A DNA stretch of 64,000 nucleotides, from contig CAIQHF010000043.1 of NCBI GenBank assembly GCA_903871605.1, positions 34,721 through 98,720 on the forward strand, in the 5' to 3' direction. Source of the DNA: an uncultured Sphingomonadaceae bacterium (GTDB lineage: Bacteria; Pseudomonadota; Alphaproteobacteria; Sphingomonadales; Sphingomonadaceae). Position 1 is the first letter of the stretch. Every line of letters begins with the position of its first letter. This document shows positions 1 through 64,000 of this stretch, in pieces. The notes below the pieces were generated by a model. The model was given only the letters and a program-made list of their open reading frames with translations. It was not told the DNA's origin and ran no database searches. The position numbers were made by a program, and so were the translations under genes.

Positions 1-1218
1 CGACAGGATGCTGACGCAGGACATGCCGTCCTCGACCCCGTAGAAGCCACCCGAATTTTCCGCGATTGCGATCCGCGCGCCGGCCACCTGACGGCCCGCG
101 GCATCGCCGCGCAATTGGGCGACCAGCTCGTGGATCTGGGCGAGCCCGGTCGCCCCGAGCGGATGGCCCTTGGAAACGAGCCCGCCCGACGGATTGACCG
201 GAACGCGCCCGCCGATCGAGAAATCGCCACGCTCGGCGCCGGGGCCGCCACCCCCCGCCGCGCACAGCCCGAGCGCCTCGATCTGGACGATCTCGCCCGA
301 GGAACTCGCGTCGTGGACCTCGCCGAGATCGACGTCGGCCGGACCGATGCCGGCCATTTCATAGGCCGCGGCCGCGACCCCACGGGTGACGTGGCGGGCA
401 TAGTCGTCGGGCGCACGCGCGCGTCCGCTCTTCGAGCTGCAGGCGCGCACGCGGATCGGTCGATCGATCGCCAGCCGCCCGATCGCCTCCGCCGAACAGA
501 CGATGGCGGCAGCCGATCCGTCGCTGATCGGCGCGCACATCGGCACGGTCAGCGGCCAGGCGACCAGCCGCGCCGCGATCACCTCGTCGGTCGTCATCGC
601 CTTGCGATATTGCGACAGCGGGTTGTGCACCGAATGCGTGTGGTTCTTCGCCGCGACCGCCGCGATCTGGCGCGCCGTCGTGCCGTAGGTCGCCATGTGG
701 AGACGCGCCTGTGCCGCATAGGCGTCCATCAGCGCGTTGACGCTGGGCGCATCGGCGCCCGGCGGAGCCGGCGCCAGCTTGCCCGCGGTCGCGGCGAGAT
801 AGCGCTGCGCCTCCAGAATATCGAGCGGCTGCTGGAACACCGCGAACTTGCGCGCGGGATCGTCCGAATAGAGTTTCTCGGTGCCGACGACGAGCACCAC
901 GTCGGCGAGACCGGCGCGGACATAATCGAACGCGAGGTGGAAACCCATCGTGGCGCTCGCGCACGCCGCCTCGACGTGGATCGCGCGAACCCCCTCGATG
1001 CCCAGCGGACGCAGCGCGAATTCGCCGGGGATCGACATCTCGCCAGCGACGAAGCCCTGCGTGACATTGGCGTAGATCGCCATGTCAACCACACCCGCCA
1101 CCACCCCGGCATCGGCGAGCGCCTCGCGCACCGACGATTGGGTCAGCTGGCTGTGCGTCTTGTCGAGATGCCGGCCGAACGGCGTCATGCCGACACCGGC
1201 CACGAACACGTCGCGCAT
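1..1218 (-). CDS. Thiolase-family protein (SCP2-type/non-canonical thiolase), 3' end truncated by window edge
   Basis: Not in the ORF track (no stop in window). Manual translation from ATG 1218: MRDVFVAGVGMTPFGRHLDKT...HVEAACASATMGF...ENSGGFYGVEDGMSCVSILS. Start overlaps the upstream stop (TGATG). Confidence 0.85.
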   Translation of the reverse strand, partial: MRDVFVAGVGMTPFGRHLDKTHSQLTQSSVREALADAGVVAGVVDMAIYANVTQGFVAGEMSIPGEFALRPLGIEGVRAIHVEAACASATMGFHLAFDYVRAGLADVVLVVGTEKLYSDDPARKFAVFQQPLDILEAQRYLAATAGKLAPAPPGADAPSVNALMDAYAAQARLHMATYGTTARQIAAVAAKNHTHSVHNPLSQYRKAMTTDEVIAARLVAWPLTVPMCAPISDGSAAAIVCSAEAIGRLAIDRPIRVRACSSKSGRARAPDDYARHVTRGVAAAAYEMAGIGPADVDLGEVHDASSSGEIVQIEALGLCAAGGGGPGAERGDFSIGGRVPVNPSGGLVSKGHPLGATGLAQIHELVAQLRGDAAGRQVAGARIAIAENSGGFYGVEDGMSCVSILS

Positions 1219-2765
1219 CAGATCGTCCTTTCCCGGCCTTGCCAGAAGGGTCGCCGCAGCTCGGCGCGCAACACCTTGCCGGCGTTGCTGCGTGGCAGCG
1301 AATCGATGAAGCTCAGGCTCTTGGGTGTCTTCACCGGCCCCAGCCGCTCGCGCGCAAAGGCGAGTATGGCCGCCGTGTCGGCCGCGACACCGGCGCGCAA
1401 CTCGATCACCGCGGTGACGCTCTCGCCCCATTTGTCGTCGGGCACCCCGAACACCGCGCAATCCTGCACCGCCGGATGCGCCTGCAGCGCCTGCTCGACC
1501 TCTGCGGGATAGACGTTGAAGCCGCCGGTGATGATCATGTCCTTCTTGCGGTCGACGATGTAGAAAAAGCCGTCCTCATCGCGCATCCCGATGTCGCCGG
1601 TATGGTGCCAGCCGAAGCGCGAGACCTCCGCGGTCGCGCGCGGATCCTTGTAATAGCCCGCCATCACCAGCGGCCCGCGAACGACGATCTCGCCGCGCTC
1701 GCCGGGCGGCAGGATGGTGCCGTCGTCGTCCATAACCTCGACGATCGACAGAAGGTTGGCACGACCGCAGCTGCCCGGCCGCGCGAGATCGCCCCGGGCA
1801 TCGAGATGCTCGTGCGGCGGCAGCGCGGTGACGCACATCGGGCTCTCGGTCTGGCCGAAGCTGGCGTTCATCACCGGGCCGAACACCTCGATCGCCTCGC
1901 GCAGACGATCGAGCGACATCGGCGCGCCCGCATAGGAGATATATTCGAGGCTCGAGAGATCGCGGCGCCGCACGTCGGGCTCGCCGAGCAGCATGTAGAT
2001 CGCGGTCGGCGGCAGGAACATGTAGGTGACGCGGTGGCGCTCGATCGCGTCGAGCACCGCGGCAGGTTCGAATCTGGGAAGCACGACGACGGTACCCCCG
2101 AGCGCCATGCTAGCCAGCGCGAGCGGGCCCGCCGCGTGCGTCATCGGCGCCGCGACGCAGTTCACCGGCGCCACCTTCATCGGCATCGACGCGACCAGGC
2201 TCGACACCAGCGATTGCCAGACCAGATTCGTCAGCATCACCCCCTTGGAGCGGCCGGTGGTGCCGCCGGTCGCTCCGAGGAAGGCCAACTCCTCGGGGCG
2301 GCCCTCGCGTCGCTGCGCTACCTCGCCGTCGTCGCCCAGCCAGTCCTCGAGAAAGGCGTCGGCCTCCGGAAACGGCCGGTCGAGCGCGATGTAGCGGCGG
2401 ATCGTCGGGCAGTCGGCGCGGAAGCGCGCGATGCGATCGGCGACCTCGGAGTGGACGAACAGCGTGTCGACGTCGAGCAGGTCGAGCAGATAGGCGTTCT
2501 CGTCCTCGCTCGCGCGATGATTGGCCATCACCCACACGCCGTCGGCGCGCAGCAATCCCAATATGCACTCGAACGCGCGCGGATCGTTGCCGCTCAGCAC
2601 CGCGGCGTGCGCCCCGGACGCGAAACCGTCGCGGATCAGCCCGTTGCCGATGCGGTTGCTGCGCGCGCGCACCGCGTCATAGGTCCGCACGCGCTCGTCG
2701 GTGACGAGACAGGGCGACGCATGCGCGATGCGGGCGCCGCGATCGAAATAGTCGATCATCCGCAC
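1218..2765 (-). CDS. AMP-dependent acyl-CoA synthetase / CoA ligase
   Basis: TGGTTGRSKG P-loop, FGQTE, TGDIG, DRKKDMIITGGFNVYPAEVE, C-terminal GKVLR Lys; 515 aa. Confidence 0.93.
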   Translation of the reverse strand: MRMIDYFDRGARIAHASPCLVTDERVRTYDAVRARSNRIGNGLIRDGFASGAHAAVLSGNDPRAFECILGLLRADGVWVMANHRASEDENAYLLDLLDVDTLFVHSEVADRIARFRADCPTIRRYIALDRPFPEADAFLEDWLGDDGEVAQRREGRPEELAFLGATGGTTGRSKGVMLTNLVWQSLVSSLVASMPMKVAPVNCVAAPMTHAAGPLALASMALGGTVVVLPRFEPAAVLDAIERHRVTYMFLPPTAIYMLLGEPDVRRRDLSSLEYISYAGAPMSLDRLREAIEVFGPVMNASFGQTESPMCVTALPPHEHLDARGDLARPGSCGRANLLSIVEVMDDDGTILPPGERGEIVVRGPLVMAGYYKDPRATAEVSRFGWHHTGDIGMRDEDGFFYIVDRKKDMIITGGFNVYPAEVEQALQAHPAVQDCAVFGVPDDKWGESVTAVIELRAGVAADTAAILAFARERLGPVKTPKSLSFIDSLPRSNAGKVLRAELRRPFWQGRERTI

Positions 2766-2775
2766 CGGCGTGCGC

Positions 2776-4233
2776 TCAGCGTCGCAGCGTTAGGTCGAGC
2801 GCCTCGGAGCGAAGCCGCACATAGGGCGTCTTGGCGACCGCCATCAGCTTGCGCGCCTGCTCGAGCTCGGGCGACGACAATGTCGGATAGTCGCGGCGCG
2901 GCGGGCCGGCGCGGCGCATCTTCTCGATGTCCGACGCAGGCACCAGCGCGCGCAGGATCAGCTCGTCGTCGTCCTCGCCGGTGCCGTGCTGGCGGCGCAG
3001 ATCGTCGATGCTCGGCTGTTCGGGCGGATGCTCGACGATGTCCTTCGCACGCGGCGCCGCCATGATGCGGTCCATCACCTGCCCGTCGATCGGCGCGGGG
3101 GGCTCGCCATAATAGCCCGCGGCATATTGGATCACCTCGTCGGGCACGATGCCCCAGCGCTTGCCGGTGACGATGTTGAGCACCGCGACCGTGCCGACCA
3201 GCTGCGCGAACGGCGTCGCCATGCCGGGATAGCCGAGCTCGCGGCGGACCGCCGCGACCTCCTCCAGCACCTCGGGCAGTTTCTCGAGCATGTTCTGCTG
3301 GATCAGCTGGTTGCGGAGCGTACCCATCATCCCGCCGGGCACCTGCGAGGTCAGCGCCGCGACGTCATATTCATAATGCTGGTTGACCAGATAGCCTGCC
3401 GTCCGGCCGACGCGCTCGAAATGATCGGAGACGGGCTTGAGCAGCGCGGTGTCGATCCCGTGGCTGTGCCCCAGCGCCTCCATATTCTTGACCATGATGT
3501 CGATCGACGGGATCGAGGGGCCATTGGACATCGAGCGCGATGCGGTGTGCAGCACGGTCACGCCGAACTCGACCGCGTCGCAATAGGCCTTGGCGGACTG
3601 GCCGAGCATGTTGTTCGAATGCATCTCGATCGGCTTGCCGCGCGCCTTGGCGACGATCGCGGGCACCAGCGTCTTGATCCGGTCGCGATCGAGCACGCCG
3701 CCGGTGTCGTAGAGGAGAAGGCTGTCGACCTCGGGCAGCGCGGAGAGCTTGTCCGCCTTGTCCGCCCAAAAGGCGTCGTCATGGACCGGCGACAGCGTGA
3801 ACAGCATCGTGCCCGCGACCTTGCAGTCGTGCTTCTTCGCCAGGCTGGCGAGCCGCTGCATCTTGCCGATGTTGAACAGGACGTCGTAGATCCACCAGGA
3901 TCGCACGCCGTGCGCGCACAGCCGCTCCATCCACAGGTCCATCAGCGCGTCGGGCGTGAAGCCGAACGTCACCGAGCCGTTGGAGCGAATGCCACCGCGC
4001 ACCGGGGTCCGGCCGATCTGGCTCATCACCAGGTCGAGCCCCGCCCAGGGATCCTCCTGACAGTGGCGGATCAGCACCTCGAACAGCGAGGAGCCGGCGA
4101 AGCTGATCGTGTCGTAGCCCGTACGGTCGATCGTCGAGGCGACGGGATAGGCCATCCCGGCCTGCATCCGCATCCCCCACAGGCTCTGCTGGCCGTCGCG
4201 CATGGTCTCGTCGAGGAACTGGATATGCGCCAT
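2776..4233 (-). CDS. Biotin-dependent carboxyltransferase subunit (PycB/OadA TIM-barrel family), divergent active site
   Basis: DETMRDGQQSL, QVPGGMMGTL and ATPFAQLVG motifs; lies next to BC and BCCP genes. Confidence 0.85.
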   Translation of the reverse strand: MAHIQFLDETMRDGQQSLWGMRMQAGMAYPVASTIDRTGYDTISFAGSSLFEVLIRHCQEDPWAGLDLVMSQIGRTPVRGGIRSNGSVTFGFTPDALMDLWMERLCAHGVRSWWIYDVLFNIGKMQRLASLAKKHDCKVAGTMLFTLSPVHDDAFWADKADKLSALPEVDSLLLYDTGGVLDRDRIKTLVPAIVAKARGKPIEMHSNNMLGQSAKAYCDAVEFGVTVLHTASRSMSNGPSIPSIDIMVKNMEALGHSHGIDTALLKPVSDHFERVGRTAGYLVNQHYEYDVAALTSQVPGGMMGTLRNQLIQQNMLEKLPEVLEEVAAVRRELGYPGMATPFAQLVGTVAVLNIVTGKRWGIVPDEVIQYAAGYYGEPPAPIDGQVMDRIMAAPRAKDIVEHPPEQPSIDDLRRQHGTGEDDDELILRALVPASDIEKMRRAGPPRRDYPTLSSPELEQARKLMAVAKTPYVRLRSEALDLTLRR

Positions 4234-4240
4234 CAGCGCG

Positions 4241-5608
4241 TCACTCCGCAGCTATTGCGAGGCTCGGGAGCAGGGTCTGCTCGAGCCAGCGCGTGTGAAT
4301 GGTGTTGGCGACGAAATCGGGATGGGCGACGATCTCGCGGTGGAGCGGGATCGTCGTCGGCACGCCCTCGATGCGGAAATCGGCAAGCGCCTTTTGCAAG
4401 CGCTCGATCGCCTGGGCGCGGGTATCGCCGGTGACGATCAGCTTGCCGATCATGCTGTCGTAATATGGCGGGATCGTCGCCCCTTCGCCCATATGGCTGT
4501 CGAGGCGGATGCCGTCGCCTTCGGGCGGCTGCCAGCGCGTGATGCGGCCCGGCGACGGACGGAAATCGAGCGCCGGATCCTCGGCATTGATCCGGCATTC
4601 GATCGCATGACCCGCGATCGCGATATCCGACTGGTCGAGGCCGAGCGCCTCGCCGCCGGCGATGCGCAGCTGCCACTGGACCAGATCCTGCCCGGTGACC
4701 ATCTCGCTCACCGGATGCTCGACCTGGATGCGCGCATTGACCTCGATGAAGTAGATCTCCTGCCGCTCGACATCGTAGAGGAATTCGGCGGTGCCTGCGT
4801 TGCGATAGGCGACGCTCTTGGCCAGCCCGACCGCGGCGGCATGGAGCTGTGCGCGCAGCGCATCGGGCATCGCCGCGCAGGGCGCCTCCTCGATCAGCTT
4901 CTGGTAGCGGCGCTGAACCGAGCAGTCGCGCTCGCCGAAATGCAGCACCTTGCCGCGCCCGTCGCCCATCAGCTGGACCTCGACGTGGCGCGCCTTGCCG
5001 ACGAAGCGCTCCATGAACAGCGTGCCGTCGTTGAACGCGGCGAGCGCCTCGGCCGACGCCTTCTGGAACCCCGCCTCGACCTCGTCGCCGTCGTGCGCGA
5101 TCACCATGCCGCGTCCGCCCCCGCCCGCTGACGCCTTGAGCAGCACCGGATAACCGATCCGATCCGCCTCGCGGCGCGCATCGGAGGCGCTGGCGATCTC
5201 GTTGGTGCCTGGTACGAGCGGCACGCCCGCCGCCGCCGCCATCTCGCGCGCGCGCAGCTTGTCGCCGAGCGCCTCGATCATGTCGCCCTCGGGGCCGACG
5301 AAGACGATGCCATGCGCATCGCACAGCCGCGGCAGGACGGCGCGTTCCGAGAGGAAGCCATAGCCGGGGTGCAGCGCATCGCACCCCGTCTCGCGTGCGG
5401 CATGCACCACGAGCCGCGCGTCGAGATAGGATCTGGCGGCGGGCCCCGGCCCGAGGACGACGGCCCGATCGGCGAGCCGGGCGGCCGCGCTGTCGGTGTC
5501 CGCCGCCGAGACGCCGATCACCGTCTCGATACCGAGCGCCTGCGCGGCACGAACGACGCGAAGCGCGATCTCGCCCCGGTTGGCGACGAAGAGGCGGCGA
5601 ATGGCCAT
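4241..5608 (-). CDS. Biotin carboxylase subunit (AccC-like)
   Basis: ANRGEIALRV, HPGYGFLSE, KASAGGGGRGM, RDCSVQRRYQKLIEEAP, EVNARIQVEHPVSE, YYDSMIGKLI. Confidence 0.95.
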   Translation of the reverse strand: MAIRRLFVANRGEIALRVVRAAQALGIETVIGVSAADTDSAAARLADRAVVLGPGPAARSYLDARLVVHAARETGCDALHPGYGFLSERAVLPRLCDAHGIVFVGPEGDMIEALGDKLRAREMAAAAGVPLVPGTNEIASASDARREADRIGYPVLLKASAGGGGRGMVIAHDGDEVEAGFQKASAEALAAFNDGTLFMERFVGKARHVEVQLMGDGRGKVLHFGERDCSVQRRYQKLIEEAPCAAMPDALRAQLHAAAVGLAKSVAYRNAGTAEFLYDVERQEIYFIEVNARIQVEHPVSEMVTGQDLVQWQLRIAGGEALGLDQSDIAIAGHAIECRINAEDPALDFRPSPGRITRWQPPEGDGIRLDSHMGEGATIPPYYDSMIGKLIVTGDTRAQAIERLQKALADFRIEGVPTTIPLHREIVAHPDFVANTIHTRWLEQTLLPSLAIAAE

Positions 5609-5612
5609 CCGA

Positions 5613-6122
5613 TCAGCCCTTCGGATCGATCGCGAACAGCGGCTGGCCCGCCTCGACCATCGCGCCGTCGGTCGCCAGCACCTTCGCGACCCTGCCCGCC
5701 ACGCCGGCCCGGACCGCGGTAAACAGCTTCATCACCTCGACGAGGCAGAGGTCGCTGTCCGCCGTCACCTGCGCACCGATCTCGACATAGACGGGGTCGC
5801 CGGGCTTTGGTGCGCGGTAGAAGGTGCCGAGATAAGGGGCGCGGACGATCTCGAGACCGTCGAGGTCGTCCGCGCCAGGTGCCACCGGGGGCGGTGTTGT
5901 GGTCGTCCCGGCGACGGGGGGCAGAGCAGCGGCGGGGGGCGGAGAAGCGGCGGCGCCGGCTCGCGCGGGTGTCGCGCTGTGCTGGATCGTCGGCGATGCG
6001 GTGCCGTCGGTCGACAGATGCAGCTCGAACCCATCGAAGCGGATATGGAGTTCGGCGCAGTGCGACGCATCGAACCGCGCGACCAGCGCCTCGACATCCT
6101 CCGGGCGGATCGGATCAGCCAT
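5613..6122 (-). CDS. Biotin carboxyl carrier protein (AccB-like)
   Basis: Ala/Pro linker, APYLGTFYRAP, biotinylation motif EVMKL. Confidence 0.92.
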   Translation of the reverse strand: MADPIRPEDVEALVARFDASHCAELHIRFDGFELHLSTDGTASPTIQHSATPARAGAAASPPPAAALPPVAGTTTTPPPVAPGADDLDGLEIVRAPYLGTFYRAPKPGDPVYVEIGAQVTADSDLCLVEVMKLFTAVRAGVAGRVAKVLATDGAMVEAGQPLFAIDPKG

Positions 6123-7716
6123 GACGCAGCGCCTCGATCTCGTCGCGCGTCAGCCCGGCGCCGCGATCCTTCAGCCGGCGCGACTGACGCTGCTCGATCC
6201 GATACAGCGCGTCGACGCGCGGATCGTCGGGATGCCAGCGTATCCAGCTGTCGGAAAGCTTCCGGTAGTCGGGCGTCATCGCCGCGGGGGTGAAAGCCTG
6301 CGCGCGTTGGTTATACTCAGCAAGCGTCAGCCGGCCCTGCGTGGTCGTATAGACGTCGCGCTTGTCCGGATGGTGCGTCGATCCCGCGAGCGGCCGGTCA
6401 GGCGCAGCGGCGCCGGGTTCGTCGACGACGCTCAGCGGAACGTGCGACAGATAGCGCGCGGGGCGGTTGCTGTGCTGCATCATGCTGTAGGGGGACAGCT
6501 GCTGGCTCGGCAGGTCGACCAGCCCGACGAGCTCGCCGAGAAAATCGCGGCCGAACTCGTCGTTGAACAGATGGCGGAAACGATCGGCACGGTGGTCGAT
6601 CGTCATCCAGTCGTCGACGTCATAGACGCCCGCGACATGCGCCAGATCCTTGGGCATCGAGAAATAGATCAGCGCCCCCGCATCCATCATCTGGTCGCGC
6701 GACCATCCCGACATCTGCTTCCACAGCGCCACCGTCGCGTGCTTGAACGTCTCGGTCAGTCGCTCGAAGGTGTCGGCAAGCTCCTCGGCCGATCCCATGC
6801 CGACCGGCTGATAGCCCTCCGAGAGCACGTCCGACGTGTAGAGGCCGACACCGACCAGCTTGTCGCCGGTGAGTTCGGGGCGCGACTCGAAGCTGCCCCA
6901 ATCGTCCATCAGATAGAAATGGCAGTCCTTCACCGCCATCGTCACGGTCAGATGGTTGTAGGGAATGTCGTCGGCGACCCCATCGAGCCAGGGATAGTCG
7001 CCGACCGCGAGATCGGTGAAATCACGGACAATCATCTCGCGGTCGTCAGCGATACGATAGGGGCCGCTGTTGTTGAGCGTCACCCGGCTCTCGCAGCTGA
7101 CCAGGAACCCATATTGCGAGACGGCGGCGAGGAAGGTCTGCGCCGCCCTGTGGAGCCGGTCGCCCGCCACGCAGTCATGAAGATCGGCGTGGAAGACCTG
7201 GACGCGCCGCTCGGGCAGCGACTGGACACGCTGGCCGAATTCGCGTGCGTTGAGATGGCCGTCCTCGCGCTGGTAGGCGAGCTTGTAGCGCCGCCAGAAG
7301 TCCATGACGGTGATCACGTCCTCGGCATGATCCTCGGGCCGCAGCAGGCCGAAGTTGATCAGCATCTCGCGGCCAAGCAGGAAGAAGGTCGGCAGGCCCC
7401 AGCTCGGCAGGCTGCCGAACTTGCCGCCCATCGTCCGCGCGCGATCCCCGATCTCCTCGGCGCTCATCACCGCCTCGATCTTCCGCAGCAAGGCGGGATA
7501 GCGGTAGAAGCTCGTCAGATAGGAGAGCAGCATATAGGCCGGGACAGGGAATAGCTTGGATTCCTGGACCGTGCGCGTGACGCACAGCCAATAGGTGTCG
7601 TCGCCGATCGTCTGGATCGCATTATTGGCCTCGAGCACCGCGGCATAGCTCGGGCGGGCCACCGCCGGCGCCTCGACGATCCGCGCACCTTCCTGAATTT
7701 CGGACACTGACCGCAC
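6115..7716 (-). CDS. Hypothetical protein (~533 aa), first gene of the carboxylase operon
   Basis: Long ORF with typical codon usage. GTG 7716 is preceded by AAGGAG (alternative starts 7758/7785). Its end overlaps the BCCP start by 8 nt. No family motif recognised. Confidence 0.8.
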   Translation of the reverse strand: MRSVSEIQEGARIVEAPAVARPSYAAVLEANNAIQTIGDDTYWLCVTRTVQESKLFPVPAYMLLSYLTSFYRYPALLRKIEAVMSAEEIGDRARTMGGKFGSLPSWGLPTFFLLGREMLINFGLLRPEDHAEDVITVMDFWRRYKLAYQREDGHLNAREFGQRVQSLPERRVQVFHADLHDCVAGDRLHRAAQTFLAAVSQYGFLVSCESRVTLNNSGPYRIADDREMIVRDFTDLAVGDYPWLDGVADDIPYNHLTVTMAVKDCHFYLMDDWGSFESRPELTGDKLVGVGLYTSDVLSEGYQPVGMGSAEELADTFERLTETFKHATVALWKQMSGWSRDQMMDAGALIYFSMPKDLAHVAGVYDVDDWMTIDHRADRFRHLFNDEFGRDFLGELVGLVDLPSQQLSPYSMMQHSNRPARYLSHVPLSVVDEPGAAAPDRPLAGSTHHPDKRDVYTTTQGRLTLAEYNQRAQAFTPAAMTPDYRKLSDSWIRWHPDDPRVDALYRIEQRQSRRLKDRGAGLTRDEIEALRHG

Positions 7717-7798
7717 GACCCTCTCCTTGTCCGGGTCTCGTGCCCGCTGGTCGATCATGTGCCGCCCGAGACGAACCTCTGTCAAGACCGTTGGGCGT

Positions 7799-7813
7799 AA
7801 TCGTCGGACGATT
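7799..7813. promoter_or_regulatory. Perfect palindrome AATCGTC-G-GACGATT, candidate GntR/FadR-type operator
   Basis: 7-bp arms with a 1-nt centre in the divergent intergenic region. Confidence 0.45.
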
Positions 7814-7966
7814 TTGTCACTTTGTGGACGATGGCGCCCTTCCTGTGCCGCCCGCCATGCTTCGCCGTCCGGTTGCGGCGTCCGGCGTGCGCGGAAAAGC
7901 CACCAGCGCTTCCCCGCACCCCTGTCAGGCTGCTACGCCGGTGCGACGCGATGGACGGGGGATGCG

Positions 7967-8881
7967 ATGATCAGATCTTGGGCAGGCCGGGGCATGGCGC
8001 TTGGTGTCCTCGCGCTGCAGACGGTCCCGGCGGGCGCGCAGCCCGCCACACCGCCCCTGCCCGCCACACCGACCTTGCCCGCCGCGCTGACCACCGACCC
8101 GCCGCGCGACCCGCTCCATCCTGCACGGCTGGCCCAGATCCGTTTCACCACGCACGGACTCGCCGTCCCCGCGCGTTTGTTCGTCGCGGCCGGAGCGGGC
8201 ACGCATCCGACCATCCTGCTTCTGCACGGCTTTCCCGGGACCGAGCTCAACCTCGATCTCGCGCGCGTCCTTCAGCGCGACGGCTGGAACGTGCTGGCGA
8301 TACATTATCGCGGCGTCTGGGGCGCGCCGGGGCAGTTCAGCCTGACGCATGTCGTCGAGGACGCGCAGTCCGCGCTTGCCTGGCTGCGTTCGCCCGCGGC
8401 AGCGCCTTATGGCATCGACGCCGGACGGATCGTCCTGCTCGGCCACAGCATGGGGGGCTTCGCGACCGTCATGCTGGGTGCCGACAAGGGGGTTGCCGGC
8501 TACGTCCTGATCTCGGCGGCCGACATGGTGGCCGATACGTTGAAGGCGGCGGCGGAACCCAGCGAACGGGCGAGCTACGCGGACGATGCGAGCTACACCA
8601 ACGCCAGCTTCGACAGCCTCGCCGCCGACGTGCGCGCGCATGCGCGGGCGTGGGACTGGACGACGCGCGCCGCGCTGATGGCGGGGCGTCCGGTACTGGT
8701 TCTGACCTCGGACGATGGCCTGGCGCCAAGCGACGATGCGGCCGCGGCGGCGGTGGCGCAGGCCGGCGGCCCGGCGCCGACGGTCGAGCATATGACCACC
8801 GACCACAGCTATAACGATCATCGTATCGCGCTCGCCGCGACGATCGTCCGCTGGCTCGACGCCCACTTTCCGAAACGCTGA
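7967..8881 (+). CDS. Exported alpha/beta hydrolase (Ser-type)
   Basis: Signal-peptide-like N-terminus (LGVLALQTVPAGAQ), HGFPG oxyanion motif, GHSMGG elbow, late His (DHSYNDH). Confidence 0.85.
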   Translation: MIRSWAGRGMALGVLALQTVPAGAQPATPPLPATPTLPAALTTDPPRDPLHPARLAQIRFTTHGLAVPARLFVAAGAGTHPTILLLHGFPGTELNLDLARVLQRDGWNVLAIHYRGVWGAPGQFSLTHVVEDAQSALAWLRSPAAAPYGIDAGRIVLLGHSMGGFATVMLGADKGVAGYVLISAADMVADTLKAAAEPSERASYADDASYTNASFDSLAADVRAHARAWDWTTRAALMAGRPVLVLTSDDGLAPSDDAAAAAVAQAGGPAPTVEHMTTDHSYNDHRIALAATIVRWLDAHFPKR

Positions 8882-8889
8882 CAGCCGGT

Positions 8890-10509
8890 TCAGCGCGCGA
8901 TATCGGCCGCCAGCAGGTCGGCCGCCCGCTCGCCGATCATCATCGCGGTCGCGTTGCTATTGGCGCTGACCAGGCGGGGCATGATCGAGGTGTCCGCGAT
9001 CCGCAGACCGCTCAGGCCGATCACGCGCAGGCGCGGATCGACCACCGCGTCCGTGCCGCTGCCGATGCGGCACGTGCCCGAGGCGTGATAGAAGGGTTCG
9101 ATCGTGGCGGCGACATAGGAATCGAGCGATCGCTGGTCGGTGTCGTCGGCCGGCGGCTGGACCGAGCGACCGAAGACGCCCTCGAACGTCGCGCCCGAAA
9201 GCCATGTCTGGACCTTCGCGACAGCGGCCGTCATCCACCGCCGGTCGAGCGGATGCGACAGCATCGGGTACGAGATGACCGGCTGGTCGGCGGGATCGGC
9301 CGACCGGATCGACACCTGCCCGCGCGCATTGGGCCAGCAGAGATCAACGGTGAACATGGCCTGCCCGGTCTTCGCCAGCCGCAGCTTCCCGTCGCGCGTC
9401 TCGTAGCCGAACGGAAAGATGCTGAGCTTCGCCTTGGAGAGCGGATCGGCATCGTCGGCGAGGAAAAAGGCGGAGGCCTGGCTCACGAGATCGGTCAGCA
9501 GCCCCCGCCCGCGCAGATATCGCAGCGCGGCGCCGATCACCGCCGGGCTTCTGAGCTGCTGGTTGATCGACGGCATCGATGTGCCGCGCACCAGCCGCAC
9601 CCCGCAATGCTCCTGCAGATTGCATCCGACACCGGGCCGGTCCAGCCGCGTGCGCACGCCGATCGACGCAAGCGTCGCGGCGGGGCCGATTCCCGACCGC
9701 AGCAGGATGGCCGGCGTTGCGACCGCCCCCGCCGACAGGACGATCTCGTCGCCCGCCATGATGGTGCGCACCCCGCGACGATCGCGCACCACCACGCCGC
9801 TGGCGCGCCGTCCATCGAAGGTCAGGCGATCGCACAGCGTTTCGCAGACAATGTCCAGATTGGCGCGTCGCCCGTCCATTCCGGGATAGTCGATCGCCGG
9901 AGACGAGCGGCGACCCCGACGCTGATTGACCTGCCCGTAGGCCACGCTTCCGGGCGCGTGATCGCGATTATAGTCGTCGGTCAGGCGGAACCCCGATCGT
10001 TCGAGCCCCGCGACGAAACCGCGCGTGATCGGGTGCGCATCGGGCGCAAGCGAGCGGATGGCGAGCGGCCCGCCGTCGCCGCGGATCGAGGCGTCGCCGA
10101 ACCCGCAGCGTTCGAGGCGGCGATAGAAGGGGAGCACGCTGTCATAGTCCCAGCCGCTCGCGCCCATTGCCGACCACCAATCGAAATCCGCGCGCTCCCC
10201 CCAGATATAGAACATGGTGTTGATCGAGCCGCCGCCGCCGAGCAGCTTGCCCGCAGGCCATTCGGGCGCGCGCCCGCCGACGCTCGCATCGGGCTCGACG
10301 GTCCGCTTCCAGTCGTAGCGGGGATTGCCGACAAGCCATCTGACGCCCGCGGGATGCCGCACGATCGCGCGGCGCGCGTCCCCGCCCGCCTCCACGAGCA
10401 GGATCCGCCGCGACGGATCGTCGCTCAGCCGGCTGGCCAGCACGCATCCCGCCGCGCCGCCGCCGACCACGATCACGTCGTAGTGCGCGGCGGCCGCCGC
10501 ATGTCGCAT
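8890..10509 (-). CDS. GMC oxidoreductase (choline dehydrogenase-like)
   Basis: GGGAAG FAD motif, GKLLGGGGSIN, GVGCNLQEH, HASGTCRIG, ANSNATAMMIGE. Confidence 0.92.
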   Translation of the reverse strand: MRHAAAAAHYDVIVVGGGAAGCVLASRLSDDPSRRILLVEAGGDARRAIVRHPAGVRWLVGNPRYDWKRTVEPDASVGGRAPEWPAGKLLGGGGSINTMFYIWGERADFDWWSAMGASGWDYDSVLPFYRRLERCGFGDASIRGDGGPLAIRSLAPDAHPITRGFVAGLERSGFRLTDDYNRDHAPGSVAYGQVNQRRGRRSSPAIDYPGMDGRRANLDIVCETLCDRLTFDGRRASGVVVRDRRGVRTIMAGDEIVLSAGAVATPAILLRSGIGPAATLASIGVRTRLDRPGVGCNLQEHCGVRLVRGTSMPSINQQLRSPAVIGAALRYLRGRGLLTDLVSQASAFFLADDADPLSKAKLSIFPFGYETRDGKLRLAKTGQAMFTVDLCWPNARGQVSIRSADPADQPVISYPMLSHPLDRRWMTAAVAKVQTWLSGATFEGVFGRSVQPPADDTDQRSLDSYVAATIEPFYHASGTCRIGSGTDAVVDPRLRVIGLSGLRIADTSIMPRLVSANSNATAMMIGERAADLLAADIAR

Positions 10510-10521
10510 GCCGGCTTCGCC

Positions 10522-11868
10522 CTAGAGACGCCGCGCGACGCGCGCGCCGAAATAGAAGCAGGTCGCGGCGGGAAGCAGCAGCAGCGATGCCGTGATCGCC
10601 AGCGAATAGGGCAAGGCGAGCGGATTGTGGAACACCGCCTCGGTGAAGAAGGCGACGAGCCACGGCCCGCCGCCTGCGCCAACCAGCGTGGACAACATCA
10701 TCGTCACCGCGACGAACTGCGCGCGCATGATGTTGGGCACGAAAGCGGGGATCGCCGCCATCGCCGGCCCGATCGCGATCACGACGCAGAAGGTGATCCC
10801 GCCCAGCGCGATCGCCGCCACCGTCGCCGATCCGCTAAGCGCGAGCACGAGACCGAGCGGGAAGGTGACGGCGCTCGCGACCAGCGGGATCAGGAAATTC
10901 GCGTCGCGCCGGCCATTATCGCGCAGATGGTCGCAGAGCTTGCCGCCCATGATGCTCGCCAGCGCGCCGATGATCATGAAATAGAGGCCATAGACGAGGC
11001 CGATCTGGGTCGCGGTCCACCCGAATTTGCGCACGAACAGCGATACCGCCCAGTTGGTCAGGCCATATTGATAGGTGACCAGGAGGATGATGCCGCCCAG
11101 CAGCGTGCCGAGATAGCCACGATTCGCGATCGTATAGCGTGCGAAGGCGATCATGCTCGTGCCGTTGCCCGCGCCGTCCTCTTGTTCGCCGGGGCGGCGG
11201 GGCGGCTCGCGCACCGCGAACAGCGCCGCCAGCAGTGCGACCCCCGGCAAGCCCATGATCCCGAACGACAGCTGCCAGCCGTGAACCGCGCCGAACAGCG
11301 GCAGCACGACATCGCCGTTCATCGGCAGCAGCTTGAGCAGCAGCCCGCCGAACACGAGCGACGCGCCGGTGCCGAGAAAGCTGGCACCGGTCACCGTGCC
11401 GAGAGCGCCGGCAAGCTTGGCCTTGGGGAAATAGTCGCTGAGCAGCGAGAAGGCCGCCGGCAGCAGCGACGCATCGGCCAGACCGGTCAGCAGACGCGCG
11501 GCGAACAGTGCGGAATAGCTTTTCGCCATCATCGAGGCGACCGTCGCGACGACCCATAGCGCCGTACCGATGGTGATGATCCGGTCGCGCCGCCAACGGT
11601 CCGCCAGCCACCCGATCGGGATCGCCACCAGCGCGTAGAAGAGCGCGAAGGCCAGACCCTGAAGCAGGCTGACGTCGATATCCTGGATATGGAAGTCGCG
11701 CGACAGCGGCTCGACCGTGAGGCTGAGGATCTGGCGCTCCATGTTGCTGACCAGCTGGAGGCCGCTCAGGATCGTCACCACCAGCCAGGCATATCCGGCC
11801 GACCCGAACGCATAGCCCTTGACGGCGATCGGATCGGCGCTGGGCGGGACAAGGGTCTGGACGGTCAT
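10522..11868 (-). CDS. MFS transporter (spinster-like)
   Basis: About 12 hydrophobic segments, GWLADRWRRDR motif A; ATG 11868 with GAAGGA RBS. Confidence 0.9.
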   Translation of the reverse strand: MTVQTLVPPSADPIAVKGYAFGSAGYAWLVVTILSGLQLVSNMERQILSLTVEPLSRDFHIQDIDVSLLQGLAFALFYALVAIPIGWLADRWRRDRIITIGTALWVVATVASMMAKSYSALFAARLLTGLADASLLPAAFSLLSDYFPKAKLAGALGTVTGASFLGTGASLVFGGLLLKLLPMNGDVVLPLFGAVHGWQLSFGIMGLPGVALLAALFAVREPPRRPGEQEDGAGNGTSMIAFARYTIANRGYLGTLLGGIILLVTYQYGLTNWAVSLFVRKFGWTATQIGLVYGLYFMIIGALASIMGGKLCDHLRDNGRRDANFLIPLVASAVTFPLGLVLALSGSATVAAIALGGITFCVVIAIGPAMAAIPAFVPNIMRAQFVAVTMMLSTLVGAGGGPWLVAFFTEAVFHNPLALPYSLAITASLLLLPAATCFYFGARVARRL

Positions 11869-12102
11869 CAAATATCCTTCAGCTCGGCGGGGATCGCGCG
11901 CGGAGAGCGATCGGGAACGGGCCGGCCACGCCGCGGACGCGGCGTTGGTCATGCCGTCCATGACAGATCATGCTGCGATGCGGAACGCCCGTTCCAAAGC
12001 GATCGTCCCGCTTTTCTCCACCAGTTGGATAAGTGGGACATGTGGCGGGGCGGCGACCGCGCCGAACCCTAAGCTGCCCGCCGGCTGCTTAGGAGACGAT
12101 CG

Positions 12103-13677
12103 ATGCCCGCGCACGTCCACAGCGCCTTCGTCTATCTCGGTGACCGACGGGTATATTATCGCTGGGCGGGGCAAGGGCCGGCGATCGTCTTGCTCCACCA
12201 GTCTCCGCGCACATCGGCCGAGCATGCCGATTGGATGCGAACGCTTGGCGATCGCTACCTCGTCATCGCCCCCGACACGCCGGGATACGGGTTTTCCGAC
12301 GCCTTGCCCGAACAGTTCGGCGCGACCTGGATCGATCATTATGTCGATGCCCTCGCCGATCTCCTCGACGCATTGGGGCTGGACCGACCGACGCTCTACG
12401 GCAGCCATAGCGGCGCGATCATCGCCGTCCGCTTCGCAGGCCGCTATCCGAACAGGATCAGCGCGCTCGTCGCCAACGGGATCATGCTGAGCGACGTCGC
12501 CGAGCGCGCCGATCTCGCCGCCTATTATCTCGACCCGATCCGCCCACGGTGGGATGGGGCACATCTCGCCGAGATCTGGAGCAGGCTCCGGGACCAGCTG
12601 GTCTTCTATCCCTGGTACCGGCGCACGCCCGCCGCGCGGATCGACTGGGCGCAACCTCTCGCCGAAACCGACGCGTCGGCGCTCGACATGCTGCGCGCCG
12701 GGGATCGGTATCGCGGCGCATATGGCGCGGTGCTTGGCTATGACATCCGGCCCGATCTGGAGCGGCTCGCCTGCGATACGCTGCTGATCGTCGCGAAGCC
12801 GGACATATTGGCACGCTATGTCGATCACTATCCCACCATGCCCGGCCGGGTGACGGTCGAGCTGGCCGACGATTTCGCGTCCGTCCCGGCGGCGATCGAC
12901 CGCTTCGTCGCGCGTCGGCCCGGCCCGGTCATCCATTTCGCACCCCCGGCGTCGGCGCGGCGGCGGGGTCCATCGTCGGCGGTCGTGCCGCTCGCAGAGG
13001 GCGACATTCACATCCGCGCGATCGGGCCGCCACAGGCGATGTCGGCGATGGCCCTGCACGACATCGGGGCCTCGGCGGCGAGCCTCGACGCCTTGATCGG
13101 CGCGGCCGGGACGGACGTTCGGCTGGTCGCGCCCGATCTGCCAGGACACGGCGCCAGCGACGCCCGACCGGACCGGACGGCGGCCGGCGCGGCGTCGGCG
13201 CTGCTCGCGCTGGCAGACGCGCTCGGCTGGCAGCGCTTCCGGATCGTCGCCATCGGCGCGTCGGCGGCGATCGTCGGGGCCATGCTCGTCGCGGCGCCCG
13301 ATCGCATCATCCGCGCCGCGCTGATCGAGCCCCCGGAGCCGGGCGCGAATGCCGCATTGCCCGATCTTTCGCCGGACAGCGCCGGCTCGCACCTGACGCG
13401 CGCCTGGATGTATCTGCGCGACCGCGCGCTTTTCTCACCCTGGGATCGGCGATCCGCCGTGACCGCGACCGGCGGCGAGACGCCGCAGGCGCAGCAGCTT
13501 CACGAGCAACTCGTCGACCTGCTGACCGCGCGCGCGGTCATGCCCCCGCTGCTCGCCGACGCGCTGTCGCGGCCGCGACCGGACGCACCCGTCCTTGGCC
13601 GTCGCGGATCGGGGCATGAGCTGCCCGACCAGCCGATCCACTGGTGGCGCGCGATCGCGCCGCATCTCGGGCTGTGA
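12103..13677 (+). CDS. Tandem two-domain alpha/beta-hydrolase-fold protein
   Basis: Domain 1: LHQSP, PDTPGYG, GSHSG. Domain 2: LHDIG, PDLPGHG, degenerate elbow. Repeated W..LRD...F.PW. Confidence 0.85.
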   Translation: MPAHVHSAFVYLGDRRVYYRWAGQGPAIVLLHQSPRTSAEHADWMRTLGDRYLVIAPDTPGYGFSDALPEQFGATWIDHYVDALADLLDALGLDRPTLYGSHSGAIIAVRFAGRYPNRISALVANGIMLSDVAERADLAAYYLDPIRPRWDGAHLAEIWSRLRDQLVFYPWYRRTPAARIDWAQPLAETDASALDMLRAGDRYRGAYGAVLGYDIRPDLERLACDTLLIVAKPDILARYVDHYPTMPGRVTVELADDFASVPAAIDRFVARRPGPVIHFAPPASARRRGPSSAVVPLAEGDIHIRAIGPPQAMSAMALHDIGASAASLDALIGAAGTDVRLVAPDLPGHGASDARPDRTAAGAASALLALADALGWQRFRIVAIGASAAIVGAMLVAAPDRIIRAALIEPPEPGANAALPDLSPDSAGSHLTRAWMYLRDRALFSPWDRRSAVTATGGETPQAQQLHEQLVDLLTARAVMPPLLADALSRPRPDAPVLGRRGSGHELPDQPIHWWRAIAPHLGL

Positions 13678-13774
13678 CCGTTCGGCGCGCCCCCCGGGAC
13701 GCAGGTGCGGCATCGCCGACATTGCGTGACCGCAGGCTGCGACGCGGCTCTCGCCCCCGCCGCTATCCGCACTG

Positions 13775-13798
13775 CGGACATTGCACCTGGAATGTCTG
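13775..13798. promoter_or_regulatory. Imperfect inverted repeat CGGACATT-N8-AATGTCTG, candidate operator
   Basis: 7/8-matching arms about 130 bp upstream of the 13925 operon. Confidence 0.3.
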
Positions 13799-13924
13799 GC
13801 GCGACTCCCGCCACCGGCCCGACAGTCCGCCCACTGTGCAGCGCCAGACGAGCCGCACCAGACCTGCCAAACTGCCTGGAGGATGCGGACGCCGCGCCTC
13901 CCCACCATCGAGGAGAATATCGGT

Positions 13925-14638
13925 ATGTCTCTCACTCGGACGATTGGTTCCTATGTCATGGGACCGAGCGACGACCGCTCCAAATGGGTGAGCTGGGAAA
14001 ATTTCATCGTCACCACCAATCCGGACGGGTCGCATACCGCGCAGACCATGACGCGCTTCCCGGGCAATTCGATGATTCGTCACGTCACGCAGACGGTCGA
14101 CCGGGAATTCACGCCGATGGACGGCATCACCCGTTTCTTCGTCGACGAGGTCTATCAGGGCATATTGATCCGCCGCGTGGTCGGTGACACGATCACCTCG
14201 ATGGTGATGCTCCCCGACGGCAGCCCAATCGACGAGAAGACGCTCGCGATGGGTGGATCGGACATCGTGTTCGGCTACCACCCGACCTCGGTCGAGGGAT
14301 GGAAGTTCATCAAGGCGGACCGTGCCAACCCCGATCCTCAGATGGTGCGCATCCTGTCGAGCTCGCCGACCTGGAACGGCGGCGTGATCGGCCACGGCGC
14401 CGAGGTCAGCCTCAAGGTCCAGTATCTCGGCCCCGAGCAGATCACTGTGCCGGCCGGCACGTTCACCGGCCACCACTATCTCTGGCATACCGGCAATATC
14501 GATGGCGACATCGAGGTTTGGACGATCGGGCAGGACGAGATCTGCGCCCGTTGCATCGGCCACGCCAAGGGCGTCACCTACGAACTGGCGACATATGAGA
14601 GCACCGAGTTCGGCACCGTGCGCGAGTTCGACTTCTGA
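13925..14638 (+). CDS. Hypothetical protein (237 aa), paralogue of 28886-29563
   Basis: AGGAG RBS; GPEQITVPAGTF..HY motif; coupled to the nitrilase gene (TGATG). Confidence 0.8.
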   Translation: MSLTRTIGSYVMGPSDDRSKWVSWENFIVTTNPDGSHTAQTMTRFPGNSMIRHVTQTVDREFTPMDGITRFFVDEVYQGILIRRVVGDTITSMVMLPDGSPIDEKTLAMGGSDIVFGYHPTSVEGWKFIKADRANPDPQMVRILSSSPTWNGGVIGHGAEVSLKVQYLGPEQITVPAGTFTGHHYLWHTGNIDGDIEVWTIGQDEICARCIGHAKGVTYELATYESTEFGTVREFDF

Positions 14639-16374
14639 TGGCCGGGCCGCTCCCCACCACGCCAAGCGAGGGAGCGGCCCGCACGATCCGGGTCGCCACC
14701 GCGCAATTCGAGACCGGCAAGGACCGCGACCGCGTCCTCTCGCAGATGCTGGGCCTGATCGACGAAGGCGCCGCCGGCGGCGCGCAGCTCGTCCACTTCC
14801 AGGAATGCTGCAACTACCCGACCTCCTATGACGACCGCGAACATGCCTGGCGCGAGGCGATCACGATCCCGGGGCCGATGATCGACGCGATCTCGGCCCG
14901 CGCCCGGCAACATGGCGTCCACGTCTCGTTCAACGCCGCGGTCCGCGGCGCATTTCCCGATGCCTATATGGTCAATCATCTGATCGGCCCCGACGGCGCC
15001 TATATCGGTGGCAATGCGAAGCAGATCCTGATGTGGATCGAGCGCGACGCCTTCCGCCCCGCGGACCAGGAGAATCGCGTGTTCGACACGGCGATCGGCC
15101 GCATCGGGCTGATTTCGTGCATGGACGGACTGATCCCGGAGACCTCGCGGACGCTGGCCTGCCAGGGCGCCGACATCATCGTCAATTCGCTCTGCTCCAA
15201 CGGGCGCGACGAGGCACATTTCCACATTCCTGCGCGGTCTGCCGAAAACGGCGTCTACATGATCTATGCCAACCGCATCGGCGACATGGTCAAGGGCGAG
15301 GATCTCGAACGGCTGATGGCGGCCAGCGGGATGGACCGCGAGACGGTGAGCGGCGCGGGCGAAAGCGGCATCACCGGCCCCGCCGGCGAGGTGATCGCGC
15401 GCGCGGGCCAGAAGGATTTCGGTCTCACCTTCGCGGACATCGATCTCAGCCGCGTCCAGCGCACGCAGCGCCTCGCCGGCCGCCGGCCCGAATGCTACGG
15501 ACTGATCACCGAGGACAATAGCGCGCTCGCGGCGTTGACCGTGGGACGCCCGGCGGCGGGCACGGTCAGGATCACCACCGTCGTCCCCGACACCGGCGCC
15601 GGCCCCGCCACGGTCTCCAAGGCGGTGGCGATGATCGAGGCGGCCGAACCCGGTCTCGCGGTGCTTCCCGAGCTGTTCGCATGGGCGCCCGATACGCTGC
15701 AGGCCGGCGAAGCGCTGCAGGGCGAGATCGATCATGCGATCGCGCAATTGGCCGAGGCGGCGGCGACGCGCGGCACCTACATCGTCGCGGGCATCCCCGA
15801 GATCGATGACGGCCGCCTGATCAACCGCGCCATCTTGATCGGCCCCGAGGGCGTGCGCGGCAGCTATCGGCAGGTTCACGCCGATCCGGCGCTGGGCTGG
15901 GGCCCGGGCGGCGACGACTTCCCTGTGTTCGACCTGCCCTTCGGTCGGCTTGCGATGCTGCTCGGCGAGGATCTCCGCTATCCCGAGGCGGGGCGGATGG
16001 TCGCGCGCCAGGGCGTCGATCTCGTCGCCTGCCCCGCGACGTGGCGCAACGATTGGCAGTATCGCTTGATGCTGCCCGAGCGATCGGCGGAAAACCACAT
16101 CACCATCGCGGCGGTCGGCCGCGCGGATTCGCCGGTGCCGCAGCCCGCGACGATCGTCACCACCGCACCGGTCTATCGCTTCCCGGATACGATGGAGGTG
16201 AACAATCCCGATCGCTTCCAGGCCGATGCGCCCGCAGGCAGCCTGACCGTGGCGATCGATCTAGCGCCCAACCGCGACAAGCGGCTGATGGGCTCGACCG
16301 ACCTCATCATGGACACCCAGCCGGTGCTTTATGGCCGGCTGGTCGCTTCGGACCCGAAGATGGAGATGGTATGA
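14638..16374 (+). CDS. Two-domain nitrilase/carbon-nitrogen hydrolase
   Basis: Domain 1 has the E-K-C triad (FQE, AKQ, SCMD); domain 2 shows LPE, YRQVH, LGEDLRYPE. Confidence 0.88.
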   Translation: MAGPLPTTPSEGAARTIRVATAQFETGKDRDRVLSQMLGLIDEGAAGGAQLVHFQECCNYPTSYDDREHAWREAITIPGPMIDAISARARQHGVHVSFNAAVRGAFPDAYMVNHLIGPDGAYIGGNAKQILMWIERDAFRPADQENRVFDTAIGRIGLISCMDGLIPETSRTLACQGADIIVNSLCSNGRDEAHFHIPARSAENGVYMIYANRIGDMVKGEDLERLMAASGMDRETVSGAGESGITGPAGEVIARAGQKDFGLTFADIDLSRVQRTQRLAGRRPECYGLITEDNSALAALTVGRPAAGTVRITTVVPDTGAGPATVSKAVAMIEAAEPGLAVLPELFAWAPDTLQAGEALQGEIDHAIAQLAEAAATRGTYIVAGIPEIDDGRLINRAILIGPEGVRGSYRQVHADPALGWGPGGDDFPVFDLPFGRLAMLLGEDLRYPEAGRMVARQGVDLVACPATWRNDWQYRLMLPERSAENHITIAAVGRADSPVPQPATIVTTAPVYRFPDTMEVNNPDRFQADAPAGSLTVAIDLAPNRDKRLMGSTDLIMDTQPVLYGRLVASDPKMEMV

Positions 16375-17441
16375 GCAGGCCCGACATCGGCACGCTGCGG
16401 GGCGCAGCGACGCTCGACGACGAAAGCTACCTCGATTTCGTCGAGGGGCTTCGCGGTTTCAACCTCGGCACGATGGTGCCCAAGCTCGTCCAGTCCGGCA
16501 ACGCGATCGGCGCGGCGATGGGCAAGGCCGAGCCGCCGCCGTCGGTCCATGCGCTGTTCCATCGGCTGGGCGACGTGCCGGTCGCGCAGATGACGCGCCG
16601 GATGATGCGCAGCACGCAGCTGATGATGTGGAGCGGCTCCTTCCGGTCCTACGGCCGTTTCGGGGACGAGCTTGCCGGCTGGCTCGACGAGGCGGAGCAG
16701 GCGACGCCCGGCCTGCTCACGATCGATCCCGACTTCGCCTATCCCGATTATGCCCGGCAGCAGGACATCCACCTGATGCCCGGCAGCTATCAGGACGACG
16801 CGCTCGCCGGCTTCGTCTATCATTACGGCTCGAAGATCTTCTTCACCGGCGCCAATGACGACGACCATATCCACCGCGTGATGGCGGACTGGTGTCCGGT
16901 CGACGGCAAGCCCGGGCGCGTGCTCGATATCGGTTGCGGTATCGGCCAGTCGACCACCGCGCTGAAGCAGCGATTCCCTGACGCGGAAGTGTACGGGATC
17001 GACATTGCCGCCCCGATGCTGCGCTACGCCCACGCCCGCGCGCATCATATGGGCCTGGCGGTGCATTTCGCGCAGGCGAGCGCGGCGCACACCGACTTTG
17101 CGGACAATTCGATCGACGCGATCCTGTCGATGATCCTGTTCCACGAGCTCCCGCGCGAGACCGCCGAGGGCGTCATCCGCGAGGCCGCGCGCATCCTGCG
17201 TCCGGGCGGCACGATCACCATCGTCGACTTTCCGCACATCCCGCAGGACGAATTGAGCGGTCGCCACTGCATGCGGCTGTTCGACAGCTGGTATAATGGC
17301 GAGCCGTTCGCGCCCGGATTCGTCTATTCGGACTTCACCGCGCTGCTGCGCGAGCATTTCGACGATGTCGACGACGATTACCGGCCTGCGGCGACCTCGA
17401 CGGGCGCGCTGCAGATCCGCGTCTGCAGGAAATCAGCATGA
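16371..17441 (+). CDS. Class I SAM-dependent methyltransferase
   Basis: VLDIGCGIG motif I, GIDIAAPML, FHELP; ATGA overlap with upstream gene. Confidence 0.88.
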   Translation: MSRPDIGTLRGAATLDDESYLDFVEGLRGFNLGTMVPKLVQSGNAIGAAMGKAEPPPSVHALFHRLGDVPVAQMTRRMMRSTQLMMWSGSFRSYGRFGDELAGWLDEAEQATPGLLTIDPDFAYPDYARQQDIHLMPGSYQDDALAGFVYHYGSKIFFTGANDDDHIHRVMADWCPVDGKPGRVLDIGCGIGQSTTALKQRFPDAEVYGIDIAAPMLRYAHARAHHMGLAVHFAQASAAHTDFADNSIDAILSMILFHELPRETAEGVIREAARILRPGGTITIVDFPHIPQDELSGRHCMRLFDSWYNGEPFAPGFVYSDFTALLREHFDDVDDDYRPAATSTGALQIRVCRKSA

Positions 17442-17773
17442 CGCCTCGGGAGGTATCCGATCTGCGCCGCTGGCTCGACGCGAGCGGCGGCATCGCCGAT
17501 GGCAAGCCGTTCCTGGGCGATCGCCGGCTCGACGCGCTCGTCGATGTGGTGCTCGAGATGGCCGCCCAGCTGTGGGTGGTGAAGCGTCGCAACGCGATGC
17601 TCGAGTCGCTGCTCGTCGACAAGGGCGTGATCGCGACCGGCGACATGGAACACCATCGCCTCGCCGACGACGATGCCGCCCGGCTTCGCCGCGAGCGCAG
17701 CGAATATGTCGCCACACTTTTCCACAGCCTTTCCGAGCTCTCGACCGAGCCGACTTCAGAGGAAACCGAATGA
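17438..17773 (+). CDS. Small hypothetical helical protein (111 aa)
   Basis: ATGA overlaps on both sides; amphipathic helical sequence. Confidence 0.75.
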   Translation: MTPREVSDLRRWLDASGGIADGKPFLGDRRLDALVDVVLEMAAQLWVVKRRNAMLESLLVDKGVIATGDMEHHRLADDDAARLRRERSEYVATLFHSLSELSTEPTSEETE

Positions 17774-18576
17774 CCACCGAGGTACTCAACTTCAAGCGCG
17801 GCTACAGCAAATGCTTTCTCGGCCAGCTCCACTATCGCGAGCATGGCGAGGGCCAGCCCGTGCTCTGTCTCCACCAGTCGCCGCAATCGAGCGGGATGTT
17901 CGACACGGTGCTGCCGATGCTCGGCGAGCATTTCCGCGCGATCGCGATGGACACGATCGGCTACGGCATGTCCGACCGGCCCGGCCGGATGGTGGAGCCC
18001 GAGGAATATGGCCAGACGATCATCGACTTCCTCGATGACATGGGGCTGACCGATCCGATCCCGGTGATCGGCGTCCACACCGGCGCCTATTTCGCGACGC
18101 AGCTCGCCGTGCAGGCGCCCGAGCGGGTCAGCAAGATCGTGCTGTCGGGCCCGGTGCTGCTCGATCCCAAGGAGCCGATCACGCCGATGCGCGCGCCCGC
18201 CACCTTCCCGCGTCCCGACGGCGGCCATCTGACCGATCTGTGGAACCTGCGCTGGAAGAACGTCTCCCCGGTCAACAATATCGAGCGGTTCGAGAAGCTC
18301 TATGTCGCCGCGCTTTCGGCGGGCGAGAAGGCGCAGGCCGCCTATTATGCGGCCGGCAAGCTCAATACCTTGCAGCAGCTGCTCAACGACGTGACGGTCC
18401 CCGCCTACATCGTCTGGGGCGATCGCGATCTGTCGGCGCCGGGCATCATGGCCTGCCTGCCGTATCTCGAGGGCAAGGTCCCCGACTATCGGATCGCGGG
18501 CGGCACGCTCGATACGATCGAGGAATATCCCGAGGAGTGGACCGAGGCCTGCGTCCGCTTCATCAACCAAGGCTGA
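17770..18576 (+). CDS. Alpha/beta-hydrolase-fold protein with His at the nucleophile elbow
   Basis: LHQSP, MDTIGYGMSD, GVHTG; 268 aa. Confidence 0.88.
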   Translation: MTTEVLNFKRGYSKCFLGQLHYREHGEGQPVLCLHQSPQSSGMFDTVLPMLGEHFRAIAMDTIGYGMSDRPGRMVEPEEYGQTIIDFLDDMGLTDPIPVIGVHTGAYFATQLAVQAPERVSKIVLSGPVLLDPKEPITPMRAPATFPRPDGGHLTDLWNLRWKNVSPVNNIERFEKLYVAALSAGEKAQAAYYAAGKLNTLQQLLNDVTVPAYIVWGDRDLSAPGIMACLPYLEGKVPDYRIAGGTLDTIEEYPEEWTEACVRFINQG

Positions 18577-18586
18577 CGGCAGCGGC

Positions 18587-20035
18587 ATGGCGACGCTGGC
18601 AACCCCGATGATCACGCGCGAGAACCCCGCCCGGCCGTCCGAGACGGTCGGACAGGTTCGCGGGGACGATCCGGCGTCGGTCCGCTCGGCGGTCAAGCGC
18701 GCCGCCGCGGCGCAGACCGCCTGGGCGGCGCGGTCGCTGGAGGAGCGGACGCGGATCGTGCTCGCCGCCATCGATCGCGCCGCCGATCAGGCGCCCGAAC
18801 TGGGCCGCCTGCTGTCGCGCGAGATGGGCAAGCTGCTGCCCGATTGCCTGGGCGAGCTACGCTTCGCCCGCGCGCTCGCGCACGACCTCGCCGCCCGCGC
18901 GGCGCGACTGCTTCCCGATCAGCCGCGCGGCGAGGGTCCGGGCCGTCGCGTCGTCCGGCGCCGACCCTGCGGCGTCATCGCCGCGATCGTTCCCTGGAAC
19001 GCGCCGATCATCCTCGCGATGACCAAGATCGCGCCCGCGCTGATCTCGGGCAACGCGGTGGTCGTCAAACCCTCGCCGCTCTCGCCGCTTGCGCTGAGCG
19101 CGCTGATCACGGCAATCGCCGCGAACCTGCCCGATCCGGTGCTGCACGTCGTCAATGGCGGCGCCGAGGTCGGCGAGGCGCTGGTCGGTGCGGCCGAGAT
19201 CACCAAGGTCGCCTTCACCGGCGGCACAGCGGTCGGCGGCGCGGTGCTGCGCCAGGCTTCCGCGCGGTTCCTGCCCTGCGTGATGGAGCTCGGCGGCAAC
19301 GATCCGCTCGTCGTGCTCGACGATTTCGATCCGACGCCCGAGGCGATGGAGGCGATCGTCTGGGGCACCTTCCTCAACGCCGGACAGGTCTGCATGGCGG
19401 CCAAACGGCTGCTCGTACCGCAGGCGATGGTGCCGCGCTTCACCGATGCCTATGTCGATGTCGCGCGCCGCCTGTTCCGCCTGGGCGATCCCACCGCGGA
19501 GGGCGTGACGATGGGGCCGCTGATCAGCGCCGCCGCGCGCGGCCAGATCGCCGCGCTCGCCGAGGATTCGGCGCGGCGTGGCGGCACCGTCATCGATCTG
19601 CTCGAGCCGGGTGACCGCACGCCCGACGACGGCTATTTCCTGCCCCCGCGACTGGTCACCGGGCTGGGCGGCGACGCACCGCTGGTCGCCGAGGAGCAGT
19701 TCGGCCCGATCGTGCCGATCACCGGCTATCGCGACGAGGCCGAGATGCTCCAGCTCGCCAATGCGGGCGATCTCGGCCTCAGCGCATCGGTATGGACCGC
19801 CGACGGCGATCGCGGGTGGGCGCTGGTCGGCCGCATCCGCGCCGGTCTGTGCCTGGTCAACGCGCACAACCGCAGCGGCTTCGCATTCGACCTGCCGTTC
19901 GGCGGGATCGGTTCGAGCGGCTTCGGCCGCGAATATGGCGACGAGGGCCTGCTCGAATATTCCCAGCTCCAGTCGATGCATGCCCCCGCGCAACGCGCCG
20001 GCGGGGGCGCCGCCTATCCCACCACCGGCACCTGA
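18587..20035 (+). CDS. Aldehyde dehydrogenase
   Basis: PWN, KPS, FTGG, MELGGND, GQVC, EEQFGP. Confidence 0.95.
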   Translation: MATLATPMITRENPARPSETVGQVRGDDPASVRSAVKRAAAAQTAWAARSLEERTRIVLAAIDRAADQAPELGRLLSREMGKLLPDCLGELRFARALAHDLAARAARLLPDQPRGEGPGRRVVRRRPCGVIAAIVPWNAPIILAMTKIAPALISGNAVVVKPSPLSPLALSALITAIAANLPDPVLHVVNGGAEVGEALVGAAEITKVAFTGGTAVGGAVLRQASARFLPCVMELGGNDPLVVLDDFDPTPEAMEAIVWGTFLNAGQVCMAAKRLLVPQAMVPRFTDAYVDVARRLFRLGDPTAEGVTMGPLISAAARGQIAALAEDSARRGGTVIDLLEPGDRTPDDGYFLPPRLVTGLGGDAPLVAEEQFGPIVPITGYRDEAEMLQLANAGDLGLSASVWTADGDRGWALVGRIRAGLCLVNAHNRSGFAFDLPFGGIGSSGFGREYGDEGLLEYSQLQSMHAPAQRAGGGAAYPTTGT

Positions 20036-20046
20036 AGGATAATCGG

Positions 20047-21414
20047 TTGCACCAGACCATCGCGCAGGCGGATCGCGTCTCCGTAGCGGCCAAGATCGGC
20101 TACGGCGTCGGCGCCGTCGGCGGGCAAATCTTCCGTGACACGCCGGCGCTGATCCTGCCGATCTACATGATCACCGTGCTGGGCGTTCCGGCATGGATGG
20201 CGGGGATCGCGATCCTGATCCCCAAGGCGTGGATCATCTTCTGGGATCCGCTGGTCGGCGGCTGGTCCGATCGCAAGCGCAGCACGTGGGGGCGCGCGCC
20301 GTTCCTGCTTGCCGGCGCCTTGCTGGCGGGACTGGCCTTCGTGCTGATGTTCAGCGCACCCGATTTCGCGTCGCCCTGGGCGTCGGCGGGCTACATCACC
20401 TTCGCCTTCGCGCTGGCATCGACCGCCTACAGCCTGTTTTCGGTGCCCTATCTGTCCGCCGCGGCGGAGATGAGCGGCGATCCGCGCGAACGCACGCGCA
20501 TCCTCGCGGTGCGGATCTGCTTCCTCTCGGTCGGCGTTGCGGTGGGCGGCTATGCGCTGCCGGCCGCTCACGCGTTCGGGCCCGGCTGGACGGGCTTCAA
20601 CCGGATGGGAATGGTCTATGGCCTCGCCTGCGCGGTGACGATGTTGGTCACCTACGCGACGGTGCGCCGCCTCAAGCTGGTCGCCGCCGCCGCGCACGAG
20701 AGCGGCCCGGGCACCGGGCGTGGCGACATCCGCGCGATCTGGGCGAACAAGCCGTTCGTCATGCTCGCCGCGACCTATTTCATCGCGCTCACCGCGCAGG
20801 CGCTCACCTACACCGTGTTCGGGCTCTATTTCGTCTATATCATCAAGGATGCCGGCGCGCTTGCGATCGTCGGCGTGTCCGCGGCGCTGTCGGTGGTCGC
20901 CGGTCAGCCGCTGACGGTGTGGCTCAATCGCCGCATGTCGAAGCGCGCGCTGTTCACGCTTGGCATCGTCGGCTGGGGGCTCTGCTGCCTGTCGTTCATC
21001 ACCGCCGGCGCGGCCGAGACGGCATGGATCCCGAGCCATTTCGGGATCGCGATACCCCAGGCGATCCTGCTCGGCGGACGCGCCTTCGTCTGGGGCATGT
21101 TCAACTCGATGTACCTGCTGATGGCACTGTCGATGCTCACCGATACGATCAACGTCGATCGCCTGCGCACCGGCGTCGCGCGCAGCGGCGTCTATTCGGG
21201 CATATTCGGGGCGCTCGAAAAGGTCGGCTTCGCGCTCGGCCCGGCGATCGCCGGCGTCATTCTGAGCGCGGGGGGCTTTGCCGGCGCCAAGGGCGGCGGC
21301 ATGGTCGCGGAGACGCCCGCCGCGCTCACCACGTTGCTGCTCTGCTTCTGCGTCTTCCCGCCGCTTCTCGCAGGCGCCAGCCTGATCCCCTTCAGCCGCT
21401 ATGTGGACAAATGA
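20047..21414 (+). CDS. MFS transporter (GPH/MelB-like cation symporter)
   Basis: KIGYGVG, WDPLVGGWSDR..STWGRAPFLL, SVPYLS; TTG start after GAAGGA (start uncertain). Confidence 0.88.
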   Translation: MHQTIAQADRVSVAAKIGYGVGAVGGQIFRDTPALILPIYMITVLGVPAWMAGIAILIPKAWIIFWDPLVGGWSDRKRSTWGRAPFLLAGALLAGLAFVLMFSAPDFASPWASAGYITFAFALASTAYSLFSVPYLSAAAEMSGDPRERTRILAVRICFLSVGVAVGGYALPAAHAFGPGWTGFNRMGMVYGLACAVTMLVTYATVRRLKLVAAAAHESGPGTGRGDIRAIWANKPFVMLAATYFIALTAQALTYTVFGLYFVYIIKDAGALAIVGVSAALSVVAGQPLTVWLNRRMSKRALFTLGIVGWGLCCLSFITAGAAETAWIPSHFGIAIPQAILLGGRAFVWGMFNSMYLLMALSMLTDTINVDRLRTGVARSGVYSGIFGALEKVGFALGPAIAGVILSAGGFAGAKGGGMVAETPAALTTLLLCFCVFPPLLAGASLIPFSRYVDK

Positions 21415-22622
21415 CGATGGCCAGCGAAGCAATCAACGACGGCGCAGACGCGCGGCGCGTATCGCATGACACGCTGCGCCGCGATCTGGTCGACCGGTTG
21501 CGCGACGGCCGCACCGACATGGCGGCGGCGCCCATGGAGATCCCGCGCGCCGAATATGTCGATCCGGCGCGTCATGCCCGCGAGCGCGAGGCGTTCCGAC
21601 GCATCCCGATCCTCGCCTGCCTGAGCAACGACATCCCGAACCCCGGCGACAAGCTTCTGTTCGACGCGCTCGGCCCCGAGATACTGGTGCTCCGCGACGG
21701 CGAGGGCGTCGCCCGTGCCTTTCTCAACATCTGCCCGCACCGCGCGGCGCGCGTCGTCACCACCTGCGACGACCGCAAGCGGATGACCTGCCGCTTCCAC
21801 GGCTGGACCTTCGATCTCGAAGGCACGCTGATCGGCCTGCCTGGCAAGGAGGGCTTCGCCGGGCTCGATCGCGCCGAACACGGGCTGATCGCCGTGCCGA
21901 TCGCCGAATGGGCCGGCATGATCTTCGTCCGCGGCGATCCCGACGGCGGCCCGATCGACGTCGCGGCCCATCTCGGCGACTTTGCCGACGAGCTCCGCCA
22001 CCTCGAGCTCGACAAGGCCCGCCCCGCCCGCCACAGCCGGGTCGAATCGCGCACCAACTGGAAATATGCGTGGGACACCTATTGCGAGAGCTACCATTTC
22101 GCGACGCTGCACGCGACGACGGTCGCGCCGCGGCTGGTCTCGAACGTGATGGCGATGACGCCCTTTGGACGACATGCGCGGATGGGCTTTCCCCGCAAGG
22201 ACTGGCGCGCGCTCGCCGACCAGCCCGAGGCGGCCTGGCCGGCCAACGACTATGGCGGCAATTATTTCATCTTCCCTAACATCAACATGAACGTCTCCGC
22301 CGGCCCCAATGGCGAGATGTTCTACGGCTTCTATCATCTCTATCCGGGTGAAGAGCCCGGCCACACCGTCACGCGCATGGCGACCTATCGCCCCGGCCAT
22401 GCCGACGGGCCGCAACCCGATTCGGACTGGGCGGACCTCCACGACTTCATCGAAGGCGTCGTCGTCACCGAAGATTACAGCGTGTCCGAGGAAGGCTATC
22501 GCAATCTCCTTCATGCCCCGCGCGACTTTCGATCGATACTGGGCGCGAACGAAATCCTCGTGCAGAAATGGCATGACGACTGGAACGCGCAATTGGCCGA
22601 ACTCGGGCTGGTCGAAGGCTGA
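21411..22622 (+). CDS. Rieske non-heme iron oxygenase alpha subunit (choline monooxygenase/CntA-like group)
   Basis: CPHR...CRFHGW Rieske motif, ESYHFATLH and EDY iron ligands. Confidence 0.9.
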   Translation: MTMASEAINDGADARRVSHDTLRRDLVDRLRDGRTDMAAAPMEIPRAEYVDPARHAREREAFRRIPILACLSNDIPNPGDKLLFDALGPEILVLRDGEGVARAFLNICPHRAARVVTTCDDRKRMTCRFHGWTFDLEGTLIGLPGKEGFAGLDRAEHGLIAVPIAEWAGMIFVRGDPDGGPIDVAAHLGDFADELRHLELDKARPARHSRVESRTNWKYAWDTYCESYHFATLHATTVAPRLVSNVMAMTPFGRHARMGFPRKDWRALADQPEAAWPANDYGGNYFIFPNINMNVSAGPNGEMFYGFYHLYPGEEPGHTVTRMATYRPGHADGPQPDSDWADLHDFIEGVVVTEDYSVSEEGYRNLLHAPRDFRSILGANEILVQKWHDDWNAQLAELGLVEG

Positions 22623-22645
22623 GCCCGCAACACCGGATTGAGACC

Positions 22646-23773
22646 ATGACCACCATCACCGCCGCCGTGCTCGATCGCTGCGGCGACAATCCGCGCCCCT
22701 ATGCCCGGTCGATGCCGCTCTCGCTGCGCCGATTGACGCTCGACGCGCCGCGACCGGGTGAGTTGCTGATCCGCATCGATGCGGCCGGGCTGTGTCATTC
22801 CGACCTGTCGGTGGTGAACGGCGACCGGCCACGCCCGATGCCGATGGCGATCGGACACGAGGCGACCGGCATCGTCGAGGCGCTGGGCGATCCGCAGGAG
22901 ACGGGCTTCGCGGTCGGCGACCGCGTCATCCTCGCCTTCCTGCCGGCTTGCGGTGAATGCGTGCGCTGCCGATCGGGCGAGGCCTATATGTGCGCGGTCG
23001 GTGCGGCGGCGAACGGCGAGGGCCGGATGCTCGGCGGCGGCTGCCGTTTGCACGATGGCGACCATGACGTGATGCATCATCTGGGTGTCTCCGCCTTCGC
23101 GACGCACGCGGTGGTCGATCGGCGCTCGGCGGTGAAGGTCGATGCGGGCATGCCGCCCGAGATCGCCGCCTTGTTCGGCTGCGCGGTGCTGACCGGCGTC
23201 GGCGCGGTGATGAACTCGGCGGTGGTGCGCCCCGGCGAAAGCGCGGTGGTCTATGGGCTGGGCGGCGTCGGCCTCGCCGCGCTGCTCGGGCTGCGCGCAA
23301 GCGGCGCGACGCCGATCCTCGCGATCGACCCTTTTGGCGACAAGCGCGCGATCGCCGAGAAGCTTGGCGCGATCGCCGTGCCTCCCGAAGAGGCAGATGC
23401 CGCGATCGCGGCGCATTTTCCCGACGGCGGCGCCGATGTCGTGATCGAGACGGTCGGCAAGGCGGCGGTGCTGCGCGCGGCGTTCAAGGCGGCGCGGCGC
23501 GGTGGACGGATCGTGACGGTCGGCCTGCCGAACCCGGCCGAGTTGCTCGATCTGCCCGCGGTGGCGTTCGTCGCCGAGGGCAAGACGCTGATCGGGTCCT
23601 ATATGGGCTCGGCGATCCCGGCGCGCGACATTCCGCGCTACGTCGCGCTGTGGAAGGCGGGGCGGCTGCCGGTCGAGACGCTGCTCACCTCGGTGCACCG
23701 GCTCGACGAGATCAACACGCTGCTCGACGCGCTGGCGGACGGCCGCGCCATCCGCCAGATCGTGGTGCCGTAG
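22646..23773 (+). CDS. Zn-dependent alcohol dehydrogenase
   Basis: GLCHSD, GHEATG, CGECVRCRSG...C structural Zn, GLGGVG. Confidence 0.93.
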   Translation: MTTITAAVLDRCGDNPRPYARSMPLSLRRLTLDAPRPGELLIRIDAAGLCHSDLSVVNGDRPRPMPMAIGHEATGIVEALGDPQETGFAVGDRVILAFLPACGECVRCRSGEAYMCAVGAAANGEGRMLGGGCRLHDGDHDVMHHLGVSAFATHAVVDRRSAVKVDAGMPPEIAALFGCAVLTGVGAVMNSAVVRPGESAVVYGLGGVGLAALLGLRASGATPILAIDPFGDKRAIAEKLGAIAVPPEEADAAIAAHFPDGGADVVIETVGKAAVLRAAFKAARRGGRIVTVGLPNPAELLDLPAVAFVAEGKTLIGSYMGSAIPARDIPRYVALWKAGRLPVETLLTSVHRLDEINTLLDALADGRAIRQIVVP

Positions 23774-23789
23774 ACGCCGGCTTCACGGC

Positions 23790-24650
23790 TCAGCCGACCT
23801 CGTTCCATTTGCGGTCGAATGCCCAGACATCCTCGAAGCCGATCAGCCCGCAGAAGGTCTTGAAGTCGAACATCGCCATGTCGGCGGGCTCGCCGTCGCC
23901 GTGATCGCGCAGCTTGATCAGCGCGGTCTCGATCGCCGAGGCGGCGATCAGCGAGGTGAGCGAGGGATAGATGGCGAAGGCGTAGCCGATGTCCGCCAGC
24001 ACGTCGCCCTTGAGCACCGGGGTCAGGCCACCATTGGCCATGTTCGCCATCACGGGCACATCGAAGGCGGCGCACGCCGTGCGCATCTCCGCCACGCTGG
24101 TGAGCGCCTCCGGGAAGAGCACGTCCGCGCCCGCCTTGGCATAGGCCTCCAGCCGCCGCATCGTGCCGTCGAGCCCCTCCGATTGGCGCGCATCGGTACG
24201 CGCGATCACCAGCATGTCCTCGCGCGCCTCGACCGCGACCTTGATCTTGGCGACCATCTGCTCGATCGGGACGACGCGCTTATACGGGGTGTGCCCGCAT
24301 TTCTTGGGGAATTCCTGATCCTCCAGCTGGATCGCGGAAACGCCGGCCGCCTCATAGCCCTTCACCGTATGGTGGACGTTGAGCAGACCGCCATAGCCGG
24401 TGTCCGCGTCGGCGATCAGCGCCGCCTTGCTGGTGCGCTTGATCGTCGCCATGCGATCGACCATCTCGCTATAGCCGACGATGCCGGCATCGGGCAGCCC
24501 ATAGGCGGAGGCGGTCAGCCAATAGCCGGTGCCATAGACGATCTCGAAGCCGACGCGATCCGCGATCACCGCCGCGATCATGTCGTGCACGCCGGGTACG
24601 ACGAAAAATTTTTGGGTGGCGAGTTTGTCGCGCAGGCGGGTGTCAGTCAT
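23790..24650 (-). CDS. Isocitrate lyase/PEP mutase family C-C lyase (2,3-dimethylmalate lyase/PrpB-like)
   Basis: DADTGYG, LEDQEFPKKCGH, IARTDA. Confidence 0.9.
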   Translation of the reverse strand: MTDTRLRDKLATQKFFVVPGVHDMIAAVIADRVGFEIVYGTGYWLTASAYGLPDAGIVGYSEMVDRMATIKRTSKAALIADADTGYGGLLNVHHTVKGYEAAGVSAIQLEDQEFPKKCGHTPYKRVVPIEQMVAKIKVAVEAREDMLVIARTDARQSEGLDGTMRRLEAYAKAGADVLFPEALTSVAEMRTACAAFDVPVMANMANGGLTPVLKGDVLADIGYAFAIYPSLTSLIAASAIETALIKLRDHGDGEPADMAMFDFKTFCGLIGFEDVWAFDRKWNEVG

Positions 24651-25248
24651 GATGTCCTTCTGTCGTCCAGAGCCATGGCGCAGCCTTTCGCTGCACGGTT
24701 TCGAATCGCGCTATGTCGTCCGCGTGGAGTGCGCGTATCCGCGCGATCTCGTCCCAGCCGTTGAGCAGCGACTGACGGCGATCCTCGCTGATCGCGAACC
24801 GGAACGGCCCGGTGTCGGGCAGCGCGAGCGTGCCGGCGGCGAGATCGAGATCGAAGATCGCGCCCGCGCGCGCTGCCTCGTGCAGCCGAGCGATGGTCGG
24901 AGCCGGCAGAATGATCGGCAACATGCCGTTCTTGAAGCAGTTGGAATGGAATATCTCGCCGAAGCTCGGTGCGACGATCACCCGGAAGCCGAGGTCCGCC
25001 AATGCCCAGGGCGCCTGTTCGCGGCTCGAGCCGCACCCGAAATTGGCGCCCGCGACGAGGAAGGGCGCAGCCGGCATGTCGTCGGTGATGGGGAAGCCGG
25101 GATCGCTGCGTCGATCGTGGAACGCGTAACGCCCTAGCCCCCGCTTCTCGGTGATCAGCAGATAGCGCGCCGGGTAGATGATGTCCGTGTCGACGTCCGC
25201 CTCGGGCATCGAGATAGCGCGACCGCGCAGCGTGTCGAGCGCGCGCAT
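24643..25248 (-). CDS. leuD: 3-isopropylmalate dehydratase small subunit-like protein
   Basis: DVDTDIIYPAR, GANFGCGSSREQAPWAL, SFGEIFHSNCFKNG; physiological substrate may differ. Confidence 0.9.
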   Translation of the reverse strand: MRALDTLRGRAISMPEADVDTDIIYPARYLLITEKRGLGRYAFHDRRSDPGFPITDDMPAAPFLVAGANFGCGSSREQAPWALADLGFRVIVAPSFGEIFHSNCFKNGMLPIILPAPTIARLHEAARAGAIFDLDLAAGTLALPDTGPFRFAISEDRRQSLLNGWDEIARIRALHADDIARFETVQRKAAPWLWTTEGHHD

Positions 25249-26660
25249 CAGTGCCACGCCCGGATATCGGTGATGCGGCCGGTCAGCGCCGCCGCCGCAG
25301 CCATGGCGGGGCTCATCAGATGCGTGCGCGCGCCCACGCCCTGACGCCCCTCGAAATTGCGGTTGGAGGTCGATGCGCACCGCGCGCCCGGCGGCAAGCG
25401 GTCGTCGTTCATCGCCACGCACAGCGAGCAGCCGGCGTCGCGCCAGAGAAAGCCCGCGCGCGTGAATAAGCGGTCGAGTCCCTCGGCCTCGGCCTGCCGG
25501 CGCACCGCATCGGATCCCGGGACGACGAGCGCGCGCACGCCATCCGCGACATGGCGATCGCCGACCATCGCGGCGGCCGCGCGCAGATCCTCGATCCGCC
25601 CGTTGGTGCAGCTGCCGATGAAGGCATGGTCGATCGCGAGCCCGGCGAGCGGGCGACCGGATGTGATGTCCATATAGTCCAGCGCATGCGCGAGTCGCTC
25701 ACGCGCCGCCGCCGGGCTCGCGGTGGCCGGATCGGGTATGGCCTCGTCGACGCCGAGCACCTGATCGGGACTGGTGCCAAAGGTAACCTGCGGCGCGAGC
25801 GATCCGAGGTCGATCTCGATCTCGCGATCGAATTGCGCCGCAGGGTCGCTCGCGAGCATCCGCCACGACGCCAGCGCCTGCTCCCACGCCCTGCCCGACG
25901 CCACGCGCGGCCGGCCGGCGAGATAGGCGAATGTCGTCTCGTCGGGCGCGATCAGCCCGGTTCGCGATCCCGCCTCGATCGCCATGTTGCAGAGCGTCAT
26001 GCGCGCCTCCATCGACAGCGCGCGGACCGCGGCGCCGGCATATTCGATCGCATAGCCGGACGCCCCGCCCGCGCCGATCTGCCCGATCATCGCGAGCACC
26101 ATATCCTTTGCGGTGATGTGGGGGCCCGGGGTGCCGGTGAAGCGGACGCGCATGCGCTTCGCCTTCTCCTGCCACAGCACCTGCGTCGCCATCACCGTGC
26201 CGCACTCGCTGGCACCGATCCCGAAGGCGAGCGCACCGAAGGCGCCGTGCGTCGCGGTGTGGCTGTCGCCGCAGACCAGCGTGATGCCCGGGATGGTGAA
26301 GCCCTGTTCGGGACCGATGACGTGGACGATACCCTGACCGGGGCCGTCGAGCGGCAGATATTCGATCCCGAAGGCGGCGCAGTTCGCCTCGAGCAGCGCC
26401 ACCTGCGCGCGCGCCTGCGGGTCGCCGATCGGGCTGCCGCGGTCGTGCGTCGGCACCGCATGATCGGCGACGGCCAATTGGGTCGCGGGGCGGTGCACGC
26501 CGATCCCCGCCTCGCGCAGCGCCTCGAACGATTGCGGCGTGCTCACCTCGTGGAGCAGGTGCCGGTCCACATACAGCAGCGCGCGCGCCTCGCCCTGCCC
26601 GGCCACGACGTGCGCGTCCCACAGCTTGTCGTACAATGTGCGTGCGATCTGCTCGGCCAT
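25248..26660 (-). CDS. leuC: 3-isopropylmalate dehydratase large subunit-like protein ([4Fe-4S])
   Basis: [45 protein letters not shown]; GGAGGA RBS; physiological substrate may differ. Confidence 0.92.
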
Positions 26661-26834
26661 CCGGTCCTCCGGCGATTCCATGGGTGCGATCGGTCGGCGG
26701 GTCGACTGGCGGGACGGGTTTCTCCGCCCAGCGATCAGACTGCGGGAGGCGCGTTACTTTTCGCGCCGCGCCTGTTCCGATGTCGCCCGTTCTGCTGCTT
26801 TGCGTGTCGACCAGCCTCGTGACCGGAGACGGCC

Positions 26835-26957
26835 ATGGACCGCCTGCCACCCGATTATGCCAGCGTCGCGCTCCCGCTGCTGTGCACCGCCAGTTTCGTG
26901 TCGCTGGCGATCAGCCTTGCGATGATCTGGGCGCTGGGCGGATGGCCGATGATCTGA
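26835..26957 (+). CDS. Putative 40-aa single-pass membrane peptide
   Basis: GGAG RBS then MDRLPPDYASVALPLLCTASFVSLAISLAMIWALGGWPMI*; below the ORF-track cutoff. Confidence 0.45.
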   Translation: MDRLPPDYASVALPLLCTASFVSLAISLAMIWALGGWPMI

Positions 26958-27000
26958 ACCACGGCGCGACGGCCGCCGGCACCGCCCGCCCGCCGGCGGT

Positions 27001-27918
27001 TCATCCCGTCAGCTGGCCGGGAATGTGGCTCTCGTGGTTCTGGAGATACCAATCGGCGATCTCCTCGCGTGTCGCCCACCAGACCCCCGGCAGCGACTTG
27101 GCGTGCTCAATGAACTCCCTGAGCGCGCGGATCCGATGAGCGCGGCCCGAGACGTGCGGGTGCAGCCCGACGTTCATGATCCGGCCGGTGGTCGCGCCCT
27201 CCTCGTAGAGCACGTCGAGTTCCTCGATCAGCGCCTGGGCGAATTGGTCGGTGGTGAAGTTCTTGCGCGTGATGAAGGTGAAGTCGTTGATCTCGTTCGA
27301 ATAGGGCACGGAGACGATCGGCCCGTTGGGGGTGCGCAGCAGATAGGGCTGATCGTCGTTCATGATGTCGCAGTAGAAGGTGCACCCCTGTTCGGCGAGA
27401 ATGTCCGCCGTCTGCAACGTCCCGCGCAGCGAGGAGGAGAGCCAGCCCTTCGACTTGCGGCCGGTGAATTTCTCGAACTGATCGAGCGTGCGCAGCACGA
27501 TCTCGCGCTCCTTGGCCGGATCGCCCGCGAAGTTGGTGAGCAGCTCGCCCTGCTCCCAATTGTGCGTGAGCAGCTCCCAGCCGCGCTCGAGCACCGCGTC
27601 GGTCATCGCCTTGCGACGCTCGAAGGTGACCGCGTTGGTGGTGCAGCTCGCCTTGACGCCGAGCTTGTCGAACAGCTCGAACAGCCGCCAGATACCGACC
27701 CGCTGGCCATATTCGCGCCAGCTATAATTGGGGAAGTCGGGCGTGTTGCCGGGCAGTATGTCGGGCAGGATCGACGGGCCGCCGGCATAATAAGGCTTGT
27801 CGGTGTCCTTGGTGAGGTCCCACGTCTCGAGGTTGAAGGTCAGGATCAGAGCGACTCGCGCTCCGTTCGGCCATTTGAGCGGCTGGCGAGCGGGAAGCGG
27901 GACGTAATCATAATCCAT
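27001..27918 (-). CDS. Polysaccharide deacetylase-family (PuuE allantoinase-like) hydrolase
   Basis: KWPNGARVAL, REYGQRVGIWR, YSNEIND, LHPHVSGRAHR. Confidence 0.88.
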   Translation of the reverse strand: MDYDYVPLPARQPLKWPNGARVALILTFNLETWDLTKDTDKPYYAGGPSILPDILPGNTPDFPNYSWREYGQRVGIWRLFELFDKLGVKASCTTNAVTFERRKAMTDAVLERGWELLTHNWEQGELLTNFAGDPAKEREIVLRTLDQFEKFTGRKSKGWLSSSLRGTLQTADILAEQGCTFYCDIMNDDQPYLLRTPNGPIVSVPYSNEINDFTFITRKNFTTDQFAQALIEELDVLYEEGATTGRIMNVGLHPHVSGRAHRIRALREFIEHAKSLPGVWWATREEIADWYLQNHESHIPGQLTG

Positions 27919-27939
27919 CGCAGATTCTCCGTGAAAAGC

Positions 27940-28698
27940 TCAGAACTCGGCGAGAAGGCGACCGAAGCCGTCCATCTGGTCCGCAATGCCCATGGTGCGC
28001 AGCGCATGCCAGTAGGTGGCGGTATTGATCGCGATCACCGGCTTTTCCAACCAGAACTCCGCCATCGCCGCAACCTCTGCGAACGCCAGGTTGGTGCCGG
28101 CCTGGATGATCGCATCGACGCCTTCGGAGACCGCGATCGCGGTCCGCTTGAGCTTTTGCTTGTCCTCATGCGCGATCATCATCGGCGAAGGCGATTTGAG
28201 CCCGACGATGTGCACCACCTCATAGCCCTGATCCTCGAAGAACTTCTTCACATTGGCGTCGCCGACCGGCGCATAGGGGGTCAGGATGCCGATCTTCCGG
28301 ATCGGCGCGCGGCCCGTCTCATACGCCTTGATCGCCGCGTCGACCGCGGTCGACCCCATGATCACCGGCACGCCTCCAGTGCGCTCGAGCATTTTCTTGT
28401 GCAGCCGGTCGGCGCCCTCGGCACCGTCCCAGAACGTCTCTGCCGACATGCCCATGATCACGCAGCCCGGATCCATCGACATCGAGATGTCGACCGCGTC
28501 GAAGGTCGAATCGCGGATCGTCTGCAGCATCACCATGAAGCTGTCATCGTCGGTCACCCGTGTGTCGGGAATCGCGATGCGCGAGAAATGGTTGGTCACG
28601 CCGCGCGGCCGCATCGCCGCATATTCGGGCTCGACGCTGGTGTTCGTTGACGGGGCAACCACCGCAAACTTCATTCGATAGCCCAGGGAATCGGTCAC
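27940..28698 (-). CDS. Asp/Glu racemase-superfamily protein (maleate isomerase/arylmalonate decarboxylase-like)
   Basis: VVAPSTNTSVEPE, GILTPY, QAGTNL, PVIAIN; GTG start 28698. Confidence 0.82.
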   Translation of the reverse strand: MTDSLGYRMKFAVVAPSTNTSVEPEYAAMRPRGVTNHFSRIAIPDTRVTDDDSFMVMLQTIRDSTFDAVDISMSMDPGCVIMGMSAETFWDGAEGADRLHKKMLERTGGVPVIMGSTAVDAAIKAYETGRAPIRKIGILTPYAPVGDANVKKFFEDQGYEVVHIVGLKSPSPMMIAHEDKQKLKRTAIAVSEGVDAIIQAGTNLAFAEVAAMAEFWLEKPVIAINTATYWHALRTMGIADQMDGFGRLLAEF

Positions 28699-28885
28699 GG
28701 CGGCGGCCCTCTCATTGCTGCGGAACGCCTGTCTAGCCTCGCCGCCGGTCGCGGCGAACAACCGGCACCGCACCTCTCCGCGGTGCGGAGATATCATCGC
28801 GCGCCGCTGGCCACCTGACGGTCATTCTCGCGCGCCGGCCCTGCCTGCGCGACGCGCTCTGCTAACCGCGTCGCAGGGAGACGCT

Positions 28886-29563
28886 ATGAGACGACATGCC
28901 GGCACCATCGCCTATCGCGGCGAACAGGGGATTTGCGGCCGCGAGGTCTTCGCGATCGACGTCCGGGCCGACGGCCGCACGATCCGCTCCTATTGCGAGA
29001 TGGACGAGGGCGATCTGACCCGCGATGCGAGCTGGACGCTGGCCCCCGACGGATCGCCCGTCGAGGGCCATGTCCGCGTCACCAACGGCGGAGCGCTGGT
29101 CGGCAGCAGCTGGTTCCGCTGCACCGAGACCGAGACCGAATGCGAGAGCCTGATCGCGCACATGGGTCGGGTCTCGCAGCGCCTGCCGGGGCGCCGCAGC
29201 TATCTCGGCCTGCACCCCCTCGTCGGCGACGGCATGATCGCGCTGGCGCGTGGCCGCGAGGCGCCGGGCGAGCAGCGGGTGATCGACAGCGTCACCTGCT
29301 CCTACGACATCAAGGGCGAGACAAGCCTCGTCGCGCTGCCGATCGCGATCGGCGTCACCTATGTCGGCGAAACCGAGATCGAGGTGGCCGCAGGCCGCTT
29401 CGCCGCCGATCACTATCTTCTCCATTGGCAGCCCCATTGGCCTCCCGCCGAGCTCCATGTGCACGGCGAAGATGCCATCTTCCTACGGCTGCAATGGGAG
29501 ATATCGAGACGCACCTATGAACTGACGTCGCTGCACAGCGGCCCGACCAGCCTCACGGCCTGA
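28886..29563 (+). CDS. Hypothetical protein (225 aa), paralogue of 13925-14638
   Basis: GGGAG RBS; GETEIEVAAGRF..HY motif; C-terminal TYEL. Confidence 0.78.
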   Translation: MRRHAGTIAYRGEQGICGREVFAIDVRADGRTIRSYCEMDEGDLTRDASWTLAPDGSPVEGHVRVTNGGALVGSSWFRCTETETECESLIAHMGRVSQRLPGRRSYLGLHPLVGDGMIALARGREAPGEQRVIDSVTCSYDIKGETSLVALPIAIGVTYVGETEIEVAAGRFAADHYLLHWQPHWPPAELHVHGEDAIFLRLQWEISRRTYELTSLHSGPTSLTA

Positions 29564-29577
29564 CCCAAGGACGACGC

Positions 29578-30075
29578 ATGCCCCTGCCCCATGTCTCTTC
29601 GTTGATCCGCGCCTCGATCTTCGTCCGCGATATCGAGCGTGCCGCGGCCTTCTATGCGCTGCTCGGCTTCACCGACGTCTATTATGAGGGAAAGCTCGAC
29701 AACCCGTCGGCCTCCTCGGTGATCGGACTGACGCTCCACCGCCCCTATCGCGTCAAGATCGTCAAGCAGCCCGGACCCAATCACGGCATGATCGGGCTGT
29801 TCGAGCTCGATCCCGAGGCCGCGCCCGAGGCGCTGCCCGCGCCGGCCGGCCCTGCCCGTCGTGGCGAGGTCGCGCTGGTCTTCTACGTCCGCTCGATGAC
29901 CGACACGCTCGCTGCACTCCGCGCGGCCGGGGCGACCTGGTCGCCCGACCCCGAATTGTTCACCATGGCGCATCGTTCGCAATTCGAGGTCTGTCTGCGC
30001 GATTGCGACGGCGTGTTCATCAACCTCGTCGAGACCGATCCGGCCGAGCAGCACCGAACCGAACGCGAAGGCTGA
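29578..30075 (+). CDS. VOC/glyoxalase-family protein
   Basis: IFVRDIERAAAFY..LLG, LRDCDGVFINLVE. Confidence 0.8.
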   Translation: MPLPHVSSLIRASIFVRDIERAAAFYALLGFTDVYYEGKLDNPSASSVIGLTLHRPYRVKIVKQPGPNHGMIGLFELDPEAAPEALPAPAGPARRGEVALVFYVRSMTDTLAALRAAGATWSPDPELFTMAHRSQFEVCLRDCDGVFINLVETDPAEQHRTEREG

Positions 30076-30266
30076 ACCGCGCCGACCGGGCGGGTTTCAG
30101 CGGGACGGCCCCGCTCCGTACATCCCGCGCATACCGACGCCGCGAAATGGCACGCGCGCTGAAGCGGCTCTGAAGCGCGGACAGGAGCTGAACCTCTGTC
30201 GATCCACCGCGGTCGGATGCGACGCACATCGCATCGTTCGCGCCTCGAACCGCAACCGCATCGCGC

Positions 30267-31619
30267 TCACGCGAGCGGCGTTTCGCGGTAACGCAGGCTG
30301 AGCAACGCCAATGCGGCGCAAAGGGTGCCGCAGCCCATTGCGGCTGCCACCCACTGGACCGACAATCCGTGCGCGAAGAGAAGACCCGCCACGATCGGAC
30401 CCAATGCGGCGCCGCCACGGCCTATCCCGATGACGATCCCGGTCCCGCCCGCGCGGAGATGCGCGGGGAAGGATTGTGCGATCACGGCGTAAAGACCCGC
30501 CGTGGCACCGTTGGTGAAGAAGCCGGCCACGGCCGCGGCAATCGACAGAAACAGCACGCTGCTCCCGCTTTGGCCAAATAGGCCCACTGCGACCGCGCCC
30601 GCGATCATCGCCCCGATCACCAGCGCTCGCACCCCGAGACGCTGGGTGAGCAGGCTCAGCGTCACCGCCCCCGACGCACCGCCGACATTCGCCCAGACCA
30701 GCACCGAACCGGCCGCCGATGGCGACGATCCCATGTCCACGACGATCTTCGGGATCCATTTCATCAGGAAATAGAAGGTCAGCATGTGGGCGGAATAGGC
30801 GCCGACCAGCACGAGCGTCACCCCGGCCATGCCCGGCGCGAACGCCTGCCCGAGCCCGACGCGGCGTACCGTCGCCTGCTTCGCGGGCAGCGCCGCGAGC
30901 GGCGCCCTGCCCTGCAGCGTCAGGGTGCGATTGATCCTTTGCAGCGCGTCGGCCGGCTGGCGATAGCAGAGGAAGGCGATCGTCTCGGGCACGCGCCACA
31001 GCACGAGCGGGATGAACATTGTCGTCACCAGCGCACCGAACAGGAAGATCGACTGCCAATGACCCGTCGCCGCCAGCAGCGTCGACGCGATAATGCCGCC
31101 GACGACCGCCCCCATGGGATAGCCGCCGGCCATGATCGCGACGGAGAGGTTGCGGCGTTTCGCGTTCGAGCATTCCGCGACGATCGCATTCGTGCAGGCG
31201 AGCATCCCGCCGATACCGAGCCCGGTGTAGAGCCGCAACAGCGACAGCACGAAAACCCCCGGCGCTACGGACGCGAGCGCCATGCCGCTTGCCATGATGG
31301 CGAGGCAGGCGAGGATCGTCGGGCGGCGCCCGAGCCGATCGGCGAGCGCGCCGAGCGCGAAGGCGCCGAGCGCCATGCCGATCAATTCCATCGACAGCAC
31401 GACGCCGAGCGCCGCCTTCTGGACCCCCCATTGCGCGGCTATGCCGGGCGAGGCGAAGCTGATCGACAGCACGTCAAACCCGTCGAGCGCATTGAGCGCG
31501 GTCGCGATCGCGATGGCGAGCAGCTGGCGACGGTGCATGGGCTCGCGCGCGATGATGGCGCGGGGATCCTCGTTCACGCCGTCATCCTCTCCGACCCGCC
31601 GGGTCGCGTCCATGGTCAC
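30267..31619 (-). CDS. Aromatic acid:H+ symporter family MFS transporter (likely gallate uptake)
   Basis: ALDGFD, GALADRLGRRP, ECSNAKRRN; GTGA overlap with the dioxygenase gene. Confidence 0.88.
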   Translation of the reverse strand: MTMDATRRVGEDDGVNEDPRAIIAREPMHRRQLLAIAIATALNALDGFDVLSISFASPGIAAQWGVQKAALGVVLSMELIGMALGAFALGALADRLGRRPTILACLAIMASGMALASVAPGVFVLSLLRLYTGLGIGGMLACTNAIVAECSNAKRRNLSVAIMAGGYPMGAVVGGIIASTLLAATGHWQSIFLFGALVTTMFIPLVLWRVPETIAFLCYRQPADALQRINRTLTLQGRAPLAALPAKQATVRRVGLGQAFAPGMAGVTLVLVGAYSAHMLTFYFLMKWIPKIVVDMGSSPSAAGSVLVWANVGGASGAVTLSLLTQRLGVRALVIGAMIAGAVAVGLFGQSGSSVLFLSIAAAVAGFFTNGATAGLYAVIAQSFPAHLRAGGTGIVIGIGRGGAALGPIVAGLLFAHGLSVQWVAAAMGCGTLCAALALLSLRYRETPLA

Positions 31620-32872
31620 GCCTCGTCGCCGCTCTTCAGGCTGCTACCGACCGAATAGAGCGCGCCGGGAGCATTGCGGCTCGCCTGGAACTGTTCGAGT
31701 GTCTCGCCGCGCATCCCCGCATAAACCGCGGCATTGGGAAGTCCGAGCACGGCTGCAAGCTTCTCGAGCCCGAAGAAGATCGCGCCCTTTTCGATGAGCC
31801 CCGTCCAGTCGCGCGTGCGGATGAGATGCTGGTCGGACGCGTCGAGCCCGGAGGCGGCGAGGCTCGCCTCTTCATCGGCGAGGAATGCGGCGCGATGCCC
31901 GGGCTCGATCATCTGCTGGAGATAGCGATTGAGATCATAGTTTTGCACGCTCACGTCGAGCGTGAAGGGATGGCTGGCGGGCAATTGCAGGACATCCGGG
32001 TCGAGCTGGTCAAGCGGCTTGAGGCCCTCGACGCCGGCGCGGTTTTCGAGCAGCAGCGTTGCGATCCCGGTCATCGAAGGCAGATAATAATCGCGCGAGA
32101 GCACTTCGGGCCGCGCCGACAGCGCGCCGCGCATGATCAGCCACATCACGACCTCCGAGCTTTCCCAGCCGCCGCGCATCGCGAGTTCGGCCTGCCCCAT
32201 CCGCGCGAGCGTCTCCGGATCGTCGACGAGCAGGTCGACGAACTGCCGATCCCATGTCGGGTCGTTGAACCCCGCGCGCCTGCCGTGCACCTGGTGGGAG
32301 AGACCGCCGGTCGCGATGATCACGACCGACAGATCCTCGGCATAGCTCTCGATCGCCCGCCTGAGCGCCTGCCCGAGTTTCCAGCAGCGCCGCGCGGAGG
32401 GAACCGGATTCTGCAGAACCCCCACCGCGAGCGGGATCAGCGCGACCGGCCAGCCGTCGCGATGTTCGTAGAGCAGGCTCATCGGCGAGAAGCAGCCATG
32501 ATCGAGCGGTCGACGCTGGAACAGCGACATGTCGAACTCGTCGGCGACCAGCTGCTCCGCGATATGCCGTGCCAGACCGGGGTGCCCGGCCATCGTCGGG
32601 ATCGCGCGCGCGCCGCCGCCTTCGTCCGCCACGTCGTGCGACGCGCCGATGCCGAGCGCGAAGACCGAATAATGGTCGAAGAAGAAGGATGTGACGTGAT
32701 CATTGTAGATCACGAAGGCGACGTCGGGCTTCTTCTCGGCCAGCCATGACTTGAGCGGCGCATAGGCCTCGAAGATCGGCGCCCAGGCTGGATCCTCATG
32801 CTTGCCGGCATCGAGCGCGAAACCGATGGTCGGGGTGTGGGAGGTGCCGATGCCACCTATGATGCGTGCCAT
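31616..32872 (-). CDS. desB: Gallate dioxygenase (LigB-type domain fused to C-terminal LigA-like domain)
   Basis: MARIIGGIGTSHTPTIGFA, YNDH, GGLSHQVHG, SEVVMWLIMRGAL, C-terminal FFGLEKLAA; 418 aa. Confidence 0.9.
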   Translation of the reverse strand: MARIIGGIGTSHTPTIGFALDAGKHEDPAWAPIFEAYAPLKSWLAEKKPDVAFVIYNDHVTSFFFDHYSVFALGIGASHDVADEGGGARAIPTMAGHPGLARHIAEQLVADEFDMSLFQRRPLDHGCFSPMSLLYEHRDGWPVALIPLAVGVLQNPVPSARRCWKLGQALRRAIESYAEDLSVVIIATGGLSHQVHGRRAGFNDPTWDRQFVDLLVDDPETLARMGQAELAMRGGWESSEVVMWLIMRGALSARPEVLSRDYYLPSMTGIATLLLENRAGVEGLKPLDQLDPDVLQLPASHPFTLDVSVQNYDLNRYLQQMIEPGHRAAFLADEEASLAASGLDASDQHLIRTRDWTGLIEKGAIFFGLEKLAAVLGLPNAAVYAGMRGETLEQFQASRNAPGALYSVGSSLKSGDEA

Positions 32873-33119
32873 GGGCGATGATCCTGATGCGAGTTGGTGG
32901 GAGACTTGCCGGCAAAGCCAGCCTCGAGAAAGCGAACGACCATGGCGGGGTTTGCCGGTTTGTCGAACACGCGATCGATATGATGCGCATCGGGAATGAT
33001 ATCCAGATGGACGGCCTTGTGGACGCGGCCGCCGCGATGCGCCGGACCAGGCGGCCTCGGGTTTGTCTCCGGCCTCCCTTGCATGGCCCGTCGCATGGCG
33101 GTGCCGCGTCTCGCCAAGC

Positions 33120-35555
33120 TCAGAACTTCACGCCAAGCCGGACGCCGAAATAGCGCGGCGTCGATACGCCGTAGGCGACCGAATTCTCGGGGAAAGCCGA
33201 ACCCGGCACTTCCGGCGTCGCCTGGCCGCCGGTGAAGCCGCCATAGGCGCCGTTATAGCCGCCGGGGCCCGATGTCCTCTGCAGCTTGTTCTCGATGTTC
33301 TCGACAAACAGCTGGATCGTGTAGCGGTCTTCGGGCGCGGCGTAGGTCAGGCTCGCATCGGTCCGCGTGAAGCTCTTCTGCTTATATTCGACGGCGTTCG
33401 CGAAGTCGGTGAGCAAATAGCTCGAACTGAGCTTGGTCGCCGCGCGCAGGCGGAGCTCCGCCCCGTTCCCCAGGTCGATCGCGTGCGTCGCGGAGAGATT
33501 GGCGACGAAGTGCGGCGCGTTGGGCAATTGGTGTCCCGCGAAGTTCGCGAAGGCGCCGGTCAGATAGCCGAGGAAGCCCGTCTCGAGCGCGACGATCTTC
33601 GAATGCTCGTAGGCGAGCGACGCATTCAACATGGTGGAACGCCCGAGCTGATAATGGACCTCGCCCTCCACGCCGTAGATCTTGACCGGCGCCAATTGGG
33701 TGAAGAGCACGCCGACGACGCCGGCGGACGTCGGAAACAGCGTCAGTCCGTTGATCTGATCCTTCGAGTAATCATAATAATAGGCGTCGGCCGTGACGGT
33801 CAGGTTCTTGAGAGGGCGGCCCTTATAGCCGATTTCATAGGCGGTGAGGGACTCGGGGCCGTAGGGCGCCGTGGTCCCCGTCCGCGGGTCGAAATCGTTG
33901 AAACCGCCCGCCTTGAAGCCGCTCGAGACCGAGGCATAGAAGAGATCGCGCGGGGTCGCCTGGAAATTGATCCCGGCCTTGTAGGTGATCTTGTGGTCGG
34001 TCTCGTAGCCGTTGTTGGGGCCACCCACGCAATTGTTCGGGTAAAAGCATCCGGGCACGGCGCCGACCGAGAAGGTGCCCGCCCGCGTGCTCTGGTCATG
34101 CGTGTAGCGGACGCCGCCGATGATCGCGAATTTTTCGATCGGATGAAGAGTGATCTGCCCGAAGATGCCGTAGGACTTGTGCTCGGTCGTGTTGATCGGG
34201 TCGATGTCGTTGATCCACGCCGACGTGTCGCTGAGCCCGCCCGTCGCCGAGAGCGGCGCCAGCCAATTATGATCGCTTTCGTGGATTTTCTCGTGATAAT
34301 AATTGGCGCCCGCGACATATTCGAACAAGCCCGGGTTGACGTTCGACAAGCGCGCCTCGAACTGGGTGGTGTCGAACACGCCATTATATTGATCGAGATA
34401 GAAGGATCCCGCGGCGGTCGGGGTTCCGGTATCGAACGGGTTGCCGTTGGTGGTCTGCTGGCTGTGGTCCTTGAAATGCTGCTCGCTCCCGAGGACGTCG
34501 AGCTGAACGTTGCCCAGTTTCCAATTGGCCTGCTCGTTGAAATTCCGGAAATTCTCGCGAACGTAGGACGGCACGAGATTGGGCAGGATATCCAACGGAT
34601 TGCCGCGATCGAAGGCGTCCGCGGTGACCGTGCCGGTCCCCACGCCACCGATATGGCCGACCGTCGCGATCACGGTCGCGGTGAAACTGTCCGACGGCTT
34701 GAACAGCAGCGACGCGCGACCTGTCGCATCCTTCTGGTCGTTCTTGGCGGGCAATCCGGCCGCGCTGAGCCGCGCGCTGCTCGGGCCCGCGCCGTTGTTC
34801 GCGAGGGGCGAGCCGCTGACGGTCGTGTCGACCGGCCTGAGGTAGCCGTCGCGATCGTTGAAGCTGCCCGCGAAGCGGACCGCGAACATATCGCCGAGCG
34901 GCACGTTTACCGCCCCCTCGGCCCGCTTCGTGTCGTAATTGCCATATTCGACCTTGGCGTAGCCGCCCGTCTCGCCCAGCACGGGCTTCTTGGTGATGAT
35001 GTTGATGGCGCCGCCGGTCGAACTCCGGCCATAGAGCGTGCCCTGCGGACCCTTGAGGACCTCGACGCGCTCGAGATCGAAGAACGCCACGCCCTCTTCC
35101 TGCCCGCGCCCGACGAAGGCACCGTCGATGTTGAACGCGATGCCGAGCTCGCCCTTGCTGGTCTGGTCCGTCGACGTGACGCCGCGGATGCTCACATTGG
35201 TGCCGAACGAGCCGGCGCCGATGTTGACGCCCGCAACGAGGTTCTGGATATCGTTGACCGTGTTCACGCCGACCGTCTTGAGGTCGTTGCCGTTGAGCAC
35301 GGATATCGTTGCGGGAACCTTCAATACGCTCTCGGAGCGGCGCAGCGCGGTCACGATGATGTCTCCCGGCTGCTGCGCACTGCTGTCGGAGAGCGGGGCG
35401 GCGGGAGTCGTCGCAGTCGTATCGGTCGGCGCGGGTACGGACGTCATGGTCTGGGGTGCCGCCGCCTGCTGATCCTGCGCCGTCGCCGCCGTGCCGAGGC
35501 CGATCGCGATGGCGATGGCGGACGCACACGACGGGTTGAGTCCGGAGCTCTTCAT
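33120..35555 (-). CDS. TonB-dependent receptor
   Basis: Signal peptide, IIVTALRRSE plug, VEVLKGPQGTLYG, C-terminal Phe; GGGGAGG RBS. Confidence 0.95.
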   Translation of the reverse strand: MKSSGLNPSCASAIAIAIGLGTAATAQDQQAAAPQTMTSVPAPTDTTATTPAAPLSDSSAQQPGDIIVTALRRSESVLKVPATISVLNGNDLKTVGVNTVNDIQNLVAGVNIGAGSFGTNVSIRGVTSTDQTSKGELGIAFNIDGAFVGRGQEEGVAFFDLERVEVLKGPQGTLYGRSSTGGAINIITKKPVLGETGGYAKVEYGNYDTKRAEGAVNVPLGDMFAVRFAGSFNDRDGYLRPVDTTVSGSPLANNGAGPSSARLSAAGLPAKNDQKDATGRASLLFKPSDSFTATVIATVGHIGGVGTGTVTADAFDRGNPLDILPNLVPSYVRENFRNFNEQANWKLGNVQLDVLGSEQHFKDHSQQTTNGNPFDTGTPTAAGSFYLDQYNGVFDTTQFEARLSNVNPGLFEYVAGANYYHEKIHESDHNWLAPLSATGGLSDTSAWINDIDPINTTEHKSYGIFGQITLHPIEKFAIIGGVRYTHDQSTRAGTFSVGAVPGCFYPNNCVGGPNNGYETDHKITYKAGINFQATPRDLFYASVSSGFKAGGFNDFDPRTGTTAPYGPESLTAYEIGYKGRPLKNLTVTADAYYYDYSKDQINGLTLFPTSAGVVGVLFTQLAPVKIYGVEGEVHYQLGRSTMLNASLAYEHSKIVALETGFLGYLTGAFANFAGHQLPNAPHFVANLSATHAIDLGNGAELRLRAATKLSSSYLLTDFANAVEYKQKSFTRTDASLTYAAPEDRYTIQLFVENIENKLQRTSGPGGYNGAYGGFTGGQATPEVPGSAFPENSVAYGVSTPRYFGVRLGVKF

Positions 35556-35570
35556 AAATCCTCCCCTTGT

Positions 35571-35610
35571 CTCGGCAGTGATGACGGACCTTTGCGGTCT
35601 CTCTGCCGAG
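35571..35610 (-). promoter_or_regulatory. Leader hairpin upstream of the TonB receptor RBS
   Basis: 8-bp CTCGGCAG/CTGCCGAG stem enclosing GACC-GCAAA-GGTC. Confidence 0.4.
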
Positions 35611-35645
35611 TTGCCCTCTTTTGCGCACAAGCATAAAGCGAGTGA

Positions 35646-36614
35646 ATGGCTAAAACTGAAATTCGTATGGACTTTTCGCATCAGGCGCCCGCGCAGATCG
35701 GCAGCGTCAGCGCAGCGGAAGTGCCCCGATATATTCTCTATGGCGACGCGAGCGCGCGCCCGGACTGGTTCGTCAATGTCGAACTATTGGATCAGCGTTG
35801 CCGCGAGCGCGGCTGGATGATCGCGCCGCACACGCATCCGCGCTTCATGCAGATCATCATCTGCGAGATCGGCGGCGGCGACATGTCGATCGAAGGCGCG
35901 ACGATTCCGTTCGGTCCGGCAAGTATCCTCGTGATCCCGCCCCATCGTATTCATGGATTTCACTATGCAGATGCGACGGTCGGCTGGGTGTTGACCATCG
36001 AGAACAACTATCTCGCCGACCTGCTCGTCCGGGCGCCCGCGCTCAAGACCGTGCTCGAGATTCCCGGCGTGTTCGACGTCGATCCTGCGATCATCCCGGC
36101 CATTGGCGAACAGGTCGCGGGACTTGCCGAAGAACTGGGCGAGATGAGAGCGGGCAACGCGATCGGCGCCGAGATCAGGCTGTTGTCGGTATTGCTTCTG
36201 CTGCTGCGGAACTGGCCACAGGCCGACCAGCAGCGCAAGACATCTGCCGACAGCCGCTCCGATCTCGTCGGACGATACAAGGAATTGGTCGAGCGACGCT
36301 ATCGCGAGCAACCCGCTCTGCCGGCGGTGGCGGACGAGCTGGGGGTGAGCGTGTCTCAGCTTCGCCTCGCCTGCAAGACGATTGCGGGTATCTCGCCGCT
36401 CGAGATGATGCACGATCGCATCCTTGCGGAGGCCAAACGGTGTCTCATCTACACGACGATGAGCGTCACCGAGATCGCGGATTGGGTGGGCTTTGCCGAC
36501 GGCGCCTATTTCTCCCGCTTCTTCCGCAAGGCATCGGGTCAGGCGCCGACAGATTATCGGCGCAGGCAGGACTTCAGCGGCGATGCGCTGAGATCGCCCG
36601 AGACGGCCCCGTAG
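35646..36614 (+). CDS. AraC-family regulator (PobR-like cupin + HTH)
   Basis: HTHPRFMQI cupin, GFADGAYFSRFFRKASG; divergent from the receptor; start may be 35667. Confidence 0.92.
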   Translation: MAKTEIRMDFSHQAPAQIGSVSAAEVPRYILYGDASARPDWFVNVELLDQRCRERGWMIAPHTHPRFMQIIICEIGGGDMSIEGATIPFGPASILVIPPHRIHGFHYADATVGWVLTIENNYLADLLVRAPALKTVLEIPGVFDVDPAIIPAIGEQVAGLAEELGEMRAGNAIGAEIRLLSVLLLLLRNWPQADQQRKTSADSRSDLVGRYKELVERRYREQPALPAVADELGVSVSQLRLACKTIAGISPLEMMHDRILAEAKRCLIYTTMSVTEIADWVGFADGAYFSRFFRKASGQAPTDYRRRQDFSGDALRSPETAP

Positions 36615-36617
36615 CAA

Positions 36618-36648
36618 GAGGGCCGAGCCTTTTGCGGGCCCGGCCCTC
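36618..36648. terminator. GC-rich hairpin between convergent genes
   Basis: GAGGGCCG...CGGCCCTC stem between araC and tannase stop codons. Confidence 0.5.
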
Positions 36649-36655
36649 GCCCCCG

Positions 36656-38476
36656 TCAATCGATCACCCCGGCATAGGGTTTGTAGAAGTTCGAGCCCGC
36701 CCACGCCGGGACGTCGACGGGCATGGCGCGGCCTTCGCGCCAGTTCGCCGCCGCATTCGGATCGCCATGCCCGGAATAGGTCGCGATCGCCGGATAGGGA
36801 TAGACCGGACGGCTCCGCGCAGGGCCTGTCGGTTCGGGGGGCATGCCCGGCGGCGGCCCAAAGGCATGCGGGGGCTGCCCGTCCTTCGGGCCTTCCCCGG
36901 GGGCGGGCATGCCCTTGCGCGGCGGTCCACCGGGTCCGTGAGGATCGCCACCGGGCAGGCCGAACATGCTGGTCTTGTCGGGCGTGTGCGTGACGATGCC
37001 GTCGGGCGCCGTTCCGCGCTCGACCCAGGCCATGACGGGCGTGAGCAGATCGAAGGCGCTCGGGCCTTCGCCCCCCGAACAATGGCCCATGCCCGGCATC
37101 AGGTAGAGGCGCTCGAACGCCTCGGCCCGCGCCACACCCATCTGCGCCCGCACCGCGTCGTGATAGGCGATCGTGTTGAGCGGCGAGATATGTGGATCGG
37201 CCCAGCCGTGGAAAAGGATGAGCTTGCCGCCCCGCCCGGCAAATCGCGAAAGATCGGGATTGGTCGAATCGAACAGCGCGTAGCGCTCGGCGAGCCGGTC
37301 GAACGTCGCCTGATCGAACGACACGGTGTCGACGCTGGCGGGCCGGCCGTCGGCGAAGATCAGATTGGCCATCGATCCGTTGGCGATCATCGAGCTGAAG
37401 ATCGGCTGGTCGGGTGCGCTGGGCACATAGACGCCCGCCCACTGGAGTTCGGAGCCGAACTGCGGCCCTCCCGCGGTCAGACGCGCACCGGTCTTCGCAT
37501 CGCGCGGTCCGTCGTAGAAGCGGCGGGCGACATTTGCCTCCTGCCGGGTGAGGCAGGTCGCCGGGTCCTGGTTGGCGCGGCACACCGTCGTCATCGGATC
37601 GAAGCGGCACTGGCCGGGTGCCGAGATCAACCCGTCGATCCGCCCGTCGAGCCCGTCGCACGCCTTGAGCACCGCGGCATGCAGGATCGGCAGGCGCGAC
37701 GCGAGCAGGATCGCCTTGCCGTCGGGGCCGGTATTCGATCGCGCCTGCCAGGCATGATAGAGGCTGTTCTGGACGACGAAGTTCATCGCCGGCGCGCCCG
37801 CGACGATGCCGTCGAAATCGTCCGGAAAGCGCTGGGCCTCGACGAGCGCCTCGCGCCCGCCATCCGAGCAGCCCGAGAAATAGGCATAGCGTTCGGGCCG
37901 TCCGTAATAGGCGCGGATCAACGCCTTGGCGGCGACCGCGGTCAGGTGGACGCCGCGATAGGCGAAATCGGCACGTTTCTGGGGATCGCGACCGAAGTCG
38001 CCGCCCATGCCTTCGTGACCCATGTCGGTGGAGGCGACGACGAAGCCGGTGCCATCGACGGTCGGGCAGCCGTCTGCGGCGCCGATGCGAAGGTTGAGAT
38101 TGCCGCAAAGCCCGCCGCATCCCACCTGCAGATAGCGCTGCGTCCACGTGGCCGTCGGCAGTTCGACGCGGAAGCGGATGGCGGGCGCGAGCGTGCCCTC
38201 GACCGCGCAGACGCTTCCCTTCTGGACGCCCCTGGTCTCGGCGGCGCTGCTGATCATGCTGCCCTCGCCGCCGATCCTGGTCAGATCGAGCTTTGCAAGA
38301 TCGGCGCAGGCACGCGCGGCCGGCAGCACCGGAAGCGGCTCGATCGCCGCGGCTCCGCTCGGCGGGGCGCTTCGCGCCTGCGGCTGAAACAGCAACAAGG
38401 CGCCAAGGCCGCACAGGCGGAGGACCATGGCGAGCCATCCTCGCTTGGCCCCTAATGTCGTCGTCGCGGTCACCAC
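36656..38476 (-). CDS. Exported tannase/feruloyl esterase family hydrolase
   Basis: GCGGLCG, FSGCSDGGRE nucleophile, HGWADP, GMGHCSGG (CS-D-HC motif), signal peptide; GTG start after GGGGAGG. Confidence 0.9.
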   Translation of the reverse strand: MVTATTTLGAKRGWLAMVLRLCGLGALLLFQPQARSAPPSGAAAIEPLPVLPAARACADLAKLDLTRIGGEGSMISSAAETRGVQKGSVCAVEGTLAPAIRFRVELPTATWTQRYLQVGCGGLCGNLNLRIGAADGCPTVDGTGFVVASTDMGHEGMGGDFGRDPQKRADFAYRGVHLTAVAAKALIRAYYGRPERYAYFSGCSDGGREALVEAQRFPDDFDGIVAGAPAMNFVVQNSLYHAWQARSNTGPDGKAILLASRLPILHAAVLKACDGLDGRIDGLISAPGQCRFDPMTTVCRANQDPATCLTRQEANVARRFYDGPRDAKTGARLTAGGPQFGSELQWAGVYVPSAPDQPIFSSMIANGSMANLIFADGRPASVDTVSFDQATFDRLAERYALFDSTNPDLSRFAGRGGKLILFHGWADPHISPLNTIAYHDAVRAQMGVARAEAFERLYLMPGMGHCSGGEGPSAFDLLTPVMAWVERGTAPDGIVTHTPDKTSMFGLPGGDPHGPGGPPRKGMPAPGEGPKDGQPPHAFGPPPGMPPEPTGPARSRPVYPYPAIATYSGHGDPNAAANWREGRAMPVDVPAWAGSNFYKPYAGVID

Positions 38477-38502
38477 GGATGGTCCTCCCCTTATTGTCTC
38501 GA

Positions 38503-39558
38503 TCAGGCGAACACGTCGCCGTCCATGAGCTTGCGCGCCGTTCTGAGCAGTGCGGCGCTGGTGACGGTGCCGTCCGCCGAGAGATTGAGCACGCAACTCA
38601 TCTCGCCGGTGGGATGCTCGACCGATAGCGTCTTCCTCGGGCCATCGGCCACGACGGCAACCGCGGCGGCCGGCGAGCCATCGATCAGGCATGCGGTCGC
38701 AACGCTCACCGCTGCCAGTACGCCGATGGTCGCGTGCGCACGATGCGGGATGAAGCTGCGAACCGTGATGCTGCCGCCGAAGCGCGGCTCGGCCACGAGC
38801 ATGACCTTCGGGACACTCTGCGCACGCACGTCCCCGAGGTTCATCATCGGGCCTGCCTTGAGGCGGATGGCCTCGATGCGCGCCTTGAGTTCGGTCGCGC
38901 CGTCGAGCAGGTCGCGATCCTCATAGCCGGTGACGCCGACATCGACCGCCTTGAGCACGATGCAGGGCATGCCGTTGTCGATCAGCGTGCACGCAACGCC
39001 GTCGATGCGGTCGACGGCGTTCCCCGTCGGCAGGAGCGCGCCGCAGGTCGATCCCGCGGTATCGCGGAATTCGAGCGGGATCGGCGCGGACGTGCCGGGC
39101 ACGCCGTCGATCTTCGCCGAGCCCGCATAGCTGACGCGACCGCCAGGCGTCGCGACGGTCGCGACCGCGACCTGCGCGGTATTCGCCATATAGATGGCGA
39201 CGCGCGTCTCGTCGCCGGCCGCGTCGACGAGCCCGCGCTCGATCGCGAACGGCCCGACACCGGCGAGCATATTCCCGCAATTCTGCGTGTCCGCGACGAT
39301 CGCACGATCGACGAATATCTGCAGGAAGAGATAATCGATATCCACGTCGTCGCGATCCGAGCGCGAGACGATCGCCACCTTCGAGGTCAGCGGATCGGCG
39401 CCGCCCATGCCGTCGATCTGCCGGGCATCGGGGGATCCCATGATCCTGAGCAGGAAGGCATCGCGTGCGGCAACGTCGGCCGGCAGGTCGGACGCGAGGA
39501 AGAACGCCCCCTTGGAGGTGCCCCCGCGCATCCACATGCACGGCACGCCCTCATTCAT
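38503..39558 (-). CDS. ligU: 4-oxalomesaconate tautomerase (PrpF family; GalD/LigU)
   Basis: [34 protein letters not shown]. Confidence 0.92.
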
Positions 39559-40225
39559 ATCGCAGCCCCAGACCCGCAAGCTTGGCGCGCATGGCGTAGA
39601 TGTCGAGCCCGAGTTCGCCGGCCGCCAGCCTGTCGCGCTTCGACGCCTCGTTGGCTTCGCGCGCCTCCGCCGCCTCGAGCACGGCGGTCGCCGCCTCGCG
39701 CGGCACGACGCAGACCCCGTCGTCGTCGGCGACGACGATATCGCCCGCATTGACCAGCGCGCCGGCGCAGACGATCGGGACGTTGACCGATCCCAGCGTC
39801 GCCTTGACGGTGCCCTGCGCGGAGACCGCCTTCGACCAGACCGGGAACCCCATCCGCGTCAGATCGCGAATGTCGCGCACGCCGGCGTCGATGATCAGCC
39901 CGCGGCACCCCCGCGCCATCGCGGACGTCGCGAGGAGATCCCCGAAATACCCGTCCGTGCAGGGGCTGGTCGGCGCCAGCACGAGGATGTCGCCCTCCCG
40001 CACTTGCTCGATCGCGACGTGCAGCATCCAGTTGTCGCCCGGGGGCGCCGAGATCGTCACCGCCGATCCCGCGATGCGCGCGCCGGGATAGATCGGCCGC
40101 ATATGGCTCGCGAGCAACCCGGTACGGCCCTGCGCTTCATGAACCGTCGCCACGCCAGCGCCCGCCAGCCCGGCGATCGTGCCGACGTCCGCGCGGTGGA
40201 TGTTCTGGATGACGCGTCCGGCCAT
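39551..40225 (-). CDS. ligK: 4-carboxy-4-hydroxy-2-oxoadipate aldolase (LigK/GalC)
   Basis: [34 protein letters not shown]. Confidence 0.93.
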
Positions 40226-40281
40226 TGTGGCTCTCCCGTGGCAAGCCTCCCAATTCACGATGGCGCCTGACGTGACCAATC

Positions 40282-40313
40282 GATAGGCTGGCGGGCGATA
40301 AGCATAAGCTAAT
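40282..40313. promoter_or_regulatory. Candidate LysR box in the ligK/ligR divergent promoter
   Basis: ATAGGC/ATAAGC/ATAAGC repeats; T-N11-A in TAAGCATAAGCTA. Confidence 0.35.
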
Positions 40314-40321
40314 GGGACGCG

Positions 40322-41527
40322 ATGGACCCGTTCGAACTCAACCTTCGCCATCTGCGCGCCTTGGGCGCGATCATCCGCCTGCGCAGCATGCGGGCGGCGG
40401 CCGACGAGGTCGGCATGTCGCAACCGGCGCTGACGCAAGGGCTGGCCAAGCTCGAGCAGCGGCTCGGCGTCGTGCTGTTCGATCGACGTTCCGACGGCGT
40501 CGAGCCAACCGAGGCGGGGCGGATCGTGGCTGGCCGCGCGGCGTCCGCCTTCGCGCATCTGGCCAAGGCCGCCAAGGGCGACATGCGAACCAGCGCACGC
40601 GGCTTTTCCCACCCGGAGTGGCTGATGACCGGAACGCAGTTGCGAGCCTTTCTAGCGGTTGCCGATCATGGCGGTTTTGCCGGCGCCGCTCGCGCGACCG
40701 GGATGGCCCCTCCCTCCTTGCACCGCGCGGTTCGCGATCTCGAACAGATCGGCCGGATGTCGCTTCTCGAGAATCACGGCCGCGGCGTTCAGCTGAGTCC
40801 GGCCGGGCGGCGCCTGGCGCGCGGCGTGCGCCTCGCCGCGTCCGAGATCGCCGCCGCCATTGCCGAGGCGGCGGGCGACGATGGGGGGCTCGATGGCGGT
40901 ATCGTGCTGGGCGCCATGCCGCTGGCCCGCGCCCGCGTTCTTCCCGCCGCCATCGCGACGTTCCTGAACGGGACGCCGCGGTGCGACATCCGCATCGTCG
41001 AGGGCTCGTGGCGCGAACTGGTCGAGCCCCTGCATGACGGGATCATCGACTTCATGATCGGCGCGCTGCGCGACGAACTGCCCGCCGATCTCGAGCAGCG
41101 CCCGCTCTTCGAGGACGGACTGGTGGTCGTCGGCCGTGCCGCGCATCCGCTGGCGGGCCGGACTCCCACGATCGCCGACCTGAGGCGGTTCGAATGGGTA
41201 TTGCCATCGGCCGGCACGCCGCTGCGCGCGCAGTGGACGGCCCTGTTCGAAGGCGGCGATCCGCCGGCGACGCCTGTCGAATGCGGCTCGATCATGGTGA
41301 TACGCGGCATCCTCGCCGGCACCGATCTGCTCACGCTGCTGTCGCCCGATCAGGTCAGCGTCGAGACCGAGGCCGGCCTCTTGACCCAGATCGGCCAACC
41401 GATCGCGCGCGGTGTCCGCGCCATCGGCGTGACCTCGCGGCGCGGGTGGCGTCCCCGTGCCATCCAGAGGCGCTTCCTGGACGCGCTCGACCGCGCCGCG
41501 CAATCGACAATTCGGGAAAACCTATAG
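40322..41527 (+). CDS. ligR: LysR-type regulator with two HTH domains (LigR/GalR type)
   Basis: Two LysR HTH segments (LRHLRAL..SQPALT and [13 protein letters not shown]) then a substrate domain; divergent from ligK. Confidence 0.88.
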
Positions 41528-41579
41528 CCAACGAGAGTTGTGATTGGGCGGGCGCGCCAACCCCGATTAGGCGCTGTGC

Positions 41580-42470
41580 ATGGACATGCAGACGACCGCG
41601 ATGATCGGCTTCGGCGAGGCGGCGCAGGCGTTCGCGGGGACGATGATCGGCGCGCGCATCGGCTATGACCGCAAGACCGACAGCGCCGGCACGCGTGCCG
41701 ACAAGCTCGCGGACGGCGTCCGGCTCGGCATAACGCTCGCCGAGAGCAATGCGCGCGCGACCGCCGCGGCCGACCTCATCCTGTCGCTGGTCACCGCCGA
41801 TCAGGCACTGGCCGCGGCCGAGGAGACGGCGCGCAGCATTCTTCCGGGCAGCATCTATTTCGATATGAACTCGGTGGCGCCCGATACCAAGCGCGCCGCC
41901 GCGCTCGCGATCGCGAATGGCGGAGGGCGGTACGTCGATGTCGCGGTGATGGCGCCCGTCCATCCCGCCCGGCTCGCCGTCCCGCTGCTCGTCGGCGGGC
42001 CGTCGGCGCAGGACGGCGCCGCGATGCTGCAGCGGATCGGCTTCGCGAACGTGCGCGTGGTCGGCGACGAAATCGGCGCGGCCAGCGCGATCAAGATGAT
42101 CCGCTCGGTCATGGTCAAGGGGATCGAGGCGCTGACGGCGGAATGCCTGCTCGCCGCCGATCTGGCCGGCGTGCGAGAGGAGGTGATCGCCTCGCTCGAT
42201 GCGAGCCGGACCGGCGCCGACTGGGACAGGCGTGGCGACTATAATCTCGATCGCATGCTCGCGCACGGCCTGCGCCGCGCCGCCGAGATGGACGAGGTGG
42301 TCAAGACGATCGAGGCGCTCGGCATGACGGCGACCATGTCGCGAAGCACCGTTGCTCGCCAGCGCGAGATCGGCGGGTTCGGCCTGCCGTCGCCCGTCGG
42401 GCTCGACCGCAAGCTTGAGCAGTTGCGACCGCTGCTGTCCCATCACGACGAAGGGAGGAGACGCGCATGA
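41580..42470 (+). CDS. NAD(P)-dependent oxidoreductase (3-hydroxyisobutyrate/6-PGDH family)
   Basis: IGFGEAA Rossmann motif, DMNSVAP, IKMIRSVMVKG. Confidence 0.85.
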   Translation: MDMQTTAMIGFGEAAQAFAGTMIGARIGYDRKTDSAGTRADKLADGVRLGITLAESNARATAAADLILSLVTADQALAAAEETARSILPGSIYFDMNSVAPDTKRAAALAIANGGGRYVDVAVMAPVHPARLAVPLLVGGPSAQDGAAMLQRIGFANVRVVGDEIGAASAIKMIRSVMVKGIEALTAECLLAADLAGVREEVIASLDASRTGADWDRRGDYNLDRMLAHGLRRAAEMDEVVKTIEALGMTATMSRSTVARQREIGGFGLPSPVGLDRKLEQLRPLLSHHDEGRRRA

Positions 42471-43492
42471 CGCTGATCATCGACTGCCACGGCCATTACA
42501 CGACCGCGCCTCCCGCGCATGACGCCTGGCGGGAAAGCCAGGTCGCCGCCTGGAAGGCGGGCGAGTCCGCGCCTCCCTATCCGCCGATCTCCGACGACGA
42601 TATTCGCGAGACGATCGAGCGGAATCAGCTACGCCTGCTGCGCGAGCGCGGCGCGGACATGACGATCTTCAGCCCGCGTGCCTCGACGATGGCGCCGCAT
42701 GTCGGCGACGCGGCGGTGGCGACGCAGTGGGCGCGCGTGTCGAACGACCTGATCGCGCGCGTCTGCGGCCTCTATCCCGACATCTTCGCCGGGGTGTGCA
42801 TGCTGCCGCAGAGCCCCACAGGGGACCTTGCCGGATCGATCGCCGAGCTCGAGCGATGCACGACCGAACTCGGCTTCGTCGGGTGCAACCTCAATCCCGA
42901 TCCGGGCGGTGGACACTTCACCGCGCCGCCGCTGACCGATCGCTTCTGGTATCCCTTCTACGAGAAGATGGTCGAGCTCGACGTGCCCGCGATGATCCAC
43001 GTCTCGGGCAGCTGCAATCCCGGACTGCATGCGACAGGTGGCTATTATATCGCCGCCGATACCATCGCGTTCATGCAACTCCTCCAGGGCGATCTGTTCG
43101 CCGATTTTCCGACACTCCGGTTGATCATCCCGCATGGCGGGGGCGCGGTGCCCTATCATTGGGGCCGGTATCGCGGCCTCGCCGACATGCTCAAACAGCC
43201 GAGCCTCGACGCGCACCTCATGAACAACGTCTTTTTCGACACCTGCGTCTATCACCAGCCCGGCATCGACCTGCTCGCCGACGTGATCGATACCAAGAAC
43301 ATCCTGTTCGGATCGGAGATGGTCGGCGCGGTGCGCGGCATCGATCCCCAGACCGGCCATTATTTCGACGACACCAAACGCTATGTCGACGCGCTGCCGA
43401 TCACCGACGAACGGCGGCACGCGATCTTCGAGGGCAATGCCCGCCGCGTCTATCCGCGCCTCGATGCGCGTTTGCGCGAACGCGGATTGTAG
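42467..43492 (+). CDS. ligJ: 4-oxalomesaconate hydratase (amidohydrolase fold)
   Basis: MTLIIDCHGHYTTAP, IFSPRASTMAPH, NILFGSEMVGAVRGIDP. Confidence 0.93.
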   Translation: MTLIIDCHGHYTTAPPAHDAWRESQVAAWKAGESAPPYPPISDDDIRETIERNQLRLLRERGADMTIFSPRASTMAPHVGDAAVATQWARVSNDLIARVCGLYPDIFAGVCMLPQSPTGDLAGSIAELERCTTELGFVGCNLNPDPGGGHFTAPPLTDRFWYPFYEKMVELDVPAMIHVSGSCNPGLHATGGYYIAADTIAFMQLLQGDLFADFPTLRLIIPHGGGAVPYHWGRYRGLADMLKQPSLDAHLMNNVFFDTCVYHQPGIDLLADVIDTKNILFGSEMVGAVRGIDPQTGHYFDDTKRYVDALPITDERRHAIFEGNARRVYPRLDARLRERGL

Positions 43493-43599
43493 GCGCCGAT
43501 GCCATGCCGGAGGCGGCGCACGCCCGGGTCACCCCCTCGGCGTTGCCGGAGCAGAGTTGTTCGAACGCCGGCCTGACCGTTCTGACTAACGCTGCCGTC

Positions 43600-44481
43600 T
43601 CAACGGCTGACATGGTCGGCACGGTAGGCGCGCGGCGATCGCCCGACCCGTTGCGAGAAGAACCGCGAAAAATAGGCCGCATCGGGCAGCCCCAAGCTGT
43701 CCGCAATCTCCGCGACCGACAGATTGGAGTAAAGCAAGGCGCGCTGCGCCTCGACGACCGCGCGCTGGTCGAGGATTTGCATCGGCGATTGCTGCGCGAC
43801 GACAGCGCAGGCTGCCCGGAGGCGCGTTGGGCTGGTGCGCAACGCCTGCGCGTGGATGGCTACCCGTTCACGCAACCGGAAGCGTGCTTCGACGCGTTCG
43901 CGATACCGCGCGACCAGCGCCGCCTGTCGACCAGGAGCACTGCGATGGACCTCGGTCTGCGTCCCGATCGCACGCAAGGCGCTTACCAGAATGTCGAGCA
44001 AGCCGGACTCGGCGGCAGCCCTGTGCCCCGGCGCCGCCCAGCCGAGCTCGGCCATCAGCCGCTTGCCCGTACGCGCATAGCGCTCTGAGTCAGGGGCATT
44101 GATCGTTACGGCGGCGGCGGACTGGAACAGGACAGACAGCGCCGGGTCAGTCTCCCTCAGATGCTCGAGATAGTTGCTCGAGACAGTGATTACCGTACCC
44201 TTGGACTCAGAGGTCCAGCTAAATCCGTGGACGATACCGGCAGGGACGAGCAGCAGGCATGGCGCCTGGAAAGACAGCATCACATTCTCTGCCTGCATCG
44301 CCCCGCCGCCTTCGGCGATGTGAAAGACGTGGTTGAGATCGGCATGCGCATGCGGGCGGATCGTCCACTCGCTGGCGCGCGAGCGATCGTCGAGACTTTC
44401 GACATGGACGAAACGGCCGTCGGCCACGCGATGCGGCTCCCCGTAGAGATAGAATCTCGGTATCACGGCGGCGGGATCCAT
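43600..44481 (-). CDS. pobR: AraC-family 4-hydroxybenzoate regulator
   Basis: IPRFYLYGE, HAHADL, DAAYFSRFF; divergent from pobA. Confidence 0.82.
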   Translation of the reverse strand: MDPAAVIPRFYLYGEPHRVADGRFVHVESLDDRSRASEWTIRPHAHADLNHVFHIAEGGGAMQAENVMLSFQAPCLLLVPAGIVHGFSWTSESKGTVITVSSNYLEHLRETDPALSVLFQSAAAVTINAPDSERYARTGKRLMAELGWAAPGHRAAAESGLLDILVSALRAIGTQTEVHRSAPGRQAALVARYRERVEARFRLRERVAIHAQALRTSPTRLRAACAVVAQQSPMQILDQRAVVEAQRALLYSNLSVAEIADSLGLPDAAYFSRFFSQRVGRSPRAYRADHVSR

Positions 44482-44544
44482 ACGCGGCAAGCTCCGACGA
44501 AAAGATGGGCGGATTGTCCAATATTTCCTTCGCTCCGTCCATAG

Positions 44545-46510
<1,966 letters not shown>

Positions 46511-46511
<1 letters not shown>

Positions 46512-47173
46512 TGGCTTGGTCAAGAGAACAGGTCGCCGCCCGCGCCGCGCAGGAGCTCGAGGACGGCTTCTACGTCAATTTGGGCATCGGCATCCCGACG
46601 CTGGTCGCCAACTATATTCCCGACGGCATCGACGTCACGCTGCAGTCGGAGAACGGCATGCTCGGCATGGGGCCTTTCCCCTATGAGGGCGAAGCCGACC
46701 CCGACCTGATCAACGCCGGCAAGCAGACGATCACCGCGCTGCCGACCTCGAGCTTCTTCTCGTCCGCCGACAGCTTCGCGATGATCCGCGGCGGGCATAT
46801 CGACTTGACCGTGCTCGGCGCGATGGAGGTGTCGGCGAATGGCGACATCGCCAACTGGACGATCCCCGGCAAGATGGTGAAGGGCATGGGCGGTGCGATG
46901 GACCTCGTCGCCGGCGTCGAGCGCGTCGTCGTCGTGATGGATCACGCCAACAAGCATGGCGAACCCAAGATCCTCGATCGCTGCACGCTGCCGCTGACCG
47001 GCGCGGGCGTGGTCGACCTGATCGTCACCGACCTGTGCGTGATGGCGTGCGACAAGAAGGCGGGCGGCCTGACGCTGCTCGAGCTGGCGCCGGGCGTCAC
47101 GCTCGACGAGGTGGTCGCCAAGACCGGCGCGCGCTTCGACGCGGGTGCCTTCGCCGCGGAGGCGGTGGCATGA
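46511..47173 (+). CDS. pcaJ: 3-oxoadipate CoA-transferase subunit B
   Basis: NLGIGIP, QSENG catalytic Glu, GMGGAMDL. Confidence 0.9.
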
Positions 47174-47883
47174 GCGACGTCATCCCCTATGCGCGCGAGG
47201 ATGCGGGATCGCCGCCGTCGCTCTTCCCCGACTATGGCTCCACGGTCGCGCGCAGCCCGCGCGAGCCGCTGATCCGCGTTCCCCAGACGCTGACCGAGGT
47301 CACCGGCCCGAGCGGCTGGGACCAGCTAATGGGTCCCGCGCTCGCCGACCTCACCACGCAGCACAAAAGCCCGCCGCTGGGCCAGCGCATCATCGTCACC
47401 GGCCGCGTGCTCGACGAGGCGGGCAGGCCCGTTCCCTATACCGTGATGGAGATCTGGCAGGCCAATGCCGCGGGCCGCTACATCCACAGCAAGGACAATT
47501 GGGATGCGCCGCTCGATCCGCACTTCACCGGCGCCGGCCGCGTCGTCACCGATGCCGAGGGGCGCTATCGCTTCATCACCATCCGCCCCGGCGCCTATCC
47601 GTGGGGCAACCACAAAAATGCCTGGCGCCCGGCGCACATCCATCTGTCGCTGCTCGGCCCCGCCTTCGCGACGCGGCTGGTGACGCAGCTCTATTTCCCC
47701 GACGATCCGCTGATCGAGATCGATCCGATCGCCAATGCGGTGCCGATGCCCTATCGCCAGCGCATGGTCTGCCGCTTCGACATCGGCGTCACCGAGCCCA
47801 ATTGGGCGCTGGGCTATGTCTTCGACGTCGTGCTCAAGGGCCGCAACCAGACCCCGTTCGAGGAGGGTCAGCATGACCATTGA
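47170..47883 (+). CDS. pcaH: Protocatechuate 3,4-dioxygenase beta subunit
   Basis: [34 protein letters not shown]. Confidence 0.95.
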
Positions 47884-48568
47884 TCCCGCCGACCGCGTCA
47901 CCGCACCGCGCCTCGACAACCAGGATTCCGCCCTGTTCGGGCAAACCCCGTCGCAGACCGTCGGGCCGTTCTTCCATTACGGGCTGCCCTGGAAGGGCGG
48001 CGCCGATCTGGTCGGCAAGTCCGACATGGGCGCGCGGCCCGAGCTCTTCCCCGAAGACCATTATGTCCTCAACCTCTCGTCGCCGACGGGCACGCCCGAA
48101 GGCGAGGTGATCGAGGTCGCCGGGCGCGTGATCGACGGCCACGGCGAGATTGTCTCCGATGCGATGATCGAGCTTTGGCAGGCCAACGCCGCCGGCCGCT
48201 ACGCCAGCGACGACGACACCCGCGAGGCGGTCCCGCGCGATCCGCACTTCGTCGGGTTCGGCCGCGCCTCGACCGATGCCGACGGCGTCTACCGCTTCCG
48301 CACGATCCGCCCCGGCCGCGTCCCCGGCCCGGGCAACAGTTTGCAGGCGCCGCATCTGGCGCTCTCGGTGTTCGGGCGCGGGCTGATCAAGCGGCTCGCG
48401 ACGCGACTCTATTTCGCCGACGGCGAAGGCAATGACGTCGATCCGATCCTCAATGCGGTCCCCGAAGCGCGGCGTGGCACGCTGGTCGCCGAGCGCAAGG
48501 GCGACGGCAGCTGGTGGCTCGATATCATCCTCAAGGGTGATAATGAGACGGTGTTCTTCGACCTGTGA
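47873..48568 (+). CDS. pcaG: Protocatechuate 3,4-dioxygenase alpha subunit
   Basis: TPSQTVGPFFH, QAPHLALSVFGRG, ETVFFD. Confidence 0.95.
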   Translation: MTIDPADRVTAPRLDNQDSALFGQTPSQTVGPFFHYGLPWKGGADLVGKSDMGARPELFPEDHYVLNLSSPTGTPEGEVIEVAGRVIDGHGEIVSDAMIELWQANAAGRYASDDDTREAVPRDPHFVGFGRASTDADGVYRFRTIRPGRVPGPGNSLQAPHLALSVFGRGLIKRLATRLYFADGEGNDVDPILNAVPEARRGTLVAERKGDGSWWLDIILKGDNETVFFDL

Positions 48569-48578
48569 GGACGCGACC

Positions 48579-49727
48579 GTGACCGATCTGCTGCGGACGC
48601 GCCCGGCGAGCACGCCGGCGATGCTGGCGCTGTTCGACGACGCCGCCACGATCCGCCACGCGCTGGCGTTCGAAGCCGCGCTGGCGCGCGCCGAGGCCGC
48701 CGAAGGATTGATCCCGGGCGAGACCGGCGGGGCGATCGTCGCGGCCTGTTCCGGTCTGGTCATCGACCCTGCCGCGCTTGCCGAGGAGGCGGCGCTCGCG
48801 GGCACGCTGGCGATCCCGCTCGTCAAGCGGCTGCGCGCCGCGGTCGGCGGCGAGGCGGGCGCGGCGGTTCACAAGGGCGCAACCAGCCAGGATGTCGCCG
48901 ACACCGTGCTGATGCTGCAGGTGAAGGCCGGCGTCACGCTGCTCGCGATCGATCTCGACCGCATCTGCGCCGCGCTCTACGCGCTCGCCGGACGCCACGC
49001 CGCGACGCCCGCAATCGGACGGACGCTGCTGCAGGATGCGATGCCGTTGGGCTTCGGATTGCGGCTCGCGCAGGCGGCTGCCGGGATCGACAATGCCGCA
49101 CGGCGGCTCGATGCCGAGGTCGCCGCCAACGCCAAGCTGCAGTTCGGCGGTGCGGCCGGTACGCGCGCCGGGCTCGACGGCAAGGGTGACGCGATCGCGC
49201 GGGCGATGGCGGACGAACTCGGCCTTGCCGCGGGGGTGCCGTGGCAGGCGCGCCGCGTCGGCGTCGCCGCGATCGCCGCGGCGCTCGGTATCGTCATCGG
49301 CGCGCTCGGCAAATTCGCGCGCGACGTCTCGCTGCTCGCACAGAATGCGATCGGCGAGGCACGCGAGCCCGCGATCGCCGGGCGCGGCGGTTCGTCCGCG
49401 ATGGCGCACAAGCGCAACCCGACCGGTTGCCAGGTCGCGCTCTCGGCCGCGATCCGCGCGCCGGGGCTGGTCGCTACGATCCTCGGCGGGCTGCCGCAGG
49501 AGGAGGAGCGCGGGCTCGGCGGCTGGCAGGCCGAGGGCCCGGCGCTCGCCGACCTGTTCCTGCTCGCCTCGGGCAGCGCCGCCGCGATGGCGACCGTCGC
49601 CGGGGGGCTGGAGATCGACGAGGCCGCGATCGCGCGCAACCTTGCCGCCGCCGATGTCGGCTCCGACATCGGCGAATCCGAGGCGATCGTCGCCGCGATC
49701 CTCGCCCACCACAGAAAGCCTGCCTGA
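48579..49727 (+). CDS. pcaB: 3-carboxy-cis,cis-muconate cycloisomerase (short type)
   Basis: HKGATSQDVADT, GRTLLQ, QFGGAAG, GSSAMAHKRNP; 382 aa. Confidence 0.92.
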   Translation: MTDLLRTRPASTPAMLALFDDAATIRHALAFEAALARAEAAEGLIPGETGGAIVAACSGLVIDPAALAEEAALAGTLAIPLVKRLRAAVGGEAGAAVHKGATSQDVADTVLMLQVKAGVTLLAIDLDRICAALYALAGRHAATPAIGRTLLQDAMPLGFGLRLAQAAAGIDNAARRLDAEVAANAKLQFGGAAGTRAGLDGKGDAIARAMADELGLAAGVPWQARRVGVAAIAAALGIVIGALGKFARDVSLLAQNAIGEAREPAIAGRGGSSAMAHKRNPTGCQVALSAAIRAPGLVATILGGLPQEEERGLGGWQAEGPALADLFLLASGSAAAMATVAGGLEIDEAAIARNLAAADVGSDIGESEAIVAAILAHHRKPA

Positions 49728-50911
49728 TGCCCTTTGCCATGCGCGACGGAGTGCGCCTCTACTGGAAGCTCGACGGCGCCGCCGACAGGCCGCCGCTGGT
49801 GCTGCTCAACTCGATCGGCACCGACATGGCGCTGTGGGACGCCGCGCTGCCGCATCTGCTTCCTGCCTTCCGGCTGCTGCGGATCGACACGCGTGGACAT
49901 GGCGCTTCCGATGCAACCGAAGGCGACTCCAGCATGGCGATGCTCGCCGATGACGTGGCCGCCGTGATGGACGCCGCTGGAATCGCGACGGCGGCGGTCG
50001 CCGGCGTGTCGCTGGGCGGGATGATCGCGATGCAGCTCGCGCTCGACCATCCCGAGCGCGTGTCGGCACTTGCGCTGGTCTGCACCTCGGCGGCGATGGA
50101 CCCGGCCGCCTGGGTGGCGCGGATCGAGACGGTGCGCGCGCAGGGCACCGGCGCGATCGCCGAGATGGCGGTCGGCCGCTTCCTCTCCGCCCCCTTCGCC
50201 GAGCAACACCCCGAGATCGTCGACAGCCTCACGCGCGCGATCATGGCGCAGTCGGACGCGGGCTATGCCGGTGCCGGCGCCGCGATCCGCGACATGGCGC
50301 TCGCCGACCGGATCTCGGCGATCGCCGTCCCGGTGCTCGTCGTCACCGGCGACGCCGACGTCTCGACCCCGTTCGACGGCCATGGCGATCGGCTGCTGGC
50401 CGCACTGCCCACCGCGCACCACGTCGAGCTTGCCTCCGCGCACCTCCCGCCGATCGAGGCCCCCGCCCCGCTCGCCACCGCGCTGCGCCGCTTCCTACAG
50501 CCCGCCACCTCAGCCGACGTCGCCGCCGACATCCTGTTCGAGGCCGGGTTGGTCAATCGCCGGCGCGTGCTGGGCGACGCGTGGGTCGATAAGTCGCTGG
50601 CCGCCCGCACGCCGTTCAACGCCGATTTCCAGGCGATGATCACGCGGATCGCATGGAACGAGATCTGGGGGCGCCCCGGGCTCGACGACCGCACGCGGCG
50701 CCTGCTGGTGCTCGCGATCACCGTCAGCCTCGGCCGCTGGGAGGAGTTCGCGCTCCACGTCCGCGCCGGTCTCGCGCGCGGCGGCTTCACGCGCGACGAG
50801 CTCAAGGAGGTGCTGATGCAGACCGCAATCTATGCGGGCGTCCCCGCCGCCAACACCGCCTTCGCCGAAGCCGGCAAGATCATCGCCGATCTCGACAAGG
50901 ATTCCCAATGA
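49727..50911 (+). CDS. pcaL: Fused 3-oxoadipate enol-lactonase / 4-carboxymuconolactone decarboxylase (PcaD-PcaC)
   Basis: LNSIGTD, GVSLGG, then CMD domain (WGRPGLDDRTR, QTAIYAGVPAAN) in one frame. Confidence 0.92.
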   Translation: MPFAMRDGVRLYWKLDGAADRPPLVLLNSIGTDMALWDAALPHLLPAFRLLRIDTRGHGASDATEGDSSMAMLADDVAAVMDAAGIATAAVAGVSLGGMIAMQLALDHPERVSALALVCTSAAMDPAAWVARIETVRAQGTGAIAEMAVGRFLSAPFAEQHPEIVDSLTRAIMAQSDAGYAGAGAAIRDMALADRISAIAVPVLVVTGDADVSTPFDGHGDRLLAALPTAHHVELASAHLPPIEAPAPLATALRRFLQPATSADVAADILFEAGLVNRRRVLGDAWVDKSLAARTPFNADFQAMITRIAWNEIWGRPGLDDRTRRLLVLAITVSLGRWEEFALHVRAGLARGGFTRDELKEVLMQTAIYAGVPAANTAFAEAGKIIADLDKDSQ

Positions 50912-52110
50912 CCGACGCCTTTCTCTGCGACGCGATCCGTACGCCGATTGGCAAGCTCAACGGATCGCTTTCGAGCATCCGCGCCGACGATCTCGCCGCC
51001 ATCCCGATCCGCGCGCTGATCGAGCGCAACCCGGGCGTTGACTGGGCCGCAGTCGACGACACGCTGCTCGGCTGCGCCAACCAGGCGGGCGAGGACAATC
51101 GCAACGTCGCGCGCATGGCGGTGCTGCTCGCGGGGCTTCCCGAGCAGGTGCCGGGCGCGACGGTCAACCGGCTGTGCGGTTCGGGGCTCAACGCGGTCGG
51201 CATGGCGGCGCAGGCGATCCGCAGCGGCGACGCCGAACTGATCATCGCCGGTGGCGTCGAGAGCATGACGCGCGCGCCCTATATCATGGGCAAGGCCGAC
51301 AGCGCCTTCGACCGGGCGCAGAAACTCGAGGACACGACGCTTGGCTGGCGGTTCGTCAATCCGGCGATGAAGGCGGCGTACGGCGTCGACACGATGCCGC
51401 AGACCGGCGAGAACGTCGCCGACGAATGGCGCGTGTCGCGCGCGGACCAGGATGCGTTTGCGCTCCGCAGCCAGGAAAAGGCGGCCGCGGCGCAGGCCAG
51501 CGGGCGGTTGGCCGCCGAGATCGTTCCGGTCAGCATTCCGCAGAAGAAGGGCGACCCTGTCGTCTTCGCCGCCGACGAACATCTGCGCGCGACCAGCCTC
51601 GAGGCACTGGCGAAGCTCAAGCCGGTGGTACGGGCGGACGGGACGGTGACGGCGGGCAACGCGTCCGGGCTCAACGACGGCGCGGCAGCAATGTTGGTCG
51701 CGTCCGAGGCGGCAGCGGCGAAGCATGGCCTCACGCCCCGCGCGCGCATACTGGCGATGGCATCCGCAGGGACCGCGCCGCGGATCATGGGGGTCGGCCC
51801 GATTGAGGCGGCGCGCAAGCTGCTCCGGCTGGGGGGCCTGGCGATCGACCAGCTCGACGTGATCGAGCTCAACGAGGCGTTCGCGTCGCAGGCGATCGCG
51901 ACACTGCGCGATCTCGGCCTCGATCCCGCCGACGACCGCGTCAACCGCAACGGCGGCGCGATCGCGCTCGGCCACCCGCTCGGCATGTCCGGCGCGCGGA
52001 TCACGATGTCGGCGGCGGAGGAACTGCACCGCACCGGCGGCCGCTATGCGATGGCGTTCATGTGCATCGGCGTCGGCCAGGGCATCGGGCTGCTGCTCGA
52101 GCGCGTGTAG
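50908..52110 (+). CDS. pcaF: 3-oxoadipyl-CoA thiolase
   Basis: ANQAGEDNRNVAR, NRLCGSG, GGAIALGHPLG, MCIGVGQG. Confidence 0.95.
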   Translation: MTDAFLCDAIRTPIGKLNGSLSSIRADDLAAIPIRALIERNPGVDWAAVDDTLLGCANQAGEDNRNVARMAVLLAGLPEQVPGATVNRLCGSGLNAVGMAAQAIRSGDAELIIAGGVESMTRAPYIMGKADSAFDRAQKLEDTTLGWRFVNPAMKAAYGVDTMPQTGENVADEWRVSRADQDAFALRSQEKAAAAQASGRLAAEIVPVSIPQKKGDPVVFAADEHLRATSLEALAKLKPVVRADGTVTAGNASGLNDGAAAMLVASEAAAAKHGLTPRARILAMASAGTAPRIMGVGPIEAARKLLRLGGLAIDQLDVIELNEAFASQAIATLRDLGLDPADDRVNRNGGAIALGHPLGMSGARITMSAAEELHRTGGRYAMAFMCIGVGQGIGLLLERV

Positions 52111-52307
52111 GTGAATGCAGATTGCCGTCCAGGAAGGCCGGCAGCCGCCGAACGTCGGTAGAAGGCTAACCGCTGCGCGAACGCGCGCCGTTTATGCTGA
52201 AGCCGGAAAGCCGACCGACAAGATCCGCGCGAGTCTAGCGGGCGCAGCCTATCCGGCGGCGGCATGGGCGTGAAGACACAGCCGCGACCGAACGATATGA
52301 GCCCGGC

Positions 52308-52889
52308 ATGGCCCGACTTCTCCTGTTCAACAAACCCTACGGGGTCTTGTCGCAATTCACCGACCGCGGATCGCCAACGGTTCGGTCGACATTGTCGGAC
52401 TTCATTACGGTGAAGGGCGTCTATCCCGCCGGAAGGCTCGATCGGGACAGCGAGGGCCTTCTGCTGCTATGCGATGACGGGCGGCTGCAGGCGCGGATTG
52501 CCGATCCGCGCTTCAAGCTGCCCAAGACCTACCTCGTGCAGGTCGAAGGCGATCCGCAGGAACCGGACTTGGAGCGCTTGCGGCGGGGCGTCCGACTCAA
52601 GGACGGCATGACCCTGCCGTCCGACGTGTCCCGCATCGACGAGCCGGACCTGTGGCCGCGCGATCCGCCGATACGCCAGCGCAGGCTCATCCCCGACAGC
52701 TGGCTGAAAATCACCATTCGCGAAGGGCGCAACCGGCAAGTGCGCCGAATGACCGCGGCAATCGGGTTGCCCACTTTAAGGCTGGTCCGCTGGTCGATCG
52801 GCGACTGGGCGGTCGCCGATATCGCGCCGGGCCGGTTCGAGGAGCGGTCCAGTCCGAGCGAGATCAGCAGCAACAGGTATAACCGATGA
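52308..52889 (+). CDS. rluE: 23S rRNA pseudouridine synthase (RluE-like)
   Basis: [31 protein letters not shown]. Confidence 0.85.
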
Positions 52890-52935
52890 CGCAGTTTGGC
52901 GCGTACGAGGAAGATCGGCAGGATTTCGAATTCCA

Positions 52936-53766
52936 ATGAATTACCGCCACTCCTTCCATGCCGGCAACAGCGCCGATGTCGTGAAGCACAGCCTGCTGAT
53001 CGCCCTCGTCCGCGCCTTGCAGCTCAAGCAAGGCGCGCTGACGCTGATCGACACCCATTCCGGTTGCGGGCTCTACGACCTCGACGGCGATCGCGCCCAA
53101 CGCACCGGCGAGGCCATGCAGGGCGTGCTGCGGACCTTTGCCGACCCAAACCCTCTGCTGAACGACTATCGCGCCGCCGTACAGGCGGTGAATGTCGGCG
53201 CCGCGCCGCGTCTCTATCCCGGCTCGCCGCGCATTCTGGCGCAGGTGATGCGCCCCCGCGACGTGCTGATCCTCAATGAAAAACATCCCGAGGACGCCAG
53301 TGCCTTGCGCAGCGCGATGCGCGGCACGACCGCTGCCGTGCACGAGCGCGACGCCTACGAGCTATGGCTGGCGATGCTCCCGACGCGCACCGGGCGCGGC
53401 GTGGTGGTGGTCGATCCGCCATATGAGCAGACCGACGAACGCGCGCGTATCACCGCGACCCTCGCCGCCGCGTATCGCAAATGGGCGCATGGCGTGACGG
53501 TGATCTGGTATCCGCTGAAAGACCCCGCCACGCATTGGCGGTGGAAGGCGCAGTTGCGCACGCTCGGCATTCCCAAATTCATGGGCGTGGAGCATTGGCT
53601 GTACGATAGCGTTCAGCCCGGCCTCTACAACGGCGCGGGCCTGTTCATCGTCAACCCGCCATATGCCTTCACGCAGACGCTGCCGCCTCTGTTGGAAGCC
53701 CTCCGCGCCGCGCTGGCGCCGGAAGGGCATAGCGGCAAGATCACCGCGGACTGGTTGGACGATTAA
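52936..53766 (+). CDS. rlmJ: 23S rRNA m6A2030 methyltransferase
   Basis: MNYRHSFHAGNSADVVKH, DTHSG, YPGSP, DPPYE, WYP. Confidence 0.92.
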   Translation: MNYRHSFHAGNSADVVKHSLLIALVRALQLKQGALTLIDTHSGCGLYDLDGDRAQRTGEAMQGVLRTFADPNPLLNDYRAAVQAVNVGAAPRLYPGSPRILAQVMRPRDVLILNEKHPEDASALRSAMRGTTAAVHERDAYELWLAMLPTRTGRGVVVVDPPYEQTDERARITATLAAAYRKWAHGVTVIWYPLKDPATHWRWKAQLRTLGIPKFMGVEHWLYDSVQPGLYNGAGLFIVNPPYAFTQTLPPLLEALRAALAPEGHSGKITADWLDD

Positions 53767-53814
53767 ATGGGCGGCCCGCTTCCGGTCATATCCAACGGAC
53801 GCCATCGGCTGCGT

Positions 53815-55083
53815 TCAATCGGCGACCGCCGAGCCCAGGCCATGGCCGTTGGGGCCGCGCTCCCGCACCCAAAGCGCCACCGTCGCGATGAAACCCACTG
53901 TCGCCAGCAGACCGAACAGCCATAGCATCGACGCGTAGCCACCCGGATTGTGCGGCCCCGCACGCGACGCGTCGTTGAGCCTCCCCGCGGCAAGATTGCA
54001 TATCGTAAGGCCCAGGCTCTGCAGCACGTTGATCAGCCCATAGGCCGTGCCGAGCCGCCTCGGGGCGACGAGCATCGCGGTTGCCGGCCAGATCACGGCC
54101 GGGACGACCGAAAAGCTCAGCCCCATCATCGCGGTGGATATCCACAGGCTCCAATGCGTCGCGCCCAGCGTCAGGAAGGTCATCGGCATCAGCGCCGCGC
54201 CGAGCGCCAGCATCGACGCACGGTGACCGAACCGATCGGCGACGAGGCCGAAGATCGGCGTCGCGAAGATCGCGGTGAAGAACACCCAGCTGTTGACCAG
54301 ACCCGCGTCGCCGAGCGTCAATCCCTTGGCATCCTGGAAATAGACGATCGCGAACGTGCTTCGGAACGGGAAGAATACCGAGGCGAACAATACGTTCAGC
54401 GTCAATATGTACCAATAGGATCGATCGAAGCCGCCGACGTCGAACAGGCCTGCCCAACTCTGCCGTCCCCGTGCGGCGGTGCCGCGGCTGTGCAGATCGA
54501 GCGAGAAATAGGCCAGCGCGCCGCCGAAGCTGATCGCGGTCAGCCCCGCCGCCAGCCATAGGGGCGGTTGCCAGCCGCCGTCGTAAAGGCCTGCCGCCCA
54601 GCGCGGCGAAATGTCGGCCATGTAGGAGCCGACCCGGGCAAGACTGAACAGCAACGACATCGCCAGCGCCGCACTGCGCGCGTGGAACCACTGAGCGAGG
54701 CCCGCGAGCAGCGCGATCAGCAGCGTCTCCTGGCCGATGCCGAACAGCAGTCTGCCGAACACCATAAGCCCGAACGGATCTCCGATCGCGCTCAATATGG
54801 TGCCCGCGAAGCACAGGCCCGCGGTGCCGACCGCGATGCGCGAGGCGCCGAAGCGATCGATCAACAGGCCGCCGGCCAGCGAGAGCGGTATATTGGGGAG
54901 CCCCAGCACGGCGTTGAGCAGGCCGATCTGCGACTGGCTGAACCCGCGCTGCGTCCGCAGCAGATCGGCTACCGGCGCGATCGAATCGAAGGCGTAGTAA
55001 TTGCCGGCGATGGCGATGCTGGCCAGCGCGAGCACCAGCCATTTCAGTCGCCCGTCCCGCTGCACCGCGCGCCCTCCGAACAT
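53815..55083 (-). CDS. MFS transporter (MFSD1-like)
   Basis: GNYYAFD N-terminal helix, GLLIDRFG, GLVADRFGHR; ~12 hydrophobic segments; start uncertain. Confidence 0.85.
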   Translation of the reverse strand: MFGGRAVQRDGRLKWLVLALASIAIAGNYYAFDSIAPVADLLRTQRGFSQSQIGLLNAVLGLPNIPLSLAGGLLIDRFGASRIAVGTAGLCFAGTILSAIGDPFGLMVFGRLLFGIGQETLLIALLAGLAQWFHARSAALAMSLLFSLARVGSYMADISPRWAAGLYDGGWQPPLWLAAGLTAISFGGALAYFSLDLHSRGTAARGRQSWAGLFDVGGFDRSYWYILTLNVLFASVFFPFRSTFAIVYFQDAKGLTLGDAGLVNSWVFFTAIFATPIFGLVADRFGHRASMLALGAALMPMTFLTLGATHWSLWISTAMMGLSFSVVPAVIWPATAMLVAPRRLGTAYGLINVLQSLGLTICNLAAGRLNDASRAGPHNPGGYASMLWLFGLLATVGFIATVALWVRERGPNGHGLGSAVAD

Positions 55084-55088
55084 CCATC

Positions 55089-56462
55089 CTAATGAATACG
55101 GGCGCCTTGTCGCTGCAATTCGGCCTGGACGAGGTTCATGTCCAGACGATCGAGCGGCTGGCCCGATCTCACCGACACTGCCGCGGCGACACCGGCGCCT
55201 TGCCCGCTGACCGCACAGCACATCATGTTGCGGACGGCGGCATGCGAAATCTGGTCGCCGCCGATCGCGCGACCGGCGACCAGCAGATTGTCGACGTACC
55301 GCGGCAGCAGCGCGCGATAGGGCAGGTGGAAATACCGCCCGGTGGTCGGCAGGATCAGCAACCCGTAGCCGTCAATGAATTCGGGGAAAATGCCGATGCT
55401 GTCGTCGAAGCGCGCCTGCTCGCGGACATCGGTTTCGGTCATGTTGTAGGCGGCGTCGATCTTGCGCGTGTCGCGGACGCCGAGCGTCATCCCGAAATTG
55501 CGCAGCTTGGCGTCCTCGCAGCCCGGCATGAAGCGCTTGAGCGCCTCCACCGCCATCACCGCCTGCCATCGCCCGTCGATCTCGCCGCGGGTCAGGTCGT
55601 CGGGATCGGTGCCGTCGATCCCGGCGATGTGCACGAGGTTGAGGTAGGTCAGGTCGCCCTGGTCGGAGACCGTGCCCCAGGTGCCGGCGATCGTCGCCAG
55701 GTTTGCGGGAAGCAATCCGGTCTCGAGCGCCTTCTTGAACGGCTTGCGGAGGAAGGGCGAGAACATCGCATCCTCCTTGCCATCGGTCCGGATGTCCCAT
55801 TCGCCGTTGCCGCCCCAATCGGCATAGGTCTGCGGATCGGCCTTCACCTGTTCGATGAAGCGCGCCTTGTTGACGCCGCTCATCGAGAACATCACCGATG
55901 CCGCCATCATCTGTTCGCGCGGCGTCTTGCGGACAGGAGCGGCGCAGCGCGCCGCGATATCAGCGTCGCCCGTCGCATCGATCACGCGCCTGGCGAGGAT
56001 CGCCTCGCGGCCGGCCTTGCTCTCGACGATCACGCCTCTGATCGTGCGGCCGTCCATGATCGGCGCCACGCACAGCCGATGCAGCATGGGCTGGACGCCG
56101 GCCTCCTCGACCAGGACGTCGGCGACATATTTGAACAACTCGGCATCGAGCGCGTGGCTCATCGACTGAGGCTCCGGCAAGGCCGCACCCATCGCGATCG
56201 CGCGCTGCTCGAATTCGGGTCCTATGCCTTCGCTGTCAATCGTCGCCGGATGCCGATACCACGCCAGTCCCTCGACCCCGACCTGCGTCATGTTGCCGCC
56301 CAGGCAGCCATAGCGTTCGAGTAATATGGTCTGGACCCCGGAACGGGCGGCGGCGAGCGCGGCGGCCAGCCCGCCGGGGCCACTGCCGACGACCAGCACG
56401 TCGGTCTCGCGGATCACGTCGACCTCGCGACGGGGTTCGCTGATCCGCTTCATCGGCAGCAC
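55089..56462 (-). CDS. FAD-dependent oxidoreductase (FAD_oxidored family)
   Basis: DVLVVGSGPGG, ERYGCLGG, IDATGDAD, PYRALLP, NLLVAGRAI, GQGAGVAAA. Confidence 0.88.
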   Translation of the reverse strand: MLPMKRISEPRREVDVIRETDVLVVGSGPGGLAAALAAARSGVQTILLERYGCLGGNMTQVGVEGLAWYRHPATIDSEGIGPEFEQRAIAMGAALPEPQSMSHALDAELFKYVADVLVEEAGVQPMLHRLCVAPIMDGRTIRGVIVESKAGREAILARRVIDATGDADIAARCAAPVRKTPREQMMAASVMFSMSGVNKARFIEQVKADPQTYADWGGNGEWDIRTDGKEDAMFSPFLRKPFKKALETGLLPANLATIAGTWGTVSDQGDLTYLNLVHIAGIDGTDPDDLTRGEIDGRWQAVMAVEALKRFMPGCEDAKLRNFGMTLGVRDTRKIDAAYNMTETDVREQARFDDSIGIFPEFIDGYGLLILPTTGRYFHLPYRALLPRYVDNLLVAGRAIGGDQISHAAVRNMMCCAVSGQGAGVAAAVSVRSGQPLDRLDMNLVQAELQRQGARIH

Positions 56463-56747
56463 GACCTTTCGGGGTTGAGAGAGACGGTGTTCGTCATCGA
56501 ATCGACGTCGAGAATGTCTTTATGGATCATGGACGAACCGCGGCTTCCGGGGAACCGCCAAGACCGTCGGCGCGATGGCGATCGGCGCAATCGAGACGAA
56601 CTTTTCCGATCGCTTTCCGTCGTTTCAGCGATGTGATTCCACGCAGGCGTCCGACATCACGGGCAAGCCTGAGTGGCGTGTGGCGAATGCGTGAGGCGAT
56701 GCTAGACCGAAGCCGGAGCGACCATCGCTCGCAACGCCTGGAACGCG

Positions 56748-56777
56748 CCGACATCAATCTGTCATGCACGGTGACAA
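56748..56777 (+). promoter_or_regulatory. Pho-box-like direct repeat CCGACAT-caat-CTGTCAT upstream of the response regulator
   Basis: 11-bp-spaced half sites; CTGTCATGCA recurs at 58960-58969. Confidence 0.4.
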
Positions 56778-56802
56778 GAAGGCGCCTTTGGGGAAGGCGC
56801 CT

Positions 56803-57486
56803 ATGCATTTGCTCATCGTGGAAGACGATCGGGTCATCGCCGATCATATCGTTTCGGGCTTGAACCGTATCGGGCACAGCACCACCCTCGCCCGCACCGG
56901 CGCCGAGGCGATCAAGGCGTGCGCCGATCGATCGCACCATGCCGTCATCCTCGATCGGATGCTTCCCGACATCGACGGCATGGCGGTGATCGATCATGTA
57001 CGCGCCAGCGGCGATGCCGTCCCAGTGCTCATGCTGAGCGCGCTCGGATCGGTGAAGAACCGCATCGAGGGTCTGCGGCGAGGCGCGGACGATTATCTCG
57101 CCAAGCCGTTCAGCATCGACGAACTGGCTGCGCGTCTGGACGCGATCGCCCGGCGCAGCCCGGCCCGGCCCGGCAAGGCCCGGATCGAGATCGGCCTGCT
57201 GCAGCTTGACGCCAGCAGCCACCGCGCAACCTATCGGGGCAGGACGGCGGTGCTCAACCGCAAACAATATTCGTTGCTCGCGCACCTCATGGGCCATGCC
57301 GACACTATCGTCACCCGCGCCATGCTGCTCGAGGCCGTATGGTCCCTCTCTGTCTCCACCACCACCACCAACATCGTCGAGAGCAATATGAGCCGGCTGC
57401 GCACCGCGCTGCAGGATCTCGGCTGCGATCCGATCGAGACGCAGCGCGGCTCAGGCTATGTCCTGCGTTCCGATCGATGCGGCTGA
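56803..57486 (+). CDS. OmpR-family response regulator
   Basis: LIVEDD, ILDRMLP, MLSA, DDYLAKPF, winged helix ending TQRGSGY. Confidence 0.93.
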   Translation: MHLLIVEDDRVIADHIVSGLNRIGHSTTLARTGAEAIKACADRSHHAVILDRMLPDIDGMAVIDHVRASGDAVPVLMLSALGSVKNRIEGLRRGADDYLAKPFSIDELAARLDAIARRSPARPGKARIEIGLLQLDASSHRATYRGRTAVLNRKQYSLLAHLMGHADTIVTRAMLLEAVWSLSVSTTTTNIVESNMSRLRTALQDLGCDPIETQRGSGYVLRSDRCG

Positions 57487-58880
57487 TCCGGCGGATGGCC
57501 GCGCGCAGAGCGCGGCCCGGTCGGCTCGCCATACAGGTCGGCCTTGCCTTTGCGCTGGCGATGATCACGATCGGGATCGTCGGCTTCGGCGTCGCGGATC
57601 ATTGGGTGTCGAGCCGCATCGATCGGTCGCTGACCTACCACGCCAACAAATATGTCTCGAAGGTCGAAGGCGATCCCGCGGCGGAAGCCCATCTGCGCTC
57701 GGCGATCCTCGAATGGCAGCGCCGCAAGGTCTTGAGCGAGCGGACCTACGTAGTGTTCGATCGCGACGGCCGCCGAATTGCCGGACGGCTTGATATCAGG
57801 CCGCCGAAGCCCGGCTTCTCCTATGTGCGCTTCACCGCCGGCGGCCGCCATGTCGAAGAGGGGCGCGCGCTTGCCACGCGGGTGCCCGGCGGCGGACTCT
57901 TCGTCGTCGTCCAGTACAGCGAAGCCGTCGAAGGGCTGCACGAGATCCTGCCGATGGCGGTGCTGGCCATCTGTCTTGTCGCGCTGCTGCTCGGCATGTC
58001 GGCGACCTTCCTCTTTGCCCGGCTCACCGCAGAGCGCCTGGCGGAAACGCAGAATATCGCCGCCGCCATCGCGGCAGGCGATCTCAGCCGCCGGATCGCG
58101 ACCGACCGACTGGATGGAATGTTCGCCGTGCAGGCCGATAGTTTGAACCAGATGCTCGATCACATGGAAGAACTGGTTCGGTCACAGCAGCTCTTCTCCA
58201 GCAATCTCGCGCACGACCTGCGCACGCCGCTGATGCGCCTGCGCAGTCTGCTCGAAAGGGCATCCCGCGACGATCGGTCTGCCTTCGAGCCGATGTTGGA
58301 GCGTGCCGAGCGGGAATGCGCCTCGATCATCGCCATTTTCGACGCCTTGCTCCGCCTCGCCGAGATCGAGACAGGGCGACATCCGACCGCGATGAGGCCG
58401 ATCTCGCTCCGACCGCTGCTGGAGGATATCGCCGAAACGATGGAGCCGGTCATCACCGATCACGGCGGGACGCTCGCTATCCGCCAACTCGACGACGTCA
58501 CCGTCACCGGCGATGTCGACCTGATCAACCAGTTGCTGATCAACCTCCTCGAGAATGTCGCGACCCACACACCACGCGGAACGCGCGTCACGCTGGCGCT
58601 CGAACGCAACGAACGCGGCGCGATGATCACGTTGAACGATGACGGACCCGGCCTCTCGACCGGAGAGTTCGCCCGCGTCACGCGGCCGTTCGAACGCGGC
58701 TCGGCCGTCTCGGCGCGGACGGGCAGCGGCCTCGGCCTGGCGATCGCCAGCGCGATCGCACGTTTCCACCATGGCCACCTCGAACTGCTGGACGCTGCGC
58801 CCGGTCTCGAAGTCCGGATTAGCATTCCGGCCAATGACGGCGTCGATCTGCCCGCACAGGACGCCCGCCAGGCCTCGTGA
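57477..58880 (+). CDS. Sensor histidine kinase (HAMP-HisKA-HATPase)
   Basis: Two TM segments, AHDLRTPL H-box, NLLENV, DDGPG, GSGLGL. Confidence 0.94.
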   Translation: MRLIRRMAARRARPGRLAIQVGLAFALAMITIGIVGFGVADHWVSSRIDRSLTYHANKYVSKVEGDPAAEAHLRSAILEWQRRKVLSERTYVVFDRDGRRIAGRLDIRPPKPGFSYVRFTAGGRHVEEGRALATRVPGGGLFVVVQYSEAVEGLHEILPMAVLAICLVALLLGMSATFLFARLTAERLAETQNIAAAIAAGDLSRRIATDRLDGMFAVQADSLNQMLDHMEELVRSQQLFSSNLAHDLRTPLMRLRSLLERASRDDRSAFEPMLERAERECASIIAIFDALLRLAEIETGRHPTAMRPISLRPLLEDIAETMEPVITDHGGTLAIRQLDDVTVTGDVDLINQLLINLLENVATHTPRGTRVTLALERNERGAMITLNDDGPGLSTGEFARVTRPFERGSAVSARTGSGLGLAIASAIARFHHGHLELLDAAPGLEVRISIPANDGVDLPAQDARQAS

Positions 58881-59022
58881 GGGACGACACCGCACGTCGG
58901 CACATTGTAAATTCAAAACCTTGCAGGCGTGCAACCTTCGCCGCCGAACCCCTCTCGAACTGTCATGCATCGCACCTACCGGCAGGGCCACACATGCACC
59001 GACTGCCAGGGGATTTTACAGC

Positions 59023-61332
59023 ATGACGGCTTCCTACCGGCTATTGCCCGCCCGTACATTCGCCTCCGCGTTCGTTCTGGCGATCGCGATCTCGAACCAT
59101 GCCGCCTATGCGGCGGATACGCCGCCGGCCAGCACCGACAACGGGATCGCGGAAGGTTCGGACATCCTCGTGACGGCCACCAGGGCAAACGAGATCGCGC
59201 CGGTCACCGCATCGCTCAAGGAAACCCAGCCCGCCTCGATCGTGTCACGCTCCTTCATCGAGGATTCACTGCCCGCCAGCGCAGACTTCAACGATATCGC
59301 GCTGATCTCGCCGTCGGTCAGCAACGCCGGTGGCGAGAACGGCGTCGGCCTCAACGAGAGCAAGACGACGATCCGTGGCTTCCAGGACGGCGAATATAAT
59401 ATCACCTATGATGGCGTGCCGTTCGGCGACACCAACGGCCCGACCCACCACTCCAACACGTTCTTCCCCTCGAACACCATCGAGACGCTGGTGGTCGACC
59501 GCGGCCCCGGCAACGCCAGTCAGCTCGGTGAGTCGACCTATGGCGGCAACATGAACCTCTTCTCACGCGAGACGCGGGCCGATCCATCGGCCGAGTTCAA
59601 GGCCGCCTATGGCAGCTTCAACACCTATTTGCTGCGCGGGCTTCTCCAATCGGGTGCGATCGACAAGCTGAACGGCACCGAGGCGGTCCTCTCGGCGCAA
59701 TATGTCAAGACCGACGGACGGCTGAGCCTCAGCGGCTACAATCAGAAGAATATCTTCGGCAAGGTGGTGATCCCGATCGGATCGAGCGTGCATCTCTCGC
59801 TGCTCAGCACCTACAACAAGAACCACTTCTTCCAGCCGGACAAGAACGGCGTCACGCTCCAGCAGGTCGGGCTGTACGGCAAATATTATAATCTCAACGA
59901 CGACCCGACCAGCGAGAGCTACCGCAAATACAACCACACGACCAAGACGACCGACTTCGAGATCGCAAAGCTCGATGCCGAGATCGCGCCGGGCACGACC
60001 TTCGTGAACACGGCCTATACCTATTATTACGACAACGAGACGCTGAGCGGCAGCAGCGCGACCACCATCCCGGTTTCCGCCGGCGGCCCCGCCCAGACCG
60101 TGACGCTCGCGCCGGGCGCCAAGCCCGTGCTCGGCGTGCCGGGCTACACCAAGACCAACAAGTATCGCGTGTGGGGCGACATCCCCAAGACGCGCTTCGA
60201 TTTCGGCTTCGGCGCGCTGACCGCGGGCCTGTGGATCGAGCGTGCGGATACCTTTCGCCAGCAGACCGATGTCGATCTGGTCTCCGGCGGGTTCAACTAT
60301 GTCGAGAAGACGATCAAATTGCCCAACGGCAAGGCGAACCCCCTTGGCGCGCCGGCATATATCAAATTCAACCAGAATAGCGGTTTCAACCACACCGAGG
60401 AGTTTGCCGAGCTCGAGCTCCGCCCCCTGTCGGGGCTGACGATCACGCCAGGCTTCAAGCACGTCGACTTCAATCTGGAGATCAACGCAGAATATAACCA
60501 GACCACCCGCGTCCCGCAGGCCATCAGCAAGACCTATACGAAGAACCTGCCGTTCGCGACGATCAACTATTCGATCAATCCGCGCCTGTCGGTCTACGGC
60601 CAATATGCCCAGGGCATGGCGGTGCCGATCCTCGGCGATCTCTACGTCGCAAATCCGAGCCTGTCGTCGATCGAACCTCAGACGTCGACCAACTATCAGG
60701 CGGGTCTGGTCTATCACGGCGACCACCTGAGCTTCGACGCCGATGCCTATTACATCAAGATCAACAACAAGATCCAGCAAGAGACGGTGATCGACGATAC
60801 CGGCACCTCCCAGACCGCTTACTTCAACGCGGGCAAGGTGCTCTACAAGGGCATCGAGGGCCAGGTGACCTATGCGTTGCGCGGCGGACTCGCGTTGTTC
60901 GCCAACGGATCGTTCAACTACGCCAAGGAGGCAGGCACGCATAACCCCGTTTCCAACGCGCCCAAATCGACCGCCGCGGCGGGCCTCATCTACAAGCACG
61001 GCCCGTTCCGCTTCTCGCTGATCGACAAGTGGACCGGCCCGCAATATGCGACGCAGGAGGCGCTCGATCCGACGCAGACGTTCTTCGTCGTGTCGCGCTC
61101 GGTCCGCATCTCCGCCTATAACGACGCGATCCTCGCGGCGAGCTACCAGTGGCGCAACCTGCGCTTCGGGCTCAACGTCACCGATCTGTTCAATTCGGAG
61201 AAGATCGAGAATATCGGCCTTTCCGGCAACGGGCCAAATGGCGACGCGGTGCACGGCGTGAACATGACGGCCGATCAATTCTACTATCAGCCCGGCCGCC
61301 AGATCACCGGCGACATCACGGTGAAATTCTGA
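59023..61332 (+). CDS. TonB-dependent receptor
   Basis: Signal peptide, ILVTATR, IRGF, VDRGPG, C-terminal VKF. Confidence 0.94.
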   Translation: MTASYRLLPARTFASAFVLAIAISNHAAYAADTPPASTDNGIAEGSDILVTATRANEIAPVTASLKETQPASIVSRSFIEDSLPASADFNDIALISPSVSNAGGENGVGLNESKTTIRGFQDGEYNITYDGVPFGDTNGPTHHSNTFFPSNTIETLVVDRGPGNASQLGESTYGGNMNLFSRETRADPSAEFKAAYGSFNTYLLRGLLQSGAIDKLNGTEAVLSAQYVKTDGRLSLSGYNQKNIFGKVVIPIGSSVHLSLLSTYNKNHFFQPDKNGVTLQQVGLYGKYYNLNDDPTSESYRKYNHTTKTTDFEIAKLDAEIAPGTTFVNTAYTYYYDNETLSGSSATTIPVSAGGPAQTVTLAPGAKPVLGVPGYTKTNKYRVWGDIPKTRFDFGFGALTAGLWIERADTFRQQTDVDLVSGGFNYVEKTIKLPNGKANPLGAPAYIKFNQNSGFNHTEEFAELELRPLSGLTITPGFKHVDFNLEINAEYNQTTRVPQAISKTYTKNLPFATINYSINPRLSVYGQYAQGMAVPILGDLYVANPSLSSIEPQTSTNYQAGLVYHGDHLSFDADAYYIKINNKIQQETVIDDTGTSQTAYFNAGKVLYKGIEGQVTYALRGGLALFANGSFNYAKEAGTHNPVSNAPKSTAAAGLIYKHGPFRFSLIDKWTGPQYATQEALDPTQTFFVVSRSVRISAYNDAILAASYQWRNLRFGLNVTDLFNSEKIENIGLSGNGPNGDAVHGVNMTADQFYYQPGRQITGDITVKF

Positions 61333-62021
61333 TGCGCCGCCTCCTGCTGTTCGCCGCCGCCACGATGCTCGTGGCGGCCAAGCATGCGCCGGAAGCGCCG
61401 CTGCTGCTCAATCCCGGCAATTTCGATCCCGCGCAGCTGCTGCCGCCTGCCCCGCGCGACGACAGCGCGGCTGGACGGGCGGAGCTCGCGCAGCTTCACG
61501 TCATCGACAGGACGCGGACCTCCGAGGAGGTCCTCCACGCCAAGGCCGACGGCGAAGTGAAGAACGTGACGATCTTCGCGGCGGCAATGGGGCCGCGCTT
61601 CGATCTCGACAGGCTGCCCGCCACCAAGGCCCTCTTCCATATGGTGCGCGAGGAGGAAAAAGCGGCCGCTGATCGCGCCAAGGATCATTTCAAGCGCAAC
61701 CGGCCGTGGATCACCGATCCGACGCTCCACCCGTGCGCCACCGACGACGAGCCGCAGAGCAGCTACCCAAGTGGCCACACCTCGATGGGCTATGCGATGG
61801 CCGCCATCCTGGCGCGGCTCGTTCCCGCCAGAGCACCGGGTATCATGGCCCGCGCCGCCGACTATGCCCACAGCCGGCTGGTCTGCGAGGTGCATTTTCC
61901 CGCCGACGTCGCCGCCGGACAGGCATTTGGCATGATGATCGCCGAGCGGCTGATCGAGCAGCCGGCATTCCGCACATCCTTCGAAGCGGCGCAATCCGAG
62001 CTCAAAGCAGCGGGATTTTGA
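61332..62021 (+). CDS. Class A non-specific acid phosphatase (PAP2)
   Basis: KDHFKRNRP, YPSGH, SRLVCEVHFPADV; signal peptide; TGATG coupling to the receptor. Confidence 0.92.
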   Translation: MRRLLLFAAATMLVAAKHAPEAPLLLNPGNFDPAQLLPPAPRDDSAAGRAELAQLHVIDRTRTSEEVLHAKADGEVKNVTIFAAAMGPRFDLDRLPATKALFHMVREEEKAAADRAKDHFKRNRPWITDPTLHPCATDDEPQSSYPSGHTSMGYAMAAILARLVPARAPGIMARAADYAHSRLVCEVHFPADVAAGQAFGMMIAERLIEQPAFRTSFEAAQSELKAAGF

Positions 62022-62153
62022 GGGACAGCGCATCAGAGGCAGATGATGATCGCCTGGCGGTGCGTCGCGACGATGACACCTCGCTCGCGGGCGGCACGGC
62101 ATGATCGAACGGGCCCGAGCGATCGATCAAGGCGACGCAACCCGGATGGGCAA

Positions 62154-62277
62154 ATGCAACGCCGCGCCTATGTGCTCGCCGACAACAAGCTGGCGCTCGC
62201 GGCGGGCTGGTCGAGCGAGCTGCTCGCGATCGAACTCCAGGCGCTGATCGATCGCGACTTCGACGTCGAGCTGACCG
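62154..62277 (+). pseudogene. Remnant of a ParB-N-domain/DNA-methylase gene of mobile-element type
   Basis: RRAYVLADNKLALAAGWSSELLAIELQALIDRDFDVELT, with no intact flanking frame. Confidence 0.6.
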
Positions 62278-62403
62278 CACCAGATCGACCAACAGCTCGC
62301 CGTGAACACCGCACAAACCGTTCAAGGTGCACCAAATTCTCTGATCGATGAGACCGGGCTGCCCGCAGGACGACGAGCGAACCCGATCTCTCCGACGGCA
62401 TCG

Positions 62404-62955
62404 TTACGGCATGAGGACGGTATCGACGACATGGATTACGCCGTTCGATTGCATGACGTCCTTGATCGTCACCGTCGACATGCCGCCCTTGGCATCGGTC
62501 AGGACGAGCTTGCCCATTTTCATACTCGCGGTGAGCGGCTCGCCCTGGACTGTTGTGAGCGTTGCGGTGCCGTGACCAGCCTTGATAGCCTTCGCGATTG
62601 CCTTGGACGTCATCGTGCCGGCGACGACATGATAAGTCAGGATGCCGACCAGTGTCGCCTTATTCTCAGGCTTGAGCAGGGTGTCGATAGTGCCCGCGGG
62701 AAGCTTGGCAAAGGCCTCGTTGGTGGGCGCGAAAACGGTGAAGGGGCCAGGGCCGGACAACGTATCGACCAGACCCGCGGCCTTGACCGCGGCGACCAGA
62801 GTGGTGTGGTCCTTGGAATTGACCGCATTATCGACGATCGTCTTGGTTGGATACATTGCGGCGCCGCCGACCATCGGATTGGCTGACGCGAGCGACGGCG
62901 TAAGCGCGCCGAGCGCAAATGCTACGATCGCGGTGTTGAAGCGGATTTTTGTCAT
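62404..62955 (-). CDS. Secreted fasciclin (FAS1) domain protein
   Basis: Signal peptide, TLVAAVKAAGL, FTVFAPTNEAF, LTYHVV, NGVIHVVDTVL; AAGGA RBS. Confidence 0.93.
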   Translation of the reverse strand: MTKIRFNTAIVAFALGALTPSLASANPMVGGAAMYPTKTIVDNAVNSKDHTTLVAAVKAAGLVDTLSGPGPFTVFAPTNEAFAKLPAGTIDTLLKPENKATLVGILTYHVVAGTMTSKAIAKAIKAGHGTATLTTVQGEPLTASMKMGKLVLTDAKGGMSTVTIKDVMQSNGVIHVVDTVLMP

Positions 62956-62999
62956 CGGTGCATCCTTCTCAAGCCACTCTACGCGGAGCGGCGACGAAG

Positions 63000-63026
63000 T
63001 TACGGAGGCAGACGATGGATGGATGC
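63000..63026 (-). promoter_or_regulatory. ECF (SigK-like) promoter GCATCC-N15-CCGTAA for the fasciclin gene
   Basis: Resembles the M. tuberculosis SigK consensus CCATCC-N15-CCGAA; 45 bp upstream of the start. Confidence 0.55.
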
Positions 63027-63121
63027 ACCGGATCAGGATTTTGGATACGTGGATGCCGCCGGCCCGACCCCATGATATCTTCGATCCGCAGATGCGATCT
63101 CTTCGGCCACGGGGCATTCGG

Positions 63122-63823
63122 TCAGACCGCCACCATTTCGCCGGAAAGGATCACCGGGCCAGTTGGCAGGCCGCTCGGCGAGCCACCGAGCGGCTCGACT
63201 GAGACGGCAATCGTCACGCCCGCGGACAGTATCGCACGGGCGTCCGCCGGCACCTTGGCCCAACCAGGCGCCGAGGAATTCATGATCCCCATCATGCGCG
63301 GTTTGCCGTCCCTTGGGATTGCCCATAATTCGGGAGAATGGTGACCGATATCGAGACCGCTCGCCACCGACGTCATGCGGCCCGACGCCGGATCGAAACT
63401 GATGGTGACGAGGCCCTTTGCACCTGTCAGCACCGCCACCATAGGGGCTGCCGGTGCCTCTGCGACCGGGACGCGAACGAAAATCCGCGTCGGCGCTCGC
63501 AATGCGACCGCGCCAAGAATGAGCGCTGCAGCGGTCGCGGCGACCGTCCCGGTCTGCCACCAACGCAATGAAGCGCGCGAGCGCGGCGACGTGATGTCGT
63601 TAGCCGGCAGGCGGGAAACGATTGCGGTCCATGTCGAGGGACGCGGCGCCTCGCCCGGATCCGCAAACAGCGCCGCGGCATGCGCCTGCCAGCGTTGATG
63701 AGCCTGCGCGAAGGCAGGGTCTTCGACCAGCCGCTGCTCTGCGAGATGCCGGTCGGCATCGTCGATCAGCCCGAAGGCGAGTTCCGCCGCCAGAAGGTCG
63801 TCGTCGGTGGAGAATGCCGTCAC
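63122..63823 (-). CDS. Anti-sigma factor (RskA-like)
   Basis: LLAAELAFGL, single TM, ELWAI, IAVSVEPLGGSPSGLPTGPVI. Confidence 0.88.
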   Translation of the reverse strand: MTAFSTDDDLLAAELAFGLIDDADRHLAEQRLVEDPAFAQAHQRWQAHAAALFADPGEAPRPSTWTAIVSRLPANDITSPRSRASLRWWQTGTVAATAAALILGAVALRAPTRIFVRVPVAEAPAAPMVAVLTGAKGLVTISFDPASGRMTSVASGLDIGHHSPELWAIPRDGKPRMMGIMNSSAPGWAKVPADARAILSAGVTIAVSVEPLGGSPSGLPTGPVILSGEMVAV

Positions 63824-64000
63824 GACAAACAGTCCTTTAGCGTCAGCAAAGCCCGCCGGATACGGCTCTTGATCGTGCCCAGCGGCTTCGCGGCGCGTTC
63901 CGCCAACTCAGCGTATGTCGCCCCCTCGAAAAATGCGGTGCGGATCAGTTCTGCATCGCTGGCTGCCAAAGTTCCGATACACTTGGCCACCCGTCGCTCG
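63820..64000 (-). CDS. ECF sigma-70 factor, C-terminal region 4 only (window edge)
   Basis: Manual translation LIRTAFFEGATYAELAERAAKPLGTIKSRIRRALLTLKDCLS*; GTGA overlap with the anti-sigma gene. Confidence 0.85.
   Translation of the reverse strand, partial: ERRVAKCIGTLAASDAELIRTAFFEGATYAELAERAAKPLGTIKSRIRRALLTLKDCLS

What the first reader, a model, noticed from the sequence alone, without database searches (positions are those of the whole stretch)
27001..28698. Racemase-fold protein lacking both catalytic cysteines, paired with a PuuE-like hydrolase
Seen: MGMSAETF and QAGTNL occupy the positions where maleate isomerases and Asp/Glu/hydantoin racemases have Cys...Cys; arylmalonate decarboxylase keeps the second Cys. 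The pairing echoes allantoin racemase plus PuuE allantoinase. Inference: a cyclic amide/ureide-processing pair with a different mechanism.
Basis: partly seen in the sequence, partly recalled or inferred. Interest (0 to 1): 0.6.

Follow-up and report, generated by a model that had tools for sequence, protein, structure and literature searches.

The report
Thiol-less racemase-fold enzyme with ring-opening hydrolase
Two co-transcribed, strongly conserved genes encode a maleate-isomerase-like protein that has lost both catalytic cysteines and a PuuE-like ring-opening hydrolase; with a flavin monooxygenase they form an uncharacterised breakdown module, probably for a hydroxylated nitrogen ring compound.

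Summary
Window 27940-28698(-) encodes a 252-aa maleate-isomerase/arylmalonate-decarboxylase-fold protein. In a profile alignment the two catalytic Cys positions are Met84 and Gly201. Its only cysteine (Cys79, in GCVIM) is not conserved and starts a strand, and no column of the family has a conserved Cys. Window 27001-27918(-), 21 nt downstream with its own RBS, encodes a PuuE-like NodB hydrolase that keeps PuuE's Glu and His residues but has Gln in place of the triad Trp.

The pair is adjacent in 76 of 80 related genome loci and is under strong purifying selection. It is patchily distributed. It almost always sits beside a PnpA/HspB-like flavin monooxygenase. Recurrent neighbours are a NicF/carbamoylsarcosine-amidase-like isochorismatase (also found fused to the thiol-less protein), PrpB/dimethylmalate-lyase-like lyases, LeuCD-like hydratases and an aldehyde dehydrogenase. 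No ring-cleavage dioxygenase is conserved nearby.

It is not allantoin racemase plus allantoinase, and not an ordinary maleate isomerase. My best reading is hydrolytic opening of a hydroxylated cyclic amide or imide, deamidation, and a thiol-independent proton-transfer step by the racemase-fold protein. The substrate and the chemistry are inferred, not shown. I found no paper on the pair. The scan's first readers had flagged the same pair in several other genomes.

The parts
27940..28698 (-). Thiol-less maleate-isomerase/AMDase-fold protein, 252 aa, GTG start. Met84 and Gly201 occupy the two catalytic Cys positions. Asn19, Ser85, Tyr142, Gln199, Thr202, Asn203 and Asn225 are conserved.
27919..27939 (-). 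21-nt spacer between the two genes, with the ribosome-binding site GGAGA at 27930-27926. The pair is probably co-transcribed.
27001..27918 (-). PuuE-like NodB-fold hydrolase, 305 aa. Glu31, His119, Asn211, His253 and His255 are invariant in 70 orthologues. Gln123 replaces the Trp of PuuE's Glu-His-Trp triad, and Trp114 replaces the first His of the CE4 His-His motif.
   Evidence: PMC11424739
25248..26681 (-). LeuC-like aconitase-family hydratase large subunit, a second copy in the genome (56% identical to the copy on contig C51). Probably a downstream step. A 320-bp gap separates it from the pair.
   Evidence: linked to the pair in L059, L087 and L085
24643..25248 (-). LeuD-like small subunit. 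Its start overlaps the LeuC stop codon.
23790..24650 (-). PrpB/ICL-superfamily lyase (methylisocitrate- or dimethylmalate-lyase-like). It overlaps the end of leuD. Orthologues or paralogues lie near the pair in many loci.
28886..29563 (+). Unnamed about 225-aa protein family, transcribed divergently from the pair. In Novosphingobium and Croceicoccus loci it sits in the same operon as the pair.
29578..30075 (+). Small VOC (glyoxalase/dioxygenase-superfamily) protein. It recurs next to the pair in 8 loci.

Best explanation
**The module.** The two genes form a co-transcribed enzyme pair inside an accessory catabolic module. The module's invariant third member is a PnpA/HspB-like para-hydroxylating flavin monooxygenase, which in this genome lies on contig C27.

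**The NodB protein.** It is an active, metal-independent hydrolase of the PuuE/cyclic-imidase type. I infer that it opens the C-N bond of a cyclic amide or imide made from the monooxygenase product. This would replace a ring-cleavage dioxygenase.

**Downstream steps (inferred).** A NicF/carbamoylsarcosine-amidase-like isochorismatase removes the amide nitrogen. The resulting unsaturated or enolic di- or tricarboxylate goes to a LeuCD-type hydratase and/or a PrpB/dimethylmalate-lyase-type lyase.

**The racemase-fold protein.** It keeps the carboxylate-binding and oxyanion-hole residues of maleate isomerase and AMDase but has no thiol, so it cannot use covalent Cys addition or Cys protonation. 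I infer that it catalyses a thiol-independent proton-transfer isomerisation, that is, a keto-enol or enamine-imine tautomerisation that also resets ring-tautomer or cis-trans geometry. Its substrate would be a hydroxylated, carboxylated intermediate next to the amidase step.

**Shown versus inferred.** Shown: fold, loss of both Cys, conserved pocket residues, gene linkage, purifying selection, and retained PuuE catalytic residues. Inferred: the substrate class, the order of steps and the chemistry.
For: - **Thiols and fold.** Cys76 and Cys194 align with Met84 and Gly201, and the family has no conserved Cys. The model has pLDDT 95.9 and TM 0.85 to maleate isomerase. Asn19 (63/64), Ser85, Tyr142, Gln199, Thr202, Asn203 and Asn225 are conserved.
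- **Selection.** dN/dS is 0.07-0.17 for the racemase-fold gene and 0.04-0.11 for the PuuE-like gene.
- **PuuE-like catalytic residues.** Glu31, His119 and His253 are invariant, and Gln123 replaces the triad Trp. PuuE residues and the metal-independent imidase BpIH are described in PMC11424739.
- **Linkage.** The pair is adjacent in 76 of 80 loci. The monooxygenase is present in 61 of 80 loci, and its nearest solved relatives are PnpA 6ain and HspB 7da9. In a 45-48%-identity subfamily the monooxygenase gene directly precedes the racemase-fold gene.
- **Fusions.** Isochorismatase is fused to the thiol-less domain in four cluster representatives, one of them a eukaryote transcript.
- **Neighbour identities.** The isochorismatase neighbour is nearest to N-carbamoylsarcosine amidase and to 3ot4/3uao. 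From memory, 3uao is NicF maleamate amidase. The lyase is nearest to methylisocitrate lyase, petal death protein, dimethylmalate lyase and oxaloacetate acetylhydrolase.
- **No dioxygenase.** No ring-cleavage dioxygenase is conserved near the pair.
- **Precedents.** The fungal hxn pathway combines a NicC-like and a second flavin monooxygenase, the NodB cyclic imidase HxnM and an amidase (PMC9304392). Hydrolytic opening of trihydroxypyridine to ketoglutaramate is proposed in Gram-positives (PMC6214936).
- **Same gene set across genomes.** The set that is contiguous in Croceicoccus (L008) and Caulobacter (L059) is split between contig C27 and the window here.
Against: - No substrate is known, and no assay or genetics exists for any member.
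- Many neighbours fit lignin-type phenolics as well as heterocycles. These are the VAO-family flavoprotein, a phenylacetaldehyde-dehydrogenase-like ALDH, a relative of decarboxylative vanillate 1-hydroxylase, and a VOC protein. The window also lies in an aromatic-acid catabolic island.
- No obvious acid/base residue replaces the cysteines. Glu87 is present in only 34 of 64 sequences and His37 in 51 of 64.
- I could not inspect model coordinates, so the statements about the pocket rest on alignment alone.
- The PuuE-like gene is missing beside some members of the more distant subfamily, so the two proteins need not act on consecutive intermediates.
- LeuCD is near the pair in only a minority of loci.
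Confidence: 0.4

Rival explanations
1. The racemase-fold protein is a decarboxylase of the AMDase type that needs no Cys. Decarboxylation would yield an aromatic phenolate or a conjugated enol that is protonated on oxygen. An example is loss of CO2 from an ipso-hydroxylated dienone carboxylate or a formyl- or amino-methylene malonate-type product.
For: - The Pfam Amdase model matches above its cut-off.
- The oxyanion-hole positions Ser85, Tyr142 and Gly201-Thr202 are kept.
- It is tightly linked to ipso- or para-hydroxylating monooxygenases.
- An aldehyde dehydrogenase is a frequent neighbour.
Against: - Relatives of the second monooxygenase decarboxylate on their own: NicC and vanillate 1-hydroxylase.
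- The NCBIfam AMDase model scores 46 bits against a cut-off of 225.
- Fusion with a NicF-like amidase fits a maleamate-like logic better.
Confidence: 0.15
2. The racemase-fold protein is a cofactor-free hydratase. Water takes the place of the lost Cys nucleophile and adds to a substituted maleate. The resulting malate derivative is cleaved by the PrpB-like lyase.
For: - In many loci the operon reads racemase-fold gene, PuuE-like gene, PrpB-like lyase, isochorismatase, with no LeuCD nearby.
- The maleate-binding Asn19 and Tyr142 are kept.
- Cys to Gly at position 201 would make room for a water molecule. This is inference only.
Against: - No precedent exists in this fold.
- The window and several other loci carry a LeuCD-type hydratase as well.
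- No conserved general base is evident.
Confidence: 0.1
3. The module degrades a nitrogen-free phenolic, for example a methoxy- or alkyl-hydroquinone from lignin units. The PuuE-like protein would hydrolyse a lactone or a (vinylogous) methyl ester, and the racemase-fold protein would isomerise a maleyl-type ring-fission product, possibly with a free thiol such as glutathione.
For: - The monooxygenase relatives include PnpA, decarboxylative vanillate 1-hydroxylase and 4-hydroxybenzoate 1-hydroxylase.
- Neighbours include a VAO-family flavoprotein, ALDH and VOC proteins. In betaproteobacterial loci a 320-aa VOC dioxygenase and an FAH-family hydrolase lie nearby.
- The window is surrounded by aromatic-acid genes.
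- CE4 enzymes are esterases by ancestry.
Against: - The PuuE subgroup's known substrates are all C-N rings.
- The amidase-type isochorismatase is a recurrent neighbour and fusion partner.
- A ring-cleavage dioxygenase is absent from most loci.
Confidence: 0.17
4. The racemase-fold protein is no longer a catalyst. It would be a ligand-binding or scaffolding partner of the hydrolase or the monooxygenase.
For: - Both catalytic residues are lost and no clear replacement is visible.
- The adjacent hydrolase is extremely conserved, up to 97% identity between genera.
Against: - The polar residues that line the ancestral active site are the most conserved part of the protein.
- dN/dS is about 0.1.
- It occurs without the PuuE-like gene in a sister subfamily and fused to an amidase.
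- No fusion of the two partners was found.
Confidence: 0.08
5. The pair is a diverged allantoin racemase plus PuuE allantoinase (HpxA/HpxB-like), or an ordinary maleate isomerase of a nicotinate pathway.
For: - The two folds are paired as in hpxA-hpxB. That pairing is recalled from memory.
- PuuE is the best named hit.
- Public databases call the first protein maleate isomerase or arylmalonate decarboxylase.
Against: - PuuE scores 148 bits against a cut-off of 424.6.
- The triad Trp is Gln.
- Both Cys are absent.
- TM to allantoin racemases is only 0.57-0.62.
- No purine or nic genes recur near the pair.
Confidence: 0.03

Closest known systems
Maleate cis-trans isomerase (NicE/Iso/MaiA; PDB 2xec, 4fq7) with the NicF maleamate amidase of the nicotinate/nicotine maleamate pathway
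   Same: - Same fold: TM 0.85, profile E = 3e-36.
- PSxN Asn, TPY Tyr and FH..R motifs are kept.
- It is found with, and sometimes fused to, a NicF/CSHase-like isochorismatase, downstream of flavin monooxygenases related to HspB and NicC.
   Different: - Both catalytic cysteines are replaced (Met84, Gly201).
- Asn163 is not kept; a Pro aligns there.
- No NicX dioxygenase or NicD is conserved nearby.
- A PuuE-like hydrolase and PrpB-like lyase are added.
Arylmalonate decarboxylase (Bordetella AMDase; PDB 3ixl, 3dg9)
   Same: - The Pfam Amdase family matches.
- A small, non-thiol residue stands at the first Cys site, as with AMDase Gly74.
- The oxyanion-hole positions are kept.
   Different: - The essential Cys188 is Gly.
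- The NCBIfam AMDase model is far below its cut-off (46 vs 225 bits).
PuuE allantoinase and the cyclic imide hydrolases BpIH/CIH and fungal HxnM
   Same: - NodB fold with a full-length match to 1z7a, 3cl6 and 3s6o (E = 1e-31 to 1e-35).
- The Glu and His of the metal-free triad and the GLH His are kept.
- A ring-opening C-N hydrolase role after flavin monooxygenases is the precedent set by HxnM.
   Different: - The triad Trp is Gln123.
- The score is a third of the PuuE cut-off.
- It is obligatorily paired with a thiol-less racemase-fold protein.
- The substrate is unknown.
OPAG_01669 of Rhodococcus opacus (PDB 4ix1), structure solved, function unknown
   Same: Best Foldseek hit. In the phmmer alignment it also lacks Cys at the second site (MSGAAV).
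   Different: Only about 20% identical, and it scores lower against the family profile than maleate isomerase does (73 vs 128 bits). It is a separate lineage.
HpoH/PKC cyclase-family trihydroxypyridine ring-opening enzyme plus omega-amidase (Rhodococcus PY11, Paenarthrobacter pAO1)
   Same: The proposed logic is the same: monooxygenase product, then hydrolytic ring opening, then amide, then amidase.
   Different: The protein families are unrelated, and no racemase-fold partner is involved.

Membership tests
Maleate cis-trans isomerase (EC 5.2.1.1) | Asp/Glu-racemase-type two-lobe fold of the maleate-isomerase/AMDase branch | tested here: met
   AlphaFold2 pLDDT 95.9. Foldseek TM 0.85 to 2xec and 4fq7. 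Profile E = 3e-36.
Maleate cis-trans isomerase (EC 5.2.1.1) | Nucleophilic Cys76 and partner Cys194 (Nocardia numbering) | tested here: not met
   Met84 and Gly201 stand at these positions. Gly201 is present in 63 of 64 relatives, and the family has no conserved Cys anywhere.
Maleate cis-trans isomerase (EC 5.2.1.1) | Carboxylate-binding Asn14, Tyr133 and Asn163 | tested here: inconclusive
   Asn19 and Tyr142 are kept. The position aligned to Asn163 is Pro and is variable. The reference residues are recalled from the literature.
Arylmalonate decarboxylase (EC 4.1.1.76) | Catalytic Cys188, with Gly at position 74 | tested here: not met
   Gly201 aligns with the second-site Cys of maleate isomerase and of ST0656. 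A PDB title confirms Gly74/Cys188 in AMDase. NCBIfam arylmal_decarb scores 46 bits against a cut-off of 225.
Hydantoin/allantoin racemase (HpxA, AllR) | Two-Cys acid/base pair and the hydantoin-racemase branch of the fold | tested here: not met
   No Cys pair is present. TM is 0.57-0.62 to 5lg5, 3qvk and 2eq5, against 0.85 to maleate isomerase.
PuuE allantoinase | Equivalog-level sequence match (TIGR03212) | tested here: not met
   148 bits against a cut-off of 424.6.
PuuE allantoinase | Metal-free Glu-His-Trp triad plus the proposed catalytic His of GLH | tested here: inconclusive
   Glu31, His119 and His253 are invariant. The Trp is replaced by an invariant Gln123 (PMC11424739).
PuuE allantoinase | Purine-catabolic gene context | tested here: not met
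   No urate or allantoate genes appear among the conserved neighbours of 80 loci.
Cyclic imide hydrolase (CIH/BpIH/HxnM, EC 3.5.2.16) | NodB fold of the PuuE/HpPgdA subgroup, metal-independent, hydrolysing cyclic imides to half-amides | not testable with these tools
   It is a homologue of 3s6o (91% identical to BpIH according to PMC11424739) at E = 1e-31. Activity cannot be tested here.
Ectoine utilisation protein EutA | Equivalog match TIGR02990 and the eut/doe gene context | tested here: not met
   52 bits against a cut-off of 318. No doe or eut genes are nearby.

The most novel reading that the evidence does not exclude
The thiol-less racemase-fold protein is a new kind of catalyst in this fold. 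It would be a cofactor- and thiol-independent tautomerase/isomerase (or an aromatising decarboxylase or hydratase). Together with a PuuE-type imidase it would open the ring of a flavin-monooxygenase product purely by hydrolysis. That would give bacteria, and by the fusions some algae and fungi, a dioxygenase-free route from hydroxylated pyridone- or imide-type rings to central di- and tricarboxylates.
Probability: 0.3. Interest if true: 0.75.

Novelty: new variant of a known kind. Interest (0 to 1): 0.6.

Why it matters
**Mis-annotation.** Public databases name this protein 'maleate isomerase' or 'arylmalonate decarboxylase'. It lacks the residues that define both activities, so the labels are almost certainly wrong for a family with more than 100 clusters at 50% identity (118 representatives at E <= 1e-30).

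**Unassigned chemistry.** The family is under strong selection and is tied to a specific monooxygenase and hydrolase across Alpha-, Beta- and Gammaproteobacteria. It is also fused to an amidase in eukaryote transcripts. It therefore marks a real, unassigned step of (hetero)aromatic catabolism.

**What solving it would give.**
- The range of chemistry known for the Asp/Glu-racemase fold would widen.
- A structure of unknown function (4ix1-type proteins) might be explained.
- It could reveal a hydrolytic alternative to dioxygenase ring cleavage.
- Metal-free imidases and stereoselective AMDase-fold enzymes are of interest as biocatalysts.

Tried and rejected
1. **Syringate/CHMOD route.** My first idea was that the pair is the CHMOD methylesterase plus cis-trans isomerase of syringate catabolism, sitting next to the LigAB-type gene. 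I rejected it. DesC and DesD are an alpha/beta hydrolase and a GST (bioRxiv 10.1101/160747; PMC12314914). The gallate dioxygenase, MFS and TonB genes belong to a separate gallate locus.
2. **GCVIM cysteine as catalyst.** The single-sequence alignment that placed the GCVIM Cys on the catalytic Cys was overruled by the profile alignment, the conservation counts and the model.
3. **sm119 as a cytochrome c.** The small 117-122-aa protein beside the VAO-type flavoprotein has no CxxCH motif in any of 35 sequences.
4. **Hidden ring-cleavage dioxygenase or molybdenum hydroxylase.** A Pfam census of 115 otherwise unclassified neighbour ORFs found none that recurs.
5. **Fusions of the two partners.** None were found.
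6. **Literature.** Searches for the gene pair returned nothing relevant.
8. **Regulatory signals.** Promoter, terminator and inverted-repeat scans around the pair gave nothing above chance.
Full report
**1. What is at the coordinates**

Two minus-strand ORFs fill 27001-28698.

- **Upstream gene.** It starts at GTG 28698, which gives 252 aa. This is the length of almost all homologues, and a GAGAGG lies upstream. The 285-aa ORF from ATG 28797 is only the longest open frame.
- **Junction.** The upstream gene's TGA is at 27942-27940. GGAGA follows at 27930-27926, and the second gene's ATG is at 27918. The two genes are almost certainly co-transcribed.
- **Family hits.** The first protein matches Pfam Amdase (PF17645, E = 4e-12, above cut-off). 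It matches NCBIfam EutA and AMDase only weakly, at 52 and 46 bits against cut-offs of 318 and 225. The second protein matches PuuE allantoinase at 148 bits against a cut-off of 424.6. It aligns over residues 15-295 with 1z7a, 3cl6 (PuuE) and 3s6o at E = 1e-31 to 1e-35.

**2. The cysteine claim**

- **First alignment, overruled.** A single-sequence alignment placed the Cys of GCVIM opposite the first catalytic Cys of Pseudomonas putida maleate isomerase. That would have refuted the finding.
- **Profile alignment.** I built a 64-sequence alignment from close and distant relatives and searched the PDB with its profile.
  - Nocardia Cys76 falls on Met84 (G83-M84-S85, inside MGMSAETF).
  - Cys194 falls on Gly201 (Q199-A-G201-T-N).
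  - The Cys of the AMDase-like ST0656 also falls on Gly201.
- **Reference residues.** PDB titles confirm them: 'Gly74Cys-Cys188Ser mutant of arylmalonate decarboxylase' and 'C194S mutant with a covalently bound succinylcysteine intermediate'.
- **Conservation.** Gly201 is present in 63 of 64 sequences. Position 84 is Met, Val, Leu or Ile. Position 79 (the GCVIM Cys) is His 23, Cys 7, Ala 7 and Tyr 6. The window protein has no other Cys, and no column of the family has Cys in half or more of the sequences.
- **Model.** The AlphaFold2 model (pLDDT 95.9) places Cys79 as the first residue of strand 79-82. The catalytic position follows the strand's C-terminal end, just before helix 86-89. From fold topology I infer that Cys79 lies far from the pocket. 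I could not measure the distance.
- **Fold neighbours.** Foldseek gives TM 0.85 to maleate isomerases and 0.81-0.82 to AMDase (3dg9, 3ixl). It also hits 4ix1, a structure of unknown function that likewise lacks the second Cys. TM to allantoin racemases is only 0.57-0.62.

**3. The protein is not decaying**

- **Conserved polar residues.** The best-conserved ones line the ancestral active site: Asn19 (63/64), Ser85 (55), Tyr142 (51), Gln199 (58), Thr202 (53), Asn203 (52) and Asn225 (60).
- **Selection on the racemase-fold gene.** dN/dS against orthologues is 0.07-0.17.
- **PuuE-like partner.** Its dN/dS is 0.04-0.11, and it reaches 97% identity between genera.
- **Partner's catalytic residues.** In 70 orthologues Glu31, His119, Asn211, His253 and His255 are invariant. 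Gln123 stands where PuuE and the imidase BpIH have the Trp of their metal-free Glu-His-Trp triad (PMC11424739).

The hydrolase therefore looks catalytically competent and metal-independent, but it is not an orthologue of PuuE.

**4. Genomic context**

A scan of species-representative genomes returned 80 loci at 60-93% identity. They come from sphingomonads, Caulobacter, Hyphomonas/Ponticaulis, Acetobacteraceae, Polaromonas and other Burkholderiales, and a gammaproteobacterial MAG.

- **Pairing.** The PuuE-like gene follows directly in 76 of the 80 loci.
- **Third member.** Clustering all neighbour ORFs shows an FAD monooxygenase, usually divergent from the pair, in 61 loci. Its nearest solved relatives are p-nitrophenol monooxygenase PnpA (6ain) and 6-hydroxy-3-succinoylpyridine monooxygenase HspB (7da9). 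Both hydroxylate para to a ring OH and expel the substituent.
- **Recurrent accessories.**
  - DUF1330.
  - An IclR regulator.
  - A PrpB-like lyase, nearest to methylisocitrate lyase, petal death protein, dimethylmalate lyase and oxaloacetate acetylhydrolase.
  - An isochorismatase-family hydrolase, nearest to N-carbamoylsarcosine amidase and to 3ot4/3uao. I recall 3uao as NicF maleamate amidase.
  - A second monooxygenase, nearest to tropone monooxygenase, decarboxylative vanillate 1-hydroxylase and NicC.
  - An aldehyde dehydrogenase.
  - A conserved trio: a methyltransferase-like protein, a helical protein of about 119 aa, and a VAO-family flavoprotein.
  - LeuCD-like hydratases.
- **No dioxygenase.** No ring-cleavage dioxygenase or molybdenum hydroxylase recurs.
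- **Caulobacter sp. BP25 (L059).** One operon carries the monooxygenase, DUF1330, LeuCD, a PrpB-like lyase (82% identical to the window's), a VOC protein and an ALDH. It diverges from the pair. This is the same gene set as in the window.
- **This genome.** The monooxygenase (58% identical), IclR, ALDH, the methyltransferase trio and the isochorismatase lie on contig C27. The window carries the pair, LeuCD (a second copy, 56% identical to the copy on contig C51), the lyase, an unnamed family and the VOC protein.
- **Neighbouring gallate locus.** The gallate dioxygenase, MFS and TonB receptor genes upstream belong to a separate gallate locus.

**5. Wider family**

- **Distribution.** In a sample of 301 genomes of the same order, 12 have a match at E <= 1e-60. 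The gene is accessory and patchy.
- **Sister subfamily.** In a subfamily at 45-48% identity, the monooxygenase gene directly precedes the thiol-less gene. Isochorismatase, LeuC and PrpB-like genes lie nearby, but the PuuE-like gene is there only sometimes.
- **Paralogues.** Some loci carry two thiol-less paralogues flanking the monooxygenase.
- **Fusions.** Four cluster representatives join an isochorismatase domain to a thiol-less domain with the same GMSxETF and QxGTNL motifs. One is a marine eukaryote transcript. A fungal gene model joins a fragment of the thiol-less protein to an FAD monooxygenase.
- **No partner fusion.** I found no fusion of the two partners.

**6. Interpretation**

- **Shown.** A selected, thiol-less maleate-isomerase/AMDase-fold protein is genetically coupled to three partners: a PuuE-type hydrolase with intact catalytic residues, a para-hydroxylating flavin monooxygenase and a NicF/CSHase-like amidase. 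Aconitase-family hydratases and ICL-superfamily lyases lie downstream.
- **Inferred.**
  - The monooxygenase product, or a tautomer of it, is a cyclic amide or imide.
  - The NodB enzyme opens it, as PuuE, BpIH/CIH and the fungal HxnM do (PMC11424739, PMC9304392).
  - The amidase removes the nitrogen.
  - The thiol-less protein performs a proton-transfer isomerisation (tautomerisation, or cis-trans resetting of an enol or enamine) that needs an oxyanion hole but no thiol.
- **Closest worked examples.**
  - The maleamate pathway, where NicF is followed by NicE.
  - The Aspergillus hxn pathway, with two monooxygenases, then the imidase HxnM, then an amidase.
  - Hydrolytic opening of trihydroxypyridine to ketoglutaramate in Gram-positives by an unrelated cyclase-family enzyme (PMC6214936).
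  - The dimethylmaleate hydratase and dimethylmalate lyase pair of nicotinate fermentation (from memory).
- **Candidate substrates I cannot rank.** They include hydroxypyridones and substituted maleimides.
- **Rivals that remain open.** The alternatives are a Cys-independent decarboxylase, a hydratase, a nitrogen-free phenolic/lactone route, and a non-catalytic partner.
- **Readings excluded.** A diverged allantoin system and an ordinary maleate isomerase are effectively excluded by the membership tests.

**7. Novelty**

The folds are known, and PuuE-like imidases acting after flavin monooxygenases have a fungal precedent. Three things are undescribed in the searched literature:

- the family-wide loss of both thiols;
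- the fixed three-gene module;
- its links to amidase fusions and LeuCD/PrpB enzymes.

Database names for the family ('maleate isomerase', 'arylmalonate decarboxylase') are not supported. First readers of this scan flagged the same pair in several other genomes. No follow-up was shown for those notes.

Noticed in passing
window 26833-26955 (+): A 40-codon ORF encoding a hydrophobic peptide, with a GGAGA before its ATG. It lies on the opposite strand in the 320-bp gap between the PuuE-like gene and leuC. If real, it separates the pair from the LeuCD-lyase unit.
   Followed up: no
window 28886-29563 (+); also L008, L017, L020, L021, L025: An unnamed family of about 225 aa with no Pfam, NCBIfam or PDB match. 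It is divergent from the pair here. In Novosphingobium and Croceicoccus loci it sits in the same operon, after the PuuE-like gene, the second monooxygenase and the ALDH. A 33%-identical paralogue lies beside the monooxygenase on contig C27.
   Followed up: partly
L083 (own genome, contig C27) about 5600-15400; also 33 of the 80 related loci: A conserved trio: a methyltransferase-like protein with a roughly 200-aa N-terminal extension, a helical protein of about 119 aa with no family and no CxxCH motif, and a distant VAO/PCMH-family flavoprotein. It usually sits next to the monooxygenase and an aldehyde dehydrogenase.
   Followed up: partly
proteins P0235, P0274, P0276, P0279 (and P0226): Isochorismatase-family domain fused to a thiol-less maleate-isomerase-like domain through a conserved linker of about 100 aa. 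One of them is a marine eukaryote transcript.
   Followed up: partly
L060, L061, L063, L064: Two thiol-less paralogues (about 39% and 69% identical to the window protein) flank the same monooxygenase gene.
   Followed up: partly
window 25248-26681 (-) and own genome C51:3204-4616: The genome has two LeuC copies that are 56% identical. The window copy passes the LeuC equivalog cut-off, yet it is coupled to a PrpB-like lyase and not to leuB or leuA.
   Followed up: partly
L003, L007, L010, L036: A second PuuE-like paralogue and a further polysaccharide-deacetylase-like gene lie in a block with an isochorismatase, an HMGL-like lyase and a family III CoA-transferase, upstream of the IclR gene and the core module.
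   Followed up: no
window 14638-16374 (+): A 578-aa protein with an N-terminal nitrilase/amidase-superfamily domain (residues about 17-289) and an unassigned C-terminal half, in the plus-strand operon upstream. It may be another amide-hydrolysing step in the same island.
   Followed up: no
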